Source: Syntrophorhabdaceae bacterium
Lineage (GTDB): Bacteria; Desulfobacterota; Syntrophorhabdia; Syntrophorhabdales; Syntrophorhabdaceae
Direction of reading: 5' to 3'
Assembly (NCBI GenBank): GCA_963666485.2
Contig: CAXXUO010000001.1
Coordinates: 256,001 to 320,000 of the forward strand
Length of the DNA stretch: 64,000 nucleotides
This document shows positions 1-64,000 of the stretch, piece after piece. The notes beneath the pieces were generated by a model. The model searched no databases. It was not told the origin of the DNA and saw only the letters and a list, made by a program, of their open reading frames with translations. The position numbers and the translations under genes were made by a program. The number at the start of each line of letters is the position of its first letter. Position 1 is the first letter of the stretch.

Positions 1-43
1 CATGCCTCAGGTACGCGGATTTTTCATTGACCAGCCTGTTCAT
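1..43 (-). CDS. 5' end of a thioredoxin-domain protein (YyaL/DUF255 family), runs off the window
   Basis: GGAGG RBS then ATG at 43; reads MNRLVNEKSAYLRH, matching the family N-terminus NRLxxEKSPYLxQHA; too short for the ORF track. Confidence 0.75.
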   Translation of the reverse strand, partial: MNRLVNEKSAYLRH

Positions 44-123
44 GCTTTATTGTCCTCCTGGAAATATGGTGACCACATACGCAGTATCAGCATAAATAAA
101 TAGGATGTCAATGATGAAAAGAC

Positions 124-210
124 CGTTCTACGTTCCGCGTTCTACGTTCTACGTCAAGAAAATACCCGGTTTGGTTTTTAACGTAGAACGTAGAACCTAG
201 AACGTAGAAC
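124..210. repeat. Inverted heptamer tandem arrays (CGTTCTA)x4 ... (TAGAACG)x4
   Basis: Arms at 124-154 and 181-210; the right arm contains the ahbD stop codon. Confidence 0.9.
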
Positions 211-1210
211 AATATGAACAAAGCGGTTCTGCTTCGAGAAAGTTCCCCGTCGCCTCGAAGGCGCGGGCACGGCATCCGCCGCAGATCTTTATGTAACGGC
301 ATCCGCCGCATTTGCCGCGATAGGATGATAGGTCGCGAAGGCTGCGGTATATTTCGGAGTCTTCCCAGACTTTTTGCACACCCTTCTCGCGCACGCTGCC
401 GCAGTTGATCTCGAGGTATCCGCAGGGCTGGGCCTCACCGCGGTGCGAGATGAACATGAAGCTTTTTCCCGCAAGGCAGCCGGCGCTTGAGGGGGTACCC
501 CCATCCTCGGTTACGATCCGATAATAATGCGGCGCGCAGGTGACTTTTATCTCGAGCTCATTTCGTGTTTCGATCCGGCGCAGATGATGCAGCACATCCT
601 CGTAATTACCGGCTGATAACTCTTTTCCTTTGAGTCCCCGGCCCCTTCCCACGGGGACGAGAAGGAAAACGTGCCAGGCAACGGCGCCGATCGATCGGGC
701 GAGCGAATATATGTCATCTATCTCATTGACATTAAGCGCGGTAACGGTTGTGTTGACCTGAAAAGGCAGACCTGCCTCCAGGAGAATGCGCGCGGCACGT
801 GTTACGGCATCGAAAGAGCCCGATACCCCGCGGAAAGAATCGTGGCTTTCCCGGTCCTTCCCGTCAATGCTGAGGCTCACCCTGCGTATCCCGGAGGCCC
901 TAAGCCGCGCCGCGATAGTTTCATCAAGGAGTGTCCCGTTGATGGCTATCACCATGCGCAGACCTTTTTTCTCCCCGTACTCGATAATGTCGAAAAGATC
1001 GGGCCTCATGAGCGGCTCGCCACCGGTGAGGATGACCGTCGGGGTGGAAAAACCCGTGATCTCATCGATGATCGTTCTGCACTCGGCGGTCGACAGCTCG
1101 CCCTCATGGGGGCCGTTGGCGGCCGAAGCGCGGCAATGGATACACGCGAGATTACAGTTGCGCGTGAGCTCCCACGCGACCATCCTTAAAGGGTATGTTC
1201 TTTCGCCCAT
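197..1210 (-). CDS. ahbD: Radical SAM heme b synthase AhbD (Fe-coproporphyrin III decarboxylase)
   Basis: WELTRNCNLACIHC (CxxxCxxC), SPASM cysteines CGGCRYIKICGGCRARA, ahbC-hemB context; start could be 1210 or 1216. Confidence 0.85.
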   Translation of the reverse strand: MGERTYPLRMVAWELTRNCNLACIHCRASAANGPHEGELSTAECRTIIDEITGFSTPTVILTGGEPLMRPDLFDIIEYGEKKGLRMVIAINGTLLDETIAARLRASGIRRVSLSIDGKDRESHDSFRGVSGSFDAVTRAARILLEAGLPFQVNTTVTALNVNEIDDIYSLARSIGAVAWHVFLLVPVGRGRGLKGKELSAGNYEDVLHHLRRIETRNELEIKVTCAPHYYRIVTEDGGTPSSAGCLAGKSFMFISHRGEAQPCGYLEINCGSVREKGVQKVWEDSEIYRSLRDLSSYRGKCGGCRYIKICGGCRARAFEATGNFLEAEPLCSYCSTF

Positions 1211-2172
1211 CTGCACAGGTCTTTCGCAAAATATGTGATCACTATATCGGCACCCGCACGCCGGATGCTCGTTGTCGACTCTAAGACGGCCCTCTTGTAA
1301 TCCAGCCAGCCTTTTTCGGCCGCGAGCTTTATCATGGCGTATTCACCGCTGACGCTGTATGCAGCGAGAGGGTAATCGAACCGTTCCCTCGCGCTCTTGA
1401 GAATATCGAGATAGAACAGGGCAGGCTTAACCATGATTATATCGGCGCCTTCCTCTATATCGAGTTCCATTTCCCTTAAGGCCTCGCGTGCATTCGGGGG
1501 GTCCATCTGGTAGGACTTGCGGTCGCCGAACTGCGGGGCCGATTCCGCCGCATCCCGGAACGGTCCGTAAAGGCATGACGCATACTTGGCAGAATATGCC
1601 ATGATCGGGACGTTGTAGTCCCCGTGGAGATCGAGGATCTCCCTCACCGCGTGTATCCTTCCATCCATCATGTCGGACGGCGCCACCATGTCGGCACCCG
1701 CGATAACGTGCGACAGGGCGCTGCGTGCAAGGAGTTTCACCGATTCATCGTTGTCGACGTACCCGTCCTTTATCACGCCGCAATGGCCATGGCTCGTATA
1801 TTCGCACATGCATACGTCGGTGATGACAAGGATGTCATCGCTGAAACGGCTTTTAATGCCCCGCACCGTGCGCTGGACGATCCCATTTTTATCATACGCA
1901 CCACTGCCGGTCTCGTCCTTTTTTTCGGGTATCCCGAATACCAGGATGGTCCGCACACCGGCTTTGAGGGCAACCTCGATCTCTCCCAGGACGCCATCCG
2001 GAGAAAACTGGCTGATGCCCGGCATGGACTCAACGGGCACTTCACGCTCGTTCATTTCCTTGACAAAGACGGGGTATACGAGCGCGTCCGGCGCGATCGC
2101 CGTCTCACGGACCATGCCCCTCAAGAGGTCATTTTTTCTCAGCCTTCTCGGTCGATGGGTGGGATAATACAT
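1186..2172 (-). CDS. hemB: Porphobilinogen synthase
   Basis: RPRRLR start, DVCMCEYTSHGHCG, APSDMMDGR, MVKPA motifs. Confidence 0.97.
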   Translation of the reverse strand: MYYPTHRPRRLRKNDLLRGMVRETAIAPDALVYPVFVKEMNEREVPVESMPGISQFSPDGVLGEIEVALKAGVRTILVFGIPEKKDETGSGAYDKNGIVQRTVRGIKSRFSDDILVITDVCMCEYTSHGHCGVIKDGYVDNDESVKLLARSALSHVIAGADMVAPSDMMDGRIHAVREILDLHGDYNVPIMAYSAKYASCLYGPFRDAAESAPQFGDRKSYQMDPPNAREALREMELDIEEGADIIMVKPALFYLDILKSARERFDYPLAAYSVSGEYAMIKLAAEKGWLDYKRAVLESTTSIRRAGADIVITYFAKDLCRWAKEHTL

Positions 2173-2212
2173 GGTACCCTCCTTAAAAGGACGTGGTATT
2201 CCCGGTCTTTTA

Positions 2213-3394
2213 TCACGCTATTTCAGTATCGGTCAGGTAGCATTGCGGGTCGTGCGCCCACAGGTCGCCCGCTGCCGCCTCCGCCCTGACACGGAAGTTG
2301 CCGGCACACACATCGAGCCACCTGCACCCGGCGCAGCGGCCGTGCACGTGTTTCTTCTTTTCCTTGAGCTTCGCCATGACCGGGTTTGCGAGGTCCGTCC
2401 AGATCGCGCTGAACGGGCGTTCCCGGACATTGCCGAAGCTTAAATGCCTCCAGAACTGATCGGCGTGAACATTGCCTTTTTCATCGATGCAGGCGATCCC
2501 GACCCCGGAGGAATTTCCCTCGTTCATCCTGAGAAGTTCGAGTACTTCGGACGCCCGCCGGGGATCTTCTTTAAGGAGTCTCAGGTAAATAAAAGGCCCG
2601 TCGGCGTGATTGTCCACGGTCAGGACCTCCGGCGAAAAACCCCTGTCAAAGAGGGATTTTGTCCGGTCCATGATAAGGTTCACGACGCGGCGGCTTTCCT
2701 CGTGGTCCAGATCTTCCTCGATAAGCTTTGATCCCCTGCCCGCATAAACAAGGTGATAAAAACAGATCCGCGGGATATTTTCCGTTTCCAGGAGATCGAA
2801 GATCTTCGGTATCTCCTCGACGTTCCTCTTGTTGATGGTGAAGCGAAGGCCCACTTTTATCCCCGCTTCGCGCGCGTTCCGGATCCCTTCGATCGCCTTC
2901 GCGAATGCCCCGGCAACCCCCCGGAATCTGTCATTGACCTCCTGCAAACCATCAAGGCTCACCCCGATGTACGACAGGTTGCACCGTGCAAAGACCCGCG
3001 CCTTGTCGGGCGTGATCAGCGTCCCGTTCGTCGATATAACGGCCCGCAATCCTTTCTTCACGGCATAGTCGATAAGGTCGGGAAGGTCTTCCCGGAGCAA
3101 CGGCTCGCCGCCCGAGAATAAAATGACCGGTGAACCGAAATTTGCCAGGTCATCGATGAGCGCCCTGCCCTCATCTGTCGACAGTTCGTCCCCTTTGTAA
3201 TTCTCATCTTGCGCAAATGCATAGCAGTGGACACAGCGGAGGTTGCACCTCCTCGTCATGTTCCAGACGACAACGGGTTTTTTATCGCGCGAGAACTGCA
3301 GGAGATGCGAGGGAAGCCGGGAGGAATCCCTGCCGTAGCGCAGCGGGTCCGATGCCTCGACCGCCCCGCAATAAAGCTTCGATATTCCGATCAT
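2213..3394 (-). CDS. ahbC: Radical SAM 12,18-didecarboxysiroheme deacetylase AhbC
   Basis: MIGISKLYCG start, CNLRCVHC, C-terminal SPASM domain; adjacent to hemB. Confidence 0.9.
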   Translation of the reverse strand: MIGISKLYCGAVEASDPLRYGRDSSRLPSHLLQFSRDKKPVVVWNMTRRCNLRCVHCYAFAQDENYKGDELSTDEGRALIDDLANFGSPVILFSGGEPLLREDLPDLIDYAVKKGLRAVISTNGTLITPDKARVFARCNLSYIGVSLDGLQEVNDRFRGVAGAFAKAIEGIRNAREAGIKVGLRFTINKRNVEEIPKIFDLLETENIPRICFYHLVYAGRGSKLIEEDLDHEESRRVVNLIMDRTKSLFDRGFSPEVLTVDNHADGPFIYLRLLKEDPRRASEVLELLRMNEGNSSGVGIACIDEKGNVHADQFWRHLSFGNVRERPFSAIWTDLANPVMAKLKEKKKHVHGRCAGCRWLDVCAGNFRVRAEAAAGDLWAHDPQCYLTDTEIA

Positions 3395-3464
3395 AACGTC
3401 ATATTGTGGCCTTAAAACGCCGAAAAGTCAACGGTGTACACCGCATGCAAACATCCCGTAATTA

Positions 3465-3493
3465 TTGAATTGAGATATTTTCTGTGCTATGCT
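3465..3493 (+). promoter_or_regulatory. Sigma70-type promoter for tRNA-Pro
   Basis: TTGAAT-17 bp-TATGCT with an extended -10 TG, 10 bp upstream of the tRNA. Confidence 0.55.
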
Positions 3494-3503
3494 TGACCCT
3501 GTT

Positions 3504-3582
3504 CGGGGCGTGGCGCAGCATGGTTTAGCGCGCTTGCCTTGGGAGCAAGAGGTCGCTGGTTCAAATCCAGTCGCCCCGACCA
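3504..3582 (+). tRNA. tRNA-Pro(UGG)
   Basis: CGGGGCG/CGCCCCG acceptor stem, CTTGC-CTTGGGA-GCAAG anticodon arm, GGTTCAAATCC T arm, encoded CCA. Confidence 0.97.
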
Positions 3583-3590
3583 TAAAAGAC

Positions 3591-3622
3591 CGTTCCACGT
3601 TCCACGTTTCAAAGTTCCACGT
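3591..3622. repeat. Degenerate heptamer array (CGTTCCA)x4
   Basis: Directly after the tRNA, preceded by AAAAGAC like the array at 124. Confidence 0.75.
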
Positions 3623-3969
3623 AAAGACAAAAAACTTAGGGCGCACGGCGGCCCCGTCTCCAGAACTTCTGGGGGGAACTGCTTGACGATACCTGCCGGC
3701 AAAACATCCGCAATGACGTAGATATGAGCGATCATGACTTTCCAGGTCCTCGCTTCCTTTGCTAAATCCCTTACATTTACATTGTTGACCTGTTGAATGA
3801 AATATAGGTTACAGAAGTTTGCCGTCAACGTTCCGGAAAGAGTGCGTGGGACCGTAAAAGGTCGCAGGGCAAGGCTTTCCGTCACCGGGCTGTTTGGGAT
3901 AGCGGCGGTAATTATTATAATGAAGTAGGACGAGATCTTTCCTGAGCGGGAGTTAAGGAGAAAACACGC

Positions 3970-4983
3970 ATGGATACTATTTACAGACTATTGTACACCA
4001 TCGGGTACCATCATCCGCTGCACCCCGCCATGACGCATATACCCGTCGGCCTCATTATCGGCGCATTCATCCTTGCCATCCTCAGCCTTGCATTCCATCG
4101 TGACAACATGGCCCGGGCGGCCAAATCCTGTGCCGTGATCGCCCTCGTATCCATCTTTCCCACAGCGTTCCTCGGTATAATGGACTGGCAGCATTATTTT
4201 GCCGGGGGATGGATCTATCCCGTCGAGATAAAGATCGTACTGGCATCGCTGCTTGTCATTATCCTTTGCATGGCCGCCATAATCCTGCGCAACGGGCCTG
4301 CATCGACTAAAGCCGTTGTCATGTGCGGGTTGTCCTCCCTGATCGCGCTGGGGCTGGGTTATTTCGGAGGGCAGCTCGTATACACGGGCAGGGTCCCGGC
4401 GGCATCGCCGGGGTTTGAAAAAGGGGCGTACCTGTTCCGTGCGAACTGCAGCGGCTGCCATCCCTATGGCGGCAACATCGTGGACCGCGATGCTATTCTC
4501 ACCGGATCGCCCGAGTTAAGGGACCTCAAGGCATTCGTCCGTTTTATCAGGGACCCGCGCCTGGACAATGGTAAAAGGGGACCCATGCCCGTTTTCACAC
4601 GATCGAGGATCCCGGATGCCGAGGCGCAGGTTTTATGGGCCTATCTTTCGGACGCCGTGGGACCTAAGAAAGGGGTCCCGGGTGAAGTGCAGGTACCCGA
4701 CATCACGGTCAGGACCGCTTCCGGAAGCGTTAAAAACGGGGCAAAACTCTTCAAAGCAAATTGCAGCGGATGCCACACTGTCGAAAGCACCGAAACCATC
4801 ATCGGGCCGGGGTTGAAAGGTATACTAAAGAGGCAATTATTACCTGTAAGCGGCCGCCCGGCCTCGCCGGCCAACATCTATCGCCAGTTAAAGGCCCCGT
4901 ATAAAGAGATGCCATCTTTCTCAACAAAATTGACCGACGACCAGGTACTGGATATTATTGCGTATTTAAATACCCTGTCATGA
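3970..4983 (+). CDS. Membrane protein (DUF2231-like N-terminus) fused to two cytochrome c domains
   Basis: HPLHPAMTHIPVG plus ~4 TM helices, two CSGCH heme motifs with distal Met (GPMP, EMP); AGGAG RBS. Confidence 0.85.
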   Translation: MDTIYRLLYTIGYHHPLHPAMTHIPVGLIIGAFILAILSLAFHRDNMARAAKSCAVIALVSIFPTAFLGIMDWQHYFAGGWIYPVEIKIVLASLLVIILCMAAIILRNGPASTKAVVMCGLSSLIALGLGYFGGQLVYTGRVPAASPGFEKGAYLFRANCSGCHPYGGNIVDRDAILTGSPELRDLKAFVRFIRDPRLDNGKRGPMPVFTRSRIPDAEAQVLWAYLSDAVGPKKGVPGEVQVPDITVRTASGSVKNGAKLFKANCSGCHTVESTETIIGPGLKGILKRQLLPVSGRPASPANIYRQLKAPYKEMPSFSTKLTDDQVLDIIAYLNTLS

Positions 4984-5016
4984 GGGGGGTAGGCAGGCCC
5001 CTTTCTTGCTTTTGCG

Positions 5017-5043
5017 TTGAACGGTTGAACGGTTGAACGGTTT
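5017..5043. repeat. Octamer tandem repeat (GTTGAACG)x3
   Basis: Lies between convergent stop codons. Confidence 0.8.
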
Positions 5044-5044
5044 T

Positions 5045-5698
5045 TTAATCTATCCAGTGCACGAAGTTGCTGACATCATCCCTTGGCGAGGTAAATTCAT
5101 TGATCGGGACCGAGTCATCACGGTAGCCGAGGGCAAGGCCGATGACGACGTCCTTATTGTCGGGGATGTTGAGCATGTCTTTGATGTCGTCCTCATAGGC
5201 ATTAATGAGCCCGATGGGGCATGTTGAAAAACCGAAATTGTGCGCGATCAGGACAAAATATCCGAGCGCTATGCCGATATCGACGAGGCGCGCCTCGGAG
5301 AACGCGTTGTCAAGGCACATGATGACCGCCGTGGGCGCACCGTAGAAGTTGCAGCTTCCCTCGTTAACGAAGCAGTTGAAATCAATTCCCATCTTTTCAA
5401 GGTACGGGTTCATCAATATGAAGGATTCGGCCCCTCTTTTGTTGAATTCGGCAGAAAGCGGCTTGACATTGCCGGGACTGCAGGATATCTGTTTCTCCCG
5501 GTAAAGCTTTACCAGGCGGCGGCTTAACCGTGCCTTTTCCTCACCCATGACAACGTAGAATTCCCAGGGCTGGAGATTGATGGCGGAGGGAGCGCGGACG
5601 ACCAGTTTGAGCATTTCCTCTATCTGTTCCCTGCTGACAGGGTCGGGCTTGAACCCCCTGATGCTTTTTCTCGTTCTTATTGCTTCAAGCAGGTCCAT
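5045..5698 (-). CDS. Nitroreductase family protein
   Basis: RKSIRGF, APSAINLQPW motifs; GGAGG RBS before the ATG at 5698. Confidence 0.9.
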   Translation of the reverse strand: MDLLEAIRTRKSIRGFKPDPVSREQIEEMLKLVVRAPSAINLQPWEFYVVMGEEKARLSRRLVKLYREKQISCSPGNVKPLSAEFNKRGAESFILMNPYLEKMGIDFNCFVNEGSCNFYGAPTAVIMCLDNAFSEARLVDIGIALGYFVLIAHNFGFSTCPIGLINAYEDDIKDMLNIPDNKDVVIGLALGYRDDSVPINEFTSPRDDVSNFVHWID

Positions 5699-5730
5699 TG
5701 ATGACCTCCTCCAGGTTGATGTGCTCAATT

Positions 5731-6429
5731 TTACACTGCAAATTCCGTCTCCCTCTTCGACACTGTGAGTATATCCCGATGAATGATCCTTCCGTACTCA
5801 TTGACAAGAATGCTCTCCGCCAGGTCCCTGACCACCTGTTCGCACAGCCAGGAGGGCAGACCGTCCATCACATGGACCGTAAGCATCGCGATGGTAGTGT
5901 CGCTCTCTAACCGGTCCTTGTTCGAATGTTTCCACACCCACCGCCGGGTCAATGCCTCTCTCTCATCCCTGTAGATGACTTCGTCCTTTTCCGCTGTTTC
6001 CTGTTCCCCCATATCGATCGGCACGAAGGTCTCTGTCCCGTCGGAAAATGTCAGGCGGATGTCGCCGTCGACCGCATTGATCGCGTGGCCGCCGATAGGG
6101 ACAAGATATTTCAGGGACAGGGCATTGCAAAGATCCATGATCGGGTTGAAGCGGGGGAAAGGCCCGCCTTTCAGTGCACGCCGGAGCAGGGATTCGAGAG
6201 AACTGGGATACTTCGACAGGGAGATCCCCATTTTTTTATAGGCTTCACGCCAGGCCTTTACGTTCGGGTGGTCCTGCGGCCTTTCAAAAGAGAAATGGAC
6301 TGTCAGATCGTCTACGACATCTTCCAGCCCATCTTCTCCGTACCTTATATTATCGATCTCACAAACAATCACACCGACCTGCAATGCAGGAAAAAGGCTG
6401 AAGAGCCTTTCATCGATGGTGAAGAACAT
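5731..6429 (-). CDS. B3/4 domain protein (stand-alone tRNA-editing/PheT B3-4-like)
   Basis: WREAYKKMG, SSLESLLRR, NPIMDLCNALSL, TRRWVWK motifs; start overlaps the atpC stop. Confidence 0.8.
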   Translation of the reverse strand: MFFTIDERLFSLFPALQVGVIVCEIDNIRYGEDGLEDVVDDLTVHFSFERPQDHPNVKAWREAYKKMGISLSKYPSSLESLLRRALKGGPFPRFNPIMDLCNALSLKYLVPIGGHAINAVDGDIRLTFSDGTETFVPIDMGEQETAEKDEVIYRDEREALTRRWVWKHSNKDRLESDTTIAMLTVHVMDGLPSWLCEQVVRDLAESILVNEYGRIIHRDILTVSKRETEFAV

Positions 6430-6830
6430 TATAATTTTTTGCCAGCTACGCCAATTCGGGCTATAGCCCGAAGAAGAGCCATTTCCATCATCTTATATTC
6501 TGCCTGGTCGTAGGTCAGGGATTTCAGCAGTTCTTCGGCTCTCTCCTGCGCCTTCTTTGCCCGTATGACATCAATGTCCTGCGCGCGTTCAGCCGTATCG
6601 ACAAGCAGGGTGACCTTATCCTCGACGACCTCGGCAAACCCGCCGCTTGACGCCAGGTAGACGGTCTCGTTACCCTTCTTGTACCGTATTTCGCCTATTT
6701 TAAGGACAGTAAGGAACTGCGTGTGGCCGGGCATGATGCCGAATTCGCCTTCAGTGCCGGTGGCCTCCAACACATCGACCTCGTCCTTGACAATTGTCTT
6801 CTCAGGGGTAACTATCTCAAGACTGAGCAT
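6429..6830 (-). CDS. atpC: ATP synthase F1 epsilon subunit
   Basis: LEIVTPE, GEFGIMPGH; position in operon. Confidence 0.95.
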   Translation of the reverse strand: MLSLEIVTPEKTIVKDEVDVLEATGTEGEFGIMPGHTQFLTVLKIGEIRYKKGNETVYLASSGGFAEVVEDKVTLLVDTAERAQDIDVIRAKKAQERAEELLKSLTYDQAEYKMMEMALLRAIARIGVAGKKL

Positions 6831-6833
6831 GTA

Positions 6834-8255
<1,422 letters not shown>

Positions 8256-8272
8256 CTATCTTCCTCCTTGGA

Positions 8273-9133
8273 TTATTGGCCTCGTAACGCCTCGGCGCCG
8301 CCGACGATGTCCAGCATCTCGTTGGTTATGCCTTCCTGACGTCTCTTATTGTAAACCAGGGTGAGGTACCTGACCATTTCACCGCAGTTGCTCGTCGCAT
8401 TTTCCATTGCGCTCATCCGGGCCGCATGTTCGGATGTCTGGGACTCGACCAGGGCATAATATATCTTTGTACTGATGTACCGCGGAATGAGAGTGCCGAC
8501 AATTTCCGTGCGTGCCGGTTCGCTGATGTAATCGATGTATTCCAGGTCCTCGGGCGTCTTGATGGGGATGAACTCATCAAAGACCACGCGCTGCTTTACC
8601 GCGGATTCAAAGTACGTATAGGAAAGGTAAACCTTATCAAATTCCCCGGTCAGGTATAATTCGATGATATCTGCCGCAACGACATCGACCAGGTCCTGGT
8701 CCACCTTCTTGACGTCGACCCAGTCTTTAACGATGTCGTGTTTCCTCTTGGCGAGGTAATCGCGGATCTTCCGCCCGAAGACATAGACCCCGATCCTTTC
8801 ATAATTCGGATGATTCATCCGTACGAAATTCTCCGCTGCCAGGGAAACGTTAACGTTGAAGCCGCCGCAGAGCCCGCGGTCCGACCCGATCGAAACAATG
8901 AGGACCTTCTTGATCTCTTCCCGCGTGGCGAGAAGCGGATGGGCGTCCTCGGGCATGTTCATGACGACCCTGCCCGTCAATTCTTCCATCTTGATCGCGT
9001 AGTCCTTGATCTTCTCGAGGTCGGTCTGGGCGCGCCTGAGCTTCGAGGCGGAGACCATCTTCATGGTCCTCGTGATGGTCTGCGTGCTGTTGACGCTGCT
9101 TATCTTGCGTTTTATCTCTCGTAACGTGGCCAC
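8273..9133 (-). CDS. atpG: ATP synthase F1 gamma subunit
   Basis: ITRTMKMVS, DRGLCGGFN, RQEGITNEM; GTG start. Confidence 0.97.
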   Translation of the reverse strand: MATLREIKRKISSVNSTQTITRTMKMVSASKLRRAQTDLEKIKDYAIKMEELTGRVVMNMPEDAHPLLATREEIKKVLIVSIGSDRGLCGGFNVNVSLAAENFVRMNHPNYERIGVYVFGRKIRDYLAKRKHDIVKDWVDVKKVDQDLVDVVAADIIELYLTGEFDKVYLSYTYFESAVKQRVVFDEFIPIKTPEDLEYIDYISEPARTEIVGTLIPRYISTKIYYALVESQTSEHAARMSAMENATSNCGEMVRYLTLVYNKRRQEGITNEMLDIVGGAEALRGQ

Positions 9134-9152
9134 TTAAAGCTCCCTTACTCGA

Positions 9153-10661
9153 TTAATAGGTGAATCCGTCTCTGAACTCGCTCAGTAATTTCTGGAGTTT
9201 TTCTTCGATCGACGCATCGATGGCCTTCTTCTCCTCGATCTCCTTCAATGCTGCGCCGCCCTTGGAATCGAGGAAACGTGAAAGTTCGGCCTCGTATTTC
9301 TTCAGTGAGCTTTCCGGGTACGTATCGATGAACCCATTTGCCGCCGCATACAGCAGAACGATCTGTTTCTCCACGGGGATCGGCACATACTGTCCCTGTT
9401 TGAAAAGCTCGGTCAGCCGTGAACCGCGGGCGAGCAATGCCTGGGTCGCCTTGTCGAGGTCGCTGCCGAATTTTGCAAAAGCGGCCATTTCGCGGTATTG
9501 GGCCATTTCCAGCCTGAGTTTACCGGCAACCTGCTTCATTGCCTTGATCTGTGCGTTGCCGCCGACGCGGGATACGGAGATACCGACGTTGATGGCGGGA
9601 CGGACACCGGCGTAGAACAACTCCGGTTCGAGGTATATCTGGCCGTCGGTGATCGAGATGACATTCGTGGGAATGTAAGCGGACACGTCGCCGGCCTGTG
9701 TTTCGATGATGGGAAGTGATGTCAGGGAGCCGCCGCCATGGGCGTCGTCCCATTTCGCGGACCGCTCGAGGAGGCGTGAATGCAGATAGAAGATGTCGCC
9801 CGGATACGCCTCACGTCCCGGGGGCCGCCTGAGCAGGAGTGCCAGCTGGCGGTATGCAACGGCGTGCTTTGACAGGTCATCGTAGACGATGAGGGCATGT
9901 TTCCCGTTGTCCCTGAAGTACTCGCCCATGGCCGTTCCTGAAAAGGGTGCCAGGAACTGCAGGGGGGCGGAGTCGCTTGCCGTGGCTGCGACGATCGTTG
10001 TGTATTCCATTGCGCCGTGCTCTGTCAGAAGGTCGACGATCCTCGCTACGGAGAATCTCTTCTGGCCGATGGCGACATATATACAGAAAACGCCTTTGCC
10101 TTTCTGATTGATGATGGTGTCAAGGGCTACGACCGTCTTGCCGGTTCCGCGGTCGCCGATGATGAGCTCCCTCTGGCCCCTTCCGATGGGGATCAGTGCG
10201 TCGACCTCTTTGATGCCGGTCTGGAGCGGCTCTTTCACGGGCTGGCGGACGACGACGCCCGGAGCGACCTGTTCGACGGGGCGGAATTCCTTCGTGTCGA
10301 TCGGGCCTTTGCCGTCTATGGGGTTTCCAAGGGCGTCCACGACCCTGCCGACCAGTGCCTCACCGACGGGGACCTGGGCGATCTTCCCGGTCCTCTTGGC
10401 CAGGTCGCCTTCCTTGATCTTATAGTCTTCGCCGAAGATAACGGCGCCGATGTTGTCTTCTTCGAGGTTCTGGACCATGCCCGTGATGCCGTGGGGCAGC
10501 TCGAGAAGCTCGCCGGCCATGGCATTCTCAAGTCCGTAGATCCTTGCGATACCATCGCCTACCGTCATGATGACACCGGTTTCCTGGAGGTCGATCTCCT
10601 TCTCGAAGCCCGATATCTTCTGCTCTATAATCCTGCTTATTTCGTCGGCCCTGATCTCCAT
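9153..10661 (-). CDS. atpA: ATP synthase F1 alpha subunit
   Basis: [20 protein letters not shown] motifs. Confidence 0.98.
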
Positions 10662-10666
10662 AGACA

Positions 10667-11209
10667 CTACTCCTTCAGTATATTTTCCTGCAGTGTATGC
10701 AGCTGTCTTTTGACGCTACCGTCGATGATGGTCCCTTTAATGGCCACCTTGACGCCCCCAATGAGACTTTTGTCTTCCTTTACGGCGAGACTGACCTGCT
10801 TGTTGAGCTTTGCTCCCAGTTCCTTCTCTATGTTTCCCCTGACGTCGTCGCTGACAGGAAATGCGGAGAAGAGCGTACCCTTTATCCTTCCTTCCTTTTC
10901 ATCGACGAGGTCATTGTAGACGTCGCGGATGAGGTTTAAATAACCCATCCTGTTCTTCTCTAAAAGCATGGTGAACATGCTGGCAAGAGGAGACGAGATC
11001 TGAAGCGACTTCATAACGTCGCTCAAGACTTCCTTACGTTTCTCCACTTCGACGAGAGGAAGGACGATCGCCCTTTTCAGGCGCTCTTCCTTGTCGAAAA
11101 CACTCAGGATACCTTCGATCTCCGCCTGGTATTCCTTGTATTTCCCGTTCTTCTCACCAACGTTGAACAGACCCTTTGCATATCTTTTGGCGATGGATTG
11201 GCTTATCAA
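10667..11209 (-). CDS. atpH: ATP synthase delta subunit
   Basis: [23 protein letters not shown] start. Confidence 0.93.
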
Positions 11210-11700
11210 TTCATGCTCCTCAGTTTGACAATGAACTCCTCAACCAGTTTATCGTGGTCCGACTGGGTTATCTTCTCGGTAATGAGCTGCTCCGCTTTTT
11301 CCATTGTAAGGCGGGAGATCTCTTCCTTGATCCTGCGGGCCATGTCCTTGTTTTCCTGTTCGGCGGTCAGGCGTGCCTGCTCGCGGATCCTTTCGGCGAA
11401 GGCGTGGGCCTCTTCGATTATCTTCTTCTTCTCGGCCTCTGCTTCCTGCAGTGTCTGTTTCTTGAAGACCTCTATCTCACCATCCAGCTTGTCGAGCCGT
11501 GCCTGGTACTGGGCCCGCAGTTCCTGCGCGTCTTTCAGGACCTTCTCGGTCTCTTCGAGCTGGGTCTTTACGGTGTTATGACGTTTTGCGAGGTACGCTT
11601 TCAGCGGTTTCCCCACAAAATAGATAAGCAATCCGACTAATACAAAGAAGTTAAAGAACTTGAGGATTAAACTCCAGGCTGATTCTCCACCGGGTGCCAT
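11206..11700 (-). CDS. atpF: ATP synthase F0 b subunit
   Basis: Single N-terminal TM helix plus charged coiled coil; position in operon. Confidence 0.88.
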   Translation of the reverse strand: MAPGGESAWSLILKFFNFFVLVGLLIYFVGKPLKAYLAKRHNTVKTQLEETEKVLKDAQELRAQYQARLDKLDGEIEVFKKQTLQEAEAEKKKIIEEAHAFAERIREQARLTAEQENKDMARRIKEEISRLTMEKAEQLITEKITQSDHDKLVEEFIVKLRSMN

Positions 11701-12125
11701 CAGATGCTCCTTCTTAAGATCTTCTGTGCCGCTTCCGTCGAAAGCTTGCCGACATCGGCCATCAATGAGTTGTAAACTTTCTTCCCTTCGGCCTCTATCC
11801 CGCTCTTGATCTTCGCGAGCTCTTCGGAGAGTTCATTTCTCGCTTTTTCGATGACATGAACCGCTTCCTTATTCGCGTCAGCGATGATAGCGTCTCTGTT
11901 GCCCAGGATAGGTTTCCTTTTTTCAACAAACGCCAGGTCGTATCCCTTTTCGAGGTCGACCGTGTCGCCCTTCGCTTTCTCGAGGCCGTCCGTCAGACCC
12001 TGGAGGGTGCTGTTGCGCTTGTCGAGCGCTTTCAGGACGGGCTTAAACAGGAGAAAATTGAGGATAATGAGGAGGATCAGGAAATGGCCAAACTGGTACA
12101 GAATGGTTACATCGAAGTTAATCAT
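11700..12125 (-). CDS. ATP synthase F0 b' subunit
   Basis: FLILLIILNFLLFKPVLKALDKR b-type N-terminus; first gene of the operon. Confidence 0.88.
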   Translation of the reverse strand: MINFDVTILYQFGHFLILLIILNFLLFKPVLKALDKRNSTLQGLTDGLEKAKGDTVDLEKGYDLAFVEKRKPILGNRDAIIADANKEAVHVIEKARNELSEELAKIKSGIEAEGKKVYNSLMADVGKLSTEAAQKILRRSI

Positions 12126-12261
12126 AGGGAACTTCCTAATTAGATTGGCGTTTAACTATCCGTAGCGTTTTAACACAATTCCCAGCGGTATTTCAATTAT
12201 TTTGTTGCACAATTTAAGAAAAAAAGCACAAAGTCGATGCGGGCGGCCTTTTCCGGGGCTG

Positions 12262-13077
12262 TTACGCCTCGCCGGTGATCAGCTCCGACAATCTTTCGAG
12301 ATCGTCGCGGGAATAAAATTCGATAATGATCTTGCCGCGGTTCTTCCTCATACTGATGTTGACCTTCGTTTGCAGGGCCTTTATCAGTGCCTCCTCGATG
12401 GAGGCCACGCCGAACTCCCTGGCCGGGGCGGCTTTCTTTCTGACGGCCCGTTCGAGTTCCCTGACGGAGGTCCCTTCGTTCAAGACCTTGTCGACGAACC
12501 TTTTTTGCTCCCTTTCATTCTTTAAGGACAGGAGGACCCTTCCGTGGCCCTGGGTAAGCCTGCCCTCGGACATTATCTCGCGTATCCAGTCGGGCAGCTT
12601 GAGGAGCCGCAGATAATTCGTGACGGACGAGCGGTCAACGCCCATTTTTTTCGCCAGTTCTTCATGCGTATAGGCAAATTCCTCAACGAATTTATCATAC
12701 ACGGCAGCTACTTCGAGGGGGTTCAGGTCCTCTCTCTGCAGGTTTTCCATGAGAGCGATCTCGAGCGCCTCCCTGTCGTCCACGTCACGGACAATGGCCG
12801 GAACTTCCCGTAATCCCGCGAGGATAGCTGCCCGGTACCGTCTCTCGCCGGCTATGATCTCGTACAGCTTGCCCTTGTTCTTCACCAGGATGGGCTGCAG
12901 AACACCTTTTTCGGCTATCGAGGCCGCCAGTTCGTCGAGCGACCTGTCGTCCATCCGGATGCGGGGCTGGGCGGGGTTGGGCACGATCTGGTCGATCGCT
13001 ATCGGCCGGGACGTCCCTTTGTCCTCGATATCCTTCAATATCGCGGACAATCCTCTCCCCAGGGGGTCTTTTTTCAT
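12262..13077 (-). CDS. parB: ParB/Spo0J partitioning protein
   Basis: LGRGL, AGERRYRA, ENLQREDL, HTH. Confidence 0.96.
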   Translation of the reverse strand: MKKDPLGRGLSAILKDIEDKGTSRPIAIDQIVPNPAQPRIRMDDRSLDELAASIAEKGVLQPILVKNKGKLYEIIAGERRYRAAILAGLREVPAIVRDVDDREALEIALMENLQREDLNPLEVAAVYDKFVEEFAYTHEELAKKMGVDRSSVTNYLRLLKLPDWIREIMSEGRLTQGHGRVLLSLKNEREQKRFVDKVLNEGTSVRELERAVRKKAAPAREFGVASIEEALIKALQTKVNISMRKNRGKIIIEFYSRDDLERLSELITGEA

Positions 13078-13838
13078 GCTTCGCTCCTTTTCTCCAGGAT
13101 CTCTGAAGCAAGCCTCAGGTAGCTGTCTGCACCGCGGGAGCTTATATCGTAAAGAAGGGCAGGCTTGCCATGGCTCGGGGATTCGCTCAGTTTCACGTTT
13201 CTGGGGATGACCGTCTTAAAAACAGTGTCGTCGAAGCATTTTGTGACCTCTTCCCAGACCCGGAACGAAAGGTTGTTCCTTCTGTCGAACATTGTCAGGA
13301 GTATTCCCAGGACCTCGAGTTCCGGGTTGAGCTTCTTCTGGATGATCGAAATGGTCCTTAAGAGCATGGCAAGGCCTTCGAGGGCAAAATATTCGCACTG
13401 CAAAGGGATTATCACCTTATCCGACGCCGCGAGCGAATTGATGGTGAGAAGGCCCAGGGAAGGCGGGCAATCTATGAATATATATTGATATGTATCACCC
13501 AGCTGTTCGATGGCCCGTTTCAGCGCGTATTCCCTCTCGGGGGTATCGAGGAGCTCGATCTCGGCGCCGATGAGGTCGGGATGAGAGGGGATGATGTCAA
13601 GGTAGGGGATGGCGGTCGGCCGGACCACCTCGTGTATCGTCCTCTCCCCGATGAGGACGTGATAGATGTTGCTGCCGGTATTGCTGTAGGATATACCGTA
13701 GCCCGAGGACGTGTTGCATTGCGAATCCATGTCGATGACCAGTGTCTTGCGCTCGGAGACGGCAATCGAGGCAGACAGGTTGACCGCGGTGGTGGTTTTT
13801 CCAACCCCGCCTTTTTGATTCGCTATTGAGATGACCAT
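13074..13838 (-). CDS. parA: ParA/Soj ATPase
   Basis: NQKGGVGKTT, DCPPSLG motifs. Confidence 0.96.
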   Translation of the reverse strand: MVISIANQKGGVGKTTTAVNLSASIAVSERKTLVIDMDSQCNTSSGYGISYSNTGSNIYHVLIGERTIHEVVRPTAIPYLDIIPSHPDLIGAEIELLDTPEREYALKRAIEQLGDTYQYIFIDCPPSLGLLTINSLAASDKVIIPLQCEYFALEGLAMLLRTISIIQKKLNPELEVLGILLTMFDRRNNLSFRVWEEVTKCFDDTVFKTVIPRNVKLSESPSHGKPALLYDISSRGADSYLRLASEILEKRSEA

Positions 13839-13871
13839 GACAGTTGCTTTACCATACCATATAAATCCCTG

Positions 13872-14489
13872 TTAGGAAATTTTTTTGTAGATGATCAGAC
13901 GATAGGTCTTGCCGGTCCCCGGCAGGGAATAATCCCGTGATGTTTCGACCAGGTAGCCGTCCCGTGAGAATTCTTCCTGCGAGCTCCCTTTCACAATACA
14001 GACAAGACCTCCTGCCAGGACATGCCGATCGGCCGCTTCGAGGACCGCCTCGCCCGTCCCGTACGCTTTCGCGACGAGCCGGTCAGCCTGAAGGGGATCG
14101 ATGGCCTCAACCCTTCCCCGGACGGGTATGAAATTGACAAGGCCGATCGCACGCCTGACGTGCCTTTGAAACTGGATCTTCTTGAGGTTGCTGTCGATCG
14201 AGCATACCTCGAGCGAACGGTCAAGGATGGCGAACGGGATGCCGGCGATCCCCGATCCCGATCCCAGGTCTATCACGCGCCTGCCATCGGCAACATATGC
14301 ATAGAGGAAAAAGGAATCGGCGAGAAGCTCCGAGCACACCCTGTCCATGTCCCGGATCCCGACCAGGTTGACCGCCCGGTTCCATCTTTCGAGCTCTTCT
14401 ATAAACGTCACGAGGTCGGCCAATTGTTCCCCGGAAACGGGGATCTGAAAATGATCTAAAGTCTTTTGTATCAGTCCGTTACGGTCCAT
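13872..14489 (-). CDS. rsmG: 16S rRNA m7G527 methyltransferase RsmG/GidB
   Basis: WNRAVNL, DLGSGSG; upstream of parAB. Confidence 0.88.
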   Translation of the reverse strand: MDRNGLIQKTLDHFQIPVSGEQLADLVTFIEELERWNRAVNLVGIRDMDRVCSELLADSFFLYAYVADGRRVIDLGSGSGIAGIPFAILDRSLEVCSIDSNLKKIQFQRHVRRAIGLVNFIPVRGRVEAIDPLQADRLVAKAYGTGEAVLEAADRHVLAGGLVCIVKGSSQEEFSRDGYLVETSRDYSLPGTGKTYRLIIYKKIS

Positions 14490-14496
14490 GTGCTAA

Positions 14497-14529
14497 AGAA
14501 TAGCATAATTTCTTTTGTTCTGTTATACT
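14497..14529. promoter_or_regulatory. Divergent extended -10 promoters for rsmG and the bamD fusion (probably leaderless)
   Basis: TGtTATACT 6 bp before the bamD ATG; on the minus strand TGcTATTCT 7 bp before the rsmG ATG; no SD sequence. Confidence 0.55.
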
Positions 14530-14535
14530 ACGGCC

Positions 14536-16218
14536 ATGCGAAAATTTATCCTTTTTTTACTGGTAGTATTTCTGTTGGTATCTTGCTCTTCCAAGCCCGC
14601 CGTGAAAAAAAATGAAAACCCCGTAGACCTGTATGTTTCCGGCGTCGATCTCATGAAAAAGAAAAAGTACGACGACGCCGTGAAGAAGTTCAATGCCATC
14701 CGCGAGCAGTACCCTTTTGATCCCATGGCCCTGGTAGCGGCCGTGAAGCTCGGTGACACCTATTTCCTGAAAAAGGACTATGTCCTTGCAACCAGTACGT
14801 ACGAGGATTACTTCAAGGCGCACCCCGACGAGGAAAATATCCCCTATGTGCTTTTCAAGCTTGGAGAGTGCTACGAAAAGCTCTCGCCATCGGCTGACAG
14901 GGACCAGGCCAATACTATTAAAGGCATAGAGAGGATCACGTATCTGAGGAACAGGTACCCGGCGACCCAGTACGCGGCCGAATCCGAAGGCAGGCTGAAG
15001 ATGTTTATCCAGAAACTGGCGGACCGCGAGCTCTATGTCGGGGAATTTTACGTGAGGACCGCCCAGTACAACGCGGCCATCATGCGGCTCGAGTCAATGC
15101 TCAAGCAGTTTCCCGATTCGAAGAACACCGACAAGGCGCTCTTTTTGCTCTATGATGCCCACCGGCAGCTTGGCAACCAGGAAAAAGCGGACGAATACCT
15201 CCAGGCATTGCGCACAAAGTACCCGAAGAGCGTCTATGCCCGTGCCACTATCCGGGAGCGCAAGACATTAAAGATAACGCAGGTTGATCCCGCGCAACCC
15301 GGGCAGGCGACCGCTTCGGTAAAGAAACAGGCGCCTCCGGCGACCGCGCAGAAACCCGCCCAAACGCCTCCGGCTGCACCGGAGCCCGTCCCGTCAGTTC
15401 CAACTCAGGCCGGGTTCAAGCCGCCCGCGGAGATCCAGCAGACCTCGGAGATCCCGCTCCTTGTCGACCCGATGGCGACGAGCTCCGCGGGAGGGCCATC
15501 CGACCAGGTAACCACGACGCCGCAAGCTCCGACGTATGCCGAAAGGCCGAAGAAAGTGATCGACCTGAGGCCGCCAGAGCAACCGGCAGCACCGGCACAG
15601 CCGGCCCCGGCACCTGAAACACCAAAGGCGTCTGCACCGGTCGCGTCTGCACCGAAAGCACAGGCGCCTGAAGCTCCAAAGGCACCGCAGACACAGGCCT
15701 CTCTTAAACCCGCCGAAGCCCCGAAACCCGCCGAACCGGCAAAACCGCAGACGGAAAAACCCGAGACCGGAAAAACATCAGATAAAAAGCTCGGGTTCCT
15801 CGACCAGAAAAAACCCATCGATATCGTATCGGATACAATGGAGGGTTTCGACAAGGAAAAATATGTCCTGTTCAAGGGTAATGTCGTCGCAAAGCAGGAC
15901 GACCTTTATATTTACTCCGACACCATGGAAGCTTACATGAGCGCCGACACGAACGAGATCGACAGGGCAAATGCCAAGGGCCACGTGCGGATCATCAAGC
16001 AGAACAGGACAGCAACATCCCGGGAAGCATACTTCGATAACGTCAAAGGGGAGATCCTCCTGAAAGGCGATGCCGTCGTAACGTCCGACAAGGACAGGGT
16101 CGAGGGCGACGTCGTTACATATTATGTCAATGAAGACCTCGCCGTCGTGACCGTTGATAAGGTAAAAGACAAGGATAAGAAGGCGAAGGTAACGATCTAT
16201 CCGAAGCAGAAACAGTAA
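14536..16218 (+). CDS. bamD: BamD lipoprotein fused through a Pro/Ala-rich linker to a C-terminal LptA/OstA-like domain
   Basis: Lipobox LVSC, TPR BamD motifs (RDQ, ELYVGEFY), then KPIDIVSDTME..FKGNVVAKQ..AKGHVRI beta-jellyroll pattern in the same frame. Confidence 0.85.
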   Translation: MRKFILFLLVVFLLVSCSSKPAVKKNENPVDLYVSGVDLMKKKKYDDAVKKFNAIREQYPFDPMALVAAVKLGDTYFLKKDYVLATSTYEDYFKAHPDEENIPYVLFKLGECYEKLSPSADRDQANTIKGIERITYLRNRYPATQYAAESEGRLKMFIQKLADRELYVGEFYVRTAQYNAAIMRLESMLKQFPDSKNTDKALFLLYDAHRQLGNQEKADEYLQALRTKYPKSVYARATIRERKTLKITQVDPAQPGQATASVKKQAPPATAQKPAQTPPAAPEPVPSVPTQAGFKPPAEIQQTSEIPLLVDPMATSSAGGPSDQVTTTPQAPTYAERPKKVIDLRPPEQPAAPAQPAPAPETPKASAPVASAPKAQAPEAPKAPQTQASLKPAEAPKPAEPAKPQTEKPETGKTSDKKLGFLDQKKPIDIVSDTMEGFDKEKYVLFKGNVVAKQDDLYIYSDTMEAYMSADTNEIDRANAKGHVRIIKQNRTATSREAYFDNVKGEILLKGDAVVTSDKDRVEGDVVTYYVNEDLAVVTVDKVKDKDKKAKVTIYPKQKQ

Positions 16219-16224
16219 AAAGAC

Positions 16225-16255
16225 CGGCTAACGGCGTACGGCTAACGGCTAACGG
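16225..16255. repeat. Heptamer array (CGGCTAA)x4, left arm
   Basis: Inverted partner (TTAGCCG)n at 16761-16794. Confidence 0.85.
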
Positions 16256-16271
16256 AAAAAACAAAGTCATC

Positions 16272-16302
16272 GTCATTCCGCCGTATTTGCGGCGGAATCC
16301 AG
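16272..16302 (+). repeat. REP-like palindrome GTCATTCC-N-GGAATCCAG
   Basis: GTCATTCCGCC gtatttgc GGCGGAATCCAG. Confidence 0.7.
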
Positions 16303-16351
16303 AGTTTTTTAAGGCAACTCATCCCATTATCAATTTCTGACATGAAAAAGC

Positions 16352-16391
16352 AAAGACGCTGGATTCCCGCTTTCGCGGGAATGACGGCAGG
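16352..16391 (-). repeat. REP-like palindrome GTCATTCCCGCGAAAGCGGGAATCCAG, copy 1
   Basis: 40-bp direct repeat with 16664-16703 (one mismatch). Confidence 0.85.
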
Positions 16392-16541
16392 ATGCACTGG
16401 TCAGGATAAGCGTTGACAACTACAGACTCATAAATGAAGAGTCACGGTCTTCCGGTTAAGATTGTTTCAGTGTAAGACACTCCAATCGCAGAGGGATATC
16501 AGCTGCCACTCATTCATTGTCAAACCTTCCGGAAAAATTTG

Positions 16542-16654
16542 GGGGACGTCCTTAAGAAAGTAAGAAACTCCTCAAACAACTAAACGGACCGCCCTGTCGT
16601 TATTATCCCCGGACCGGGTAATTCTAAGTTACTTACTTTCTTAAGGACGTCCCC
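16542..16654. repeat. MITE/REP-like element with 23-bp perfect terminal inverted repeats
   Basis: GGGGACGTCCTTAAGAAAGTAAG ... CTTACTTTCTTAAGGACGTCCCC. Confidence 0.8.
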
Positions 16655-16663
16655 TTTGCCTTT

Positions 16664-16703
16664 AAAGACACTGGATTCCCGCTTTCGCGGGAATGACGGC
16701 AGG
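16664..16703 (-). repeat. REP-like palindrome, copy 2
   Basis: Same sequence as 16352-16391. Confidence 0.85.
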
Positions 16704-16711
16704 GTGGAGAA

Positions 16712-16794
16712 GCCTTACGCCTTACGCCTTACGCCTTACGCCTTACGCCTTACGCCTTACGCCGTTAGCCGTTAGCCGTTAGCCGTTAGCCGTC
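16712..16794. repeat. Compound heptamer array (GCCTTAC)x7(GCCGTTA)x4
   Basis: Seen directly; the last unit supplies the thioesterase TAA. Confidence 0.92.
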
Positions 16795-17208
16795 TATAAA
16801 CGGTATCGCATCATTTTTCCGATATACCAATGCCTGGCACACCGCTATCAGGTCATCCCCATCTTTCACGGTTATGTAGTATGACGCCGTCCGGTTCGTT
16901 CTGTGCGTCTCGTTGGATTCAGCCACGAGAAGCGAACCTTTTTTCGGCGGCTTCATATAGGTTATGTTCATATTCAGCGCGACTGAGATGCGGTCGTGGC
17001 TGTTCGAGGATATCTCGAAGGCCTCGTCGATAAGACCGAAGATCGCGCCGCCGTGGGCATTGCCGTATATGTTGTCCATATCATCAGTGTAGACCATCTC
17101 GCACAGGGCATACCCTTCACGAATGTCTTTAAGCCGTATGTTGAGAAGACGGGCGAACGGTTCCTTGTCTACCTGACGGAAATAGGCATTCCTTTTTCCA
17201 TCATCCAT
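16786..17208 (-). CDS. PaaI-family hotdog thioesterase
   Basis: NIYGNAHGGAIFGLID motif. Confidence 0.88.
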   Translation of the reverse strand: MDDGKRNAYFRQVDKEPFARLLNIRLKDIREGYALCEMVYTDDMDNIYGNAHGGAIFGLIDEAFEISSNSHDRISVALNMNITYMKPPKKGSLLVAESNETHRTNRTASYYITVKDGDDLIAVCQALVYRKNDAIPFIDG

Positions 17209-17211
17209 GGC

Positions 17212-17535
17212 CTATAGGACCTTTTTGAGTGCTTCGTCGACATTCCCTTTCGGTGACGCACCGATGATACGCTGCATCTCCTCACCGCCTTTAAATACGA
17301 TCAATGTCGGGATGCCCCGAATGCCGTACTGGGCGGGGGTCTGTGGATTCTCGTCCACATTGAGCTTCATTATCTTGACCCTGCCTTCGTATTCCCCGGC
17401 AAGGGCGTCGATCACGGGCCCCATCGTCTGGCACGGCCCGCACCAGGTCGCCCAGAAATCAACCAGCACGGGAACCGCGGAATCAAGTACCTCCGTTTTA
17501 AACTCGGCATCTGTCACTGCCCTGGCGTTGCTCAT
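17212..17535 (-). CDS. trxA: Thioredoxin
   Basis: WCGPC active site, GIPTL. Confidence 0.96.
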   Translation of the reverse strand: MSNARAVTDAEFKTEVLDSAVPVLVDFWATWCGPCQTMGPVIDALAGEYEGRVKIMKLNVDENPQTPAQYGIRGIPTLIVFKGGEEMQRIIGASPKGNVDEALKKVL

Positions 17536-17556
17536 ACATCCTCCCTTTCTTTTCGG

Positions 17557-18162
17557 TCATTCTTTCAGGCTTTCGAGCCATTCCCCTTCAGAAATGCGGC
17601 GGATCCTGCCCCCGTCATTCATATCCCGGACGAGGCCTGCCTCGATATACGCCTCGTCGGTATATCCTCGTTTTTCCCAGTATCCCGGGACGTAATGGTC
17701 CATCAATATTATTCGGCTCACCGTCTTGGCCGATTTATATCCCCAGAGATAGGGGACGAAAGCACGGATAGGCCCGCCGTAATCTTCTTCGAGATACTCA
17801 CCGTCAAATTCATAGGCCAGCAAGGTGCCCTTTTTCATGGCCGTTTCAACAGGAATGGATGTGTCGTATATGCTCCGGACCGACCAGAACCGTACATACG
17901 TTACGGTCGAATGGGCCTTTACGGCATCCATAATGTCATGGAGACTTACACCGCCCCAACTGCCCCGGACGGTAAACCGCGTCACGCTCGTCAGCCTCGC
18001 GTCAACGACCGTCTTCGGCATCCCGAGAAGCTCGGCCCACGTGAATGTCCGGGGCGCATCGCAAAGTCCTGACACCTCGATGGTCCACGACTCCCTGTCG
18101 ATCGATCCGGGATGCCCTTCGGCCCAGAACACGGGGGTTTTCAGTTCTTTAAGGCGGGTCAT
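17557..18162 (-). CDS. Molybdopterin-binding oxidoreductase (sulfite oxidase/MsrP-like fold)
   Basis: LLAYEFDGE..YGGPIR..WGYKSAK..GYWE..GY; AGGAGG RBS before the ATG at 18162. Confidence 0.8.
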   Translation of the reverse strand: MTRLKELKTPVFWAEGHPGSIDRESWTIEVSGLCDAPRTFTWAELLGMPKTVVDARLTSVTRFTVRGSWGGVSLHDIMDAVKAHSTVTYVRFWSVRSIYDTSIPVETAMKKGTLLAYEFDGEYLEEDYGGPIRAFVPYLWGYKSAKTVSRIILMDHYVPGYWEKRGYTDEAYIEAGLVRDMNDGGRIRRISEGEWLESLKE

Positions 18163-18263
18163 AGCCCCTCCTGTCTGAAATAATATAATAATCGCTGAAC
18201 AAAAAACAAAGAATTCCCGCGAAATATTCCTTTTTAACAACGGTTGGTCTATACTGAGCCGGT

Positions 18264-19436
18264 ATGTTGAAGCTGACGGTAAAAAATGACCGGAGCGGTC
18301 CTGTCAGGGGGTCCCATCCCTGGCTATTCTCGAAGGCGCTGGCCTCTTTGCCTGAAGGCATTGTTCCCGGAGAACCGGTCCTCCTCTACGACCAATCCGG
18401 CAACTTTCTCGCATCGGGATACTTCAATTCATACGGACAGATAACGGTACGGATCTGGGGACAGGAAGAAAACGAAGACGTCGGGGTGGAGTTCTTTGCG
18501 AGACGCATCGCCCGGGCCCGCGACATCCGGCGAAACTACGTGGAAACTGAGGGCACCAATGCGTACCGTCTTGTCAACGGCGAAAACGACGGTCTGCCCG
18601 GGCTCGTCGTCGACAAATACAGCGATTGGCTTGTTGTCCAGTTCCACACCCGCGGCATTGAAAGATGGAAGGAAGATATCGTCAGCGCGCTGGAAAGTAC
18701 CGTCAATCCCCGGGGTATCTACGAACGTTCGGACATAGCCGTCCGCAATTTCGACGGGTTGGGCCCGGTCAAGGGGACCCTGCACGGGGATGTGCCCGAC
18801 CTCATCACGATACGGGAGAATGGCCTCACGTTTCTCGTTGATGTTAAAGAGGGACAGAAGACCGGCTTCTTCCTCGACCAGCGCGACAAGCGATCGGCGT
18901 TTACAAAATACGCCCGGGACCGGAACGTCCTGAACTGTTTCTCTTACACCGGAGGTTTCTCGGTCTATGCAATAGCCGGCGGGGCCAAAAGAGTGGTCAG
19001 CGTCGACTCCTCGAGCCGGGCGCTCGACCTGGCACGCGAAAACATGCGCCTCAACGGGTTCGACCAATCCCTGTGCGAGTTCATCTGCACTGACGTAAAG
19101 AAATATCTCAGGGACATAAACGAGGCTTTCGAGGCGATCGTCCTCGATCCGCCCGCCTTCATCAAGGACCGGAGAAAAAAACATGAAGGATTGGCCGGAT
19201 ACAAATCCATCAATGAAATGGCCTTAAGGCGCCTTGTACCCGGATGCATTCTCCTGACCTGTTCGTGCTCCGCCCACCTTTCGCTGAACGATTTCCGTTT
19301 TCTGTTATCCGAGGTAGGAGCAAAAGCCCATCGCTCGATGGCCATTCTCGAAGAACACACACACGGCATCGACCACCCCCAGCTTGTCCCCTTCACGGAA
19401 GGGGAGTATCTCAAAGCGATCTTTTTAAGAACGTAA
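18264..19436 (+). CDS. rlmI: RlmI/RlmK-like 23S rRNA SAM methyltransferase
   Basis: HPW PUA domain, GQKTGFFLDQR, LNCFSYTGGF, LDPPAF. Confidence 0.85.
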   Translation: MLKLTVKNDRSGPVRGSHPWLFSKALASLPEGIVPGEPVLLYDQSGNFLASGYFNSYGQITVRIWGQEENEDVGVEFFARRIARARDIRRNYVETEGTNAYRLVNGENDGLPGLVVDKYSDWLVVQFHTRGIERWKEDIVSALESTVNPRGIYERSDIAVRNFDGLGPVKGTLHGDVPDLITIRENGLTFLVDVKEGQKTGFFLDQRDKRSAFTKYARDRNVLNCFSYTGGFSVYAIAGGAKRVVSVDSSSRALDLARENMRLNGFDQSLCEFICTDVKKYLRDINEAFEAIVLDPPAFIKDRRKKHEGLAGYKSINEMALRRLVPGCILLTCSCSAHLSLNDFRFLLSEVGAKAHRSMAILEEHTHGIDHPQLVPFTEGEYLKAIFLRT

Positions 19437-19573
19437 GGCGTAAGGCGCGAGCGCGTAAGGCGTAAAAAAAGACCGATCACTAAAACCGGTCTCTTTTTGT
19501 TTCCGTTACTTGAAGTTATTGCAGAAGATTTTTCGCTTCGAACGCCTTACGCCTCACGCCTCACGCCTTACGT
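19431..19573. repeat. Inverted heptamer arrays (CGTAAGG)n ... (CGCCTYA)x4 around a hairpin
   Basis: Both convergent TAA stops lie inside the outermost repeat units. Confidence 0.88.
19464..19498. terminator. Possible bidirectional intrinsic terminator
   Basis: AAAAAAAGACCG-loop-CGGTCTCTTTTT between convergent genes. Confidence 0.5.
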
Positions 19574-20101
19574 GTTTTTATTTTTCCACTCATCTATCTG
19601 CTGTTTGAAAGACCGGCGTATCTGAAGGGACGCCTCCTGCCACTTCGGCCAGGCTTCAACGTTCGGCTCAATGCTGTCTCCCTCGACGCCCGATGCCGCA
19701 AGGTCTTTGAGGATCCGGCCCTTTATGCCTGACTTCTCTTTTTCGAGCTCATCGGCAAACGATCGTTCGATCTCTTTGAGTTCCCTGTACGACCTTTCGT
19801 CAATGACAAACCGGACAAAAGAAAAGAGGCGGTCCAGGGACGATACATCCTCAGCAGACTCAAATTCATCGCCCAGGAGGTCGAGAACGATCCTCTTTTT
19901 CGTTTCATTGTCGCACTTCAGGGCATCGAGCTGCTCCTCGGCCTCGACATCGTCCGCAAGGTTCTCGCGATAGCGCCTGAATATAGTCAGTACGCCTGAT
20001 GCAAGCTCTTTCTGCGCCATGGACCTTTTTTCTTTTTCATCCATGACGAGGCCCTGCGTTCTTTCCATGGCCAGCTGGATCGCGCTTTTTATTTCAGCCA
20101 T
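19568..20101 (-). CDS. Conserved hypothetical helical protein
   Basis: MAEIKSAIQLAMERT start, GGAGG RBS, coupled to the upstream gene. Confidence 0.75.
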   Translation of the reverse strand: MAEIKSAIQLAMERTQGLVMDEKEKRSMAQKELASGVLTIFRRYRENLADDVEAEEQLDALKCDNETKKRIVLDLLGDEFESAEDVSSLDRLFSFVRFVIDERSYRELKEIERSFADELEKEKSGIKGRILKDLAASGVEGDSIEPNVEAWPKWQEASLQIRRSFKQQIDEWKNKNT

Positions 20102-20104
20102 GAC

Positions 20105-21049
20105 CTATCCTCCCATGTCTACCTTGACCGTATCGGTCTTGTCATAGTATTGTGGGCTGTATTCCACGACGAGCGAGTCTTCGATGCCGTGAAAACTGTG
20201 GGCAATACCAGCGGGAACGCGTATCTTCATTCCTTTTTCAAGGGTCATTCGCTTTTTCCTGTCCGGGGGGCCGCTGATAAACAGCGCTTCTATCGTACCC
20301 CTGACAATATAAAAAACCTCATCCTTCTTCCTGTGACGATGATTGCCGCGCGTTGTGCCTTTACGCAGTTCGAAAAAAGCCACGTGTCCGATATCTTCAC
20401 GATATGAAACCTGAATAAATTCGCCTTTATCATCGGCCCAGCGTTTCGCCCCGTCACATTCCTGTCCTTCAGACAGCCTCTCAATAAGTATATCATCAAT
20501 TGTCGGCGCGAGTTGTGTGGTCGCGGCCGTCACCGGGTGCATGCCAATTTCGAGGTAGCGTGCGGCGAGGTCAACGTAGAGCTGTTTGCCCATCTTCCAG
20601 TATTCGACGTCCTTGTCGGCGACATCCCTGATAACGTGAGCGGGATTGCCCCCGGCCACCACGCCTTCTTCGATGATCTGTCTCATCTTGACGACAGCGC
20701 CTTCGGCTATGATCGTACCCTCGCCGACCTCGCTGTAGATGCTCAATATCGCTCCCATGCCGATCACTGCAAGATCGCCCACGTGTGCGGCGTGTATGAT
20801 CGCCCCGTGCCCGATCGTGACGCTCCTGCCGATCCGGCACTGTTTACCGGGGGGTGCATGGACGACGACCCCCTCCTCCACCGCGGTACCGCTCCCGATC
20901 TCTATAGAGCCGTAATCCCCGCGCAGGATAGCGCCATGTCCTATGTAACAGTTGCCGCCAATGACGACATCCCCGATGACCTGGGCCGTTTCACTGATGT
21001 ACGTGCCCTCACCTGCGCGGGGGCGCCTCCCGTCATACTCAAAGATCAT
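20105..21049 (-). CDS. Gamma-carbonic-anhydrase-like (CaiE/PaaY/YrdA) protein fused to a C-terminal cupin
   Basis: Hexapeptide repeats, LRGD, H..TIGHGAIIH; cupin RGNHRH..KDE..GIAH; real start MIFEY at 21049. Confidence 0.8.
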   Translation of the reverse strand: MIFEYDGRRPRAGEGTYISETAQVIGDVVIGGNCYIGHGAILRGDYGSIEIGSGTAVEEGVVVHAPPGKQCRIGRSVTIGHGAIIHAAHVGDLAVIGMGAILSIYSEVGEGTIIAEGAVVKMRQIIEEGVVAGGNPAHVIRDVADKDVEYWKMGKQLYVDLAARYLEIGMHPVTAATTQLAPTIDDILIERLSEGQECDGAKRWADDKGEFIQVSYREDIGHVAFFELRKGTTRGNHRHRKKDEVFYIVRGTIEALFISGPPDRKKRMTLEKGMKIRVPAGIAHSFHGIEDSLVVEYSPQYYDKTDTVKVDMGG

Positions 21050-21081
21050 ATGTGGTCCCGCGAGTCTCGCATCGTAACCCT

Positions 21082-21861
21082 CTACTTGGCCTTTGCGGGT
21101 GCCTCGGGCGCTTTGGGTGCCTCGGGCGCTTTTGGCGCCTCCATCCCGAGTGCGGCCTGCAGTGCAGGAATGTTGGCGCCGACAACGAGGTCCTTTCCAT
21201 TTACGATGAACATCGGTGTCCCGTTGACCCCGATCCGGGAACCTACTTCCTTGTGAAGGTTGAGGCGTTCCGCGACCTCCGGCTTCTTGCATACCGTGTA
21301 TTTCTGGGTGTCGAGCTTGCCTTTCATGGCCTCTTCGTACGCCTTCGCCTGATCAGATGAACAGAAGATGTACTTAATCTTGTTCTCCGCATCCTTGTGC
21401 GACGGCAGGGGGAAGAAGAACACGTAGCGTGTCGCATCCTTCACCGTTTCGAGAAATTGAGCCGCCCGGCGGCAATACGGGCAATCCGGGTCGGTGAATT
21501 CGATGATCGTCTGCTTTCCGCTTCCGATCTTTATGGCCTTATCGAGGGGAATCTTTTTGACGTTGTTCAGGAGAAGCTGGCCTTTTCTCTCGTCCGTTAA
21601 GCTCCTGCCTGTCTTGTCTATGATCTCGCCGACGAAAAGAAGGTCCTTTTCCTGGAAATAATAGATGAGATCAGTCCCCTTGGAAACCTCATACAGGCCC
21701 TTGACGGGGCCCGGCTTGATCGAATCATACGGTACGTTGGGATACGCCTTCTTAAACGCCTGCTCATAGTCCCCCCCGGCTGCATCCTGACCGAACCCGG
21801 CGGTCGCCAGGCAAAGGAGAATTATACCCGAGAACAGCACGCGCAGCAGATTATCTTTCAT
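21082..21861 (-). CDS. DsbC-family thiol:disulfide isomerase
   Basis: Signal peptide, FTDPDCPYC, GTP motif; C-terminal APKAPE repeats. Confidence 0.88.
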   Translation of the reverse strand: MKDNLLRVLFSGIILLCLATAGFGQDAAGGDYEQAFKKAYPNVPYDSIKPGPVKGLYEVSKGTDLIYYFQEKDLLFVGEIIDKTGRSLTDERKGQLLLNNVKKIPLDKAIKIGSGKQTIIEFTDPDCPYCRRAAQFLETVKDATRYVFFFPLPSHKDAENKIKYIFCSSDQAKAYEEAMKGKLDTQKYTVCKKPEVAERLNLHKEVGSRIGVNGTPMFIVNGKDLVVGANIPALQAALGMEAPKAPEAPKAPEAPAKAK

Positions 21862-21999
21862 TGTTCCTCCCATAGTGTTCAATGGAGCAAATATATCATC
21901 GACCCGCGGACAATTCCATGAATAAATTCGGCGCTGTCCTCAGCTTGCTGAATGTCCGTCTCCGGAAGGGGCACACGCGGGTCGCCGGCATGAACTCTC

Positions 22000-22680
22000 T
22001 CATACCGTTGCGTTCACAAGATCGATTATCCCCCGTATATCGTCAAATACGTGATCGGCATCGGCAAGGTCTTCCCGTGAACACCTGCCCGAAAGCACTC
22101 CCGCAGTCTGAGCGCCCAGCGCTTTCCCGGCGGCTATGTCCGTCGGGTGATCACCCGCTATTATCGCGTTCCCCGCAGGCACATCGAGCGCCTCAACGGC
22201 CATGCGCAGCTGGTGCGGGTCCGGCTTGACATACCGGGTGTCGTCACGGGTCACCATGACATCCACGTGATGATCGACATCGGGAAAGATGGTCCGGACG
22301 ACTGCCGCCGAAGACCGTGTTATGATCCCGGCGCGTATGTTCCGTTCCCTGAGAAACGAAAGGACCCGGCGTGCGTAGGGGTAGAGCTCTTTGTTGCGGC
22401 AGGCCTCTATCTCGAGCCTGTCAAGTTCCTGGAAGGCCCTTGCGCGAAAAGAGTCCGTGCCTTGATCGATCTCGTCTTCTATTGCGTGGACCATTTCGAG
22501 TATGTACTGGTCTTTGAGGCGGTCGATCATCTCCTGTCCGACGTATTCCCGGGCAATTTCCTCGACCCTTGCCCTCAAGAGCGAGAAATCGAGTGTAAGC
22601 GGCGTAAGGGTGCCATCGAAATCGAAAATGACAGCACGGATGGAATTCACTGCAGGCCCGTCACGGTCACCGGGACGCAC
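22000..22680 (-). CDS. HAD-family phosphatase
   Basis: FDFDGTL, KPDP, GD motifs; start may be the GTG at 22650. Confidence 0.88.
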   Translation of the reverse strand: MRPGDRDGPAVNSIRAVIFDFDGTLTPLTLDFSLLRARVEEIAREYVGQEMIDRLKDQYILEMVHAIEDEIDQGTDSFRARAFQELDRLEIEACRNKELYPYARRVLSFLRERNIRAGIITRSSAAVVRTIFPDVDHHVDVMVTRDDTRYVKPDPHQLRMAVEALDVPAGNAIIAGDHPTDIAAGKALGAQTAGVLSGRCSREDLADADHVFDDIRGIIDLVNATV

Positions 22681-23820
22681 TTACAGGTCTTTAAGGCAGT
22701 TCACGGCCGCGGCGACGCCGGTCCCGAGAGGGAACGTGTACCCGAGGTCGTTCAGGGTGAACTCTATGGCCGCAACGGCCGTTATAACATCGTACTTGTC
22801 CGCATAGCCGAGCGTCGCGAGGCGGAATATGCGACCCTTGAGAAAATCCTGCCCGCCCGCGCCGGTCACGCCGTATTTTTTCCACAGGGTCTTGTAGATG
22901 GCCTGGCCGTCTATCCCGTCAGGTGCGCATAACGCGGTCACTGCCGGGGACGGGTTCTTCGAAAATATCTCGAGGCCGATCGCCATCGCACCTTCGCGGG
23001 TGGCCTTCGCCAGCATTTCACTGCGCCGGTAGACATTATCGAGTCCTTCATCCTTGAGTATCTTGAGCGACTCCCTCAACCCCGTGATAAGAGAAATGGC
23101 CGGGGTGAAATTCGTCTGGTTTTTTTTCAGGTTCTCGCGTTCCTTCTCCCAGTTGAAATAGAACCTGGGTATCTTTGACGTTTTACCGACCTCCCACGCC
23201 TTGTCGCTGACCCCCGCAAAGGCGAGGCCAGGGGGAAGCATGAGGGCCTTTTGCGACCCGCTGATCAGGATATCGATGCCCCATTCATCCATCGGCAGGG
23301 GGATGACGCCCACACCGGTGATACCGTCGACAACCATAAGTGTGCCGGGGTAATTCCTGACAATATCCGCTATCTCTTTCGTCGGGAACAGCGTCCCCGT
23401 CGATGTCTCGGTCGCCTGCGTGTACACGGCCTTCGCGTCGGGATGTGCCTTGAGCGCCTCTCCGACTGCCGACGGGTCCAGTTTGTCTCCCCAGGGGATA
23501 TCGATGTTGACCGGTACGACGCCGTATGCCTCGCAAATCTCGGCCCAGCGTTCCCCGAACTTGCCGCTCCTCACGACGATCGCCTTGTCACCCGGGGACA
23601 GCATGTTCGTGATCGCTCCCTCCATTGCGCCCGTACCTGATGATGCGAATATCAGGACCTCATTGTGCGTACCGAAGAGAAATTTCAGTCCTGCTCTCAC
23701 CTCTTCCACCACGGTTTCGAACATGGGGTTCCGGTGATGGACCATCGGTTCGGCCATTTTCAAGAGGACTTCAGGGGGGATCTGGGTAGGTCCCGGGGCG
23801 AGCAAATAGCGTTTCTGCAT
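22681..23820 (-). CDS. Class V PLP aminotransferase (alanine-glyoxylate/serine-pyruvate type)
   Basis: LLAPGP, SSGTGAME, SGSQKALMLPPG. Confidence 0.92.
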   Translation of the reverse strand: MQKRYLLAPGPTQIPPEVLLKMAEPMVHHRNPMFETVVEEVRAGLKFLFGTHNEVLIFASSGTGAMEGAITNMLSPGDKAIVVRSGKFGERWAEICEAYGVVPVNIDIPWGDKLDPSAVGEALKAHPDAKAVYTQATETSTGTLFPTKEIADIVRNYPGTLMVVDGITGVGVIPLPMDEWGIDILISGSQKALMLPPGLAFAGVSDKAWEVGKTSKIPRFYFNWEKERENLKKNQTNFTPAISLITGLRESLKILKDEGLDNVYRRSEMLAKATREGAMAIGLEIFSKNPSPAVTALCAPDGIDGQAIYKTLWKKYGVTGAGGQDFLKGRIFRLATLGYADKYDVITAVAAIEFTLNDLGYTFPLGTGVAAAVNCLKDL

Positions 23821-23955
23821 CGTTGATCTCCTCAATTTTAATGCTAGTTTCTAACAAATTCGCCTCAAAACCTCAAGCAAAATGAGTTATACAACATGGC
23901 GTGTTTGTGCTATATTCAAGGAAACAAAATTGTTCCAGAAGAAGGAGAAAGAGGT

Positions 23956-24342
23956 ATGGCCCAGGGCCCCTATAGCGATATTGTCATAGATCATTTCGAG
24001 AATCCCCGGAACATGGGGGAGATCGAATCAGCTGACGGCGAGGCCGAGGTCGGCAACCCGACGTGCGGCGACGTTACAAAGATATTTCTCAAGATCGAGG
24101 ATGGACGGATCGTCGATGTGAGGTTCAAGACGTTCGGCTGCGCGGCAGCCATTGCATCGGCCAGCATGACGACGGAGCTGATCAAGGGCAAGACCCTCGA
24201 TGAAGCCCTGAAAGTGACGAACGAACTTGTCGCAAAAGAGCTCGGAGGCCTTCCCGCTGCAAAGCTCCATTGTTCTGTCATGGCGGAAGAGGCACTGCAG
24301 GCGGCGATCGACGATTACAGGAAGAAGAGCGTAAAACAATAA
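23956..24342 (+). CDS. iscU: Fe-S scaffold IscU/NifU-N
   Basis: HFENPRN, CGD, FGCAAAIAS, KLHCS. Confidence 0.9.
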   Translation: MAQGPYSDIVIDHFENPRNMGEIESADGEAEVGNPTCGDVTKIFLKIEDGRIVDVRFKTFGCAAAIASASMTTELIKGKTLDEALKVTNELVAKELGGLPAAKLHCSVMAEEALQAAIDDYRKKSVKQ

Positions 24343-24346
24343 CATC

Positions 24347-24730
24347 ATGCCCGAATTCTCTATCAGATCATCGAAAAGGATCGAAGCGATCGACATTACC
24401 GGCCAGGTCATGGACGTGGTCCGGGGCCAGTCGGGCAAGCTTCTGCACGTTTACACGCCGCACACCACCTGCGGCATGATCATCAATGAAGATGCGGACC
24501 CTGATGTCATGCGCGACATCATCGAGAAATTCGCGAAGCTCGCCCCGGCTGAGGGCCCGTACCGGCACAGGGAAGGCAATTCAGATGCCCACATCAAGGC
24601 AGTATTGACCGGTGCCTCGGTCAGCATCCCTTTTGTCAACAACTCCCCTGCCCTCGGCACATGGCAGGGCATTTTCCTGATGGAATTCGACGGGCCGAGG
24701 GAACGCAGGGTTTTGGTAACAGTGATCTGA
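24347..24730 (+). CDS. YjbQ/UPF0047 family protein
   Basis: PHTT, NEDADP, H.EGNSDAH, GTWQ, EFDGPR. Confidence 0.9.
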   Translation: MPEFSIRSSKRIEAIDITGQVMDVVRGQSGKLLHVYTPHTTCGMIINEDADPDVMRDIIEKFAKLAPAEGPYRHREGNSDAHIKAVLTGASVSIPFVNNSPALGTWQGIFLMEFDGPRERRVLVTVI

Positions 24731-24748
24731 TATCCTGGAGGATATTAA

Positions 24749-25255
24749 ATGAAAAAAAGAATCGGAATAGCATTCGTCATCGGCCTCTGCATGATCCTAT
24801 TGTGCGTCTTCGCCGCCGGGCCGGTTTATGCAAAGAACGAAAAACCTGCGAAGGCAAACCAGCCGGCACCGGTGAAGACCATCCCGAGCATCAAGGAATA
24901 CGGGGCCTATGTCAAACTCGCAAAAGGATATGTTCGCCTGCTTCCGAACATCGTCTTCGACGAGAAGGGCGTGTTTTTTATCGAACCGAACAATCCCCCC
25001 CATTTTTTCCTCAAGGACGTGCAATACCTGGTCGTTTACGGCGAGTATGACTGGAGCGTTCTGACGGTAAATCCCATGGGGTTCTATCAGCCGTCCCCCC
25101 TGGGGAAGCCGCGTTTCGCCTTCGGCAAGGAGATCGGCATCGATGCGAAACCGCAGCAGAAGGGCATGTATAACCTGAAGCCCAAAGAACTCCTGGGCCG
25201 CGGCTACTACAGCATCTGGATCAACGATACTGCCTGGGATTTTATCCTGGATTGA
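24749..25255 (+). CDS. Secreted hypothetical protein
   Basis: GGAGG RBS, signal peptide. Confidence 0.7.
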   Translation: MKKRIGIAFVIGLCMILLCVFAAGPVYAKNEKPAKANQPAPVKTIPSIKEYGAYVKLAKGYVRLLPNIVFDEKGVFFIEPNNPPHFFLKDVQYLVVYGEYDWSVLTVNPMGFYQPSPLGKPRFAFGKEIGIDAKPQQKGMYNLKPKELLGRGYYSIWINDTAWDFILD

Positions 25256-25318
25256 TTTTTTGTCGGAAGACGTAAAGAAAGTGTCGTAAGACGTTACCGG
25301 AAAAAGAAGATAACGAGC

Positions 25319-26071
25319 TTACCATAGCTTTTCTGTCACGAACCTGAAGCCCATTCCCACGAATGTGGATATCTGCTCGCTCCCGAAGATGCCGGACCCC
25401 GTGGTAAGATCGATCTGCACGGCGTCGCTGATAATGTGGCGAAAACCAACCTGATATGCGCCGCCGGTCTTCCCGGCGTACGGGTCGTTGCAGAAGATCT
25501 CCATGACGCCGTGAAGTCCCCCGAACAACCGGATCTGCGAACCGATGCCCCAGGTGCCTACGGTTACCTCGCTGCTGGTGGATATCCCTATGTTGCCATG
25601 GATCAGCACCCGGTCATTGTCGAAAAGGGATTCCGTCATTGCCGCATAGACGAACCCGTTCCATTGCTCGGGCCTGAATTCGCCTTTCCCCCAGGGAGGG
25701 GCCGCGCCGGCAGCCATGGCAAGACCGGGATACTTGTTCGGCTTCGCGTCCCAGAAGAGATACTTGAACTGCATCAGCGGACCGGTGATGGAATAGCTCC
25801 GGTTGGACTCCTTTTCGAGGGGAAACCCGTTCGTGAAGCCGATCGTCAGTTCAGAATTCGCCGTAGGCCCAAACGCACCCAGCGTGAGGTTCGAGAACTC
25901 ATCCTGCGAATACCTGACCGAGGTCTCGACCTGGGCCTGGTGGTCCCCGACGACACGGGCGTCGTCGGTGACAAAGGGACGCACCGCGCACGCCGGTCCG
26001 GGCATAACGATTATGGCGAACACGGCAAGCAAGCAGGCCGCGATGTATAGGAACCGTAGCTGAGGGTCCAT
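25319..26071 (-). CDS. Putative outer-membrane beta-barrel/transporter-like protein
   Basis: Signal peptide, RPFVTDDARVV N-terminus, amphipathic strands, C-terminal Trp. Confidence 0.6.
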   Translation of the reverse strand: MDPQLRFLYIAACLLAVFAIIVMPGPACAVRPFVTDDARVVGDHQAQVETSVRYSQDEFSNLTLGAFGPTANSELTIGFTNGFPLEKESNRSYSITGPLMQFKYLFWDAKPNKYPGLAMAAGAAPPWGKGEFRPEQWNGFVYAAMTESLFDNDRVLIHGNIGISTSSEVTVGTWGIGSQIRLFGGLHGVMEIFCNDPYAGKTGGAYQVGFRHIISDAVQIDLTTGSGIFGSEQISTFVGMGFRFVTEKLW

Positions 26072-26213
26072 GTTCCTCCTAAGGTTTTTACTTTTCCAAT
26101 AGACTAATGCAAGTGACAGCCTGTTTTCAATGCCGGAAACTCGATTCTTTTTGTAGTGTTGCTATGTTTTTTGTTTACTCGAAATTGCACTTTGTGATAA
26201 ATGTCATACTACC

Positions 26214-26495
26214 ATGCGCCCCGGGCCGATAGTCAAATCCGTCATTACCTGCCTCGTTCTTATCCTGCTTTTTTCAATTTTCACCGTTGAGACAAACCAG
26301 GACAACCGGGCGTCTTTCAAAGAACGGTGCCCGACATGTATCGACAGCAATACTGTTTTTATCCCTCTCAATGAAATAGATCCCTCGTCTTTCGTGAACT
26401 ACGTGGAAAAACATATTGTTTTTGCCGACAGCGAACAGATCTCCGAGTACAAGGACCTTACCAACCATTACGACAGGGCACCTCCTCGCCTCTAA
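26214..26495 (+). CDS. Leader/arrest peptide with CxxC and C-terminal RAPP motif (DUF2946/CruR/CutF-like)
   Basis: N-terminal hydrophobic segment, CPTC, ...DRAPPRL*; 117 bp upstream of a metal-type RND operon. Confidence 0.7.
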   Translation: MRPGPIVKSVITCLVLILLFSIFTVETNQDNRASFKERCPTCIDSNTVFIPLNEIDPSSFVNYVEKHIVFADSEQISEYKDLTNHYDRAPPRL

Positions 26496-26612
26496 AGGTT
26501 TTTATGCGCATCGAGAAGGCCGTGGCGGTGTCCGTGCCCGCTGCGCCTGCCTGTCCGATCATCGCACCGCGGTCGGATACCGGAAGAACCGATTCAGGAG
26601 AGGTAGAAAAAG

Positions 26613-27908
26613 TTGATTTCAGATCCTTTAAAACATCTGGCAAGCTCCATCCCGCAATGCCTGGTACGCCGGTATGCACAGGTTGCCTTAGCCCTGGCGC
26701 TCGCCATGTTCCTCGGGTGCGCCGCAGCGGGTGCCGCACCGGGCGAGCTGACCATCGACGAGGCGCTGGCCCAATTTTACGAGAACAATCTCGATATCAT
26801 AATAAACCGGTACGAGGTCGATAAATCGTATGCAGATTATGTCACGGCCAAACTGATACCCAACCCTGCCCTGACGGTCAATTATAACAATCTCGAGATC
26901 TCACAGGGCAAAACGAACCGCGGTGACAACACCCAGCTGACCATCCGCGTCGACCAGCTCATCGAGACAGCGGGGAAGAGGACGTACAGGACGAATACGG
27001 CCAACGAACTGTACGAGGCCGCCAAGATCACGCATAAAGACGTCATCAGGAATCTCCTGATCGGGTTTTACTCGTTGTACTACTCGATCAATCTCGACAT
27101 GTTCAACGTCGATTTTGCGAAACATGAGCTCACTCTTTACAACAGGCTCCTCGAGATCGCAAAAAAGAAGCACAATGCCGGGTTCCTCTCGACAATGGAT
27201 TACACAAAGCTCAAGATGAGGCGGATCGAGCTCGCCAACAACGTTGTAAACTTCGAGACGCAGCTGAAGAATGATCTGAGCGCCTTTACCGTACTTTTGG
27301 GAAAAGAGGAGGCAATGAGGCCGGCCAGGATCAAACTTCACGAGAATCTCCGGAAATACAACGAGGAAGAGCTCGTAACCATAGCCCAGGAGAACCGCTA
27401 CGACCTGCTCTCCTTGAAGCGGCAGCTCAAGGCCGCAGACAACGCTGTCATGCTCGCAAAGGCCGGGAGGTTTCCCGATTTCAGCATAGGCGGGGAATAC
27501 GATTCCATCGGCAATCCCGCGAAGAATGCTGTCGGGGCAGGTTTCAGCATACCGCTCCCGATCTTCTCGAGGTCGCAGGGTGCGATCCTGAAAAGCGAGG
27601 CCCTGAAAAAACAGGTGGAAACACAGATAACGAAAGTGAAGCGGACGATAACGCTGGAGGTCCAGCAGTCCCTCAATACCTACAAAGCATCCGCACAGAT
27701 CTTTGAGACATATAACCAGAGCAAACCTGAGATGGACAACCTCATGACGAACAGTACAAAGGCATTTACGCTGGGCGGCATTACGGTGCTCGACCTTCTC
27801 GACGCCGAGAGAACATACAGGGAGTTTATGACGAAATATCATCAGGCCTTCATCCAGGCAATTCTGAACAGCGATCTCATCAAGGTGTATACGGGTGAAA
27901 TGAAATGA
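26613..27908 (+). CDS. TolC/CzcC-like outer membrane efflux protein
   Basis: OEP repeats (PNP, IPLPIF); AGGAG RBS, TTG start. Confidence 0.88.
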   Translation: MISDPLKHLASSIPQCLVRRYAQVALALALAMFLGCAAAGAAPGELTIDEALAQFYENNLDIIINRYEVDKSYADYVTAKLIPNPALTVNYNNLEISQGKTNRGDNTQLTIRVDQLIETAGKRTYRTNTANELYEAAKITHKDVIRNLLIGFYSLYYSINLDMFNVDFAKHELTLYNRLLEIAKKKHNAGFLSTMDYTKLKMRRIELANNVVNFETQLKNDLSAFTVLLGKEEAMRPARIKLHENLRKYNEEELVTIAQENRYDLLSLKRQLKAADNAVMLAKAGRFPDFSIGGEYDSIGNPAKNAVGAGFSIPLPIFSRSQGAILKSEALKKQVETQITKVKRTITLEVQQSLNTYKASAQIFETYNQSKPEMDNLMTNSTKAFTLGGITVLDLLDAERTYREFMTKYHQAFIQAILNSDLIKVYTGEMK

Positions 27909-28975
27909 AAAGATCAGTCTATTCCCTCGTCTTCTTTCTTCTGTGCGCATTGCTTCTCGTTTCATGCCATTCCAAGGAGAAAAAAGAAGAGAAGAGCGAG
28001 CTGAAGACATATAAGGTCACCGCTCAAGAGGTCCAGTTCTATGTCGAGGCGACGGGAAGTGTCCAGCCGGACCTGGGCGGGGCATCGAAGATCATCAGCC
28101 ACGTCCCCGGAACGGTTGCACAGATCCTCGTAAAACCGGGAGAGCGGGTGAAGAAAGGCTCCGCACTGCTTGTTATCAAGAGCCCTGACGCCACTGATGC
28201 GTACGCCGCCTACCTTTCCTCGGTCGCCCAGCTAAAACAGACCGAACGCATTTACAATCTCAATAAAGAACTGTTCGAGGTGGGTGCGGTCACGAAGAAC
28301 GATCTCTTGAACAGTGAGGCCAGTTTCCGGCAGATGGAGGCGGTCTCCGCGGGTTTAAGAAAAAAACTGAACCTGTACGGGTGCGGCATATCCGGCAGCA
28401 ACGAGGTAAAACGGGACAGTTGCTCCGATACAGTGACCATACGGGCGTCGATCCCGGGCTTTGTCGCCGATATCCAGACGCGCATCGGGGACAAGGTCGA
28501 TGCCACGACCGGCCTCATGACCATCGCCGACCCGCAGAATATCATCATTGTCGCCAACATCTACGATTCGGACATACCCAAGATCAAGAAAGACAGCAAC
28601 GTTACATTTTACGCGGACATCTTCGAGAATACCCCGTTCAAGGGCGTCGTCACGTACGTAAGCGACATCTCGGACACGGAATCGAAAACGGTGAAGACCT
28701 TTATCAAGATCCTCGACAGAAAGGACGTCTTCAAACAGAACATGTTCCTGAAACTGAAGATCGAAAGGGAAAAGAGGTCTTTTGCCGTCGTCCCTCAATC
28801 CGCGATCATCTACAAAGACGGTAATTTCTACGTGTACAAGGCGCTCAAGGACGGGAAGAACGAGTTGAAACAGGTAAAGGCCGTTCGTGAACTTCCCGGG
28901 AAATTCATGGCCGTCGAAGGCATCAGCGAAGGCGACCCGATAGTCCTGTCGGCGATAGAACTGGAAAGACCATGA
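27905..28975 (+). CDS. RND periplasmic adaptor (CzcB-like)
   Basis: Lipobox LVSC, lipoyl-like halves; coupled to the neighbouring genes. Confidence 0.88.
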   Translation: MKRSVYSLVFFLLCALLLVSCHSKEKKEEKSELKTYKVTAQEVQFYVEATGSVQPDLGGASKIISHVPGTVAQILVKPGERVKKGSALLVIKSPDATDAYAAYLSSVAQLKQTERIYNLNKELFEVGAVTKNDLLNSEASFRQMEAVSAGLRKKLNLYGCGISGSNEVKRDSCSDTVTIRASIPGFVADIQTRIGDKVDATTGLMTIADPQNIIIVANIYDSDIPKIKKDSNVTFYADIFENTPFKGVVTYVSDISDTESKTVKTFIKILDRKDVFKQNMFLKLKIEREKRSFAVVPQSAIIYKDGNFYVYKALKDGKNELKQVKAVRELPGKFMAVEGISEGDPIVLSAIELERP

Positions 28976-31900
28976 GAAAGTGGACCGTCTTCGTAACCCG
29001 CAACAGCGGGCTTATCATTGTCCTCATTTCGACTGCGTTTTTGATGTCCCTCTTTGTCGTAAGGGGCCTCAACATAGAGGCCTTTCCGGACCCCTCGCCC
29101 CCCATGGTGCAGATCGTTACGATATACGAGGGAAAGTCGGCGGAGGAGGTTGAAAGGCGGATAACGATCCCTCTCGAGACGGGCCTCGCCGGAATGCGGG
29201 GCATGGAGAGGATAAGTTCGACATCGCTCTACGGCCTGTCCGACGTGAAATGCAAGTTCTCCTACGACATACCGTACAGGGAGGCGCGGCAGGAGGTCTT
29301 GAACCGGCTCGCCGACACGCAGCTTCCCGACGGCGTGAACGCGAACATCATAGCGAGCCCGATGGGCGAGGTCATGCAGTACGTCTTTTACGGGTCGAAC
29401 AACCTCATGGAACTCAGGACGCTGCAGGACTGGACCGTCAGCAGGTACTTGAGGACCGCCCAGGGCGTAGAAGACGTCGCCAGCTACGGCGGCTTCATCA
29501 AGGCATATGTCGTCAAGGTCATACCGGAAGACCTCATTAAATACAACCTCACGTTATCTCAGATCATAGAAGCCCTCCAGAAATCCAACGTCAGCGTCGG
29601 TGGACGGATCGTCGAACTCGGAGACCAGTACTACATGGTCAGGGGACTGGGGCTCATCCGGGACATCAAGGACATCGAGAACAATGTCGTCCAGTACAAG
29701 AACGGCAAGGCGATCCTTATCAAGAACATAGCGGAAGTGAGCCTCGGCAATATTCCGAGGACCGGCATCGTTATCTATAACAGGAGTGATGACGTCGTCA
29801 TGGGCAACGTCATGCTCAGGCGCGGCGAGAAGAGCATCCCTTCCATTCAATCGCTCAACCAGAAGGTCGCCGAGCTCAATGAAAAGATACTCCCCAAGGG
29901 GATCACCATAAAACCTTACTACGAACGGTGGGAGCTGATCCGGACCGTCATCGTAAAGGTCGTTGAAACCGCAACGAGCGGTATCCTGCTCGTAGGGATC
30001 ACGCTCTTTTTGTTCCTGGGTAATTTCCGGGCAGCGATCCTCACCGCTCTCGTCATACCCATCTCGCTCGCCATTACCCTCGCGGTTATGGCGATGAGCG
30101 GGGATTCGGCGAACCTCCTGTCCATCGGGGCCATCGATTTCGGGATCATCGCCGACATCGCCCTCGTCCTTTCCGAGAACTATATCCGCATCGCGAGAAA
30201 ACAGGCAGGAAGGAAGAGCCCCGGGGACAGGCTCCTCGTGCGGGCAATGACCGAGGTCGGCTCCCCGATCATACTCCTCGTTCTCATCATCATCACCGCA
30301 TTCATACCCATATTCACGATGAAAGGTGCTGAGAAGCAGATCTTTTCGCCCATGGCGAAAACATATTCCTATGCCCTTTTCTTTACGCTCCTTTTGACAT
30401 TCACCTATCTCACCGCCTCGATACACCTTTTCATCGAGGGGCGCGAAGGGAAAGACCTGAAATTCGTCGACAAGATGGAGCGGTATTACTCGAAGATAGT
30501 CAGTTCCCTCATGGCAAACGCCCGCAGGGTGCTGACGATAACCGGATGCGTGATATTCGCGGGCTTCATTGTCGGCTACATTGTCATAGGCACGCAGTTC
30601 CTCCCGAAAATGGATGAAGGGAACATTTATATCCGTGTCACGTTCCCCTATTCGATAGCATTGACCAAGACCCACGAAAACGCAAAAAAGGTCCGGGACA
30701 TAATAATGCAGTTCGATGAGATCAAGACGGTCGCCGTACGTGTCGGCAGGCCCGAAGACGGCACCGATGCGACAGGCCCGTTCAACAGCGAGTTCTTCCT
30801 CGGCCTGAAACCCTACTCCAAGTGGAAAAGGGGCATCAGCAAGGAACAGCTGGAAGATGAGCTCAGGACGAAACTGACGCGGCAATTCGCGAACGCAACC
30901 ATCAGTGTCTCGCAATACATGCAGGACAACCTCGAGGAGATGACGTCCGGCGTCAAGGGCGAGAATGCCGTGAAGATCTACGGCGAAGACCTTATCCAGC
31001 TCGACAAGATGGCAAAGGACGTGAAGGAAAAGATGGAGAAGATCCGCGACATCAAAGAGGTCGGGGTATACAGGGAACTCGGGCAGCCGAACCTTCTCAT
31101 CGAGATAAACCGTGAGAACACCGCGTCGCTTGGCCTCAACATCCAGGACGTTCTCGACATGATATCGGCCGCACTCGGCGGCAAGATAGTCAACCAGGTC
31201 ATAGAGGGTGAGAAAAATTTCGCGCTCCAGGTCAGCTTTCCCTATGAATACAGGAACCAGCCGGAAAAGATAGCGAGCATCCCGATCGTCCTCCCGGGGG
31301 GCGGCATCGTGCCTCTTTCCCGGGTCGCACACATCCACTACGACACCGGTGCTTCCTTCATATACCGGGAAAATTACCGGAGATATATCCCGATCAAGTT
31401 CAACGTCGATTCCGGGGACCTCGGCGGGACCGTCGCAAAGGCCAAGAGAGAGGTTGAGAAGGTGCAGCTTCCCAGCGGGTATTTCATGGAATGGAGCGGT
31501 ATGTTCAATGAAATGAAAGCGGCATTCCAGAGGTTCTACATCTCTATCCCGATCGCCATCTTCCTCATCATCATCCTCCTCTATATCTTCTACGGAAACC
31601 TGAGGAACGTGGCACTGACGGTGGTCGCTCCGGTGTGCACGGTATTCGGAGGGCTCATAAGCCTTCTCGTGACAGGTCAGTCGCTCAGCATATCGTCAAT
31701 CGTGGGTTTCGTGTCCATCATAGGCATCTCCACCTTTGACACGTGCATCGTGATCAATCATTATATCGAGGTTTACAAGGAAATCAGGGACAAGGAAAAG
31801 GCGACGTTCCAGACGATCAAGGACAAGTTCAGGTCGATCCTTATGGTTGGCCTCGTAGCATCGATCGGTCTTCTGCCTGCCGCGATATCCCACGGGGTCG

Positions 31901-32016
31901 GCAGCCAGGTGCAAAAACCGCTTGCGATAGTCGTCGTGGGAGGCATGCTCATCGGGACATGCATCATACTTGTTATCGTACCCTTGCTTTTCAAGTATGT
32001 TCATATCAAGGACTAG
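28972..32016 (+). CDS. CzcA/CusA-family heavy-metal RND transporter
   Basis: IEAFPD, GAIDFGIIAD, QKPLAIVVVGG; 1014 aa. Confidence 0.9.
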   Translation: MRKWTVFVTRNSGLIIVLISTAFLMSLFVVRGLNIEAFPDPSPPMVQIVTIYEGKSAEEVERRITIPLETGLAGMRGMERISSTSLYGLSDVKCKFSYDIPYREARQEVLNRLADTQLPDGVNANIIASPMGEVMQYVFYGSNNLMELRTLQDWTVSRYLRTAQGVEDVASYGGFIKAYVVKVIPEDLIKYNLTLSQIIEALQKSNVSVGGRIVELGDQYYMVRGLGLIRDIKDIENNVVQYKNGKAILIKNIAEVSLGNIPRTGIVIYNRSDDVVMGNVMLRRGEKSIPSIQSLNQKVAELNEKILPKGITIKPYYERWELIRTVIVKVVETATSGILLVGITLFLFLGNFRAAILTALVIPISLAITLAVMAMSGDSANLLSIGAIDFGIIADIALVLSENYIRIARKQAGRKSPGDRLLVRAMTEVGSPIILLVLIIITAFIPIFTMKGAEKQIFSPMAKTYSYALFFTLLLTFTYLTASIHLFIEGREGKDLKFVDKMERYYSKIVSSLMANARRVLTITGCVIFAGFIVGYIVIGTQFLPKMDEGNIYIRVTFPYSIALTKTHENAKKVRDIIMQFDEIKTVAVRVGRPEDGTDATGPFNSEFFLGLKPYSKWKRGISKEQLEDELRTKLTRQFANATISVSQYMQDNLEEMTSGVKGENAVKIYGEDLIQLDKMAKDVKEKMEKIRDIKEVGVYRELGQPNLLIEINRENTASLGLNIQDVLDMISAALGGKIVNQVIEGEKNFALQVSFPYEYRNQPEKIASIPIVLPGGGIVPLSRVAHIHYDTGASFIYRENYRRYIPIKFNVDSGDLGGTVAKAKREVEKVQLPSGYFMEWSGMFNEMKAAFQRFYISIPIAIFLIIILLYIFYGNLRNVALTVVAPVCTVFGGLISLLVTGQSLSISSIVGFVSIIGISTFDTCIVINHYIEVYKEIRDKEKATFQTIKDKFRSILMVGLVASIGLLPAAISHGVGSQVQKPLAIVVVGGMLIGTCIILVIVPLLFKYVHIKD

Positions 32017-32043
32017 TGTGGGGAGATCCCAAAGGGGGCTGAC

Positions 32044-32274
32044 ATGGCACAATTTATCAGGATAAAGTCCTACGTCATCAATCTCGATACCCTGACGTAC
32101 ATCCGTATCGAGGACGAATGGATCGATTTCGGATTCGCCTTTCCGACAGAAAAGCCGGGCGGCCAGAATTTCGTACGGCTCGTCCGCGGCGTCAACCTGC
32201 AGGACCAGGAATTTTACGAGGTCAAAGAGTTCGTTCTTCAGCTGGTCGATCCGGACCGGGTGGTCCTGGTATAA
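32044..32274 (+). CDS. Small hypothetical protein
   Basis: GGGGG RBS-like, follows czcA, plausible codon usage. Confidence 0.6.
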   Translation: MAQFIRIKSYVINLDTLTYIRIEDEWIDFGFAFPTEKPGGQNFVRLVRGVNLQDQEFYEVKEFVLQLVDPDRVVLV

Positions 32275-32318
32275 AAACATGGCCCGCATAAACGCGGACA
32301 TGCATATTCAGACAACGT

Positions 32319-32699
32319 TCAGCGGCCGGCTTTGGTCAGGAGGTCAATGACGCGCCGCCCTTTTTCTGTTGGGATGATCCGCAGGTAAGCGCCGCGCCCC
32401 CCGCCGGGCACGTCATCAACACCTACCTCCAATTTCGCATACCCGTTCTTCTGCAACGCCTCAATGGGACCAAGTTGATTATTCTCAACGAGGCTCGCCT
32501 GGAGAAAATAGCTGTCGGAGGATGCATCGAGGAGCCATCGCAGGGAATTGAGATCGATATTCAGCACCTTCATTGCCTGTTGATTCAGCTGCATAACCGC
32601 CTTTGCATCAAGTTCATCGCCCTGTGCAGGATAAACTTGCCCTGCGAAAAGGGTGGCGATCAACACGAGGGCAGCTGCAAAAATGAACTTTTGTATCAT
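32319..32699 (-). CDS. Secreted hypothetical protein
   Basis: GGAG RBS, signal peptide. Confidence 0.6.
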   Translation of the reverse strand: MIQKFIFAAALVLIATLFAGQVYPAQGDELDAKAVMQLNQQAMKVLNIDLNSLRWLLDASSDSYFLQASLVENNQLGPIEALQKNGYAKLEVGVDDVPGGGRGAYLRIIPTEKGRRVIDLLTKAGR

Positions 32700-32721
32700 T
32701 GCTGTTCTCCGTGAATGAGGA

Positions 32722-32988
32722 CTACGGGCACGTCACCACCTGAAAACATCGTCTGCCATTTTTTGTGAAGCAGCATTTATGGCTCGCACCACAATCAGAA
32801 TCCCTTGTACAGGCGTCAGTCCCGGGAGGCCAGTCTGCCAAATTAATGAGTTTCTTTTCTGGTTGCATGGAACACGACTGGCCATTATCCTGCTTTCCCT
32901 CGTGCATCGCACAGGCGATGCCCAGGCTAAACGCCACGCAGCATACTGAAACGATCATTATTTTCAAAAAAGACGATTTCCAGGTCAT
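32722..32988 (-). CDS. Small secreted Cys-rich protein
   Basis: Signal peptide; C-terminal CTRDSDC..KCC..C..CP; coupled to the upstream gene. Confidence 0.6.
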   Translation of the reverse strand: MTWKSSFLKIMIVSVCCVAFSLGIACAMHEGKQDNGQSCSMQPEKKLINLADWPPGTDACTRDSDCGASHKCCFTKNGRRCFQVVTCP

Positions 32989-33485
32989 TATCTTCCCCCC
33001 AAGCGTACCGGGAGAATTCTGAGACCATCCCAGGATTGAGGATAAAACCGGGAATAGCCCCGGTCAAAGAAATAGAAAGCGAATTCCCCTCCCTGCCTCT
33101 CAGAACTCCAGGCGTAGCGGCACGTAAGCTTGATAAGATCCGTGGCGAGGTGCACCGGCGCTCCGCCGCACTCAACGTTCTGCAATTTCCTGCCATCATA
33201 TAGTGTCTCAAGTTCGGCTATCGTGGGCATGCGCCAATCCATATACCCGCCTGCCCGGAAATTCTCCGTAAAATTTTTGGCGTGAAACCAATTAATGTTT
33301 CCGCCATTGTCTTTTGCCGGCCACATGAGGTTTGTACGTGTGTCTAGCACGGTCCCGTCATCGTAGGCGATAAACCTGCCATCCTTTCCCATCACCGAAG
33401 CGCTGTATCCTGGAAGTGCGGCAACAAATACGGCAAAAACCACGATTAATACGGGCATTATCATTTTCCGCACGTTTTGTTTCAT
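32988..33485 (-). CDS. DUF1566 (Lcl C-terminal) secreted protein
   Basis: DGTVLDTRTNLMW, GYMDWRMPTIAEL motifs. Confidence 0.85.
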   Translation of the reverse strand: MKQNVRKMIMPVLIVVFAVFVAALPGYSASVMGKDGRFIAYDDGTVLDTRTNLMWPAKDNGGNINWFHAKNFTENFRAGGYMDWRMPTIAELETLYDGRKLQNVECGGAPVHLATDLIKLTCRYAWSSERQGGEFAFYFFDRGYSRFYPQSWDGLRILPVRLGGR

Positions 33486-33576
33486 AGGCTCCTTTTTTTA
33501 GGTATAATATGGTAATACGCTTTAAATAGCATAACGTAAAGAGAAAAACAATTCCCGACATTAATCGGAGACGGAC

Positions 33577-33930
33577 ATGAATAAACGCGGTTTCGTGCAT
33601 GTTGCCTGCATGGACGGGATGATACTCCTCGCGATACTGGGGATCATCGCGGCCATTGCCATTCCACAGATAGTCAATTTGAAAAACAGGCCCCTCAACC
33701 GGGAGGCGAAAGCGCAGGCGTACAAGGCATATGAAGCGGCGCAGGCGTACTTCCGGGTAAATCCGTCAGGTCAGCCGACAGAAAAGGACCTGGAAAAATT
33801 CGGCTATAAAGGCTCTCCCGATATCCTCGTCATGATCGAAGGGGGGAAAGGCAGCCTTCTGATACGGACCGAACACACGAAGGGCAGGAAAGTATACAGG
33901 ATAGACTACAAGGGCGAGCTATCGCAGTGA
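33577..33930 (+). CDS. Type IV pilin-like protein with a degenerate N-terminus
   Basis: KRG|F cleavage site, ILGIIAAIAIP; lacks Glu at +5. Confidence 0.65.
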   Translation: MNKRGFVHVACMDGMILLAILGIIAAIAIPQIVNLKNRPLNREAKAQAYKAYEAAQAYFRVNPSGQPTEKDLEKFGYKGSPDILVMIEGGKGSLLIRTEHTKGRKVYRIDYKGELSQ

Positions 33931-33942
33931 CCCGCCCGGACC

Positions 33943-35430
33943 TCATCGGGTTTTCAGGGCATTCGTGATATCGTCGCTCTTCCATCCCCCGCCGAGGGCT
34001 TTGATGAGAAGAACGCTGGCGGCCATCCGCCTACCGAGTATGTCTATTGCCACCCTTTCAGCATTCAACGCAGCCGCCTGGGCGACGACCACGTTCAGGT
34101 AGCTTACGGTCCCCTGTTCGTATTGATTAAGGGAAAATTCCAGCGATTTGCGTGCCGCGGCAAGGGCTTCGTCCTGCGCCTTCGATTCCTCCTCGAGGAT
34201 CCTGAGCGCCGCCACGTTGTCCTCGACCTCCTTGAAACCGGTAAGCACGGTCTGGCGGTACGAGGCAACCGCGGCATCGTAGGCCGCCCTCGACTGGTCG
34301 GTCAGGGCCCCTCTCAAACCGCCATCGAAAAGGGTCTCGCTGACAGCGGGGCCGACTGCCCAGTAGCGGCTTGGCCACGTAAGCCAGTTGGAGCTCTCGG
34401 TGCTTTCATAGCCGCCGGTCGCGCCGAGCGTGACCCGGGGAAAGTACGCTGACAGGGCCACGCCGATCTGCGCGTTTGCCGCCGCGACCCTGCGCTCCGC
34501 CGCCGCTATGTCGGGCCTGCGCTCGAGCAGGTCGGACGGCAGGCCGACAGGGACATCCGGAGGAGTAAATACAAGCTTCTTGACCGGCAGCGAAAAAGAC
34601 GATGCAATTTTCCCGGTCAGCACGGCAATGGCATGCTCCAGTTGAGCGCGCTGGACGCCGGTATCGATCGCCTGGGCTTTCGTCGTTTTCAGCTGGGTCT
34701 CGGCCTGCAACACGTCGGCGCGGGTAGCGACACCGCTTTCATACTGGTTCTTCGTCAATTGCAGCGATCTCTCGTACGCGGCGACCGTTGCATTGAGAAG
34801 TTCCCTTTGCATGTCCAGTATCCGCAGCTGGAAATACGCAACCGCAAGTTGCGACTGGCTGCTCAAACGGATCCCTTCGAGGTCTGCGGCGCTCGCTTCG
34901 GCCCCCGCCTTCGCGGCTTCCACGGTCCTCCTGATGCGGCCCCAGAGGTCAAATTCCCAGGAGACGGTGACGGGCAAGAGAAAATTGTTGTAGGGGGAAG
35001 CGGAGGCTCCGGATTCGGTGTTGTTGGCCGATCTCTGAAGACGCGTCACTGACGCCCCGGCCGTGATCGTCGGGAAATATGCCGACTGCGCAGCCTGGAT
35101 GAGGGAGCGCGCCTGCCGGAACTGGGCCTCGGCCGCGATCACGGTCTGGTTGGAAACGTTCACCTCGCCGGCAAGGGTATTCAAGTCGTGATCCCCGAAT
35201 ACCTCCCACCAGGGGCCCCGGGCGATCGCGTCGCGCGGCTGCGCAACCTTCCAGCCGTCGATCTCTTTGTATGTTTCCGGCACGGACATCGTCGGCCGCA
35301 CGTAATTCGGGCCGACCGAGCAGGCCGCGAGAACGGCTGCAGCGATCACCGCAAGACAAAAGCGGGAGGTGCGGAACGTATCATTCGCCTTTTTTATTGC
35401 CGCCAGTATACCCATTCGATCAGATATCAT
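33943..35430 (-). CDS. NodT/OprM-family outer membrane efflux lipoprotein
   Basis: LAAC lipobox, WEFDLWG, LLERRPDI, KALGGGW. Confidence 0.93.
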   Translation of the reverse strand: MISDRMGILAAIKKANDTFRTSRFCLAVIAAAVLAACSVGPNYVRPTMSVPETYKEIDGWKVAQPRDAIARGPWWEVFGDHDLNTLAGEVNVSNQTVIAAEAQFRQARSLIQAAQSAYFPTITAGASVTRLQRSANNTESGASASPYNNFLLPVTVSWEFDLWGRIRRTVEAAKAGAEASAADLEGIRLSSQSQLAVAYFQLRILDMQRELLNATVAAYERSLQLTKNQYESGVATRADVLQAETQLKTTKAQAIDTGVQRAQLEHAIAVLTGKIASSFSLPVKKLVFTPPDVPVGLPSDLLERRPDIAAAERRVAAANAQIGVALSAYFPRVTLGATGGYESTESSNWLTWPSRYWAVGPAVSETLFDGGLRGALTDQSRAAYDAAVASYRQTVLTGFKEVEDNVAALRILEEESKAQDEALAAARKSLEFSLNQYEQGTVSYLNVVVAQAAALNAERVAIDILGRRMAASVLLIKALGGGWKSDDITNALKTR

Positions 35431-35438
35431 AGTCTACC

Positions 35439-38400
35439 TCAGGCTTCCGGTTCCATGTATATATTTTTCATGCCGCTTCTCTTGCTCTTGCACCACAACC
35501 TGAACCGGTCGAGGTACAGGTACATGACGGGCGTCGTGTAGAGGGTCAGCATCTGGCTGATGACGAGCCCCCCGACGATCGTGACCCCTAAGGGACGCCT
35601 CAGTTCGGAGCCGACCCCGAACCCCAGTGCCAGGGGCAGCGCCCCGAGGAGCGCGGCCATCGTGGTCATCATGATGGGGCGGAAACGCAAAAGGCACGCT
35701 TCATAGATCGCCTCTTCGGGCCCTTTTCCCTGGCTGCGCTCTGCCTCGAGGGCAAAATCGACCATCATGATGCCGTTCTTTTTCACGAGACCGATGAGCA
35801 GGAAAAGACCGATGAGCCCGATAAGGTTCAGCTCCATGCGAAAGATGATGAGCGCGAGCAGTGCCCCGACGCCTGCCGAAGGCAGCGTCGTCAGGATGGT
35901 AATGGGGTGCACGTAGCTTTCATACAGAATGCCGAGAACGATATAGACGGTCAGGATGGCGGAGAGGATGAGAAGAGGCTGGTTGGCAGCGGCATCCTTG
36001 AACGCCTGGGCGGTGCCGGAAAAGCTGCCTCGGATCCCTGCCGGGAAATTCATCTCCTGTTTCGCTTTCTCTATGGAGGCGACCGCATTCCCGAGCGGTA
36101 TTCCCGGCGCAAGATTAAAGGAGACCGTAACGGACGGGAATTGCCCCTGGTGGGCGACGGCGAGCGACGTCGCGGTCCGCTCGAATTTCGCAAAACTGCT
36201 GAGCGGGACCATCTTGCCGGTCGTCGATTTTATGTAGATCTCCTTCAATGAGTCCGGGTTCTGCCAGAAACGCGGGTCGACGACCATCACGACACGGTAC
36301 TGGTTGAGGAGCGTGTAAATGATGGAGACCTGCCTCTGGCCGAAGGCGTCGTAGAGGGTGTTGTCGATCATGGCGGCAGTAATGCCGAGGCGTGAGGCCG
36401 TGTCCCGGTCGATCGTCAGCATGGCCTGCAGCCCCTTTGTCTGCTGGTCGCTGTTCACGTCGACGATCTCCGGCAGAGAGCGCATCATCTGCACAAGGGG
36501 CGGCCCCCAGTCATAGAGCACCGAGATGTCGGATGCCTGGAGCGTGTACTGGTACAGTGCGGCGCCTGCCCGTCCCCCGATGCGCAGGTCCTGCACGGAC
36601 TGGAGATACGTGGGTGCCCCCGGAAGCCCGGCAAGTTTTTTCCTAAGCCGCGACATGGTCTCGGTCAGGCTGCTTTTGCGCTTTTCAAAAGGCTTCAACG
36701 TGATAAAAAGGTTCGCGGTGTTGGCCGCCCCCGCCCCGCGGCCGCTGCCGCCCGTGAAGCCGGTCACGTACTCCACTTCAGGGTCTTCCTTTACTATGTT
36801 GACCACGGTAGACAATTTTTCCTTCATGCTCTGGAAAGAGACATCCTGTTCGGCCTGGATCGTACCGCGCAGCCGGCCGGTGTCCGTCTCCGGGAAGAAC
36901 CCCTTGGGAACGACAATGAAGAGAAACACGTTAACAGCGAAGGTGCCCATCATGATCACGAACATGAGGCGCGAGTGGCGCAGCGCCCACCGGAGGGTCA
37001 CATCGTAGAGGTCCCTCATCCTGTTGAAAATCCCTTCGCTCATCCTGTAAACCCAGTGATGCGCATGGGTCCTCTCCGATCTCAGGAACACGGCGCACAT
37101 CATCGGTGTCGTCGTGAGCGATATGACGAGTGAGATCATGATGGCGGTCGACAAGGTCACGGCAAATTCCCGGAACAGGCGGCCCACCATACCGCCCATG
37201 AGAAGGATGGGTATGAACACGGCGACGAGGGACAAGCTCATAGAGACGACTGTGAACGCTATCTCCCTCGACCCGCGCAGCGCTGCGTCCCGGGGAGAGA
37301 GTCCTTTTTCCATATAACGCGTGATGTTCTCCAGGACAACAATGGCATCGTCCACCACGAACCCGGTAGCGATCGTCAGGGCCATCAGGGAAAGGTTGTC
37401 GAGGTTGTACCCCATGAGGTACATCACCCCGAACGTGCCGACGAGCGACACGCCGACTGCGACGGCGGGGATAATGGTGGAGCGGACATGCCGTAAGAAC
37501 CCGAACACAACGAGAATAACGAGCGCTGCGGAGAGAAGAAGCGCATGCTCGACGTCTTTCAGCGAACCTCGAATAGGCGGCGTACGGTCCTGTACAACGG
37601 AAAGTCTCGTGCCGCCCGGTAGAGACGCCGTCATCTGGGGCAGGAGCTCGCGGACACGGTCCACCGTCTCGATTATGTTTGCCCCCGGCTGGCGGAAGAC
37701 TATCACCGAGACCGACGGTTTCCCGTTCATAAGGCCCATCGTGTTGATGTCTTCGACCGAATCCTGCACGTTGGCCACATCGGTGAGCCGGACCGCCGCC
37801 CCCGACCGGTAGGTCACGATCACATCCCGGTACTCGGCGGCCTTGCGCAGCTGATCGTTGGCCGTGACCTCCCAGGTCCTCGTAGCATCCGAAACCTGCC
37901 CTTTCGGCCTGTTGACATTGGTCGATGTAAGGACGCCGCGCACGTCCTCGAGGCTAATCGCATATTTGTTCAATGCCTCGGGGTTGATCTCCGCGCGGAC
38001 GGCCGGCAGCGAACCGCCCCCGACAAACACCTGGCCCACCCCCTTCACCTGGGCCAATTTCTGCTGAAGTATGGTGGATGCGGCATCGTACAGCTGGGGC
38101 ACACCCATCACGTCAGACTGGAGGGAGATGAGAAGAATAGGCGCATCAGCCGGGTTGACCTTACGGTATGTCGGGTTGTTAGGAAGGTTTGGCGGGAGGA
38201 ATCCCCTGGCCGCATTGATGGCCGCCTGCACATCTCGCGCCGCCCCGTCAATATTGCGATCGAGGTCGAACTGGAGCGTGATGTTCGTGGTGCCGCGGAA
38301 GCTGGTCGATGTCATCTCCGTCACGCCGGCTATCCTCCCGAACTGTCGTTCGAGGGGCGCCGCAACCGAGGTGGCCATGGTCTCAGGGTCGGCCCCCGGA

Positions 38401-38552
38401 AGGCCTGCGGAAACCTGGATCGTCGGAAAGTCAACTTGCGGCAGCGGCGCGACGGGCAGCAGCCGGAAGGAGACCACGCCCGAAAGCACTATGCCGAGAG
38501 TAATAAGGGCTGTGGCAACGGGCCTGCGGATGAATGTTGCCGAGAAATTCAT
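35439..38552 (-). CDS. mdtC: MdtC-like RND transporter
   Basis: [31 protein letters not shown]; second of a paired RND. Confidence 0.88.
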
Positions 38553-41500
38553 GGAAGGCCGGCACCCCTGCCGTCATCGCCCGATCTCTTCAGGCGCCAG
38601 TCGGCCAGTCTTCTTGCCGCGCGGTCAAACGCGAGGTAGATGACCGGGGTTGTATAAAGGGTCAGGACCTGGCTGATAACGAGCCCGCCTATGATCGTGA
38701 TGCCGAGCGGGCGGCGCAGTTCGGACCCGACCCCTGTCCCGAGGGCGAGCGGCAGGGCCCCGAGCAGTGCGGCGAGCGTCGTCATCATGATGGGGCGGAA
38801 CCTTAAGAGGGAGGCCTGGTAGATCGCTTCCCGGGGGGTCTTCCCCTCGGTGCGCTCCGCATCGAGGGCAAAGTCCACCATCATGATGCCGTTCTTCTTC
38901 ACGATGCCGATGAGCAGGATGACCCCGATCAGGGCAATGACGCTGAACTCGGACCGGCAGGCCATGAGCGCAAGGATCGCCCCCACGCCGGCCGACGGCA
39001 GGGTGGAGAGGATAGTGATCGGGTGAATATAGCTTTCATACAGTATGCCGAGGACGATATAGACGGTAACGAGGGCGGCAAGAATGAGAAAGGGCTCGTT
39101 CTCGAGGGAGACCCGGAAAGCCTGGGCCGTACCCTGGAAACTCCCCCGTATGCTCGCCGGAAAATTCATCTTTTTTTCCGCGGACTCTATGGCATCGACC
39201 GCGTGCCCGAGGGCCGCCCGGGGCGCAAGGTTAAAGGAGACGGTCGCCGCCGGGAACTGTCCCTGCCGGCTGATAACGAGAGGCCCCGTCGTCTCCGAGG
39301 TCTTGATGAAAGCCCCGAGGGGCACCTGTCCGCCGTTTATGCCCCGGACGTAAATATTACGCAGGGCCTCCGGTCCCTTCTGGAATTCGGGTTTCGCGGC
39401 CAGCACCACACGGTACTGATTGAGCTGGGTAAAGATCGTTGAAACCTGCCGCTGGCCGAATGCATCGTACAGCGCGTCATCGATCACCTGGGGGGTGACA
39501 CCGAGCCGCGAGGCCGTGGTGCGGTCGAATTCGACGAAAAGCTGAAGCCCTTTGTCCTGCTGGTCACTGCTCACATCGCGAAGGTAAGGGTTTGTCCGCA
39601 GGGATTCGACGAGCTTCGGGGTCAGCGTGTTCAGTTCTTCAAGGTCCGGGTCCTCGAGCGTGTACTGGTACTGGGTGCGGGTAACGCGCGCATCGACCGT
39701 CAGGTCCTGCACCGGCTGCATGAAGAGGGTTATCCCGTCCACCTTCTCCAGTTCCGGCTGAAGGCGCCTGATCACGTCACTTGCGCTTCCGTTCCTTTTC
39801 GAGAGAGGCTTGAGATTTATGAGGATCCGGCCGCTGTTGAGCGTCACATTCGTGCCGTCGACCCCGATGAACGACGAGAGGCTTTCGACCGCCGGGTCTT
39901 GCAGGACCACGCGGGCAAGCGCCTGCTGGCGTTCGGCCATTGCCGCGAAAGATATCGACTGCGGCGCCTCCGAGATCCCCTGGATGACCCCCGTGTCCTG
40001 CACCGGGAAGAAGCCTTTCGGTACAAAATAGAAGAGGAGGAGCGTAAAGACCAGCGTGCCGAGGGCAACCCAGAGGGTGGCCTTCTGCCTCTCCAGCACC
40101 CAGGTCAGCGTCCTGGCGTAGAATGCGATCACGCGGTCGAGGTATTCCTGTGACAACCGGTGAAACCGGCCCTGCCGGGCCTCTTCTTCATGTTTGAGCA
40201 GTTTTGCGCACATCATGGGTGTCAGCGTGAGGGACACGACGGCAGAGATAACGATCGTAACACCCAGCGTTATCGCGAATTCCCTGAACAGGCGCCCGAC
40301 CACGTCCCCCATGAACAGGAGGGGAATGAGAACGGCGACGAGGGAAACGGTGAGGGACAGGATGGTGAACCCGATCTGCTTCGAGCCTTTGAGCGCCGCC
40401 TCGAGCGGGGAATCGCCGGCTTCGATATACCTGGCGACGTTCTCGATCATGACGATGGCGTCATCGACGACAAAACCGGTCGAAATGGTGAGCGCCATCA
40501 GGGAGAGGTTGTTGAGGCTGAACCCCAGGAGATACATGGCGCCGAAGCTTCCGACAAGCGACAGCGGGACCGCCACGCTGGGGATGATCGTCGCCGGGAT
40601 GTTGCGTAGAAAGAGGAACATGACCATGACAACGAGGACCACGGCAAGGATCATCTCGAACTGCACGTCATGGACCGATGCCCGGATCGTGGTGGTCCGG
40701 TCCGTCAGGACGGAAACCTTTACGGACGGCGGCAGCGTCCCTTCGAGTACCGGGAGCACCTTCTTGATCTGGTCGACAACCTGGATGACGTTGGCCCCCG
40801 GCTGCCTCTGTATGTTGACGATTATGGCAGGGGAGCCGTCCTTCCAGGCCGCCTGCTTGACATTCTCGGCATCGTCGATGGCATCGGCGACATCGGACAA
40901 TCTCACAGGGGCGCCGTTGCGATAGGCGACGACCAGTTCCCTGTATTGCTTGCTTGAATAGAGCTGGTCGTTGGCCCCGATGATGTAGGACACCCGCGGG
41001 CCGTCAAAACCGCCCTTCGCCTGGTTGACGTTCGCGGCTGCAATCGCGGCCCTAAGGTCCTCGAGTGTCAGTCCGTACGCGGCAAGCGCCGTGGGGTTGG
41101 CATGCACCCGTACCGCCGGCCTCTGACCGCCGCTCAAGCTGACGAGCCCGACCCCGGGAAGCTGCGAGATCTTTTGCGCAAACCGCGTGTCAGCAAGGTC
41201 CTCCACCTGTGCGAGCGGCATCGTCTCCGATGTCAGGGCGAGCGTCAGGATCGGCGCATCTGCCGGATTCACTTTACTGTATACCGGCGGGATCGGAAGG
41301 TCCCGGGGCAGGTAGGTAAACGACGCGTTTATGGCCGCCTGCACCTGCTGTTCGGCGACGTCGAGGCTCAGGTCCAGGGTAAACTGGAGCGTTATGATCG
41401 AACTGCCGCTCGAACTTGTCGATGTCATCTGCGTCAAGCCCGGCATCTGCCCGAACTGGCGCTCGAGAGGGGCCGTTACGGAAGACGCGATAACATCGGG

Positions 41501-41665
41501 GCTTCCGCCCGGGTAAAATGTCCTTACCTGGATGGTGGGGTAATCCACCTGGGGGAGTGCTGAGACCGACAGCTGCTTGTACGCCACCGCGCCGCTTAAG
41601 AACAGCGCCACCATGAGCAGCGTCGTCGCCACGGGCCGGATGATGAAAATACGGGAGATGTTCAT
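38549..41665 (-). CDS. mdtB: MdtB-like RND transporter
   Basis: [26 protein letters not shown]. Confidence 0.88.
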
Positions 41666-43011
41666 CAACGCCCCTTTCGGGGTGTTTCCGCAGCCGCAGG
41701 CTTCGGTGTTTCCTTTGGTGCCTCCCTGGTTCCTTCCCGGGGTGCCTGCGCCGCCGCGGGCTTGGGTATTTCCTTCGGCCCTTCCTTTGCTCCTTCCCGG
41801 GGTGCACGGGCCGTTGCATTCTTCGGCGCTACTTTCGTTCCTTCAACGAGCCTTTCGGCCCCATCCGTCACGACCTGTTCGCCCGGGGCGATCCCGGTTT
41901 TGATCGAGGCGTCCTCACCCTGTATATCGTCGACAACGACCTTGCGGGCCGTGACCGTCCGGTCCTCTTTCATGACATAGATAAACGTCCCCTGGGGCCC
42001 CCGCCTGATCGCGGAAGACGGCACGATGGTGGCCCCGGCGCGAACGTCGACCAGCAGTTTCGCGTTGACGAACTGGTTCGGGAACAGCTCGTTTTCCTTA
42101 TTGGCAAAAACCGCCTTGAGCTTGACCGTTCCCGTTCCCGTGTCTATCTGGTTGTCTATCGTCTGCAACTGGCCTGTTGCCAGTTTTTCCTTCTGTTCGC
42201 GGTCATAGGCGTCGACAGGCATGGCGGTTCCCGTTTTGAACCTTCGCAGCACCTGCTGAAGGCTGTCCTCGGTGACGGGGAATACCACGGTCATCGGCTG
42301 GAGCTGGGTAATCACCATGAGCCCGTTCGTATCGCTGGCACGGACCATGTTCCCCGGGTCAACGAGGCGAAGGCCGACGCGCCCGGCGATCGGCGATGTT
42401 ATACGGCAATAGACGAGCTGCAGCTTCGCATTGTCGACGAGCCCCTGGTCGACCTTTACCGCGCCCTCATACTGCTTGACCAATGCCGTCTGCGTATCGA
42501 GTTGCTGCTTTGAGATCGAGTCCTTCTGCCAGAGCACCTTGTAGCGCTCGAGGTCAACGCGCGCGTTGGCAAGCAGTGCCAGATCACGGGCCAGCTGGCC
42601 TTCCGCCTGTTCGAGCTGCACCTTGAAGGGCCTCGTATCGATCATGACGAGGAGGTCCCCCTTCTTCACAACCTGCCCCTCTTTGTAATGGACCTCCATG
42701 AGCTGCCCGTCCACGCGGCTGCGCACAGTCACCGTATTTATCGGTGTCACTGTGCCGAGGCCGTTCACGTAAACGTAAAAGTCCCCCTTGCGTGCCGGGG
42801 AGATCGTAACCGGCATGACGCGTCCCTGGTTGCTGTTTGCTTTTTTGGCGGCACTCGCCCTGTCCATGGCCGGTTTTACGAAAACGATGTACACCAATAC
42901 AAGAATGGCGCACCCTATCCCCAGTGCGATCCATCGGTGCTTCCTCAAAGCGTTGAAAAAGACCTGGCCACGGCCGCCGCCGGTGCCTTTCCCGCTTTGT
43001 TCGTTTTCCAT
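41665..43011 (-). CDS. mdtA: MdtA-like RND adaptor
   Basis: [18 protein letters not shown]-terminal 20-aa tandem repeat; start 43011 or 43035. Confidence 0.88.
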
Positions 43012-43123
43012 AGGTCCTGCCTCCTCACGCTGCACGCATCGGGCATGGGACGTGCGTGATGCCGGCCTTCCCTGCCATCCTCGAAATTCTCTTATTTTAA
43101 ACGCAACTGTATATTAAAATCCT

Positions 43124-43139
43124 TGCAATATACATACCT
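43124..43139 (-). promoter_or_regulatory. Candidate sigma54 promoter for mdtABC
   Basis: Minus strand AGGTATGTATATTGCA: GG(-24)-N10-GC(-12) with TTGCA. Confidence 0.5.
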
Positions 43140-43214
43140 TGTACGACAATTATCACATCAGGTCAACAAAAGCTTTAAAACATGCCGGATTGGTTAAAGA
43201 AAAAGCGTACACTT

Positions 43215-43260
43215 CGACAAAATTGTCGTCTGGAATGCGCTTAGAATGACAAAATTGTCG
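43215..43260. promoter_or_regulatory. Two palindromic operator boxes YGACAAAATTGTCG
   Basis: Copies at 43215-43228 and 43247-43260, 32 bp apart. Confidence 0.6.
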
Positions 43261-43369
43261 GCAGGGAGATGCGATCCTCTGACAGCGTTATAAGAAATGA
43301 TGACAGATGATGTACCAGCTCAGGAGGCGTGCCGGTTTATTGAATTTTCTTGAGAATGTCCTGTCGACA

Positions 43370-44503
43370 TCATGCGATCTCAATCATCAGGGGGGTGCTC
43401 TCAAGCCCTGGCTTAATAACGATGAATCCGTTTAGACCGGGAGAATAATACCTCTCGTGCAGTGCTTTTTCATCCTGCGAGGAGGGGGCATTTTCGTTGC
43501 TCCATCCGATCAATCCGTACAGCCTGTTCTCCCTGTGAATGATCATGGGGTTGTTCTCGAAGAACTTGGCCACTTTTTCAGATATCCGGGGGATAAAGAA
43601 AAAGACCGATGACCGGGGATCGCCGTCGAGGTAAACCTCGGCCCCCCATTTCCTTTTCGTGACATAAACCCCGTCGTCGAAGAAAGGGCGGCTGCGCATC
43701 AGGTCTACCCTGCGGATATTGTGTTCCAGTGCATATTTAAGGGTAAAGTAATACTGGGCGGATGAAGCACCCCTTTTGACATATTCGTCGTCTCCATCCA
43801 GAATGCCCGTCCTGACAAAGAACAGGGTGTCGTCAACGACCTTGCAGAGGACGCCTGCGACTGTCCTGTCTCCTTCTTCGATCAATAACAGGAAACCCTC
43901 CCTGAATAAATTCTTCATATGTTCGTACGGGTCGAGGTCCGCGAGACCCTGAAATCTGTTCCGGATATGAGGTACGTGCATCCGCGTATAAAACAGGTCG
44001 AAATCCTTTATATCGTTGCTGACCCGGCAGGCAAAAGCCGGCCTCCTGTCCATCTTGTTATAGAACCGCCTTTTGTTGTCACGCATTCTTTTCTTGAGGA
44101 CGTCCGCACCGCCGGAGGTGTCAATGAATGACCGGACAAGCATGTGGCTCTTGAACGTCACCTGATTTTCCAGGTCGAGATCATACCCCAGGGGGAGGAC
44201 CGCAATACACATATCGATGTGGTTTGCATATCCCCTGAGAATTGTCTTGAGAAGAGGGATCCAGATCCGGCTTTCCTTCCGTACAACGGGAGGACCGTCA
44301 TACATGCGCGGTATGATATATCCGCTCAGCGGGGTATTCTCCACGAACAGGCAGCGGAATGTTTCATTCATGCCCTTCAATCTTCCTTCGATCAATTTGG
44401 CACGACTGAAATACCTGGACAAGGTCGGATACATCCTGGCCTTCAGTTTCCCGACGATCCCGGCCCTGTTATCGACCTGCTCAATCTGAGAAAGCTTCGC
44501 CAC
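43370..44503 (-). CDS. Hypothetical protein with a GNAT/FemAB-like acyltransferase domain
   Basis: FDLFY..YYF..YALE..VDLMRSRPF..GVYVTKRKWG resembles the Acetyltransf_6 C-terminus; GTG start with AGGAG. Confidence 0.6.
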   Translation of the reverse strand: MAKLSQIEQVDNRAGIVGKLKARMYPTLSRYFSRAKLIEGRLKGMNETFRCLFVENTPLSGYIIPRMYDGPPVVRKESRIWIPLLKTILRGYANHIDMCIAVLPLGYDLDLENQVTFKSHMLVRSFIDTSGGADVLKKRMRDNKRRFYNKMDRRPAFACRVSNDIKDFDLFYTRMHVPHIRNRFQGLADLDPYEHMKNLFREGFLLLIEEGDRTVAGVLCKVVDDTLFFVRTGILDGDDEYVKRGASSAQYYFTLKYALEHNIRRVDLMRSRPFFDDGVYVTKRKWGAEVYLDGDPRSSVFFFIPRISEKVAKFFENNPMIIHRENRLYGLIGWSNENAPSSQDEKALHERYYSPGLNGFIVIKPGLESTPLMIEIA

Positions 44504-44747
44504 GAATGCACTCCTTTCCCCGTAAAAGGGGCGTTAGACCATGTTTTGATAAATATATAATCAAAAGTCAGGAATTTATGTCGTCAAAACTACGAAATAA
44601 TTCGTACGCATTTATGATGACATTCATTTTTTCTGCCTGGCCGACACTTTTCTTTCAAGGCCGGGAGGATCGCCCTGCCTGGACAATACCCGCCTTAAGC
44701 TCATTGCCGCGTTGTTATTTTCCGTTACGTGGCGGGTCCACGGTTTT

Positions 44748-45467
44748 TTATCCAGGATGGTGCGGATCCCAAAATGGGCCCGTTTTCCCCAGTTTTTGGA
44801 ACGCTATGATCATTTCCGGCCCGTATTCCTTGAGGTGCGACAAATAATCGTGCTCCATTCTTTTCCTGAACAGCGGGCCGCTAAAGACCGTTGCCCAATC
44901 AGGCAGCGGCATGATCGAATCCGCTGAAATGGGATCGTACGATGACCATTTCTTCGCATGCTCTTCCGACCGGAAGAGGTTCATGCGGCTTCAGGCCATG
45001 CCCCAGGGCACTTCCTGTGTCAGTGCCTTGGCAAACGGGACGTTGACATGCCCGACCACGGACGGCGGGTCTATCCCGATTATGCGATCGTCCCGCATGT
45101 GCACGCGGATCGGCTCGCCGCAATCAAGACAGCGTGTTTCAATAAGGACGTCTTTTCCGGGAAATAGCCAGCGTACCGCCAGCGATTCCATCCCTCACTG
45201 GCCGTACCACTTCCGGACCCCTGCTATCGAGATCAAATAGTGGGTAGGGACATTCGAGAACGGCGCCCACGATTCGATATAGTCGGTATCCTTGACAAAC
45301 CAGCACGCCACCGCAGATTGGGCAGCCTTGTGCTGTATATTTCTTGCTTCTTCAGGCGGTAATCCCAGGATGTCCCCGAGTTCGGTATAATGAGGCGCCC
45401 TACCGGTCTTTATGAAATGATCTAACACAGCAGTATATGCTCGCTGAACCAATACATCGTTTTCCAT
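44748..45467 (-). CDS. MerB (organomercurial lyase)-like selenoprotein with two in-frame UGA/Sec (U91, U159), 239 aa
   Basis: Track ORFs 45195-45467, 44991-45191 and 44748-44984 share one frame, separated only by TGA; WYGQUGMESL ~ MerB YAWCALDTL, MAUSRMNLFRS ~ MerB FCCHVHFFAS; SECIS hairpin after each UGA; GGAGGAG RBS; TAA stop. Confidence 0.9.
44955..44987 (-). promoter_or_regulatory. Bacterial SECIS element for the second UGA (44991-44993)
   Basis: CGCATG-aac-CTCTTCC-GGTC-GGAAGAG-CATGCG; apical GGUC loop 19 nt after the UGA. Confidence 0.88.
45159..45194 (-). promoter_or_regulatory. Bacterial SECIS element for the first UGA (45195-45197)
   Basis: GGAAT-c-GCTGGCG-GTA-CGCTGGC-t-ATTTC stem (with G-U pairs); G-starting apical loop about 18 nt after the UGA. 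Confidence 0.75.
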
Positions 45468-45604
45468 CGTCTCCTCCTGTCCAGGGTAGGGAATAGAACA
45501 CGTGTGGTGGACGAAGAGTATTATTCCCTCGTGAAAACGTATGGTTCTTCGTATCGCCTGTCAAGGCCGGTCCGGAGACAGAAGAATGAGGCAGAGGATC
45601 TATA

Positions 45605-46279
45605 TCACATCTTTTTGAGGGTGACCAGGTAGAGCCTTTTCGGCAACCCGGTTTCTTCAAATTCCTCGATATCTATGACATCATAGCCTTTCGCCAGACG
45701 TTGAACCGTCTCCCGGTCAAAGAAATGCACGACGAAGCCGCCCGTGATCTCCCACATGTCATCACCGTGGTCCGCCCCCGTCCGATAGTGAGGGTCGTCT
45801 GCATTGCGCACGGTGTATATATTGAGTCCGCCCGGTTTCAGGATACGGCGGACCTCACCCGACAATTCTTCAAGCTCGGGGGTTGTAAGGGCCATGCAGT
45901 AAAGCATGTGGGAATAGCAGGCGTCGAAGATACCATCGTCAAAGGGCAAAGTCCTCCTCACATCGTGACATGTCGTCCCGACCAATGACGAAACATTATG
46001 GGCCTTCGCTTCCTTCATGACCGCATCGAGCCCTTCCTCGCTATAATCAAGGGCACAGACCTCAAAACCCTGCTCAGCGAAGAAGATGGTATCGCGTCCC
46101 TGTCCACTGCCCAGCTCGAGGACCCTTCTCACGCCCCGGGCCTTAAAAAGATCGCAGGCCTTCACGGCGGCATAGCTTGGCTCATTCCCGAACATCTGCG
46201 TGTGCTGAACGAACATTCTCTGCCAGTGGCCCCGCTGACCGTTCAGTACGTTCCTGTCCTTTTCATCGCCGTTATCCAT
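45605..46279 (-). CDS. Class I SAM-dependent methyltransferase (TehB-like/Methyltransf_25)
   Basis: VLELGSGQGRD, LPF..FDACYSH, RILKPGG; GGAGG before the ATG at 46279 (alternative start 46324). Confidence 0.88.
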   Translation of the reverse strand: MDNGDEKDRNVLNGQRGHWQRMFVQHTQMFGNEPSYAAVKACDLFKARGVRRVLELGSGQGRDTIFFAEQGFEVCALDYSEEGLDAVMKEAKAHNVSSLVGTTCHDVRRTLPFDDGIFDACYSHMLYCMALTTPELEELSGEVRRILKPGGLNIYTVRNADDPHYRTGADHGDDMWEITGGFVVHFFDRETVQRLAKGYDVIDIEEFEETGLPKRLYLVTLKKM

Positions 46280-46335
46280 TCCGCCTCCGGGCCCGGCCGC
46301 GATCTTTGCGGACCATCCGGCCATTTCATCATTCT

Positions 46336-46344
46336 ATTATAGCA
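46336..46344 (-). promoter_or_regulatory. Extended -10 promoter for the methyltransferase (possibly also the lyase)
   Basis: TGcTATAAT on the minus strand. Confidence 0.55.
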
Positions 46345-46391
46345 GGGTGCCCCTTAAGGTACATGCGGCCCATTTCCCGGTCAAGATATCC

Positions 46392-46420
46392 TTGACATAA
46401 AAAATGGTGCTTTCTATACT
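46392..46420 (+). promoter_or_regulatory. Sigma70 promoter for the pilT pair
   Basis: TTGACA-17 bp-TATACT. Confidence 0.75.
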
Positions 46421-46538
46421 TTACGCTATAATTCTTGAAAAGAAGCGCAGCTTCATCTTTTTTCTCCTGTACCTGATTTAAAGGACATCTCTCGCAGCAC
46501 AGGAATAATTCAAATCTTCTTTGACGTGGAGACTTTTT

Positions 46539-47618
46539 ATGGCTGAGCTGGATGAAGTACTGATCGAAGCGACGAACGCCAGGGCATCGGACCTGCACCT
46601 GGTACCCGGAGAACCTTTTGTCATCCGGCAATTCGGGCGCCTGATAAAGATGGAGCGCCCCTCCCTGGCCCGTGAAAAATGCGAATTCCTTATTTATGAA
46701 CTTCTCGATGACGAACAAAAGGAGGCCCTCGACAAGAGGCTCCAGCTCGATTTCGCCTATCAGATAGACGGGGTCGCCAGGTTCCGCGGCAGTGCGATGC
46801 GGCACCATGCAGGGATCAGCGCATCCTTCCGGATCATCTCATTCGAGATCCCTACATTTGAAACCCTCGGCCTCCCCGATACGATGAAAAGGATCATGGA
46901 CAATCACCAGGGACTGGTCCTTGTGACCGGCGCGACCGGACAGGGGAAATCGACAACGCTGGCGGCCATGGTCGATTACGTCAATACGAACCGGGCCCAT
47001 CACATCCTTTCAATAGAAGATCCTATTGAATATGTTCACCCCTGGAAGAAATGCGCCGTCAACCAGCGGCAGCTGGGCCGTGACACGCTGGCCTATGCCA
47101 ATGCTTTGCGGGCCGCGCTTCGCGAGGACCCGGATGTCATTGTGGTGGGCGAGCTCAGGGACCTCGAGACGATCGCCCTCGCCATTTCCGCGGCGGAAAC
47201 GGGCCATCTCGTCCTCGGGACGCTGGCCACGTCGAGCGCCCCGAAGACCATTGACCGCATCGTCGATTCATTCCCGGCCGGGGAACAGGGGCAGATCCGG
47301 GCCATGCTGGGCGAATCGTTGAAGGCGGTCATCACCCAGAGGCTTATCCCGCGCGCCGATCTCACTTCGATGGCCCTGGCGCTGGAAATATTGATCGGGA
47401 CGCTTCCCATGGCCACGCTCATCCGGGACGGAAAGGTCTTTCAAATCCCCTCGATGATGCAGATGGGAAAGGCTCTCGGCATGCAGATCATGGACGAATC
47501 GATCATGGCGCTGTTTCAGTCAAAGGCCATCAGCGCAACGGAGGCATACCTGAACGCGAACAACAAGGCCCCTTTCAAGCCGTTGATGGAAAGAGAAAAC
47601 CAGACCAGAACAAATTGA
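46539..47618 (+). CDS. pilT: Type IV pilus retraction ATPase PilT paralog
   Basis: ASDLHL, GATGQGKST, EDPIE, LREDPD, GELRD. Confidence 0.9.
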   Translation: MAELDEVLIEATNARASDLHLVPGEPFVIRQFGRLIKMERPSLAREKCEFLIYELLDDEQKEALDKRLQLDFAYQIDGVARFRGSAMRHHAGISASFRIISFEIPTFETLGLPDTMKRIMDNHQGLVLVTGATGQGKSTTLAAMVDYVNTNRAHHILSIEDPIEYVHPWKKCAVNQRQLGRDTLAYANALRAALREDPDVIVVGELRDLETIALAISAAETGHLVLGTLATSSAPKTIDRIVDSFPAGEQGQIRAMLGESLKAVITQRLIPRADLTSMALALEILIGTLPMATLIRDGKVFQIPSMMQMGKALGMQIMDESIMALFQSKAISATEAYLNANNKAPFKPLMERENQTRTN

Positions 47619-47645
47619 CCGACATACGCAGGGAGCGAAGGCGAC

Positions 47646-48707
47646 ATGGCCAGAATTGACGAATATTTTCGGGAGATGAAAGATCGCGGGGCAAGTGACC
47701 TGCACATGGTGATCGGCTTTCCGCCTTTGTTGAGGCTCAGGGGGGAATTGTCCCCGACCGACCACCCGGTCTTGACGGCTGAATCAAACCGGGACCTCCT
47801 TTATGAAATATTGAACGAGGAACAGCGGTCTACCCTTGAAAGCAATCGCGACTTCGACATGGCTTACGAGATAGAGGACGTCGCGAGGTTCCGCTGTAAT
47901 TTTCTCTATCAGCAGCGGGGCATCGGCGCGGTATTCCGGCTGATACCGACAGATATCCTGACCCTGGAGCAGCTGCAGATGCCCCCGGTGTTGAAATCGA
48001 TCTCCATGCTGAAGCGCGGGCTTGTGCTGGTGACAGGGCCGACGGGAAGCGGGAAATCGACCACGCTGGCGGCGATGATCGATTACATCAATGAAATGCG
48101 CGATGCCCACATCATCACGATCGAAGACCCCCTGGAGTTCGTCCACAAGAATAAGAGGTGTGTCTTCACCCAGCGCGAGATCGGGACCCATGCACTGAGT
48201 TTCGCCGATGCGCTTAAGGTCGCGGGCCGCGAAGACCCCGATATTATCCTGGTAGGCGAAATGAGGGACACGACCACCATATCGCTCGCACTCACCTGCG
48301 CGGAACTGGGCATTCTCGTTTTTGGCACCCTGCACACGAACAGTGCTGCCAAGACGATCGACCGGATCATAAACGCCTTCCCGGCCGAACAGCAGGAGCA
48401 GACCCGTACCATGCTTGCCGAGTCTTTGAGCGCGGTTGTGGCCCAGCAACTGTTAAGGACTAAGGATGGCAAAGGCAGGTGCGCGGCGATCGAGATCCTC
48501 ATCGGGTCCACCGCCCTTGCCACCACGGTCAGGGAAGGTAAAATATCCCAGATCAATTCAATTATCCAGACAGGTTCTTCGATGGGAATGCAGAGCATGG
48601 ACCAGCACCTTCTCCAGCTTATCAGGGAGGGACGGATAACGGCCCGGGCAGCCTATGAAAAGGCTCTGGACAAGAAACCTTTCGAGGCCATGCTGGGACC
48701 GGAATAA
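47646..48707 (+). CDS. pilT: Type IV pilus retraction ATPase PilT paralog
   Basis: GPTGSGKST, EDPLE, GTLHTNSA. Confidence 0.92.
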   Translation: MARIDEYFREMKDRGASDLHMVIGFPPLLRLRGELSPTDHPVLTAESNRDLLYEILNEEQRSTLESNRDFDMAYEIEDVARFRCNFLYQQRGIGAVFRLIPTDILTLEQLQMPPVLKSISMLKRGLVLVTGPTGSGKSTTLAAMIDYINEMRDAHIITIEDPLEFVHKNKRCVFTQREIGTHALSFADALKVAGREDPDIILVGEMRDTTTISLALTCAELGILVFGTLHTNSAAKTIDRIINAFPAEQQEQTRTMLAESLSAVVAQQLLRTKDGKGRCAAIEILIGSTALATTVREGKISQINSIIQTGSSMGMQSMDQHLLQLIREGRITARAAYEKALDKKPFEAMLGPE

Positions 48708-48725
48708 AAAGGGGAGGAACACAGG

Positions 48726-49172
48726 GTGTATCTGCAAAAGCTAAAACACAGGGCAGCCCTTCAGTTAAGTGACGGCACGAAACTCGACGTCAATTTCTTT
48801 CTGGACCTTTATGCAGAGAAGCACTCGGGAAAAGAACATATCCTGGACGTACTCAATTCTGATCTTGCATTTGTCCCCGTGGAAAATACCGGCACGGGAG
48901 GGATCTTTTTCGTTAACAAGAATACTCTCGTGTCCGTGGAGGTCCCCGAAAGAGACCTTGAGGACGAGGTGCTGCTGAACCCGGAGAAGAATGTGCAGGT
49001 AGAGTTGACGACCCACGAGACCCTGGACCTGTGCATTTTCATGGAAATGCGCGAAGAAAGGTCCCGGGTGAGCGATTATCTCAATTTTTCCCCTGAATTC
49101 ATCTATTTTTGCGGAAAGGAAAGAGACCTCATCCTGAACAAGGCTTTCATATTCTCCGTGAAAGATCTCTAG
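48726..49172 (+). CDS. Conserved hypothetical protein
   Basis: GGAGG RBS, GTG start, co-oriented with the pilT pair. Confidence 0.7.
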   Translation: MYLQKLKHRAALQLSDGTKLDVNFFLDLYAEKHSGKEHILDVLNSDLAFVPVENTGTGGIFFVNKNTLVSVEVPERDLEDEVLLNPEKNVQVELTTHETLDLCIFMEMREERSRVSDYLNFSPEFIYFCGKERDLILNKAFIFSVKDL

Positions 49173-49329
49173 TCTGCAGCACGCACCCATTTAATCGTTC
49201 GCTCCCCGTAACAGATATCCGGATCGGGAAAGAAATGGCCTGGTTCTGAGTTGCTCGATAAGCCGGGCATCAACGCCTCGACGCAGAGATATTTGGGCCG
49301 CTGATCATGAAAGGTGCTATTCTATATGC

Positions 49330-49713
49330 ATGGCGGAAGCGCGGGGGAGAAAAAGGATACTGGTCGTGGACGATGATGAGCCGCTGGCCGCGATGATTGG
49401 CCAGATGGTTCGCCGCATGGGTTATTTATCTGTCGTATGCTGCAGACCCACTGATGCGCTCGCACTCTTTTCAGGGGCTTCGGCCAGGTTTAACGCGGTG
49501 ATACTGGATGAAATGATGCCTGACATGAGGGGGACCGAACTGATCCCCAGGCTTCTCGAGATAAAAGAAAATATCCCCATAATCCTGATGACGGGCCATG
49601 GCGACATGCTCTCGCTCAAGCAGATCAGGGAAAGCGGGGCGCGGGCCACGTTGCTCAAGCCTGTATTGAAGATACGCCTTCAGGAAACCTTATCGAGGCT
49701 GCTCGGGCCATGA
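49330..49713 (+). CDS. Single-domain response regulator
   Basis: ILVVDDD, LDEMMP, MTGH, KP. Confidence 0.88.
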   Translation: MAEARGRKRILVVDDDEPLAAMIGQMVRRMGYLSVVCCRPTDALALFSGASARFNAVILDEMMPDMRGTELIPRLLEIKENIPIILMTGHGDMLSLKQIRESGARATLLKPVLKIRLQETLSRLLGP

Positions 49714-49867
49714 ACAAAAGATGCGGCGTCATACTACGATAGTGCTCCAGCCTGTCACTGAATACGATTACAACGGAATAGTTGTTTTAACGACAGACAG
49801 TCCCCGGGGCTTGTAATACATTCTGTTATAAGGCGATGGATGTAAAGTCGCAATCGCCAGCAACAAA

Positions 49868-50599
49868 GTGCCCATCGCATCGGGGGCTGCGGCCATGGTA
49901 GAGCGGAAAGCTTTTTTACAGATAACAAAGGCAATGATCCTCGGCTTAAGGAACAGCCTCACCGACCCGCGCGTGAGGATCAAGCAAAGCATATTGAAAG
50001 AGCTTGCCGATATCCTTGGAGCAGAACGATGCGTGTTGTTCAAGATCAACCGTGAGGGGCTGAACGGGTCTTTTAGCGAGTCATGCGAGATCATAGCCGG
50101 CGTGCCGGCTGAAGAATACATGGTGCAGCCCGGCAACAAAGAGCCCCTCAAGGCCCATCCTGACATAGAGGCGGCGATTGCAAACGGTAAAACATTGTTG
50201 ATCAGGGACCCTCATACTGACTGTCGGACCGCCTATTTTGAAGACATGCTTATAAAAAAGGATGTGTCGCAGATCCTCTATATCCCCATACACATTGAAC
50301 AATGCGGGAAAGCGGTCGGGGTCATCGTTATCGACGGAATTCATGGCAAGCAATTCGAAGAGGATGAAATACTCTTTTGCTCGGAAGTAGCGGAGCTCAT
50401 CAGCTTGCTGGTCGGCCAGGAAGCCGCAATACTGCAGCATTTCAGGGACGGGATAGTGAACAGGATAGTCCCCCTGTCAGGTTTCGCGAGAAGAATGCGC
50501 GAAAACATGGAACTCACGCTGGACTATCTCGAGATCATTCACCGGGAAACTGAAGAGATCGACAAGATCCTGCCGAAAACACCCGAAGAAATACTCTAA
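49868..50599 (+). CDS. GAF-domain protein with a degenerate HisKA-like tail
   Basis: GAF (ILYIPI..VGVIVID..F..DE); C-terminal LSGFARRM..YLEII; start may be 49895. Confidence 0.7.
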   Translation: MPIASGAAAMVERKAFLQITKAMILGLRNSLTDPRVRIKQSILKELADILGAERCVLFKINREGLNGSFSESCEIIAGVPAEEYMVQPGNKEPLKAHPDIEAAIANGKTLLIRDPHTDCRTAYFEDMLIKKDVSQILYIPIHIEQCGKAVGVIVIDGIHGKQFEEDEILFCSEVAELISLLVGQEAAILQHFRDGIVNRIVPLSGFARRMRENMELTLDYLEIIHRETEEIDKILPKTPEEIL

Positions 50600-51807
50600 A
50601 ACCCCGCAGCGGCCCTGGCGTCACGGCCGGCTTTTTTCATCAATGCCGCCTGATCGGTAAGCAGGTTGGCGATATCCCAAACATTGAAGTAGACGATCGT
50701 TGCGACATCCGCCGCAGGATCGTACATCATCATAGACAGGTAGCCCTGGTTCGCGCCCGTGTGCCCATATCCGAGACCGTCACTATGTTGTATGCCCAAC
50801 CCGTAGGTACCCTTGTGCTTCACGCTCTGAGGAGTGGGCGTCATCATTGTGTTCACCGCCGTAGAATTGAGGCCCGCCTCGCCCCTGATAAGCCGCCTCG
50901 CCCATCGGGCGAGATCGGCCGGCGTGGAGGTGATGTTTCCCTCACCGATGTGTTTCGACATGTTATCTTCTGTCACGTCCTGGGACTGCCCGTTATGATA
51001 TGCGTATCCCGGGTTGAAAGGGGGAGGGATCTTCGTATCGGTCCCGAGCATGGCCACCGAGGTGGAGGAGAGCCCGTTCGGTGTGATCAGATTTTGCACA
51101 AGGAACTGATCATATGACATCCCTGACACCCGCTCGATGATCTTCGCGAGGATCGAGTAGCCCGTGTCGGAATAATGATAGTCTGCCCCGGGCGTAAAAT
51201 GCGAGGCCTGGCAGACAGCATTGACCCCGGCGAATTCGTCAGGCGAGAACTGGTGGTACGGGTCTCTTGCTTCGACGTAGTCAGCGTAGGATTTGCCCGC
51301 ATATGGGGCCGGACAGGTGGAAGGGGCCGGATTGTTGTCTGCATCGAAGACGCCGCCGGTATGGGACAGGAGCTGACGGATGGTGATGCTTTTCTTGTAA
51401 GGAATGTTATACCTGTCGGTCTCAGGCACGTAGGGAACTCCCCGGCCCGGGATAAGGGAGACGATGGTATCGTCGATGCGCAGTTTTCGCTGCTGTTCAA
51501 GGAGCATGACCGCTGCTGCCGTGAAGGTCTTCGTAATACTGGCGATCCTGAAGCGGGAATTCTGATCGACTCCGGCGGACATGCCTGAGGATGCATAGTA
51601 ATTACCGGACGGGGTTTCAAGATAGACGGCCATGCCGCCTATCGGGAGACTGTGGGCCTGCCTGTACCGGTTCCAATTCTCGTCGACGGACGCCTGAACG
51701 TTTTTTGCGGCCGAGATATCGTGACGCTTAGCGGAACAACCGGCAAGAACGACGATAATGAAAAGGACCGTTGCAATCGATAATAATTTTTTCCGGTGAC
51801 AGAACAT
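50596..51807 (-). CDS. Serine hydrolase (beta-lactamase/D-Ala-D-Ala carboxypeptidase family) lipoprotein
   Basis: LAGC lipobox, FRIASITK, LLSHTGG, YSD, GHTG; GGAGG before the ATG at 51807. Confidence 0.88.
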   Translation of the reverse strand: MFCHRKKLLSIATVLFIIVVLAGCSAKRHDISAAKNVQASVDENWNRYRQAHSLPIGGMAVYLETPSGNYYASSGMSAGVDQNSRFRIASITKTFTAAAVMLLEQQRKLRIDDTIVSLIPGRGVPYVPETDRYNIPYKKSITIRQLLSHTGGVFDADNNPAPSTCPAPYAGKSYADYVEARDPYHQFSPDEFAGVNAVCQASHFTPGADYHYSDTGYSILAKIIERVSGMSYDQFLVQNLITPNGLSSTSVAMLGTDTKIPPPFNPGYAYHNGQSQDVTEDNMSKHIGEGNITSTPADLARWARRLIRGEAGLNSTAVNTMMTPTPQSVKHKGTYGLGIQHSDGLGYGHTGANQGYLSMMMYDPAADVATIVYFNVWDIANLLTDQAALMKKAGRDARAAAGF

Positions 51808-51925
51808 GACCTTTCCTCCCTGCACAGACTGACTTCGTATCACAAGAGGCCGTTCTTTTCTGCTTGAAAGGTGAAACATGAAATAATTCCATCCACACGC
51901 GTTCCCGATGCCCCCCCGGGCCAAT

Positions 51926-52516
51926 CTAGTCGGATGTATCCCACGTCTTCGTGCGGGAACTGTACCTCTGCCTCTGATAAACGAATTGTGTACAGAGGAG
52001 CGTGTATTCCCCATCTTCCGTTGACAGGAAATAGCGCATTCGCGGTTCCGCTTTTCCCGGTTTGCACCCGGGGACAGCGGGAAGGTATTCCGGGACCAGA
52101 TCGTCTATGGCACCCGGGTAACGGCCCGCCTTGCCATGGTATGCGCTGAGCGCCTCTATCACGGGCCTGGCAGCCTCTTTCATGACCCGGTCCGGCGGCG
52201 TTATCCACATCATGACGATCGTGAATCCGAGGATGGCAACGCAATAGATGGCTATCGCCGTGAGGCATCCGGACAGGGTCCGCCTGACCATCTTCCGGGC
52301 CGGGTCCTTCCTCTTCCTGTTCACGATGGCCTGGACAAGACGCCACACTGATATCCCGAATATACCGCCGAAGATGATCGCGACCGGGATCCTGTCGGCA
52401 ATGTTTTCGGGTTTTACCGCGAACACCGAGGCAGCGAACAGGGCCATGCCGCCGAGAACGGACCAGAGCCAGGAGAGCTTTTTTGCAAGGGAACCGGGTG
52501 ATCTGTCATTGTCCAT
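51926..52516 (-). CDS. Hypothetical membrane protein
   Basis: 3 TM helices plus a GRYP..DLVPEYL pseudopilin-like motif; start uncertain. Confidence 0.6.
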   Translation of the reverse strand: MDNDRSPGSLAKKLSWLWSVLGGMALFAASVFAVKPENIADRIPVAIIFGGIFGISVWRLVQAIVNRKRKDPARKMVRRTLSGCLTAIAIYCVAILGFTIVMMWITPPDRVMKEAARPVIEALSAYHGKAGRYPGAIDDLVPEYLPAVPGCKPGKAEPRMRYFLSTEDGEYTLLCTQFVYQRQRYSSRTKTWDTSD

Positions 52517-52585
52517 ACCGGGCAAGGGCCTCCGTCTCCATTTTCTCCAAATCGACACATTTTCGCAAGGGATAAAATAGCGAAT

Positions 52586-52671
52586 GGGGGTCAGGTCTTG
52601 CAATGTCACATTTTTCTGGATGATTTGCAGCCTATCACACGCAAAATGTGTTAATGCACGACTTGGCCCCC
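52586..52671. repeat. REP-like inverted-repeat element, copy 1
   Basis: GGGGTCAGGTCTTGCA ... TGCACGACTTGGCCCC. Confidence 0.7.
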
Positions 52672-53844
52672 GATGCTATTGTAGGCACCCCACAGCTGCC
52701 TTAACAATTCAGCATGTTTTTCCCAGTCCATGTTGTCCACTGACAGTTCCCCGGTCCCGCGTATGCCGTCGACGGCAGATCCTTTTTCGACAGCCGCCTT
52801 GAGGACGGCCATGTCTTTTTCCGGTGTCAGACCTGACAATAACTGCTCTGCGATATCGGGGCGCAGTACGGCGAGCGCAAACAAAAATGCAGGGCCTCCC
52901 CAGTTTGAAACACCGCACACCTGGAGATAATCCGCTGACGTCTTGCTGGCGATAATTCCTCCTTTGCCGTTGGTTATCGATCTCCTGATCAATTCGCGAT
53001 CAATGATCCCCATGCCTATCTCGTTGCCGCCATCGCCGACAGCCAGCTTTTTCCAGCTTCCGGCTTCGTATAAGAGGTGAAGCGGTGCCGCGTATGCTTC
53101 AACGTCGATGCCGCCCATAGTGTGCGGACGGCCGTCGGAATGGGCCGGCCCAACCCGTTCAAGCGCGATCACGTGCGTCACTTTCTCCGACTTCCACCGC
53201 CCGGCCATACGGGTGATCGTGTCCCTGGAGGATGCAGTGTTCTTTGCGAGCAGATCGGGCGATGGCCCTGACGGGCCCGGCATCTCCCACATGACCACCT
53301 CCACGGGAACGGTCAGACCGCTGCCCCTCACAGCTTCTTCCAGTGCGGCCCTCACCGCGCCCTCATTCGGGCTGTCGGTGACAACGCGCACAGGGATGCC
53401 CGCACGGGCAAGGCCCGAGGCTAAATGCGCGGTGCCGACGGGACCGTCGGTTTCAGATGCATTTCCCCGGGTTTCGACAGTTCCATCAGGCCTTGTCACA
53501 ACCTTTTCGATTATCCAAAACCCCGTTATAATCGCAACGGAAGGTCGCGGTGTGTCGGCGAGCGAACGCGCGGCGTCAAGGAGGCTTCCTTTGACTTTGT
53601 CTGCGAGAGGGCCGATCCCCCGGGGCGGGGTCGCCAGGTCCTGCGCGCATGTCCGCTCCAGGGCGCTTATCTTGTGCAGCGCAACTGATGAGACGGTTTC
53701 TTTGGCTCCTTGTTGCGCTGAATCTTTCGCAAATGAAATGTTCTTAGGGCTCTGAAAGCCGTATGCCTCGATGCATGGGGCGAAACTTATGTAAATTATG
53801 ACGAGGGAGACGAGAATTGCCGCTGCCTGTTTCGCATGCTTCAT
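52651..53844 (-). CDS. D-glutamate cyclase-like (DUF4392) protein with a signal peptide
   Basis: ITGF, ETDGPVG, ERVG, GDGGNEIGMG, VSNWGG, VDG motifs. Confidence 0.85.
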   Translation of the reverse strand: MKHAKQAAAILVSLVIIYISFAPCIEAYGFQSPKNISFAKDSAQQGAKETVSSVALHKISALERTCAQDLATPPRGIGPLADKVKGSLLDAARSLADTPRPSVAIITGFWIIEKVVTRPDGTVETRGNASETDGPVGTAHLASGLARAGIPVRVVTDSPNEGAVRAALEEAVRGSGLTVPVEVVMWEMPGPSGPSPDLLAKNTASSRDTITRMAGRWKSEKVTHVIALERVGPAHSDGRPHTMGGIDVEAYAAPLHLLYEAGSWKKLAVGDGGNEIGMGIIDRELIRRSITNGKGGIIASKTSADYLQVCGVSNWGGPAFLFALAVLRPDIAEQLLSGLTPEKDMAVLKAAVEKGSAVDGIRGTGELSVDNMDWEKHAELLRQLWGAYNSIGGQVVH

Positions 53845-53873
53845 GGTGAGTTTCCTTTCTCTGTATAACGAAC

Positions 53874-54015
53874 GGGGATCAGGTCCTGCGATGTAGCATC
53901 TTCACGGTGTAAAGCGTATTATTTTCCGCCTGGCGAGTCAATTCGAGATATGTGACGGCGAACGATAATCGTCGATAATTGACTCACTTCAGATGCCTGC
54001 GCGGGACTTGGCCCC
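53874..54015. repeat. REP-like element, degenerate copy 2
   Basis: GGGGATCAGGTCCTGCG ... CGCGGGACTTGGCCCC. Confidence 0.55.
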
Positions 54016-54135
54016 AATACTTCTTGAGAAATTGTTTTTCTTTTGTTAGCATTTTTCATCGGGGAAAAGTAGTTCCCGATACGTTCCCTAATACTGTTTA
54101 GGAGAGAGAAAATGACATCAAGAAACGGAGCGAAC

Positions 54136-55635
54136 ATGGTCCATCAAACAGGCGCAATAAAGGTATTCACAACCAGGGAAGACCTGTTAAATCATGGCTT
54201 ACAGGGGGCTACCGCCAGTAAGGGCGTGCTCCATATAGACAATGTGGATGCTTTTAAGGGCTCACTGCCGACACTGGCGGCCAATGCGGCGGATTTTGGC
54301 GACAGGGGCGCCCCTGCGGACGTGCAGGCCCTGGCCAGGTGGATAATAGGCGAAGGGGCACAACAGCTCAATGTAAAGCTGGCCTCACCGCAGGAAGCGT
54401 ATGTCGCAATAGCTGAAGGCCGGATAAGCAGGGAAATGTCTTTTGCGGCGATCAACATACGTGTAGCCACGTTAGACACTGCACGGGCGCTCTTCAAGGC
54501 TGCCAACGATAACAAGGTCGGGGCGTTCATCGCCGAGATCGCCCGTTCCGAGATGGGCTACACCAATCAAAGCCCGGCGGAATATGCCGCCATCCTTCAG
54601 GCTGCAGCAATGCTGGAAGGGTTCGAGGGGCCGCTTTTCCTGCAGGGCGATCATATACAGTTAAAATCGGGCCCGGTGAGGGAAGGCGGACCTGCGGCCG
54701 CAAAGGAAATAGGTGCCCACAGAAAGCTTATTCACGATCTGCTGGCAGCAGGTTTCGGGTCAATTGACCTCGATATGTCCCCTTTCGAGCGAAGGACCGA
54801 AGAAAACCTGTCCTTTGAAGAACAGCAGGCAGAAAATGCCCGGTTAACTGCCGAGAAAATTGCAGATGTACGGGCACTGGAAAAAGAGCTCGGAATTCCC
54901 TGGACGGTCTTGCTTGGCGGAGAAACCGGCGAGGTCGGGAAGATGAACACCCGGAAGGAAGACCTCGAGGCTTACGCCGAAGGTATTATCGCAAACATGA
55001 AACGGTTGGGAGTTGACCCTGCGCTCGGTATTCGTAAGATAGCGGTAAATGACGGTACGGCCCATGGGGGCACCCCTCTTCCCGATGGATCGGTGGCCGA
55101 TGTCGCTATAGCTTTTGACATTTTGAAGATGGCGACAGACCTTGGTAAAAAGTACGGATGGGCCGGTTCGGTCCAGCATGGGGCATCGACATTACCGAAT
55201 AACGCTTTCAGCCTGTTTCCTAAAAACAAAGCCGTGGAAGTACACCTCGCGACCGGTTTTCAAAATATTACCTTTGATCACGGGATTTACAGGGTCAAGG
55301 GGGCGCAGAGCGACATAGAACAATTTCTGGCCGACAAGTTCAGGGGGGACTGGAAAGCCGGCAAGACCTTCGCACAGTTTGCATACAGCACGCGTAAACA
55401 GGCTGTAGGCCCCTTCAAGTGGCTGGCGTGGACCATGCCGGAAGATGTCCGGGCAAAAGTTGCAGAGGACCTGTATGACCAGTTTTCTTTTCTGTTTGAA
55501 CAGCTTGGAGTGGTCGATACAAAAGATCTGGTTGCAAAATATACGACGCTCCATGACTTTCATCAGCCATATCCGGAAACAGGGAGTTCTCCTGCTGCAC
55601 GTGATAAAGAAGATACCGGCGATCTGTCAGATTGA
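54136..55635 (+). CDS. Class II fructose-bisphosphate aldolase family (long form)
   Basis: EIARSE, QGDH, GTAHGG, VQHGAS, HLATGFQ. Confidence 0.85.
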   Translation: MVHQTGAIKVFTTREDLLNHGLQGATASKGVLHIDNVDAFKGSLPTLAANAADFGDRGAPADVQALARWIIGEGAQQLNVKLASPQEAYVAIAEGRISREMSFAAINIRVATLDTARALFKAANDNKVGAFIAEIARSEMGYTNQSPAEYAAILQAAAMLEGFEGPLFLQGDHIQLKSGPVREGGPAAAKEIGAHRKLIHDLLAAGFGSIDLDMSPFERRTEENLSFEEQQAENARLTAEKIADVRALEKELGIPWTVLLGGETGEVGKMNTRKEDLEAYAEGIIANMKRLGVDPALGIRKIAVNDGTAHGGTPLPDGSVADVAIAFDILKMATDLGKKYGWAGSVQHGASTLPNNAFSLFPKNKAVEVHLATGFQNITFDHGIYRVKGAQSDIEQFLADKFRGDWKAGKTFAQFAYSTRKQAVGPFKWLAWTMPEDVRAKVAEDLYDQFSFLFEQLGVVDTKDLVAKYTTLHDFHQPYPETGSSPAARDKEDTGDLSD

Positions 55636-55661
55636 TCGTCTGACTGCCATGAGGTTGCGGC

Positions 55662-55988
55662 ATGATGTCAGGCGACGATGATGTTCCCCCGAACATGACG
55701 GTCCATCGAATCGGATGCGCCTGTTCCCGTCTGCCGACGAAATATAAGAACGGCTTCCCGACAGAATGGGATTGCACACAGGCCAGGGCACTGCTCATCG
55801 CCGAGCTGGAGGCCGGGAACATGAGGCGGCTTGAGGACCCCGACCCTGATACGCCATTTTTTCACGAATACTTCGAATGCAAACACTGCCGGACGACCTG
55901 GAAACTGAGCCACCCCGACCAGGCGTATCGAGGGGGATTGCACATACTGAAAGATAAGGTGTCAGGCTGGAAGATGGGACGTCCATAA
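55662..55988 (+). CDS. Small Cys-containing hypothetical protein
   Basis: GAGG RBS, CxC and CKHC motifs. Confidence 0.55.
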   Translation: MMSGDDDVPPNMTVHRIGCACSRLPTKYKNGFPTEWDCTQARALLIAELEAGNMRRLEDPDPDTPFFHEYFECKHCRTTWKLSHPDQAYRGGLHILKDKVSGWKMGRP

Positions 55989-56009
55989 AGTTTTAATTCA
56001 TTGGTCCAT

Positions 56010-56093
56010 GGGACCGGGTCCTGTATTCCAACATCTTCATGGCCGATTTATGGCCTCTCACACGCAAAACGCGTCAATGCAAGACCCGGCCCC
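56010..56093. repeat. REP-like element, copy 3
   Basis: GGGACCGGGTCCTGTA ... TGCAAGACCCGGCCCC; internal TCACACGCAAAA shared with copy 1. Confidence 0.7.
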
Positions 56094-56165
56094 GATGGCT
56101 CCCTGCTCATCTATTTTACTATCGCTGCGTCTGGAATGGTCCAGACTGCATCTTCATCCCGGGTC

Positions 56166-56405
56166 TTACTTCTTGGGAGGTGGGGGCGGCTCCTTGATTT
56201 TCAGGCTTTTCGCCGCCGGGGGCTTGTAGTCGCTGACCGGCTGCCCGACAGGGCTTGGCTTGGTGGTCGTCGATACCTGGGGCGGGTCAGCCTGACGGAT
56301 GTTGTCCGTGGTTGCTTTCGCCTTCCCGAGATCGGCCGCGTGAGCGCAAATGCAGAGTGAACCGACGAGGAAAAGGGCGACGACGAAGAACGCTGCGTAT
56401 TTCAT
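56166..56405 (-). CDS. Small secreted Pro-rich protein
   Basis: GGAGG RBS, MKYAAFF signal peptide with AHA cleavage site. Confidence 0.65.
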   Translation of the reverse strand: MKYAAFFVVALFLVGSLCICAHAADLGKAKATTDNIRQADPPQVSTTTKPSPVGQPVSDYKPPAAKSLKIKEPPPPPKK

Positions 56406-56593
56406 GGAAACCTCCTTCTGGAATAAACTTGTGAAAACCCAATTCTGTTTTCCCATTTGCAGCCAACAAGTGTCAAGAGAAATGAGTCGTTCGAACATTC
56501 CGGGGCCACGAGAAAGGGTTGGCGGGCCTGACAGCGAAATATTCCCACGTAAAAATCCCATTTGAATTGATATTGACATCTTCAAGGACGTCC

Positions 56594-57427
56594 CTAGCAG
56601 CACCATGTGCCGTTCTTTTCCCCAACGACGGTGTAAGCGGTAAGCACTGCCAGGAAACTGCCTTTTCGGGTCCTGTCAATAAGCTCCTCTATCCAGCGGC
56701 TGCCCTCAGCCGCGCGGACCACTCCATTCGCGGCGGCCCTTCGGACGGTTTCCCGCAAATTGTAAACCTTATCGGCTGTTTCAAAGTCGGTTAAGCGGAA
56801 AGTGCCGGGATATGCCTTTACATTTGATAAACCGGAAGAAATGAAAAGACCGCGAAGGTCCCGGCCGATGCGGCTGTTCGCGAAGGAACCGGACCAGAAT
56901 TTCTCAAGTGACCGGGTGACCTCGCGGTCCCCGGAGGTTATCGAAAACGTGCCCCAATCGTTATCGTAGGCGAGGAGCAGCCCGCCGGGCTCAAGAACGC
57001 GCACCAGTTCGGATACGGCCGTTTCCGGCCGGGGGACGTGCTGCAGTACCCGGTCGATCCTGCACCGTGAAAAGTAATTGTCCGGAAAAGGCAGGGCCCG
57101 CATATCTCCCACCTGGAACTCGACGGGCAGGGCCGCACAGCCTGTGCCCGACCGGGCCTTGTCTATCATGGCCGAACTCGAGTCGACGGCCATCACCCTC
57201 CCGCCGGGCATTACGCGTTCGGCGATCCTGCGCGCGTCGTCACCGACACCGCAACCGGCCTCAAGGACTTTCATCCCGGGCTCAAGCTGCAGCAGTTCAT
57301 AGCTTTTCAGCTTGTATTCCCTGAAATACGGCAAGGACTCCAGCAAGGTAAGGCAGGCAAAGTACGCATCCCGGTCCGTTGCACCGTCAACGTCTCTAAA
57401 ACCGGTTGAGAGATATTCTTCGATCGT
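56594..57427 (-). CDS. SAM-dependent methyltransferase (UbiE-like), apparent non-ATG start
   Basis: VLEAGCGVG, LPFPD..RVLQH; the frame stays open 27 codons above the TTG up to ACG/ATC behind a GGGAG RBS. Confidence 0.75.
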   Translation of the reverse strand, partial: TIEEYLSTGFRDVDGATDRDAYFACLTLLESLPYFREYKLKSYELLQLEPGMKVLEAGCGVGDDARRIAERVMPGGRVMAVDSSSAMIDKARSGTGCAALPVEFQVGDMRALPFPDNYFSRCRIDRVLQHVPRPETAVSELVRVLEPGGLLLAYDNDWGTFSITSGDREVTRSLEKFWSGSFANSRIGRDLRGLFISSGLSNVKAYPGTFRLTDFETADKVYNLRETVRRAAANGVVRAAEGSRWIEELIDRTRKGSFLAVLTAYTVVGEKNGTWCC

Positions 57428-57657
57428 TGAAGCTCCCTACAGCACAGGATATGGCGGCGCATGCCGCAGTATGCCAGATCGTATTATATTCCGCCCGGCC
57501 AGTCAATAACGGCCGCCGCGAGTTTTTCTGGATCGAGAATAAAGTCCTGGGGCCGCTCCCTCTGCGATATCTCCAAGCCTTTCCGACTGATTTGGTTCTT
57601 TTGGTGAGATCTTGACCTGAAACCTGGAACACGATTCTTAATTGGAATCGGCATGCG

Positions 57658-57747
57658 GATTTGAACGGAAAAATAAAGTACGTCAGCGACCAGATTGGTC
57701 GTTCGACGATCGAGATCACCCTGGGCAACCTGGCAATAACAGGATAA
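57658..57747 (+). pseudogene. Possible tyrosine integrase C-terminal remnant
   Basis: Translates KIKYVSDQIGRSTIEITL, resembling xxYVxxQLGHSxIxxT. Confidence 0.35.
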
Positions 57748-57891
57748 AGGCCAAGCGTCTTCGATACTACTTTGCCATCCAGTAATAACAGGAAAAGAAC
57801 AGGTGCCGCGATAAGGGTACAATTGAGATTGCAGGCCGGGCCGTTGGATTTGGGCAGCCATGTAAATATCCAACCGCCCGGCCGGATAATG

Positions 57892-60405
57892 CTATCGCCT
57901 GTCCGCTGCCTGTTCCATTGCCTCCTGAAGTTTCTTTATGTCCGCCGGCGAGAGTTTCGGCCGGTCCACCTTGATCGTCAGCTTGTTGAGTTTGGCAGTA
58001 AGGGGAAACGGCGGCTTATAGTCTTCGTCATTGACGCCGGTAAGCGTGTCGGAGCCTATATCGAAGCTCTCATCCCACTGAAGGATCATCGGCAGGGTGT
58101 GGGGCATCGTGATCGTCTGGACTGCTTTCCCGTCCACCTTCAGTGTGCCTGTACCGGGGCGGCCAAGCCCGCTCATATTATTGAACGCGAGCGTGCCTGC
58201 TCCCAGGCCATCGTATTTGAAATCGAACTCGAGCACGTGTTTACCCGGTGTGAGTGCCTCGGGCCCTTCCCACTTGATGCGCTTCAGGTCGACAAGGTTC
58301 CAGAGGAATACCGGTTTGCCCTTGAGAAGATAGAAGCCATAGCCCGCAAACCTGCCGCCCGACGTGAGGATCATTCCCTCTGCGCCCCCCTGCGGAACGT
58401 CGATATCGGCCGTGATCGTGTAGGAGCTGTTGAGCAGGGACGGGGAATCGCCCTGCGGCAGCCCGACCATCGGTTTTGTGTAAACGAACTCCGTCCGGCC
58501 TTCAGTGATGTTCGGGCGCGGTGCCACAATGCGGGCTGCCACGGAAGCGTCCATCGGGAAGACCTGGTACTTTTTCGCTTCCTCGATGAACATCTTCTTC
58601 ATTTCCTTGACCTTCTCCGGGTACGTGCCGGCGAGGTCCTGGGACTGACTGAAATCCTTGTTGAGGTTGTAGAGCTGCAGGACCTGGTTGTTGAGCGGGT
58701 CGGGATTGGCAGGTCCAAAGGCCTCCCAGGGCGCCCTGTTGACCTTTGTGCTCAGAAACCAGCCGTCGTGGTACAGGGCCCACTGGCCCATCATTTCAAA
58801 ATACTGGGTCTTGTGTTTCGTCGGCACCTTGCCGCTGCCCGTAGCGAACGTGTAAGCGAAGCTCGTTCCTTCAATAGGCGACTGCTTGATGCCGTCCACG
58901 TATTCCGGTTCCCTGATACCGCATGCCTCGAGTATCGTCGGCACGACATCGATAACGTGCATGAACTGCTCGCGCAATCCGCCCTTCTCCTTGATACGCG
59001 CCGGCCAGGATACAGCCATATTCTGCCGCACCCCGCCAAGCCTCGACGCGTTTTGCTTAAACCAGGTGAATGGCGTGTCAAAGGCCCAGGACCAGCCCGC
59101 CGACATGTGATTGTAGGTCTGCTCGGTGCCCCACACGTCGTAGAACTTCATCTGCACCTCGGCGGGCAGCTGGTTGACCCCGTTGAAGAACGCGACCTCG
59201 TTGGGTGTTCCCATCGGGCCGCCCTCGGCGCTGGTTCCGTTGTCGCCGTTGATGTAAATGATAAGCGTATTGTCGAATTTGCCCATGTCCTCTATGGCCT
59301 TGACGACCCGGCCTATCTCGTGGTCGGTGTACGCAGCATAGGCCGCGAAGATCTCAGCCTGGCGGATGAAAAGCTTCTTCTCGGTGGGCGTTAGCTGGTC
59401 CCATTCCTTGAGGACATCCTTGGGCCACGGTTCCAGTTTTGTATCTGCCGGGATCACCCCGAGGCGCTTCTGGTTTGCGAAGATCCTCTCGCGAAGCCTG
59501 TTCCATCCCTCGTCAAACAGGTGCATCGCCCGAATCTTTTCCACCCATTCCCTGGTCGGGTGGTGGGGGGCATGCGTTGCGCCGGGGGCGTACTTGATAA
59601 AGAACGGCTTGCCGGGCTGTGTCTGGTTGATGCGCGTGAGGTAATCGATGGCGTCGTCGGCCATGGCCGTCGTCAGGTTCCAGCCCGGTTTTCCCTCAAA
59701 GGGGTAGATCTGGGTCGTGTTGCGGTAGAGATTAGGCTGCCACTGGTTGGCGTCGCCGCCCACAAAACCGTAGAAATACTCAAACCCCATACCGACGGGC
59801 CACTGGTCAAAGGGGCCGACCTGGCTCGCCGCGAAGGCCGGGGTGTTGTGGTTCTTTCCGAACCAGGACGTAGCATAGCCGTTTTCGAGCAGGATCCGGC
59901 CGATCGTGGTCTTGTCTTTTGAGATGATGCTGTTGTAGCCCGGGTAGCCCGTTGATTGCTCCGATATAACGCCAAAACCGACCGAATGGTGGTTCCGGCC
60001 CGTGATGAGACCTGCCCGGGTCGGGGACGACAGCGCAGTTGAGTGCATGTTATTGTAGCGAAGCCCGTTATTTGCTATACGGTCCATTGTCGGCGTGGGA
60101 ATGACTCCCCCGAAAGTGCTCGGTACACCGAAACCCGCGTCATCCGTAATGATCAGAAGGATATTTGGCGCACCCTTCGGCGGGGCGGTGCGGGCAGGCC
60201 AATAAGGCTTCGACTCCAGCGCCTTTGTCCCGATCGTGCCCTCGAACTTCTGAGGGCGCGGAGGCAGCTGCTTTCCGTCGATAGAAATGGTCGCACTCGG
60301 CGAACCCGGTGTCCCCGTGATAACCTGGGCTGCAGCCGGCGTCGTCATTGCCGCGGCCACCGTAAGAACAGCGGTCGCTGTCGCGCCTATTGCTTTCCGT
60401 TTCAT
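57892..60405 (-). CDS. Periplasmic arylsulfatase, Ser-type
   Basis: APNILLIITDD, LSSPTRAGLITGR, GKNH, HAPH, GDNG; signal peptide; GGAGG RBS. Confidence 0.92.
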   Translation of the reverse strand: MKRKAIGATATAVLTVAAAMTTPAAAQVITGTPGSPSATISIDGKQLPPRPQKFEGTIGTKALESKPYWPARTAPPKGAPNILLIITDDAGFGVPSTFGGVIPTPTMDRIANNGLRYNNMHSTALSSPTRAGLITGRNHHSVGFGVISEQSTGYPGYNSIISKDKTTIGRILLENGYATSWFGKNHNTPAFAASQVGPFDQWPVGMGFEYFYGFVGGDANQWQPNLYRNTTQIYPFEGKPGWNLTTAMADDAIDYLTRINQTQPGKPFFIKYAPGATHAPHHPTREWVEKIRAMHLFDEGWNRLRERIFANQKRLGVIPADTKLEPWPKDVLKEWDQLTPTEKKLFIRQAEIFAAYAAYTDHEIGRVVKAIEDMGKFDNTLIIYINGDNGTSAEGGPMGTPNEVAFFNGVNQLPAEVQMKFYDVWGTEQTYNHMSAGWSWAFDTPFTWFKQNASRLGGVRQNMAVSWPARIKEKGGLREQFMHVIDVVPTILEACGIREPEYVDGIKQSPIEGTSFAYTFATGSGKVPTKHKTQYFEMMGQWALYHDGWFLSTKVNRAPWEAFGPANPDPLNNQVLQLYNLNKDFSQSQDLAGTYPEKVKEMKKMFIEEAKKYQVFPMDASVAARIVAPRPNITEGRTEFVYTKPMVGLPQGDSPSLLNSSYTITADIDVPQGGAEGMILTSGGRFAGYGFYLLKGKPVFLWNLVDLKRIKWEGPEALTPGKHVLEFDFKYDGLGAGTLAFNNMSGLGRPGTGTLKVDGKAVQTITMPHTLPMILQWDESFDIGSDTLTGVNDEDYKPPFPLTAKLNKLTIKVDRPKLSPADIKKLQEAMEQAADRR

Positions 60406-60580
60406 ACGTCCTCCTTCCAAATAAGAAAAGCCATTCTTGCTTTCATGTCATACCTCGTGTATTCGGATAATGGTATCAACGTACGGTGAAAGATCTTTTT
60501 CCGCCCTCACCCGGTAATAAACCAGAGGTTTGTCGACAACGTCATCTGATTTTGTTAACAGTATGACAAAATTTTGTAAA

Positions 60581-60596
60581 TAGGACTTTGGTCCTA
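60581..60596. promoter_or_regulatory. Palindromic operator candidate upstream of the sulfatase
   Basis: TAGGAC-tttg-GTCCTA. Confidence 0.4.
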
Positions 60597-60655
60597 CGCA
60601 TCAGGCAAGAAATTACGGCACCGCGGTACGGCTCACCGGCCGATTCGTCCCTTCG

Positions 60656-60730
60656 AAGGCCAATATCAAGGACCTCCGCTTCCACAATGTACGCTGCTGC
60701 TTCGCTTCACATCCGGTCTTTCAACGGGCA
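60656..60730 (+). pseudogene. Tyrosine integrase remnant (degenerate HxLRH box)
   Basis: KANIKDLRFHNVRCCFASHPV resembles AGIxDxRFHDLRHxFASxLV. Confidence 0.55.
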
Positions 60731-60941
60731 ATCGCTCTCCAGAGAATACTTAATTAGGGGGTAACGCAGAAATTGGCGTTAAGCTCGGGGGTAGCATTCC
60801 AGCCGGCCATCATGTAGAATTTAAAGATAGTGGCAGGGCAAAGGATTTGAGTATAACGGTCAATCTCGTTTCGCCGGTTTGGAGGAAGATGACAATAGCG
60901 TCGAACAAAAACTCGATGCATTATGCGCCGAGGGAATTGCA

Positions 60942-61526
60942 ATGAAGAATATCGCAATGAGAGTTTCGCTCGTATTCCTTCTCTTGACCCTGGGAGCCTG
61001 CGTTGGGAACGGGTCCTGGGACCGGAAATCCTCTTCGGACCTGGAAGGGTTTTCCCTCAATCATCAGCAGGTCCTCAAACATCTGAGGACTGCCAATGAG
61101 GCCGCCAGGGAAGCGGTGGAATCTGGTCACCCGCCCTTTGGCGCAGTACTTGTGGCGCCGGATGGCGAGACGGTGCTCGTGAAACAGGGAAACGTGAGTT
61201 TGATGGACCATGCCGAAACTGTGATCGCACGGCAGGCGTTTGCCAAGTACGACCCCGACTACTTGTGGAAATGTACCCTTGTGACGACGGTCGAACCATG
61301 CGCCATGTGCGCGGGAAATGTCTATTGGGCCAACATCGGAAACGTGGTCTATGGCGTTGAGGAAATCACAGCGAAGGAACTGACCGGCGCCGACAAGAGA
61401 AACCCCACGATGAACCTGCCGTGCCGCACAGTCTTTACGGCAGGGCAGAAGCCCATCAGGGTGCTGGGCCCCGTTCCGGAACTTGAAGACGAACTGCTCG
61501 CACCCCACAGGGCCTACTGGAAATGA
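60942..61526 (+). CDS. Zn-dependent nucleoside/nucleobase deaminase with a lipoprotein-like signal
   Basis: PFGAVLV, HAE, EPCAMC; LGAC lipobox. Confidence 0.85.
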   Translation: MKNIAMRVSLVFLLLTLGACVGNGSWDRKSSSDLEGFSLNHQQVLKHLRTANEAAREAVESGHPPFGAVLVAPDGETVLVKQGNVSLMDHAETVIARQAFAKYDPDYLWKCTLVTTVEPCAMCAGNVYWANIGNVVYGVEEITAKELTGADKRNPTMNLPCRTVFTAGQKPIRVLGPVPELEDELLAPHRAYWK

Positions 61527-61588
61527 AGCAGTCCCATCGCAAACTCCTCAGATACTACGGCTTCCGGAGCAGAGGAACGTCGGGAACG

Positions 61589-61700
61589 TCGGGGACGTTC
61601 CCAAAAAACCAAGTTAAAAGTGCGCGAAAATCGGGGACGTTCCCAAAAAACCAAGTTAAAAGTGCGGGTTTTTGTTTTCTTGGGAACGTCCCCGATTTTC
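61589..61700. repeat. 36-bp direct repeat x2 plus a 21-bp inverted repeat (GGGGACGT family)
   Basis: 61589-61624 equals 61631-61666; 61626-61646 is inverted at 61680-61700. Confidence 0.85.
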
Positions 61701-61749
61701 CTAAGGTCAATTAAGGCAGCGATTGCATTATGATGACGATTCAGAGATA

Positions 61750-62277
61750 ATGGCATTAACGATGAAATGGCCAAGTAAAGAAGAACGGGAAAGTTTTGAA
61801 ATAGATAGATTTATTGATGCGTACGTCAAACTACCTGATGGAATTCGCTTCAAGGTGATTAGCAAGGGAGAACGTCCAGATTATACTGTCGTGGATTCGG
61901 ACACTGGGAATGAATACGGATTGGAATTAACTTCTGTATATAGCAATGACCGCAGCGTACCTGAATCACATATTCCTGGCCATGAAGGTCCAGTTGATAT
62001 ACCTTACAATGAACAAAAATTGGAAGAATATAAGCATAGAATTATTGAAAAAATCAAAGAAAAGGCTCTGAAGGCTCATAAGCATTATGATACTTCCAGA
62101 CCATTAATTCTTGCCCTCTATATCAACGAATATATCTCTATCTACCTCGACAACGCTGACCTAGAAAGCTTCCTGTTTAGCCATGAAGGCTTGCTTGATT
62201 TGATCAGACCTTTTCAAGAAGTAGCATTGTGGAATCTTGTAGACGACCACGTTTTGAGAATTCGACTAGCGAAATAG
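61750..62277 (+). CDS. Low-GC hypothetical protein, possible PD-(D/E)xK-like fold
   Basis: ERPDY...GLELT motif; start uncertain (61723/61750/61762). Confidence 0.6.
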   Translation: MALTMKWPSKEERESFEIDRFIDAYVKLPDGIRFKVISKGERPDYTVVDSDTGNEYGLELTSVYSNDRSVPESHIPGHEGPVDIPYNEQKLEEYKHRIIEKIKEKALKAHKHYDTSRPLILALYINEYISIYLDNADLESFLFSHEGLLDLIRPFQEVALWNLVDDHVLRIRLAK

Positions 62278-62386
62278 CATTCCCTAAAATTGTCTCGGTT
62301 AGAAAATGGTTAGAACCGGACCATAATTGGCAAGCCAGTGCCTATTCCTTGTTGTCGTAGTATATCGAAATAAATGAGATTTAAAT

Positions 62387-62426
62387 TGGAGGCGGCATCC
62401 GGATTTGAACCGGAGAATAACGGTTT
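62387..62426 (-). mobile_element. tRNA-Cys 3' half duplication, att site of an integrative element
   Basis: Minus strand AAACCGTTATTCTCCGGTTCAAATCCGGATGCCGCCTCCA = anticodon 3' strand, T arm, acceptor 3' strand, U73, CCA; no 5' half. Confidence 0.8.
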
Positions 62427-62537
62427 GGCCCTAATCGCCCGGTTTTTAAATAATCAACAATAATCTACAAGAACGAGTGATAATGTAGGACAGTTAAACA
62501 GTAATGGACATGAAATAATTTCACATGGAGGTGACGC

Positions 62538-62687
62538 ATGAAGAAATTTTTTTTAGTCCTTATTCTGTTGCTGGGATTGTTTTTTTGTATTAATACCGCA
62601 AAAGCCGACGACTGGGGCCACAATGAACATCAAGATTGCTATTTGTCGATCGTGTGCATCATTTACGAGACTTTTTGGGGTGAATAA
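62538..62687 (+). CDS. Small secreted peptide (49 aa)
   Basis: GGAGGTG RBS; MKKFFLVLILLLGLFFCINTAKA-DDWGHNEHQDCYLSIVCIIYETFWGE; below the ORF-track cutoff. Confidence 0.65.
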   Translation: MKKFFLVLILLLGLFFCINTAKADDWGHNEHQDCYLSIVCIIYETFWGE

Positions 62688-62776
62688 CGTGGGGCTTTTA
62701 AAGCCGGCTAATCCTGCATATGACGTCCGGCCAGGAGGGATTATTTCTCTATTTGCACGAACATTATCATCCATGA

Positions 62777-63454
62777 TTATTCCCAATAGGTCTGGTAAAG
62801 CTCAAAGGCTTCGAGGTTTTCAAATTTCATACGGTGAAACAAGGCCCATGCCCGCGCCATGCCCGCTATTCTTTCGTACGAAACGAAGTCCTTGCTCCGT
62901 TGACTGACATGGGCCGCGAGGGCACCCTGTTTGGCGGTCAGGCAACTGTCATCCAGGACCACGAAATAGTTTGGTTTAAATGTGTTGGGAGCTGTCGAGG
63001 GCGATTGATAGAAGAACAATGACCCGCTGAAGCTGCGGGCGGCAGAAAGTGTCGCCTGATGCACGTGGCGGTGGTCCGCGTGAAGATCGGATGGCGCATG
63101 AGTTAGTATTAAACTGGGTTCGGTTGTCTCCAGAAGATCTTCTATATACTGGATCATGCTGCTTCCCGCCAATTCCAGGGCCTGGTCAGTGAAATTTCCA
63201 AGATGAACAAAACCTTGCACATCCCTGGAATTGAGGTTCAATAAAATTTCCGCAGCCTTTCCGGATTCAATGTACCGGTCCGGCGTCTCTCCCGTCGCAT
63301 CCTGGATACTCATTCCGGGCGTCATGACCGCAAAATGAACGGTACACTTTTGTTCATTCCTCAATCTATGAATTAAACCGCCGCAGCCGAGCTCGATATC
63401 ATCCGGATGGGCCCCGATGGCCAGGATCGTTTTCTTATATAAGAGTGGTTTCAT
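62777..63454 (-). CDS. PIG-L family deacetylase
   Basis: GAHPDDIELGCGG, DLHADH, HVSQ motifs. Confidence 0.9.
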   Translation of the reverse strand: MKPLLYKKTILAIGAHPDDIELGCGGLIHRLRNEQKCTVHFAVMTPGMSIQDATGETPDRYIESGKAAEILLNLNSRDVQGFVHLGNFTDQALELAGSSMIQYIEDLLETTEPSLILTHAPSDLHADHRHVHQATLSAARSFSGSLFFYQSPSTAPNTFKPNYFVVLDDSCLTAKQGALAAHVSQRSKDFVSYERIAGMARAWALFHRMKFENLEAFELYQTYWE

Positions 63455-63715
63455 GAAAGTCCGTCAACCGATACTCGCATAATACCTGATATGTATCCCG
63501 GATTGCAATATCGCATGCCGGTTTCAGTTTCGAAGGGGAGATTTCAATTACCAAAGACCAAAAAAGAGCGTCGTAAGATTGATCTACCGCAAAAAGACAT
63601 AGCAATGCTTCTCTGAGGATACAGGCAGGGCAAAATAGATATGATTTTACAAGGCAACAGATTGAAATGCTGGAGATTCTTATGAATTAACATTCCGTGA
63701 AAGCGCGAATTCTGG

Positions 63716-64000
63716 TCATTCCTTTCCAATGTAGCGTTCAACCGCGGCAATTAATGTATTCTTTGATATTGGCTTCTCCAGTACTAGATTAATGCTGCGA
63801 TTCTCGATCTGCTTATTTATATGACCAGTAATAAGGATAATTGGCAGGTCCGGCCTAAAGCGACATAGCTCTTCAGCCAATTCCGGCCCTTTCATATGCG
63901 GCATATCCTTATCTATGATTGCAAGGTCAATGACGTCCTTGTTTCGCTCCATGAATGCAAGGGCTTTCCTGGGATCGTCAAAAGAAGCAGTTTTGTATCC
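63716..64000 (-). CDS. Receiver domain (3' part of a response regulator or hybrid kinase), start outside the window
   Basis: IIDKDMPHMKG, LITGH, EKP. Confidence 0.8.
   Translation of the reverse strand, partial: GYKTASFDDPRKALAFMERNKDVIDLAIIDKDMPHMKGPELAEELCRFRPDLPIILITGHINKQIENRSINLVLEKPISKNTLIAAVERYIGKE

Follow-up and report, generated by a model that had tools for sequence, protein, structure and literature searches.

A MerB-like gene with two in-frame TGA codons, predicted to encode a double selenoprotein, in a Syntrophorhabdaceae genome

The minus strand of a 64,000-nucleotide stretch of a Syntrophorhabdaceae genome (the whole of which is referred to as the window) carries at 44748..45467 one intact gene with two in-frame TGA codons, rather than three small genes. 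With a probability of roughly 0.7, we consider this gene to be intact and translated, its product being a cytosolic enzyme of MerB fold that contains two selenocysteine (Sec) residues, with protonolysis of carbon-metal(loid) bonds as its putative chemistry.

The predicted complete CDS is a single 239-codon frame from ATG (45467-45465) to TAA (44750-44748), its sole interruptions being TGA at codon 91 (45195..45197, minus strand) and codon 159 (44991..44993, minus strand). Both are read here as Sec, and they fall in the columns of MerB Cys96 and Cys159 respectively. A Shine-Dalgarno-like AGGAGGAG (45471..45478, minus strand) precedes the gene, with 3 nt between its end and the ATG and a GGAGG core 5 nt before the ATG. 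Genetic code table 11 cuts the frame into ORFs of 90, 66 and 78 aa. A sequence-only reading of this DNA had joined these three ORFs into one unit broken only by TGA, with a strong RBS, a TAA end and a length of 239 aa, and both the coordinates and these features were reproduced. Reads mapped from three sequencing runs contained no variant letters at either TGA; all three runs stem from a single sample, which is probably the source sample, and so are not independent. Logan contigs were seen to end at the region of the second hairpin described below, with a jump in depth.

TGA acts as an ordinary stop throughout the genome, terminating 960 of 2,276 long ORFs, with a median open length past the stop of 22 codons compared to 23 for TAA and 24 for TAG. 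A genome-wide reassignment of TGA (e.g. to Trp or Gly) or non-specific read-through is suggested by those homologs that some gene callers have translated with W at both columns. This is hardly credible given the lack of surplus open frame after TGA, the alternation of codon 91 with TGC/TGT in homologs with no TGG among 159 aligned loci, and a tRNA with UCA anticodon that is called as tRNA-Sec. Sec machinery, which the sequence-only reading had proposed to look for, is present in the genome in the form of two selA, two selB, selD (372 bits, the gene itself carrying a TGA) and tRNA-Sec(UCA). Furthermore, selA was found in all five carriers tested from other phyla. The terminal TGA of the upstream methyltransferase gene was considered as a third Sec codon and rejected: it is taken as a true stop because no stable hairpin follows it (z = +0.92, with 167 of 200 shuffles folding equally well or better).

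Downstream of each of the two in-frame TGA codons, the coding sequence itself contains a hairpin. SECIS element 1 (45158..45194 including an outer helix, minus strand) has a core stem-loop GCUGGCG-GUA-CGCUGGC at 45167-45183 that begins 11 nt past UGA91 and codes for L96-A-V-R-W100. The distance from UGA to loop is 18 nt, and the 7-bp stem closes a GUA loop, with an MFE of -7.7 kcal/mol for the core and -15.0 for the extended form. SECIS element 2 (44953..44986, minus strand) has an upper stem-loop CUCUUCC-GGUC-GGAAGAG at 44961-44978, flanked by a lower GCAUG/CAUGC helix. It begins 12 nt past UGA159, codes for L164-F-R-S-E-E169 and places a GGUC loop on a 7-bp stem 19 nt from the UGA (core -9.1 kcal/mol, extended -16.3). 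Both hairpins lie within the bacterial SECIS limits given in a 2026 review (loop of 3-9 nt, stem of 4 bp or more, G at loop position 1 or 2, UGA-to-loop distance of 16-37 nt and an MFE no higher than -7.5 kcal/mol; PMC13188914). We propose that these hairpins, 11-12 nt past each UGA, recruit SelB with Sec-tRNA(Sec), so that Sec would be inserted at UGA91 and UGA159 instead of termination.

The hairpins are conserved in homologs, down to synonymous sites. All six fixed-register pairs of SECIS 1 form in 75 of 75 UGA-91 sequences and in 71 of 72 UGA-91 sequences from metagenomes, and the codon of Arg99 is CGC in 97%. For SECIS 2, no fewer than 6 of its 7 pairs form in each of 80 sequences, 77 of which have a GGUC loop, with the codons of Leu164 (CTC, 78/78), Arg166 (CGG, 78/78) and Ser167 (TCG, 79/79) fixed. 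The 12 hairpin codons have a mean codon entropy of 0.57 bits, compared to 1.46 bits in 49 conserved codons elsewhere in the gene (Mann-Whitney p = 1.3e-5, the sequences being related and hence not independent). Members with Cys at position 91 provide a natural control: in the combined genome and metagenome sets, all pairs of SECIS 1 form in 146 of 147 Sec-91 sequences vs 9 of 13 Cys-91 ones.

Codon usage at the two columns was determined for 80 fetched genome loci out of 539 confirmed relatives, and for 80 metagenome loci out of 575. The genome set contains 74 TGA/TGA and 5 TGC/TGA loci, with one unaligned, and the metagenome set 72 TGA/TGA and 8 TGY/TGA loci. Across the 159 alignable loci, column 91 is thus TGA in 146 and TGC/TGT in 13, column 159 is TGA in every case, and neither column contains TAA, TAG or TGG. 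The TGA columns were matched at seven places in six relatives plus the window gene; one of these places (L011) is cut by a contig end, with only its first TGA column visible. When metagenomes were scanned with an alignment of Cys forms alone, most of the loci obtained were still TGA/TGA, and a search for more Cys-91 members in Chloroflexota genomes matched only 2 of 301. Among database proteins, P0012 has Cys at both columns and P0004 has Cys at column 159. At the protein level, Ser is seen at column 91 in three database proteins (P0004, P0009 and P0010).

The two-TGA frame is beyond chance, since the same TGA columns occur in alignable homologs and protein similarity runs unbroken past both stops. 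It follows the split under table 11 to regard the locus as a decayed gene, or as three unrelated small ORFs with the TGAs as true stops. We judge this to be very improbable: both TGAs stand at identical columns in 146 of the 160 fetched loci from many phyla, the homologs contain no further stops or frameshifts, a conserved hairpin follows each TGA, and the full-length product is predicted to fold with high confidence (see below). Machinery, hairpins and TGA/TGA homologs together support the Sec reading of both codons that had been made from the sequence.

On sequence grounds, the window gene is a member of a large, mostly Sec/Glu/Sec clade within the MerB superfamily. In the tree this clade is monophyletic and stands apart from a SaoL-like clade, and Cys-91 members fall inside it at three places. 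Carriers span Actinomycetota, Chloroflexota, Acidobacteriota and others, and include the cultured Desulforhabdus sp. TSK (L027). By hand count, and with a second lineage described below included, approximately 50 of 401 sampled genomes of the same phylum contain a gene of the MerB family that is interrupted by two in-frame TGAs. The stand-alone form of 235-240 aa predominates. A search for longer forms returned a sole protein, a 425-aa fusion of MerB with an AAA ATPase (P0122); this search has limited power, since fusions are masked by truncation at Sec codons. As the sequence-only reading expected of standard annotation, the family is represented in databases by N-terminal fragments or by truncated proteins of 154-158 aa labelled 'organomercurial lyase', and no NCBIfam model (June 2026) reaches its cutoff on the window protein.

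The predicted protein matches Pfam MerB (PF03243) with 74 bits against a gathering cutoff of 27 (E = 1.4e-20), over residues 70-191 and profile positions 1-117 of 126. An AF2 model of the 239-aa protein has a pLDDT of 96.8 and a pTM of 0.91. Foldseek comparison of this model with the PDB gives MerB/MerB2 structures for all of the top 11 matches (prob 1.00, TMt 0.60-0.71, identity about 16-25%), the twelfth match having E = 0.27; the MerB fold proposed for this gene is thus borne out by both profile and model. None of the outcomes that the sequence-only reading had named as refuting was observed. HMMER alignment to PDB MerB chains pairs WYGQ-U91-GME94SL with YAW-C96-ALD99TL and A-U159-SRMNLF with F-C159-CHVHFF, and puts C113 of CLDCG in the Cys117 column, reproducing the residue alignments made earlier without a search. 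The PDB MerB2 match (E = 5e-10, HMMER) likewise has both U columns on catalytic Cys columns. Alignment and modelled fold place the predicted Sec91, Glu94 and Sec159 in the positions of MerB Cys96, Asp99 and Cys159, and the three residues would lie near one another in space. Glu94 is found in all 80 aligned sequences (79 genome loci and the window gene), with Asp in the acid column of a few database members. The CxxC motif C113-L-D-C116 (45120..45131, minus strand) is invariant in both cysteines in two alignments of 94 and 30 sequences.

The gene lies outside any mer operon or SAO system and travels as a single gene. Its neighbours in the window are the upstream methyltransferase, a GNAT-like ORF, MdtABC and PilT. 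A fixed operon, or a methyltransferase-lyase pair, was considered and abandoned because these neighbours are not kept beside homologs: they are absent next to five close homologs, whose flanks hold unrelated genes (Pfam). Clustering of 1,887 flanking ORFs from 81 loci produced no cluster present in more than 15 loci; the largest (15/81) includes a response-regulator ORF. No mer-like or redox-partner neighbour recurs across the 81 loci, nor does any conserved neighbour that would hint at a substrate. The absence of merA and merR from the window, claimed earlier, holds for the ORFs scanned, which also contain no mer transport genes, and genome-wide no protein passes the MerA cutoff (best 339.6 bits vs 454). 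The source genome does contain hgcA. In a hand tally that ignores kinship, HgcA is over cutoff in 24 of 50 carriers vs 95 of 351 non-carriers, and an obligate link to hgcA was rejected with only 24/50 carriers positive.

By analogy with MerB, two selenolates would hold an organometallic compound by its soft metal(loid), and Glu94 would protonate the leaving carbon, cutting the carbon-metal bond by protonolysis. C113-x-x-C116 may, more speculatively, accept the bound metal or re-reduce the selenols. The lyase chemistry is suggested by the homology of three residues and by the fold. Among candidate substrates, methylmercury or another organomercurial ranks first, with organo-Sn, -Pb and -As compounds as alternatives. 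A bis-selenolate is expected to hold Hg(II) far tighter than two thiolates, which argues against fast turnover with mercury. Such affinity would hamper product release, and would suit a true MerB-fold double selenoprotein that does not turn over but instead holds a soft metal(loid) or an organometal with very high affinity, as a module for its binding, sequestration, chaperoning or sensing. The fused P0122, the lack of MerA in the genome and the lack of a product-handling partner in genome or flanks are consistent with such a role. Against it, the residue in the Asp99 column is strictly acidic, a pattern to be expected of catalysis more than of binding alone, and the stand-alone form prevails with one fused protein found. 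A binding role is therefore regarded as unlikely, and organometal lysis as the preferred reading.

The invariant CxxC alongside two Sec residues could also point to a thiol/selenol redox enzyme, in which Sec91, Sec159 and the CxxC cycle through Se-Se/Se-S bonds to reduce a non-metal substrate on a MerB fold that is mere scaffold. Bacterial selenoproteins are mostly redox enzymes according to the 2026 review (PMC13188914). Nevertheless, an acid at the Asp99 column and both metal-ligand columns are retained, fitting a lyase site, and no redox partner recurs beside the gene. We know of no MerB-family member that is an oxidoreductase, and consider the redox proposal improbable compared to the lyase.

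We found no published description of a double-Sec MerB-like family, Haft & Tolstoy 2025 being represented here by its entry in the table of the 2026 review. In that review (PMC13188914), MerB is named only in the SaoL row, and no selenoprotein is listed in which Sec takes the place of both catalytic metal ligands. The gene is carried by hundreds of public genomes and metagenome contigs (the 539 and 575 confirmed relatives above); in databases it is present only as fragments or as a truncated 'organomercurial lyase'. To our knowledge, the genes for mer-independent methylmercury demethylation are an open question, and the double-Sec MerB family is a concrete candidate. It is conceivable, and put forward tentatively, that the Sec/Glu/Sec clade constitutes an unrecognised, widespread group of bis-selenolate organometal lyases, responsible for mer-independent methylmercury demethylation or other organometal(loid) cleavage in anaerobic mercury methylators, of which this hgcA-bearing genome would be one, as well as in soil and marine Actinomycetota and Chloroflexota. 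If so, the clade would supply a missing gene for environmental methylmercury turnover, and having Sec as both ligands would adapt the enzyme to the capture of trace substrate. The family furthermore gives a natural Cys-to-Sec series (C/C, C/U and U/U) on a single scaffold.

SaoL, the 'selenocysteine-assisted organometallic lyase' (NCBIfam NF040728; Haft & Gwadz, bioRxiv 10.1101/2022.07.06.499078), had been mentioned by the sequence-only reading as a MerB-like selenoprotein; it exists as described, yet is a different family. According to the preprint (10.1101/2022.07.06.499078), SaoL is a protein of about 213 aa with one Sec in a Cys-Sec dipeptide and with Cys99 and Asp102 kept, restricted to anaerobes and serving as marker of a fixed nine-gene sao locus. 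On that description both proteins belong to the MerB family (PF03243), have Sec at the MerB Cys159 column, are cut by standard annotation and lie outside a mer operon. In contrast to SaoL, the window protein has two predicted Sec residues, A-U-S instead of the CU motif, and Glu instead of Asp. NF040728 gives it 41 bits vs a cutoff of 140, matching model positions 62-147 only. No Sao family was detected in NCBIfam scans of the window ORFs and no sao surroundings at homologs. The window's family forms a separate clade in the tree that also occurs in Actinomycetota, Chloroflexota and Acidobacteriota.

With MerB (EC 4.99.1.2; PDB 3f0o/3f2f) and MerB2 (PDB 5c17) the window protein shares the predicted fold, the three catalytic columns and Cys at the Cys117 column. 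It differs in the predicted Sec for both catalytic Cys, Glu for Asp99 and the additional Cys116, which makes the CxxC. The Sec/Glu/Sec set is thereby a chemical analogue of the Cys96/Asp99/Cys159 triad without being identical to it. The MerB equivalog NF009710 gives 29.5 bits vs a cutoff of 193 and NF033555 gives 27.8 vs 200, and the merA, merR or merTP context of MerB is missing.

Nearest in the tree is a Cys/Glu/Cys sister clade ('KWYGECAVE...WCD.NSFF'; L118, L120, L126, L127 and L136), for which no name or characterisation was seen. It shares KW[YF]G just ahead of the first catalytic column and Glu in the acid column, but has Cys at both catalytic positions without TGA and lacks the second CxxC Cys. 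Its C-terminus is longer, with four members (L120, L126, L127 and L136) of 281-298 aa; the L118 locus is a 441-aa open frame, a long upstream extension included. A second double-Sec MerB lineage was also found ('YAAUA.DA...FU..SVFF[RW]SEE'; L140, L238-L241 and L243-L245). It is set apart by Asp in the acid column, a lone Cys in the Cys117 column and a distant branch of the tree, but has TGA at both catalytic columns and the same UUCC-GGUC-GGAA core in the hairpin after the second UGA.

The gene under study, at 44748..45467 on the minus strand, forms a single frame of 239 codons that runs from an ATG at 45467, preceded by AGGAGGAG, to a TAA at 44750-44748. The sole interruptions are in-frame TGA codons at positions 91 (45197-45195) and 159 (44993-44991), and translation with table 11 yields three ORFs of 90, 66 and 78 aa. 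The sequence-only reading had given both coordinates and anatomy correctly.

With Sec entered as Cys for the programs, Pfam MerB (PF03243) recognises the protein with a score of 74 bits, where 27 is the gathering score, and the gene is the one PF03243 member found genome-wide. Among PDB sequences, MerB2 ranks first (5c17, E = 5e-10) and classical MerB next, and the alignments pair U91 with Cys96, E94 with Asp99, C113 with Cys117 and U159 with Cys159. An AlphaFold2 model based on a 94-sequence alignment (mean pLDDT 96.8, pTM 0.91) was compared with the PDB using Foldseek, where MerB or MerB2 accounts for each of matches 1-11 (probability 1.00, TMt 0.49-0.71) and match 12 has E = 0.27. The MerB relationship proposed earlier is reproduced by Pfam, PDB alignment and structure prediction, and the column matches by the PDB alignments. 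In MerB, Hg is bound by Cys96 and Cys159, and Asp99 supplies the proton. The MerB-fold protein studied here carries Sec codons at both ligand columns and an acidic residue at the proton-donor column; judging from the alignment, Sec91, Glu94 and Sec159 would lie close in space.

The genome (3.77 Mb, 10 contigs) encodes Sec machinery, as the earlier reading had proposed to check: two matches each to selA and selB, a selD (372 bits, with one in-frame TGA of its own) and one tRNA-Sec with anticodon UCA. The selA and selB matches lie at C3:19439-24217, C1:229872-230966 and C4:168614-168754 (contig:positions). On C3, one selA and one selB are ~3.5 kb apart, with the second copies elsewhere, and one selA is located ~25 kb before the window. 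It was found that selA is also present in 5/5 carriers tested outside this phylum. UGA91 and UGA159 would be decoded by SelB-dependent Sec insertion. An altered genetic code, under which both TGAs would be read through as ordinary sense codons, is effectively excluded: TGA terminates 960 of the 2,276 stop-to-stop frames of ≥300 codons, with a median open length past the stop of 22 codons for TGA, 23 for TAA and 24 for TAG, ruling out global reassignment.

Criteria for bSECIS elements listed in a 2026 review (PMC13188914) include an apical loop of 3-9 nt, an upper stem of 4-16 bp, a G within loop positions 1-2, a UGA-to-loop distance of 16-37 nt and an MFE of ≤ -7.5 kcal/mol. On the minus strand, a hairpin is found 3' of each TGA. 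SECIS1 begins 11 nt past UGA91 (GCUGGCG-GUA-CGCUGGC, 18 nt to the loop), with an MFE of -7.7 kcal/mol for the core and -15.0 kcal/mol for the extended helix. SECIS2 begins 12 nt past UGA159 (CUCUUCC-GGUC-GGAAGAG atop a GCAUG/CAUGC helix, 19 nt to the loop), the corresponding values being -9.1 and -16.3 kcal/mol.

Both SECIS-like hairpins are under selection. Across the window and 79 genome loci from several phyla (~50-77% protein identity), the six-fold degenerate codons of SECIS2 are fixed (Leu164 CTC 78/78, Arg166 CGG 78/78, Ser167 TCG 79/79), Phe165 is TTC in 80/80, and Arg99 in SECIS1 is CGC in 97% of the set; conserved Leu, Arg and Ser codons outside the hairpins have codon entropies of 1.7-2.3 bits. 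Mean codon entropy is 0.57 bits for the 12 hairpin codons versus 1.46 bits for 49 other conserved codons (Mann-Whitney p = 1.3e-5, which is too strong because the sequences are related). All six fixed-register pairs of SECIS1 occur in 75/75 UGA-91 genome sequences and 71/72 metagenome ones, while the hairpin is intact in 3/5 genome and 6/8 metagenome Cys-91 sequences, the remaining four retaining 5, 4, 5 and 2 pairs. The hairpin is therefore retained together with UGA-91, and its decay begins once that codon is lost. Logan contigs from three runs, all of one sample and not independent of the assembly, end within 44959-44998, inside SECIS2, where word depth goes from 2-11 up to 31-71; a second Logan contig has 44969-45005 alone in common and diverges beyond. 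These breaks fit a 31-mer common to several community members, and it seems that the invariant SECIS2 sequence is shared by several community organisms and fragments the assembly graph.

The gene occurs in six of 60 relatives' genomes, with two copies in one of these, and the second copy (locus L012) has only 41% identity. All copies in these six have TGA at both columns, bar one at a contig end that shows the first column alone. Among species-representative genomes, 539 relatives were confirmed, and the best 80 of these comprise 74 TGA/TGA loci, 5 TGC/TGA loci and one unaligned locus (L079), with Glu94 in every aligned locus. Judged by record title, carriers among these 80 belong to Thermodesulfobacteriota, Nitrospirota, Chloroflexota, Actinomycetota, Acidobacteriota, Myxococcota and Proteobacteria; one of them, Desulforhabdus sp. 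TSK (L027), is a cultured isolate. Metagenomes yielded 575 confirmed relatives, the best 80 being 72 TGA/TGA and 8 TGY/TGA. The anticipated alternation of Cys and TGA codons is accordingly seen at column 91, with column 159 being TGA in every aligned locus of both sets. A pseudogene, in which the two TGAs would be disabling stops, is effectively excluded.

A collection of 5.8 billion proteins was searched with a length filter of 131-419 aa. As predicted for standard annotation, the gene is split there, with N-terminal fragments terminating at ...KWYGQ and Cys91 proteins of 154-158 aa that end just before column 159, some labelled 'organomercurial lyase'. Cys-91 forms are over-represented in this list because the filter hides short U/U pieces. 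Other entries run the full length and show W in both columns, which we interpret as TGA that the gene caller presumably rendered as Trp. Few entries are true Cys/Cys forms (P0012). In three entries (P0004, P0009, P0010), Ser occupies column 91 and column 159 holds C or W; these could be genuine variants or artefacts.

A Pfam MerB search over 401 genomes of the phylum gave matches in 66 genomes; by hand count, 65 of the 87 matches listed (~50 genomes) contain two in-frame TGAs, 10 contain a single one and 12 lack any. In a tree of 54 sequences (29 translated Pfam matches and 25 family members; FastTree LG, midpoint root), the Sec/Glu/Sec proteins group together as a single clade made up of two subclades, 'KWYGQUG.E...AUSRMNLFRS', which includes the window's protein, and 'KWFGQUAFE...AUSTMNFFRS'. 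Cys-91 members are nested at three places inside this clade, which suggests repeated replacement at column 91, with Sec-to-Cys as the inferred direction. The sister group consists of a Cys/Glu/Cys clade and one Cys/Asp/Sec protein. Cys/Glu/Cys members L118, L120, L126, L127 and L136 share 'KWYGECAVE', 'WCD.NSFF' and a long C-terminal extension (281-298 aa in total, save for L118, which has an open frame of 441 aa that takes in a long stretch upstream). A separate Sec/Asp/Sec lineage (L140, L238-L241, L243-L245) has TGA at both catalytic columns, with the motifs 'YAAUA.DA...' and 'FU..SVFF[RW]SEE' and a hairpin at each TGA, confirmed in 8/9 loci examined. The UGA2 hairpin of this lineage and SECIS2 have a UUCC-GGUC-GGAA core in common.

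A co-directional SAM methyltransferase gene (45605-46279 or 46324, minus strand) adjoins the MerB-like gene upstream. Its product scores 275.8 bits against a cutoff of 380 for the MduS double-selenoprotein model NF045649, covering positions 5-214 of 338 only. It ends in TGA, followed by 27 further open codons, and no hairpin was found at this TGA (z = +0.92). The protein probably represents a free-standing relative of the methyltransferase domain in MduS. This pairing was not found at homolog loci, across which no neighbour is conserved. A 159-aa ORF at 46329-46808 (minus strand), without a family match, shares ~290 bp with the beginning of a PilT/T2SSE-type ATPase gene (46521-47618, plus strand) and is probably spurious. 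Another methyltransferase at 56594-57346 (minus strand) contains a domain with weak similarity to the methyltransferase portion of selenoprotein families of the arsenite-methyltransferase type (72.9 bits, cutoff 460). Downstream of the MerB-like gene lies a 377-aa ORF with a weak GNAT-type match, and beyond it an MdtA/B/C-type RND pump with a NodT-family outer-membrane factor (33943-43035, minus strand). The second RND efflux system flanking the region, at 26613-32016 (plus strand), comprises a CusA/CzcA-type heavy-metal pump, an adaptor and a TolC-like protein.

No mer genes were found among the ORFs scanned in the 64-kb window, in agreement with the sequence-only reading for merA and merR, and no MerA match exceeds the cutoff anywhere in the genome. 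The organism is a putative mercury methylator because it encodes HgcA (C9:149370-150317, NF040863, 448.9 bits against a cutoff of 275). In the phylum sample, HgcA exceeds the cutoff in 24/50 double-TGA carriers, which include the Sec/Asp/Sec lineage, versus 95/351 other genomes (hand tally, uncorrected for relatedness); this is enrichment, not dependence.

By analogy with MerB, the protein may catalyse protonolysis of a carbon-metal(loid) bond, and the invariant C113-x-x-C116 pair might, more speculatively, take over the metal or serve as a reductant. As the main alternative, the protein would be a non-catalytic module for high-affinity binding or sensing. Hg binds more strongly to Se than to S, which makes product release a real difficulty for a lyase, and one AAA-fused form exists (P0122).

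SaoL, named in the sequence-only reading, does exist in print: it contains a single Sec, within a CU motif, retains Cys99 and Asp102, and belongs to a nine-gene sao locus described from anaerobes only (Haft & Gwadz, bioRxiv 10.1101/2022.07.06.499078). In the selenoprotein table of the 2026 review (PMC13188914), a term search places MerB twice, both in the SaoL row, and a 2022 review gives the same accession. The main texts of GOS 2008, Peng 2016, deep-Sep 2025 and BSepDB 2026 hold no MerB entry, and a full-text literature search (MerB, alkylmercury/organomercurial lyase, and methylmercury demethylation with selenoproteins) found no two-Sec MerB. SaoL is the only MerB-type selenoprotein we found in print in these texts; we limit the claim for the two-Sec form to 'not found in print', which is weaker than 'not in print'. 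The window's protein is not SaoL, as it scores 41 against the SaoL HMM cutoff of 140, lacks the CU motif and has no sao locus matched in the window, and SaoL-like CU-dipeptide proteins are placed elsewhere in the tree.
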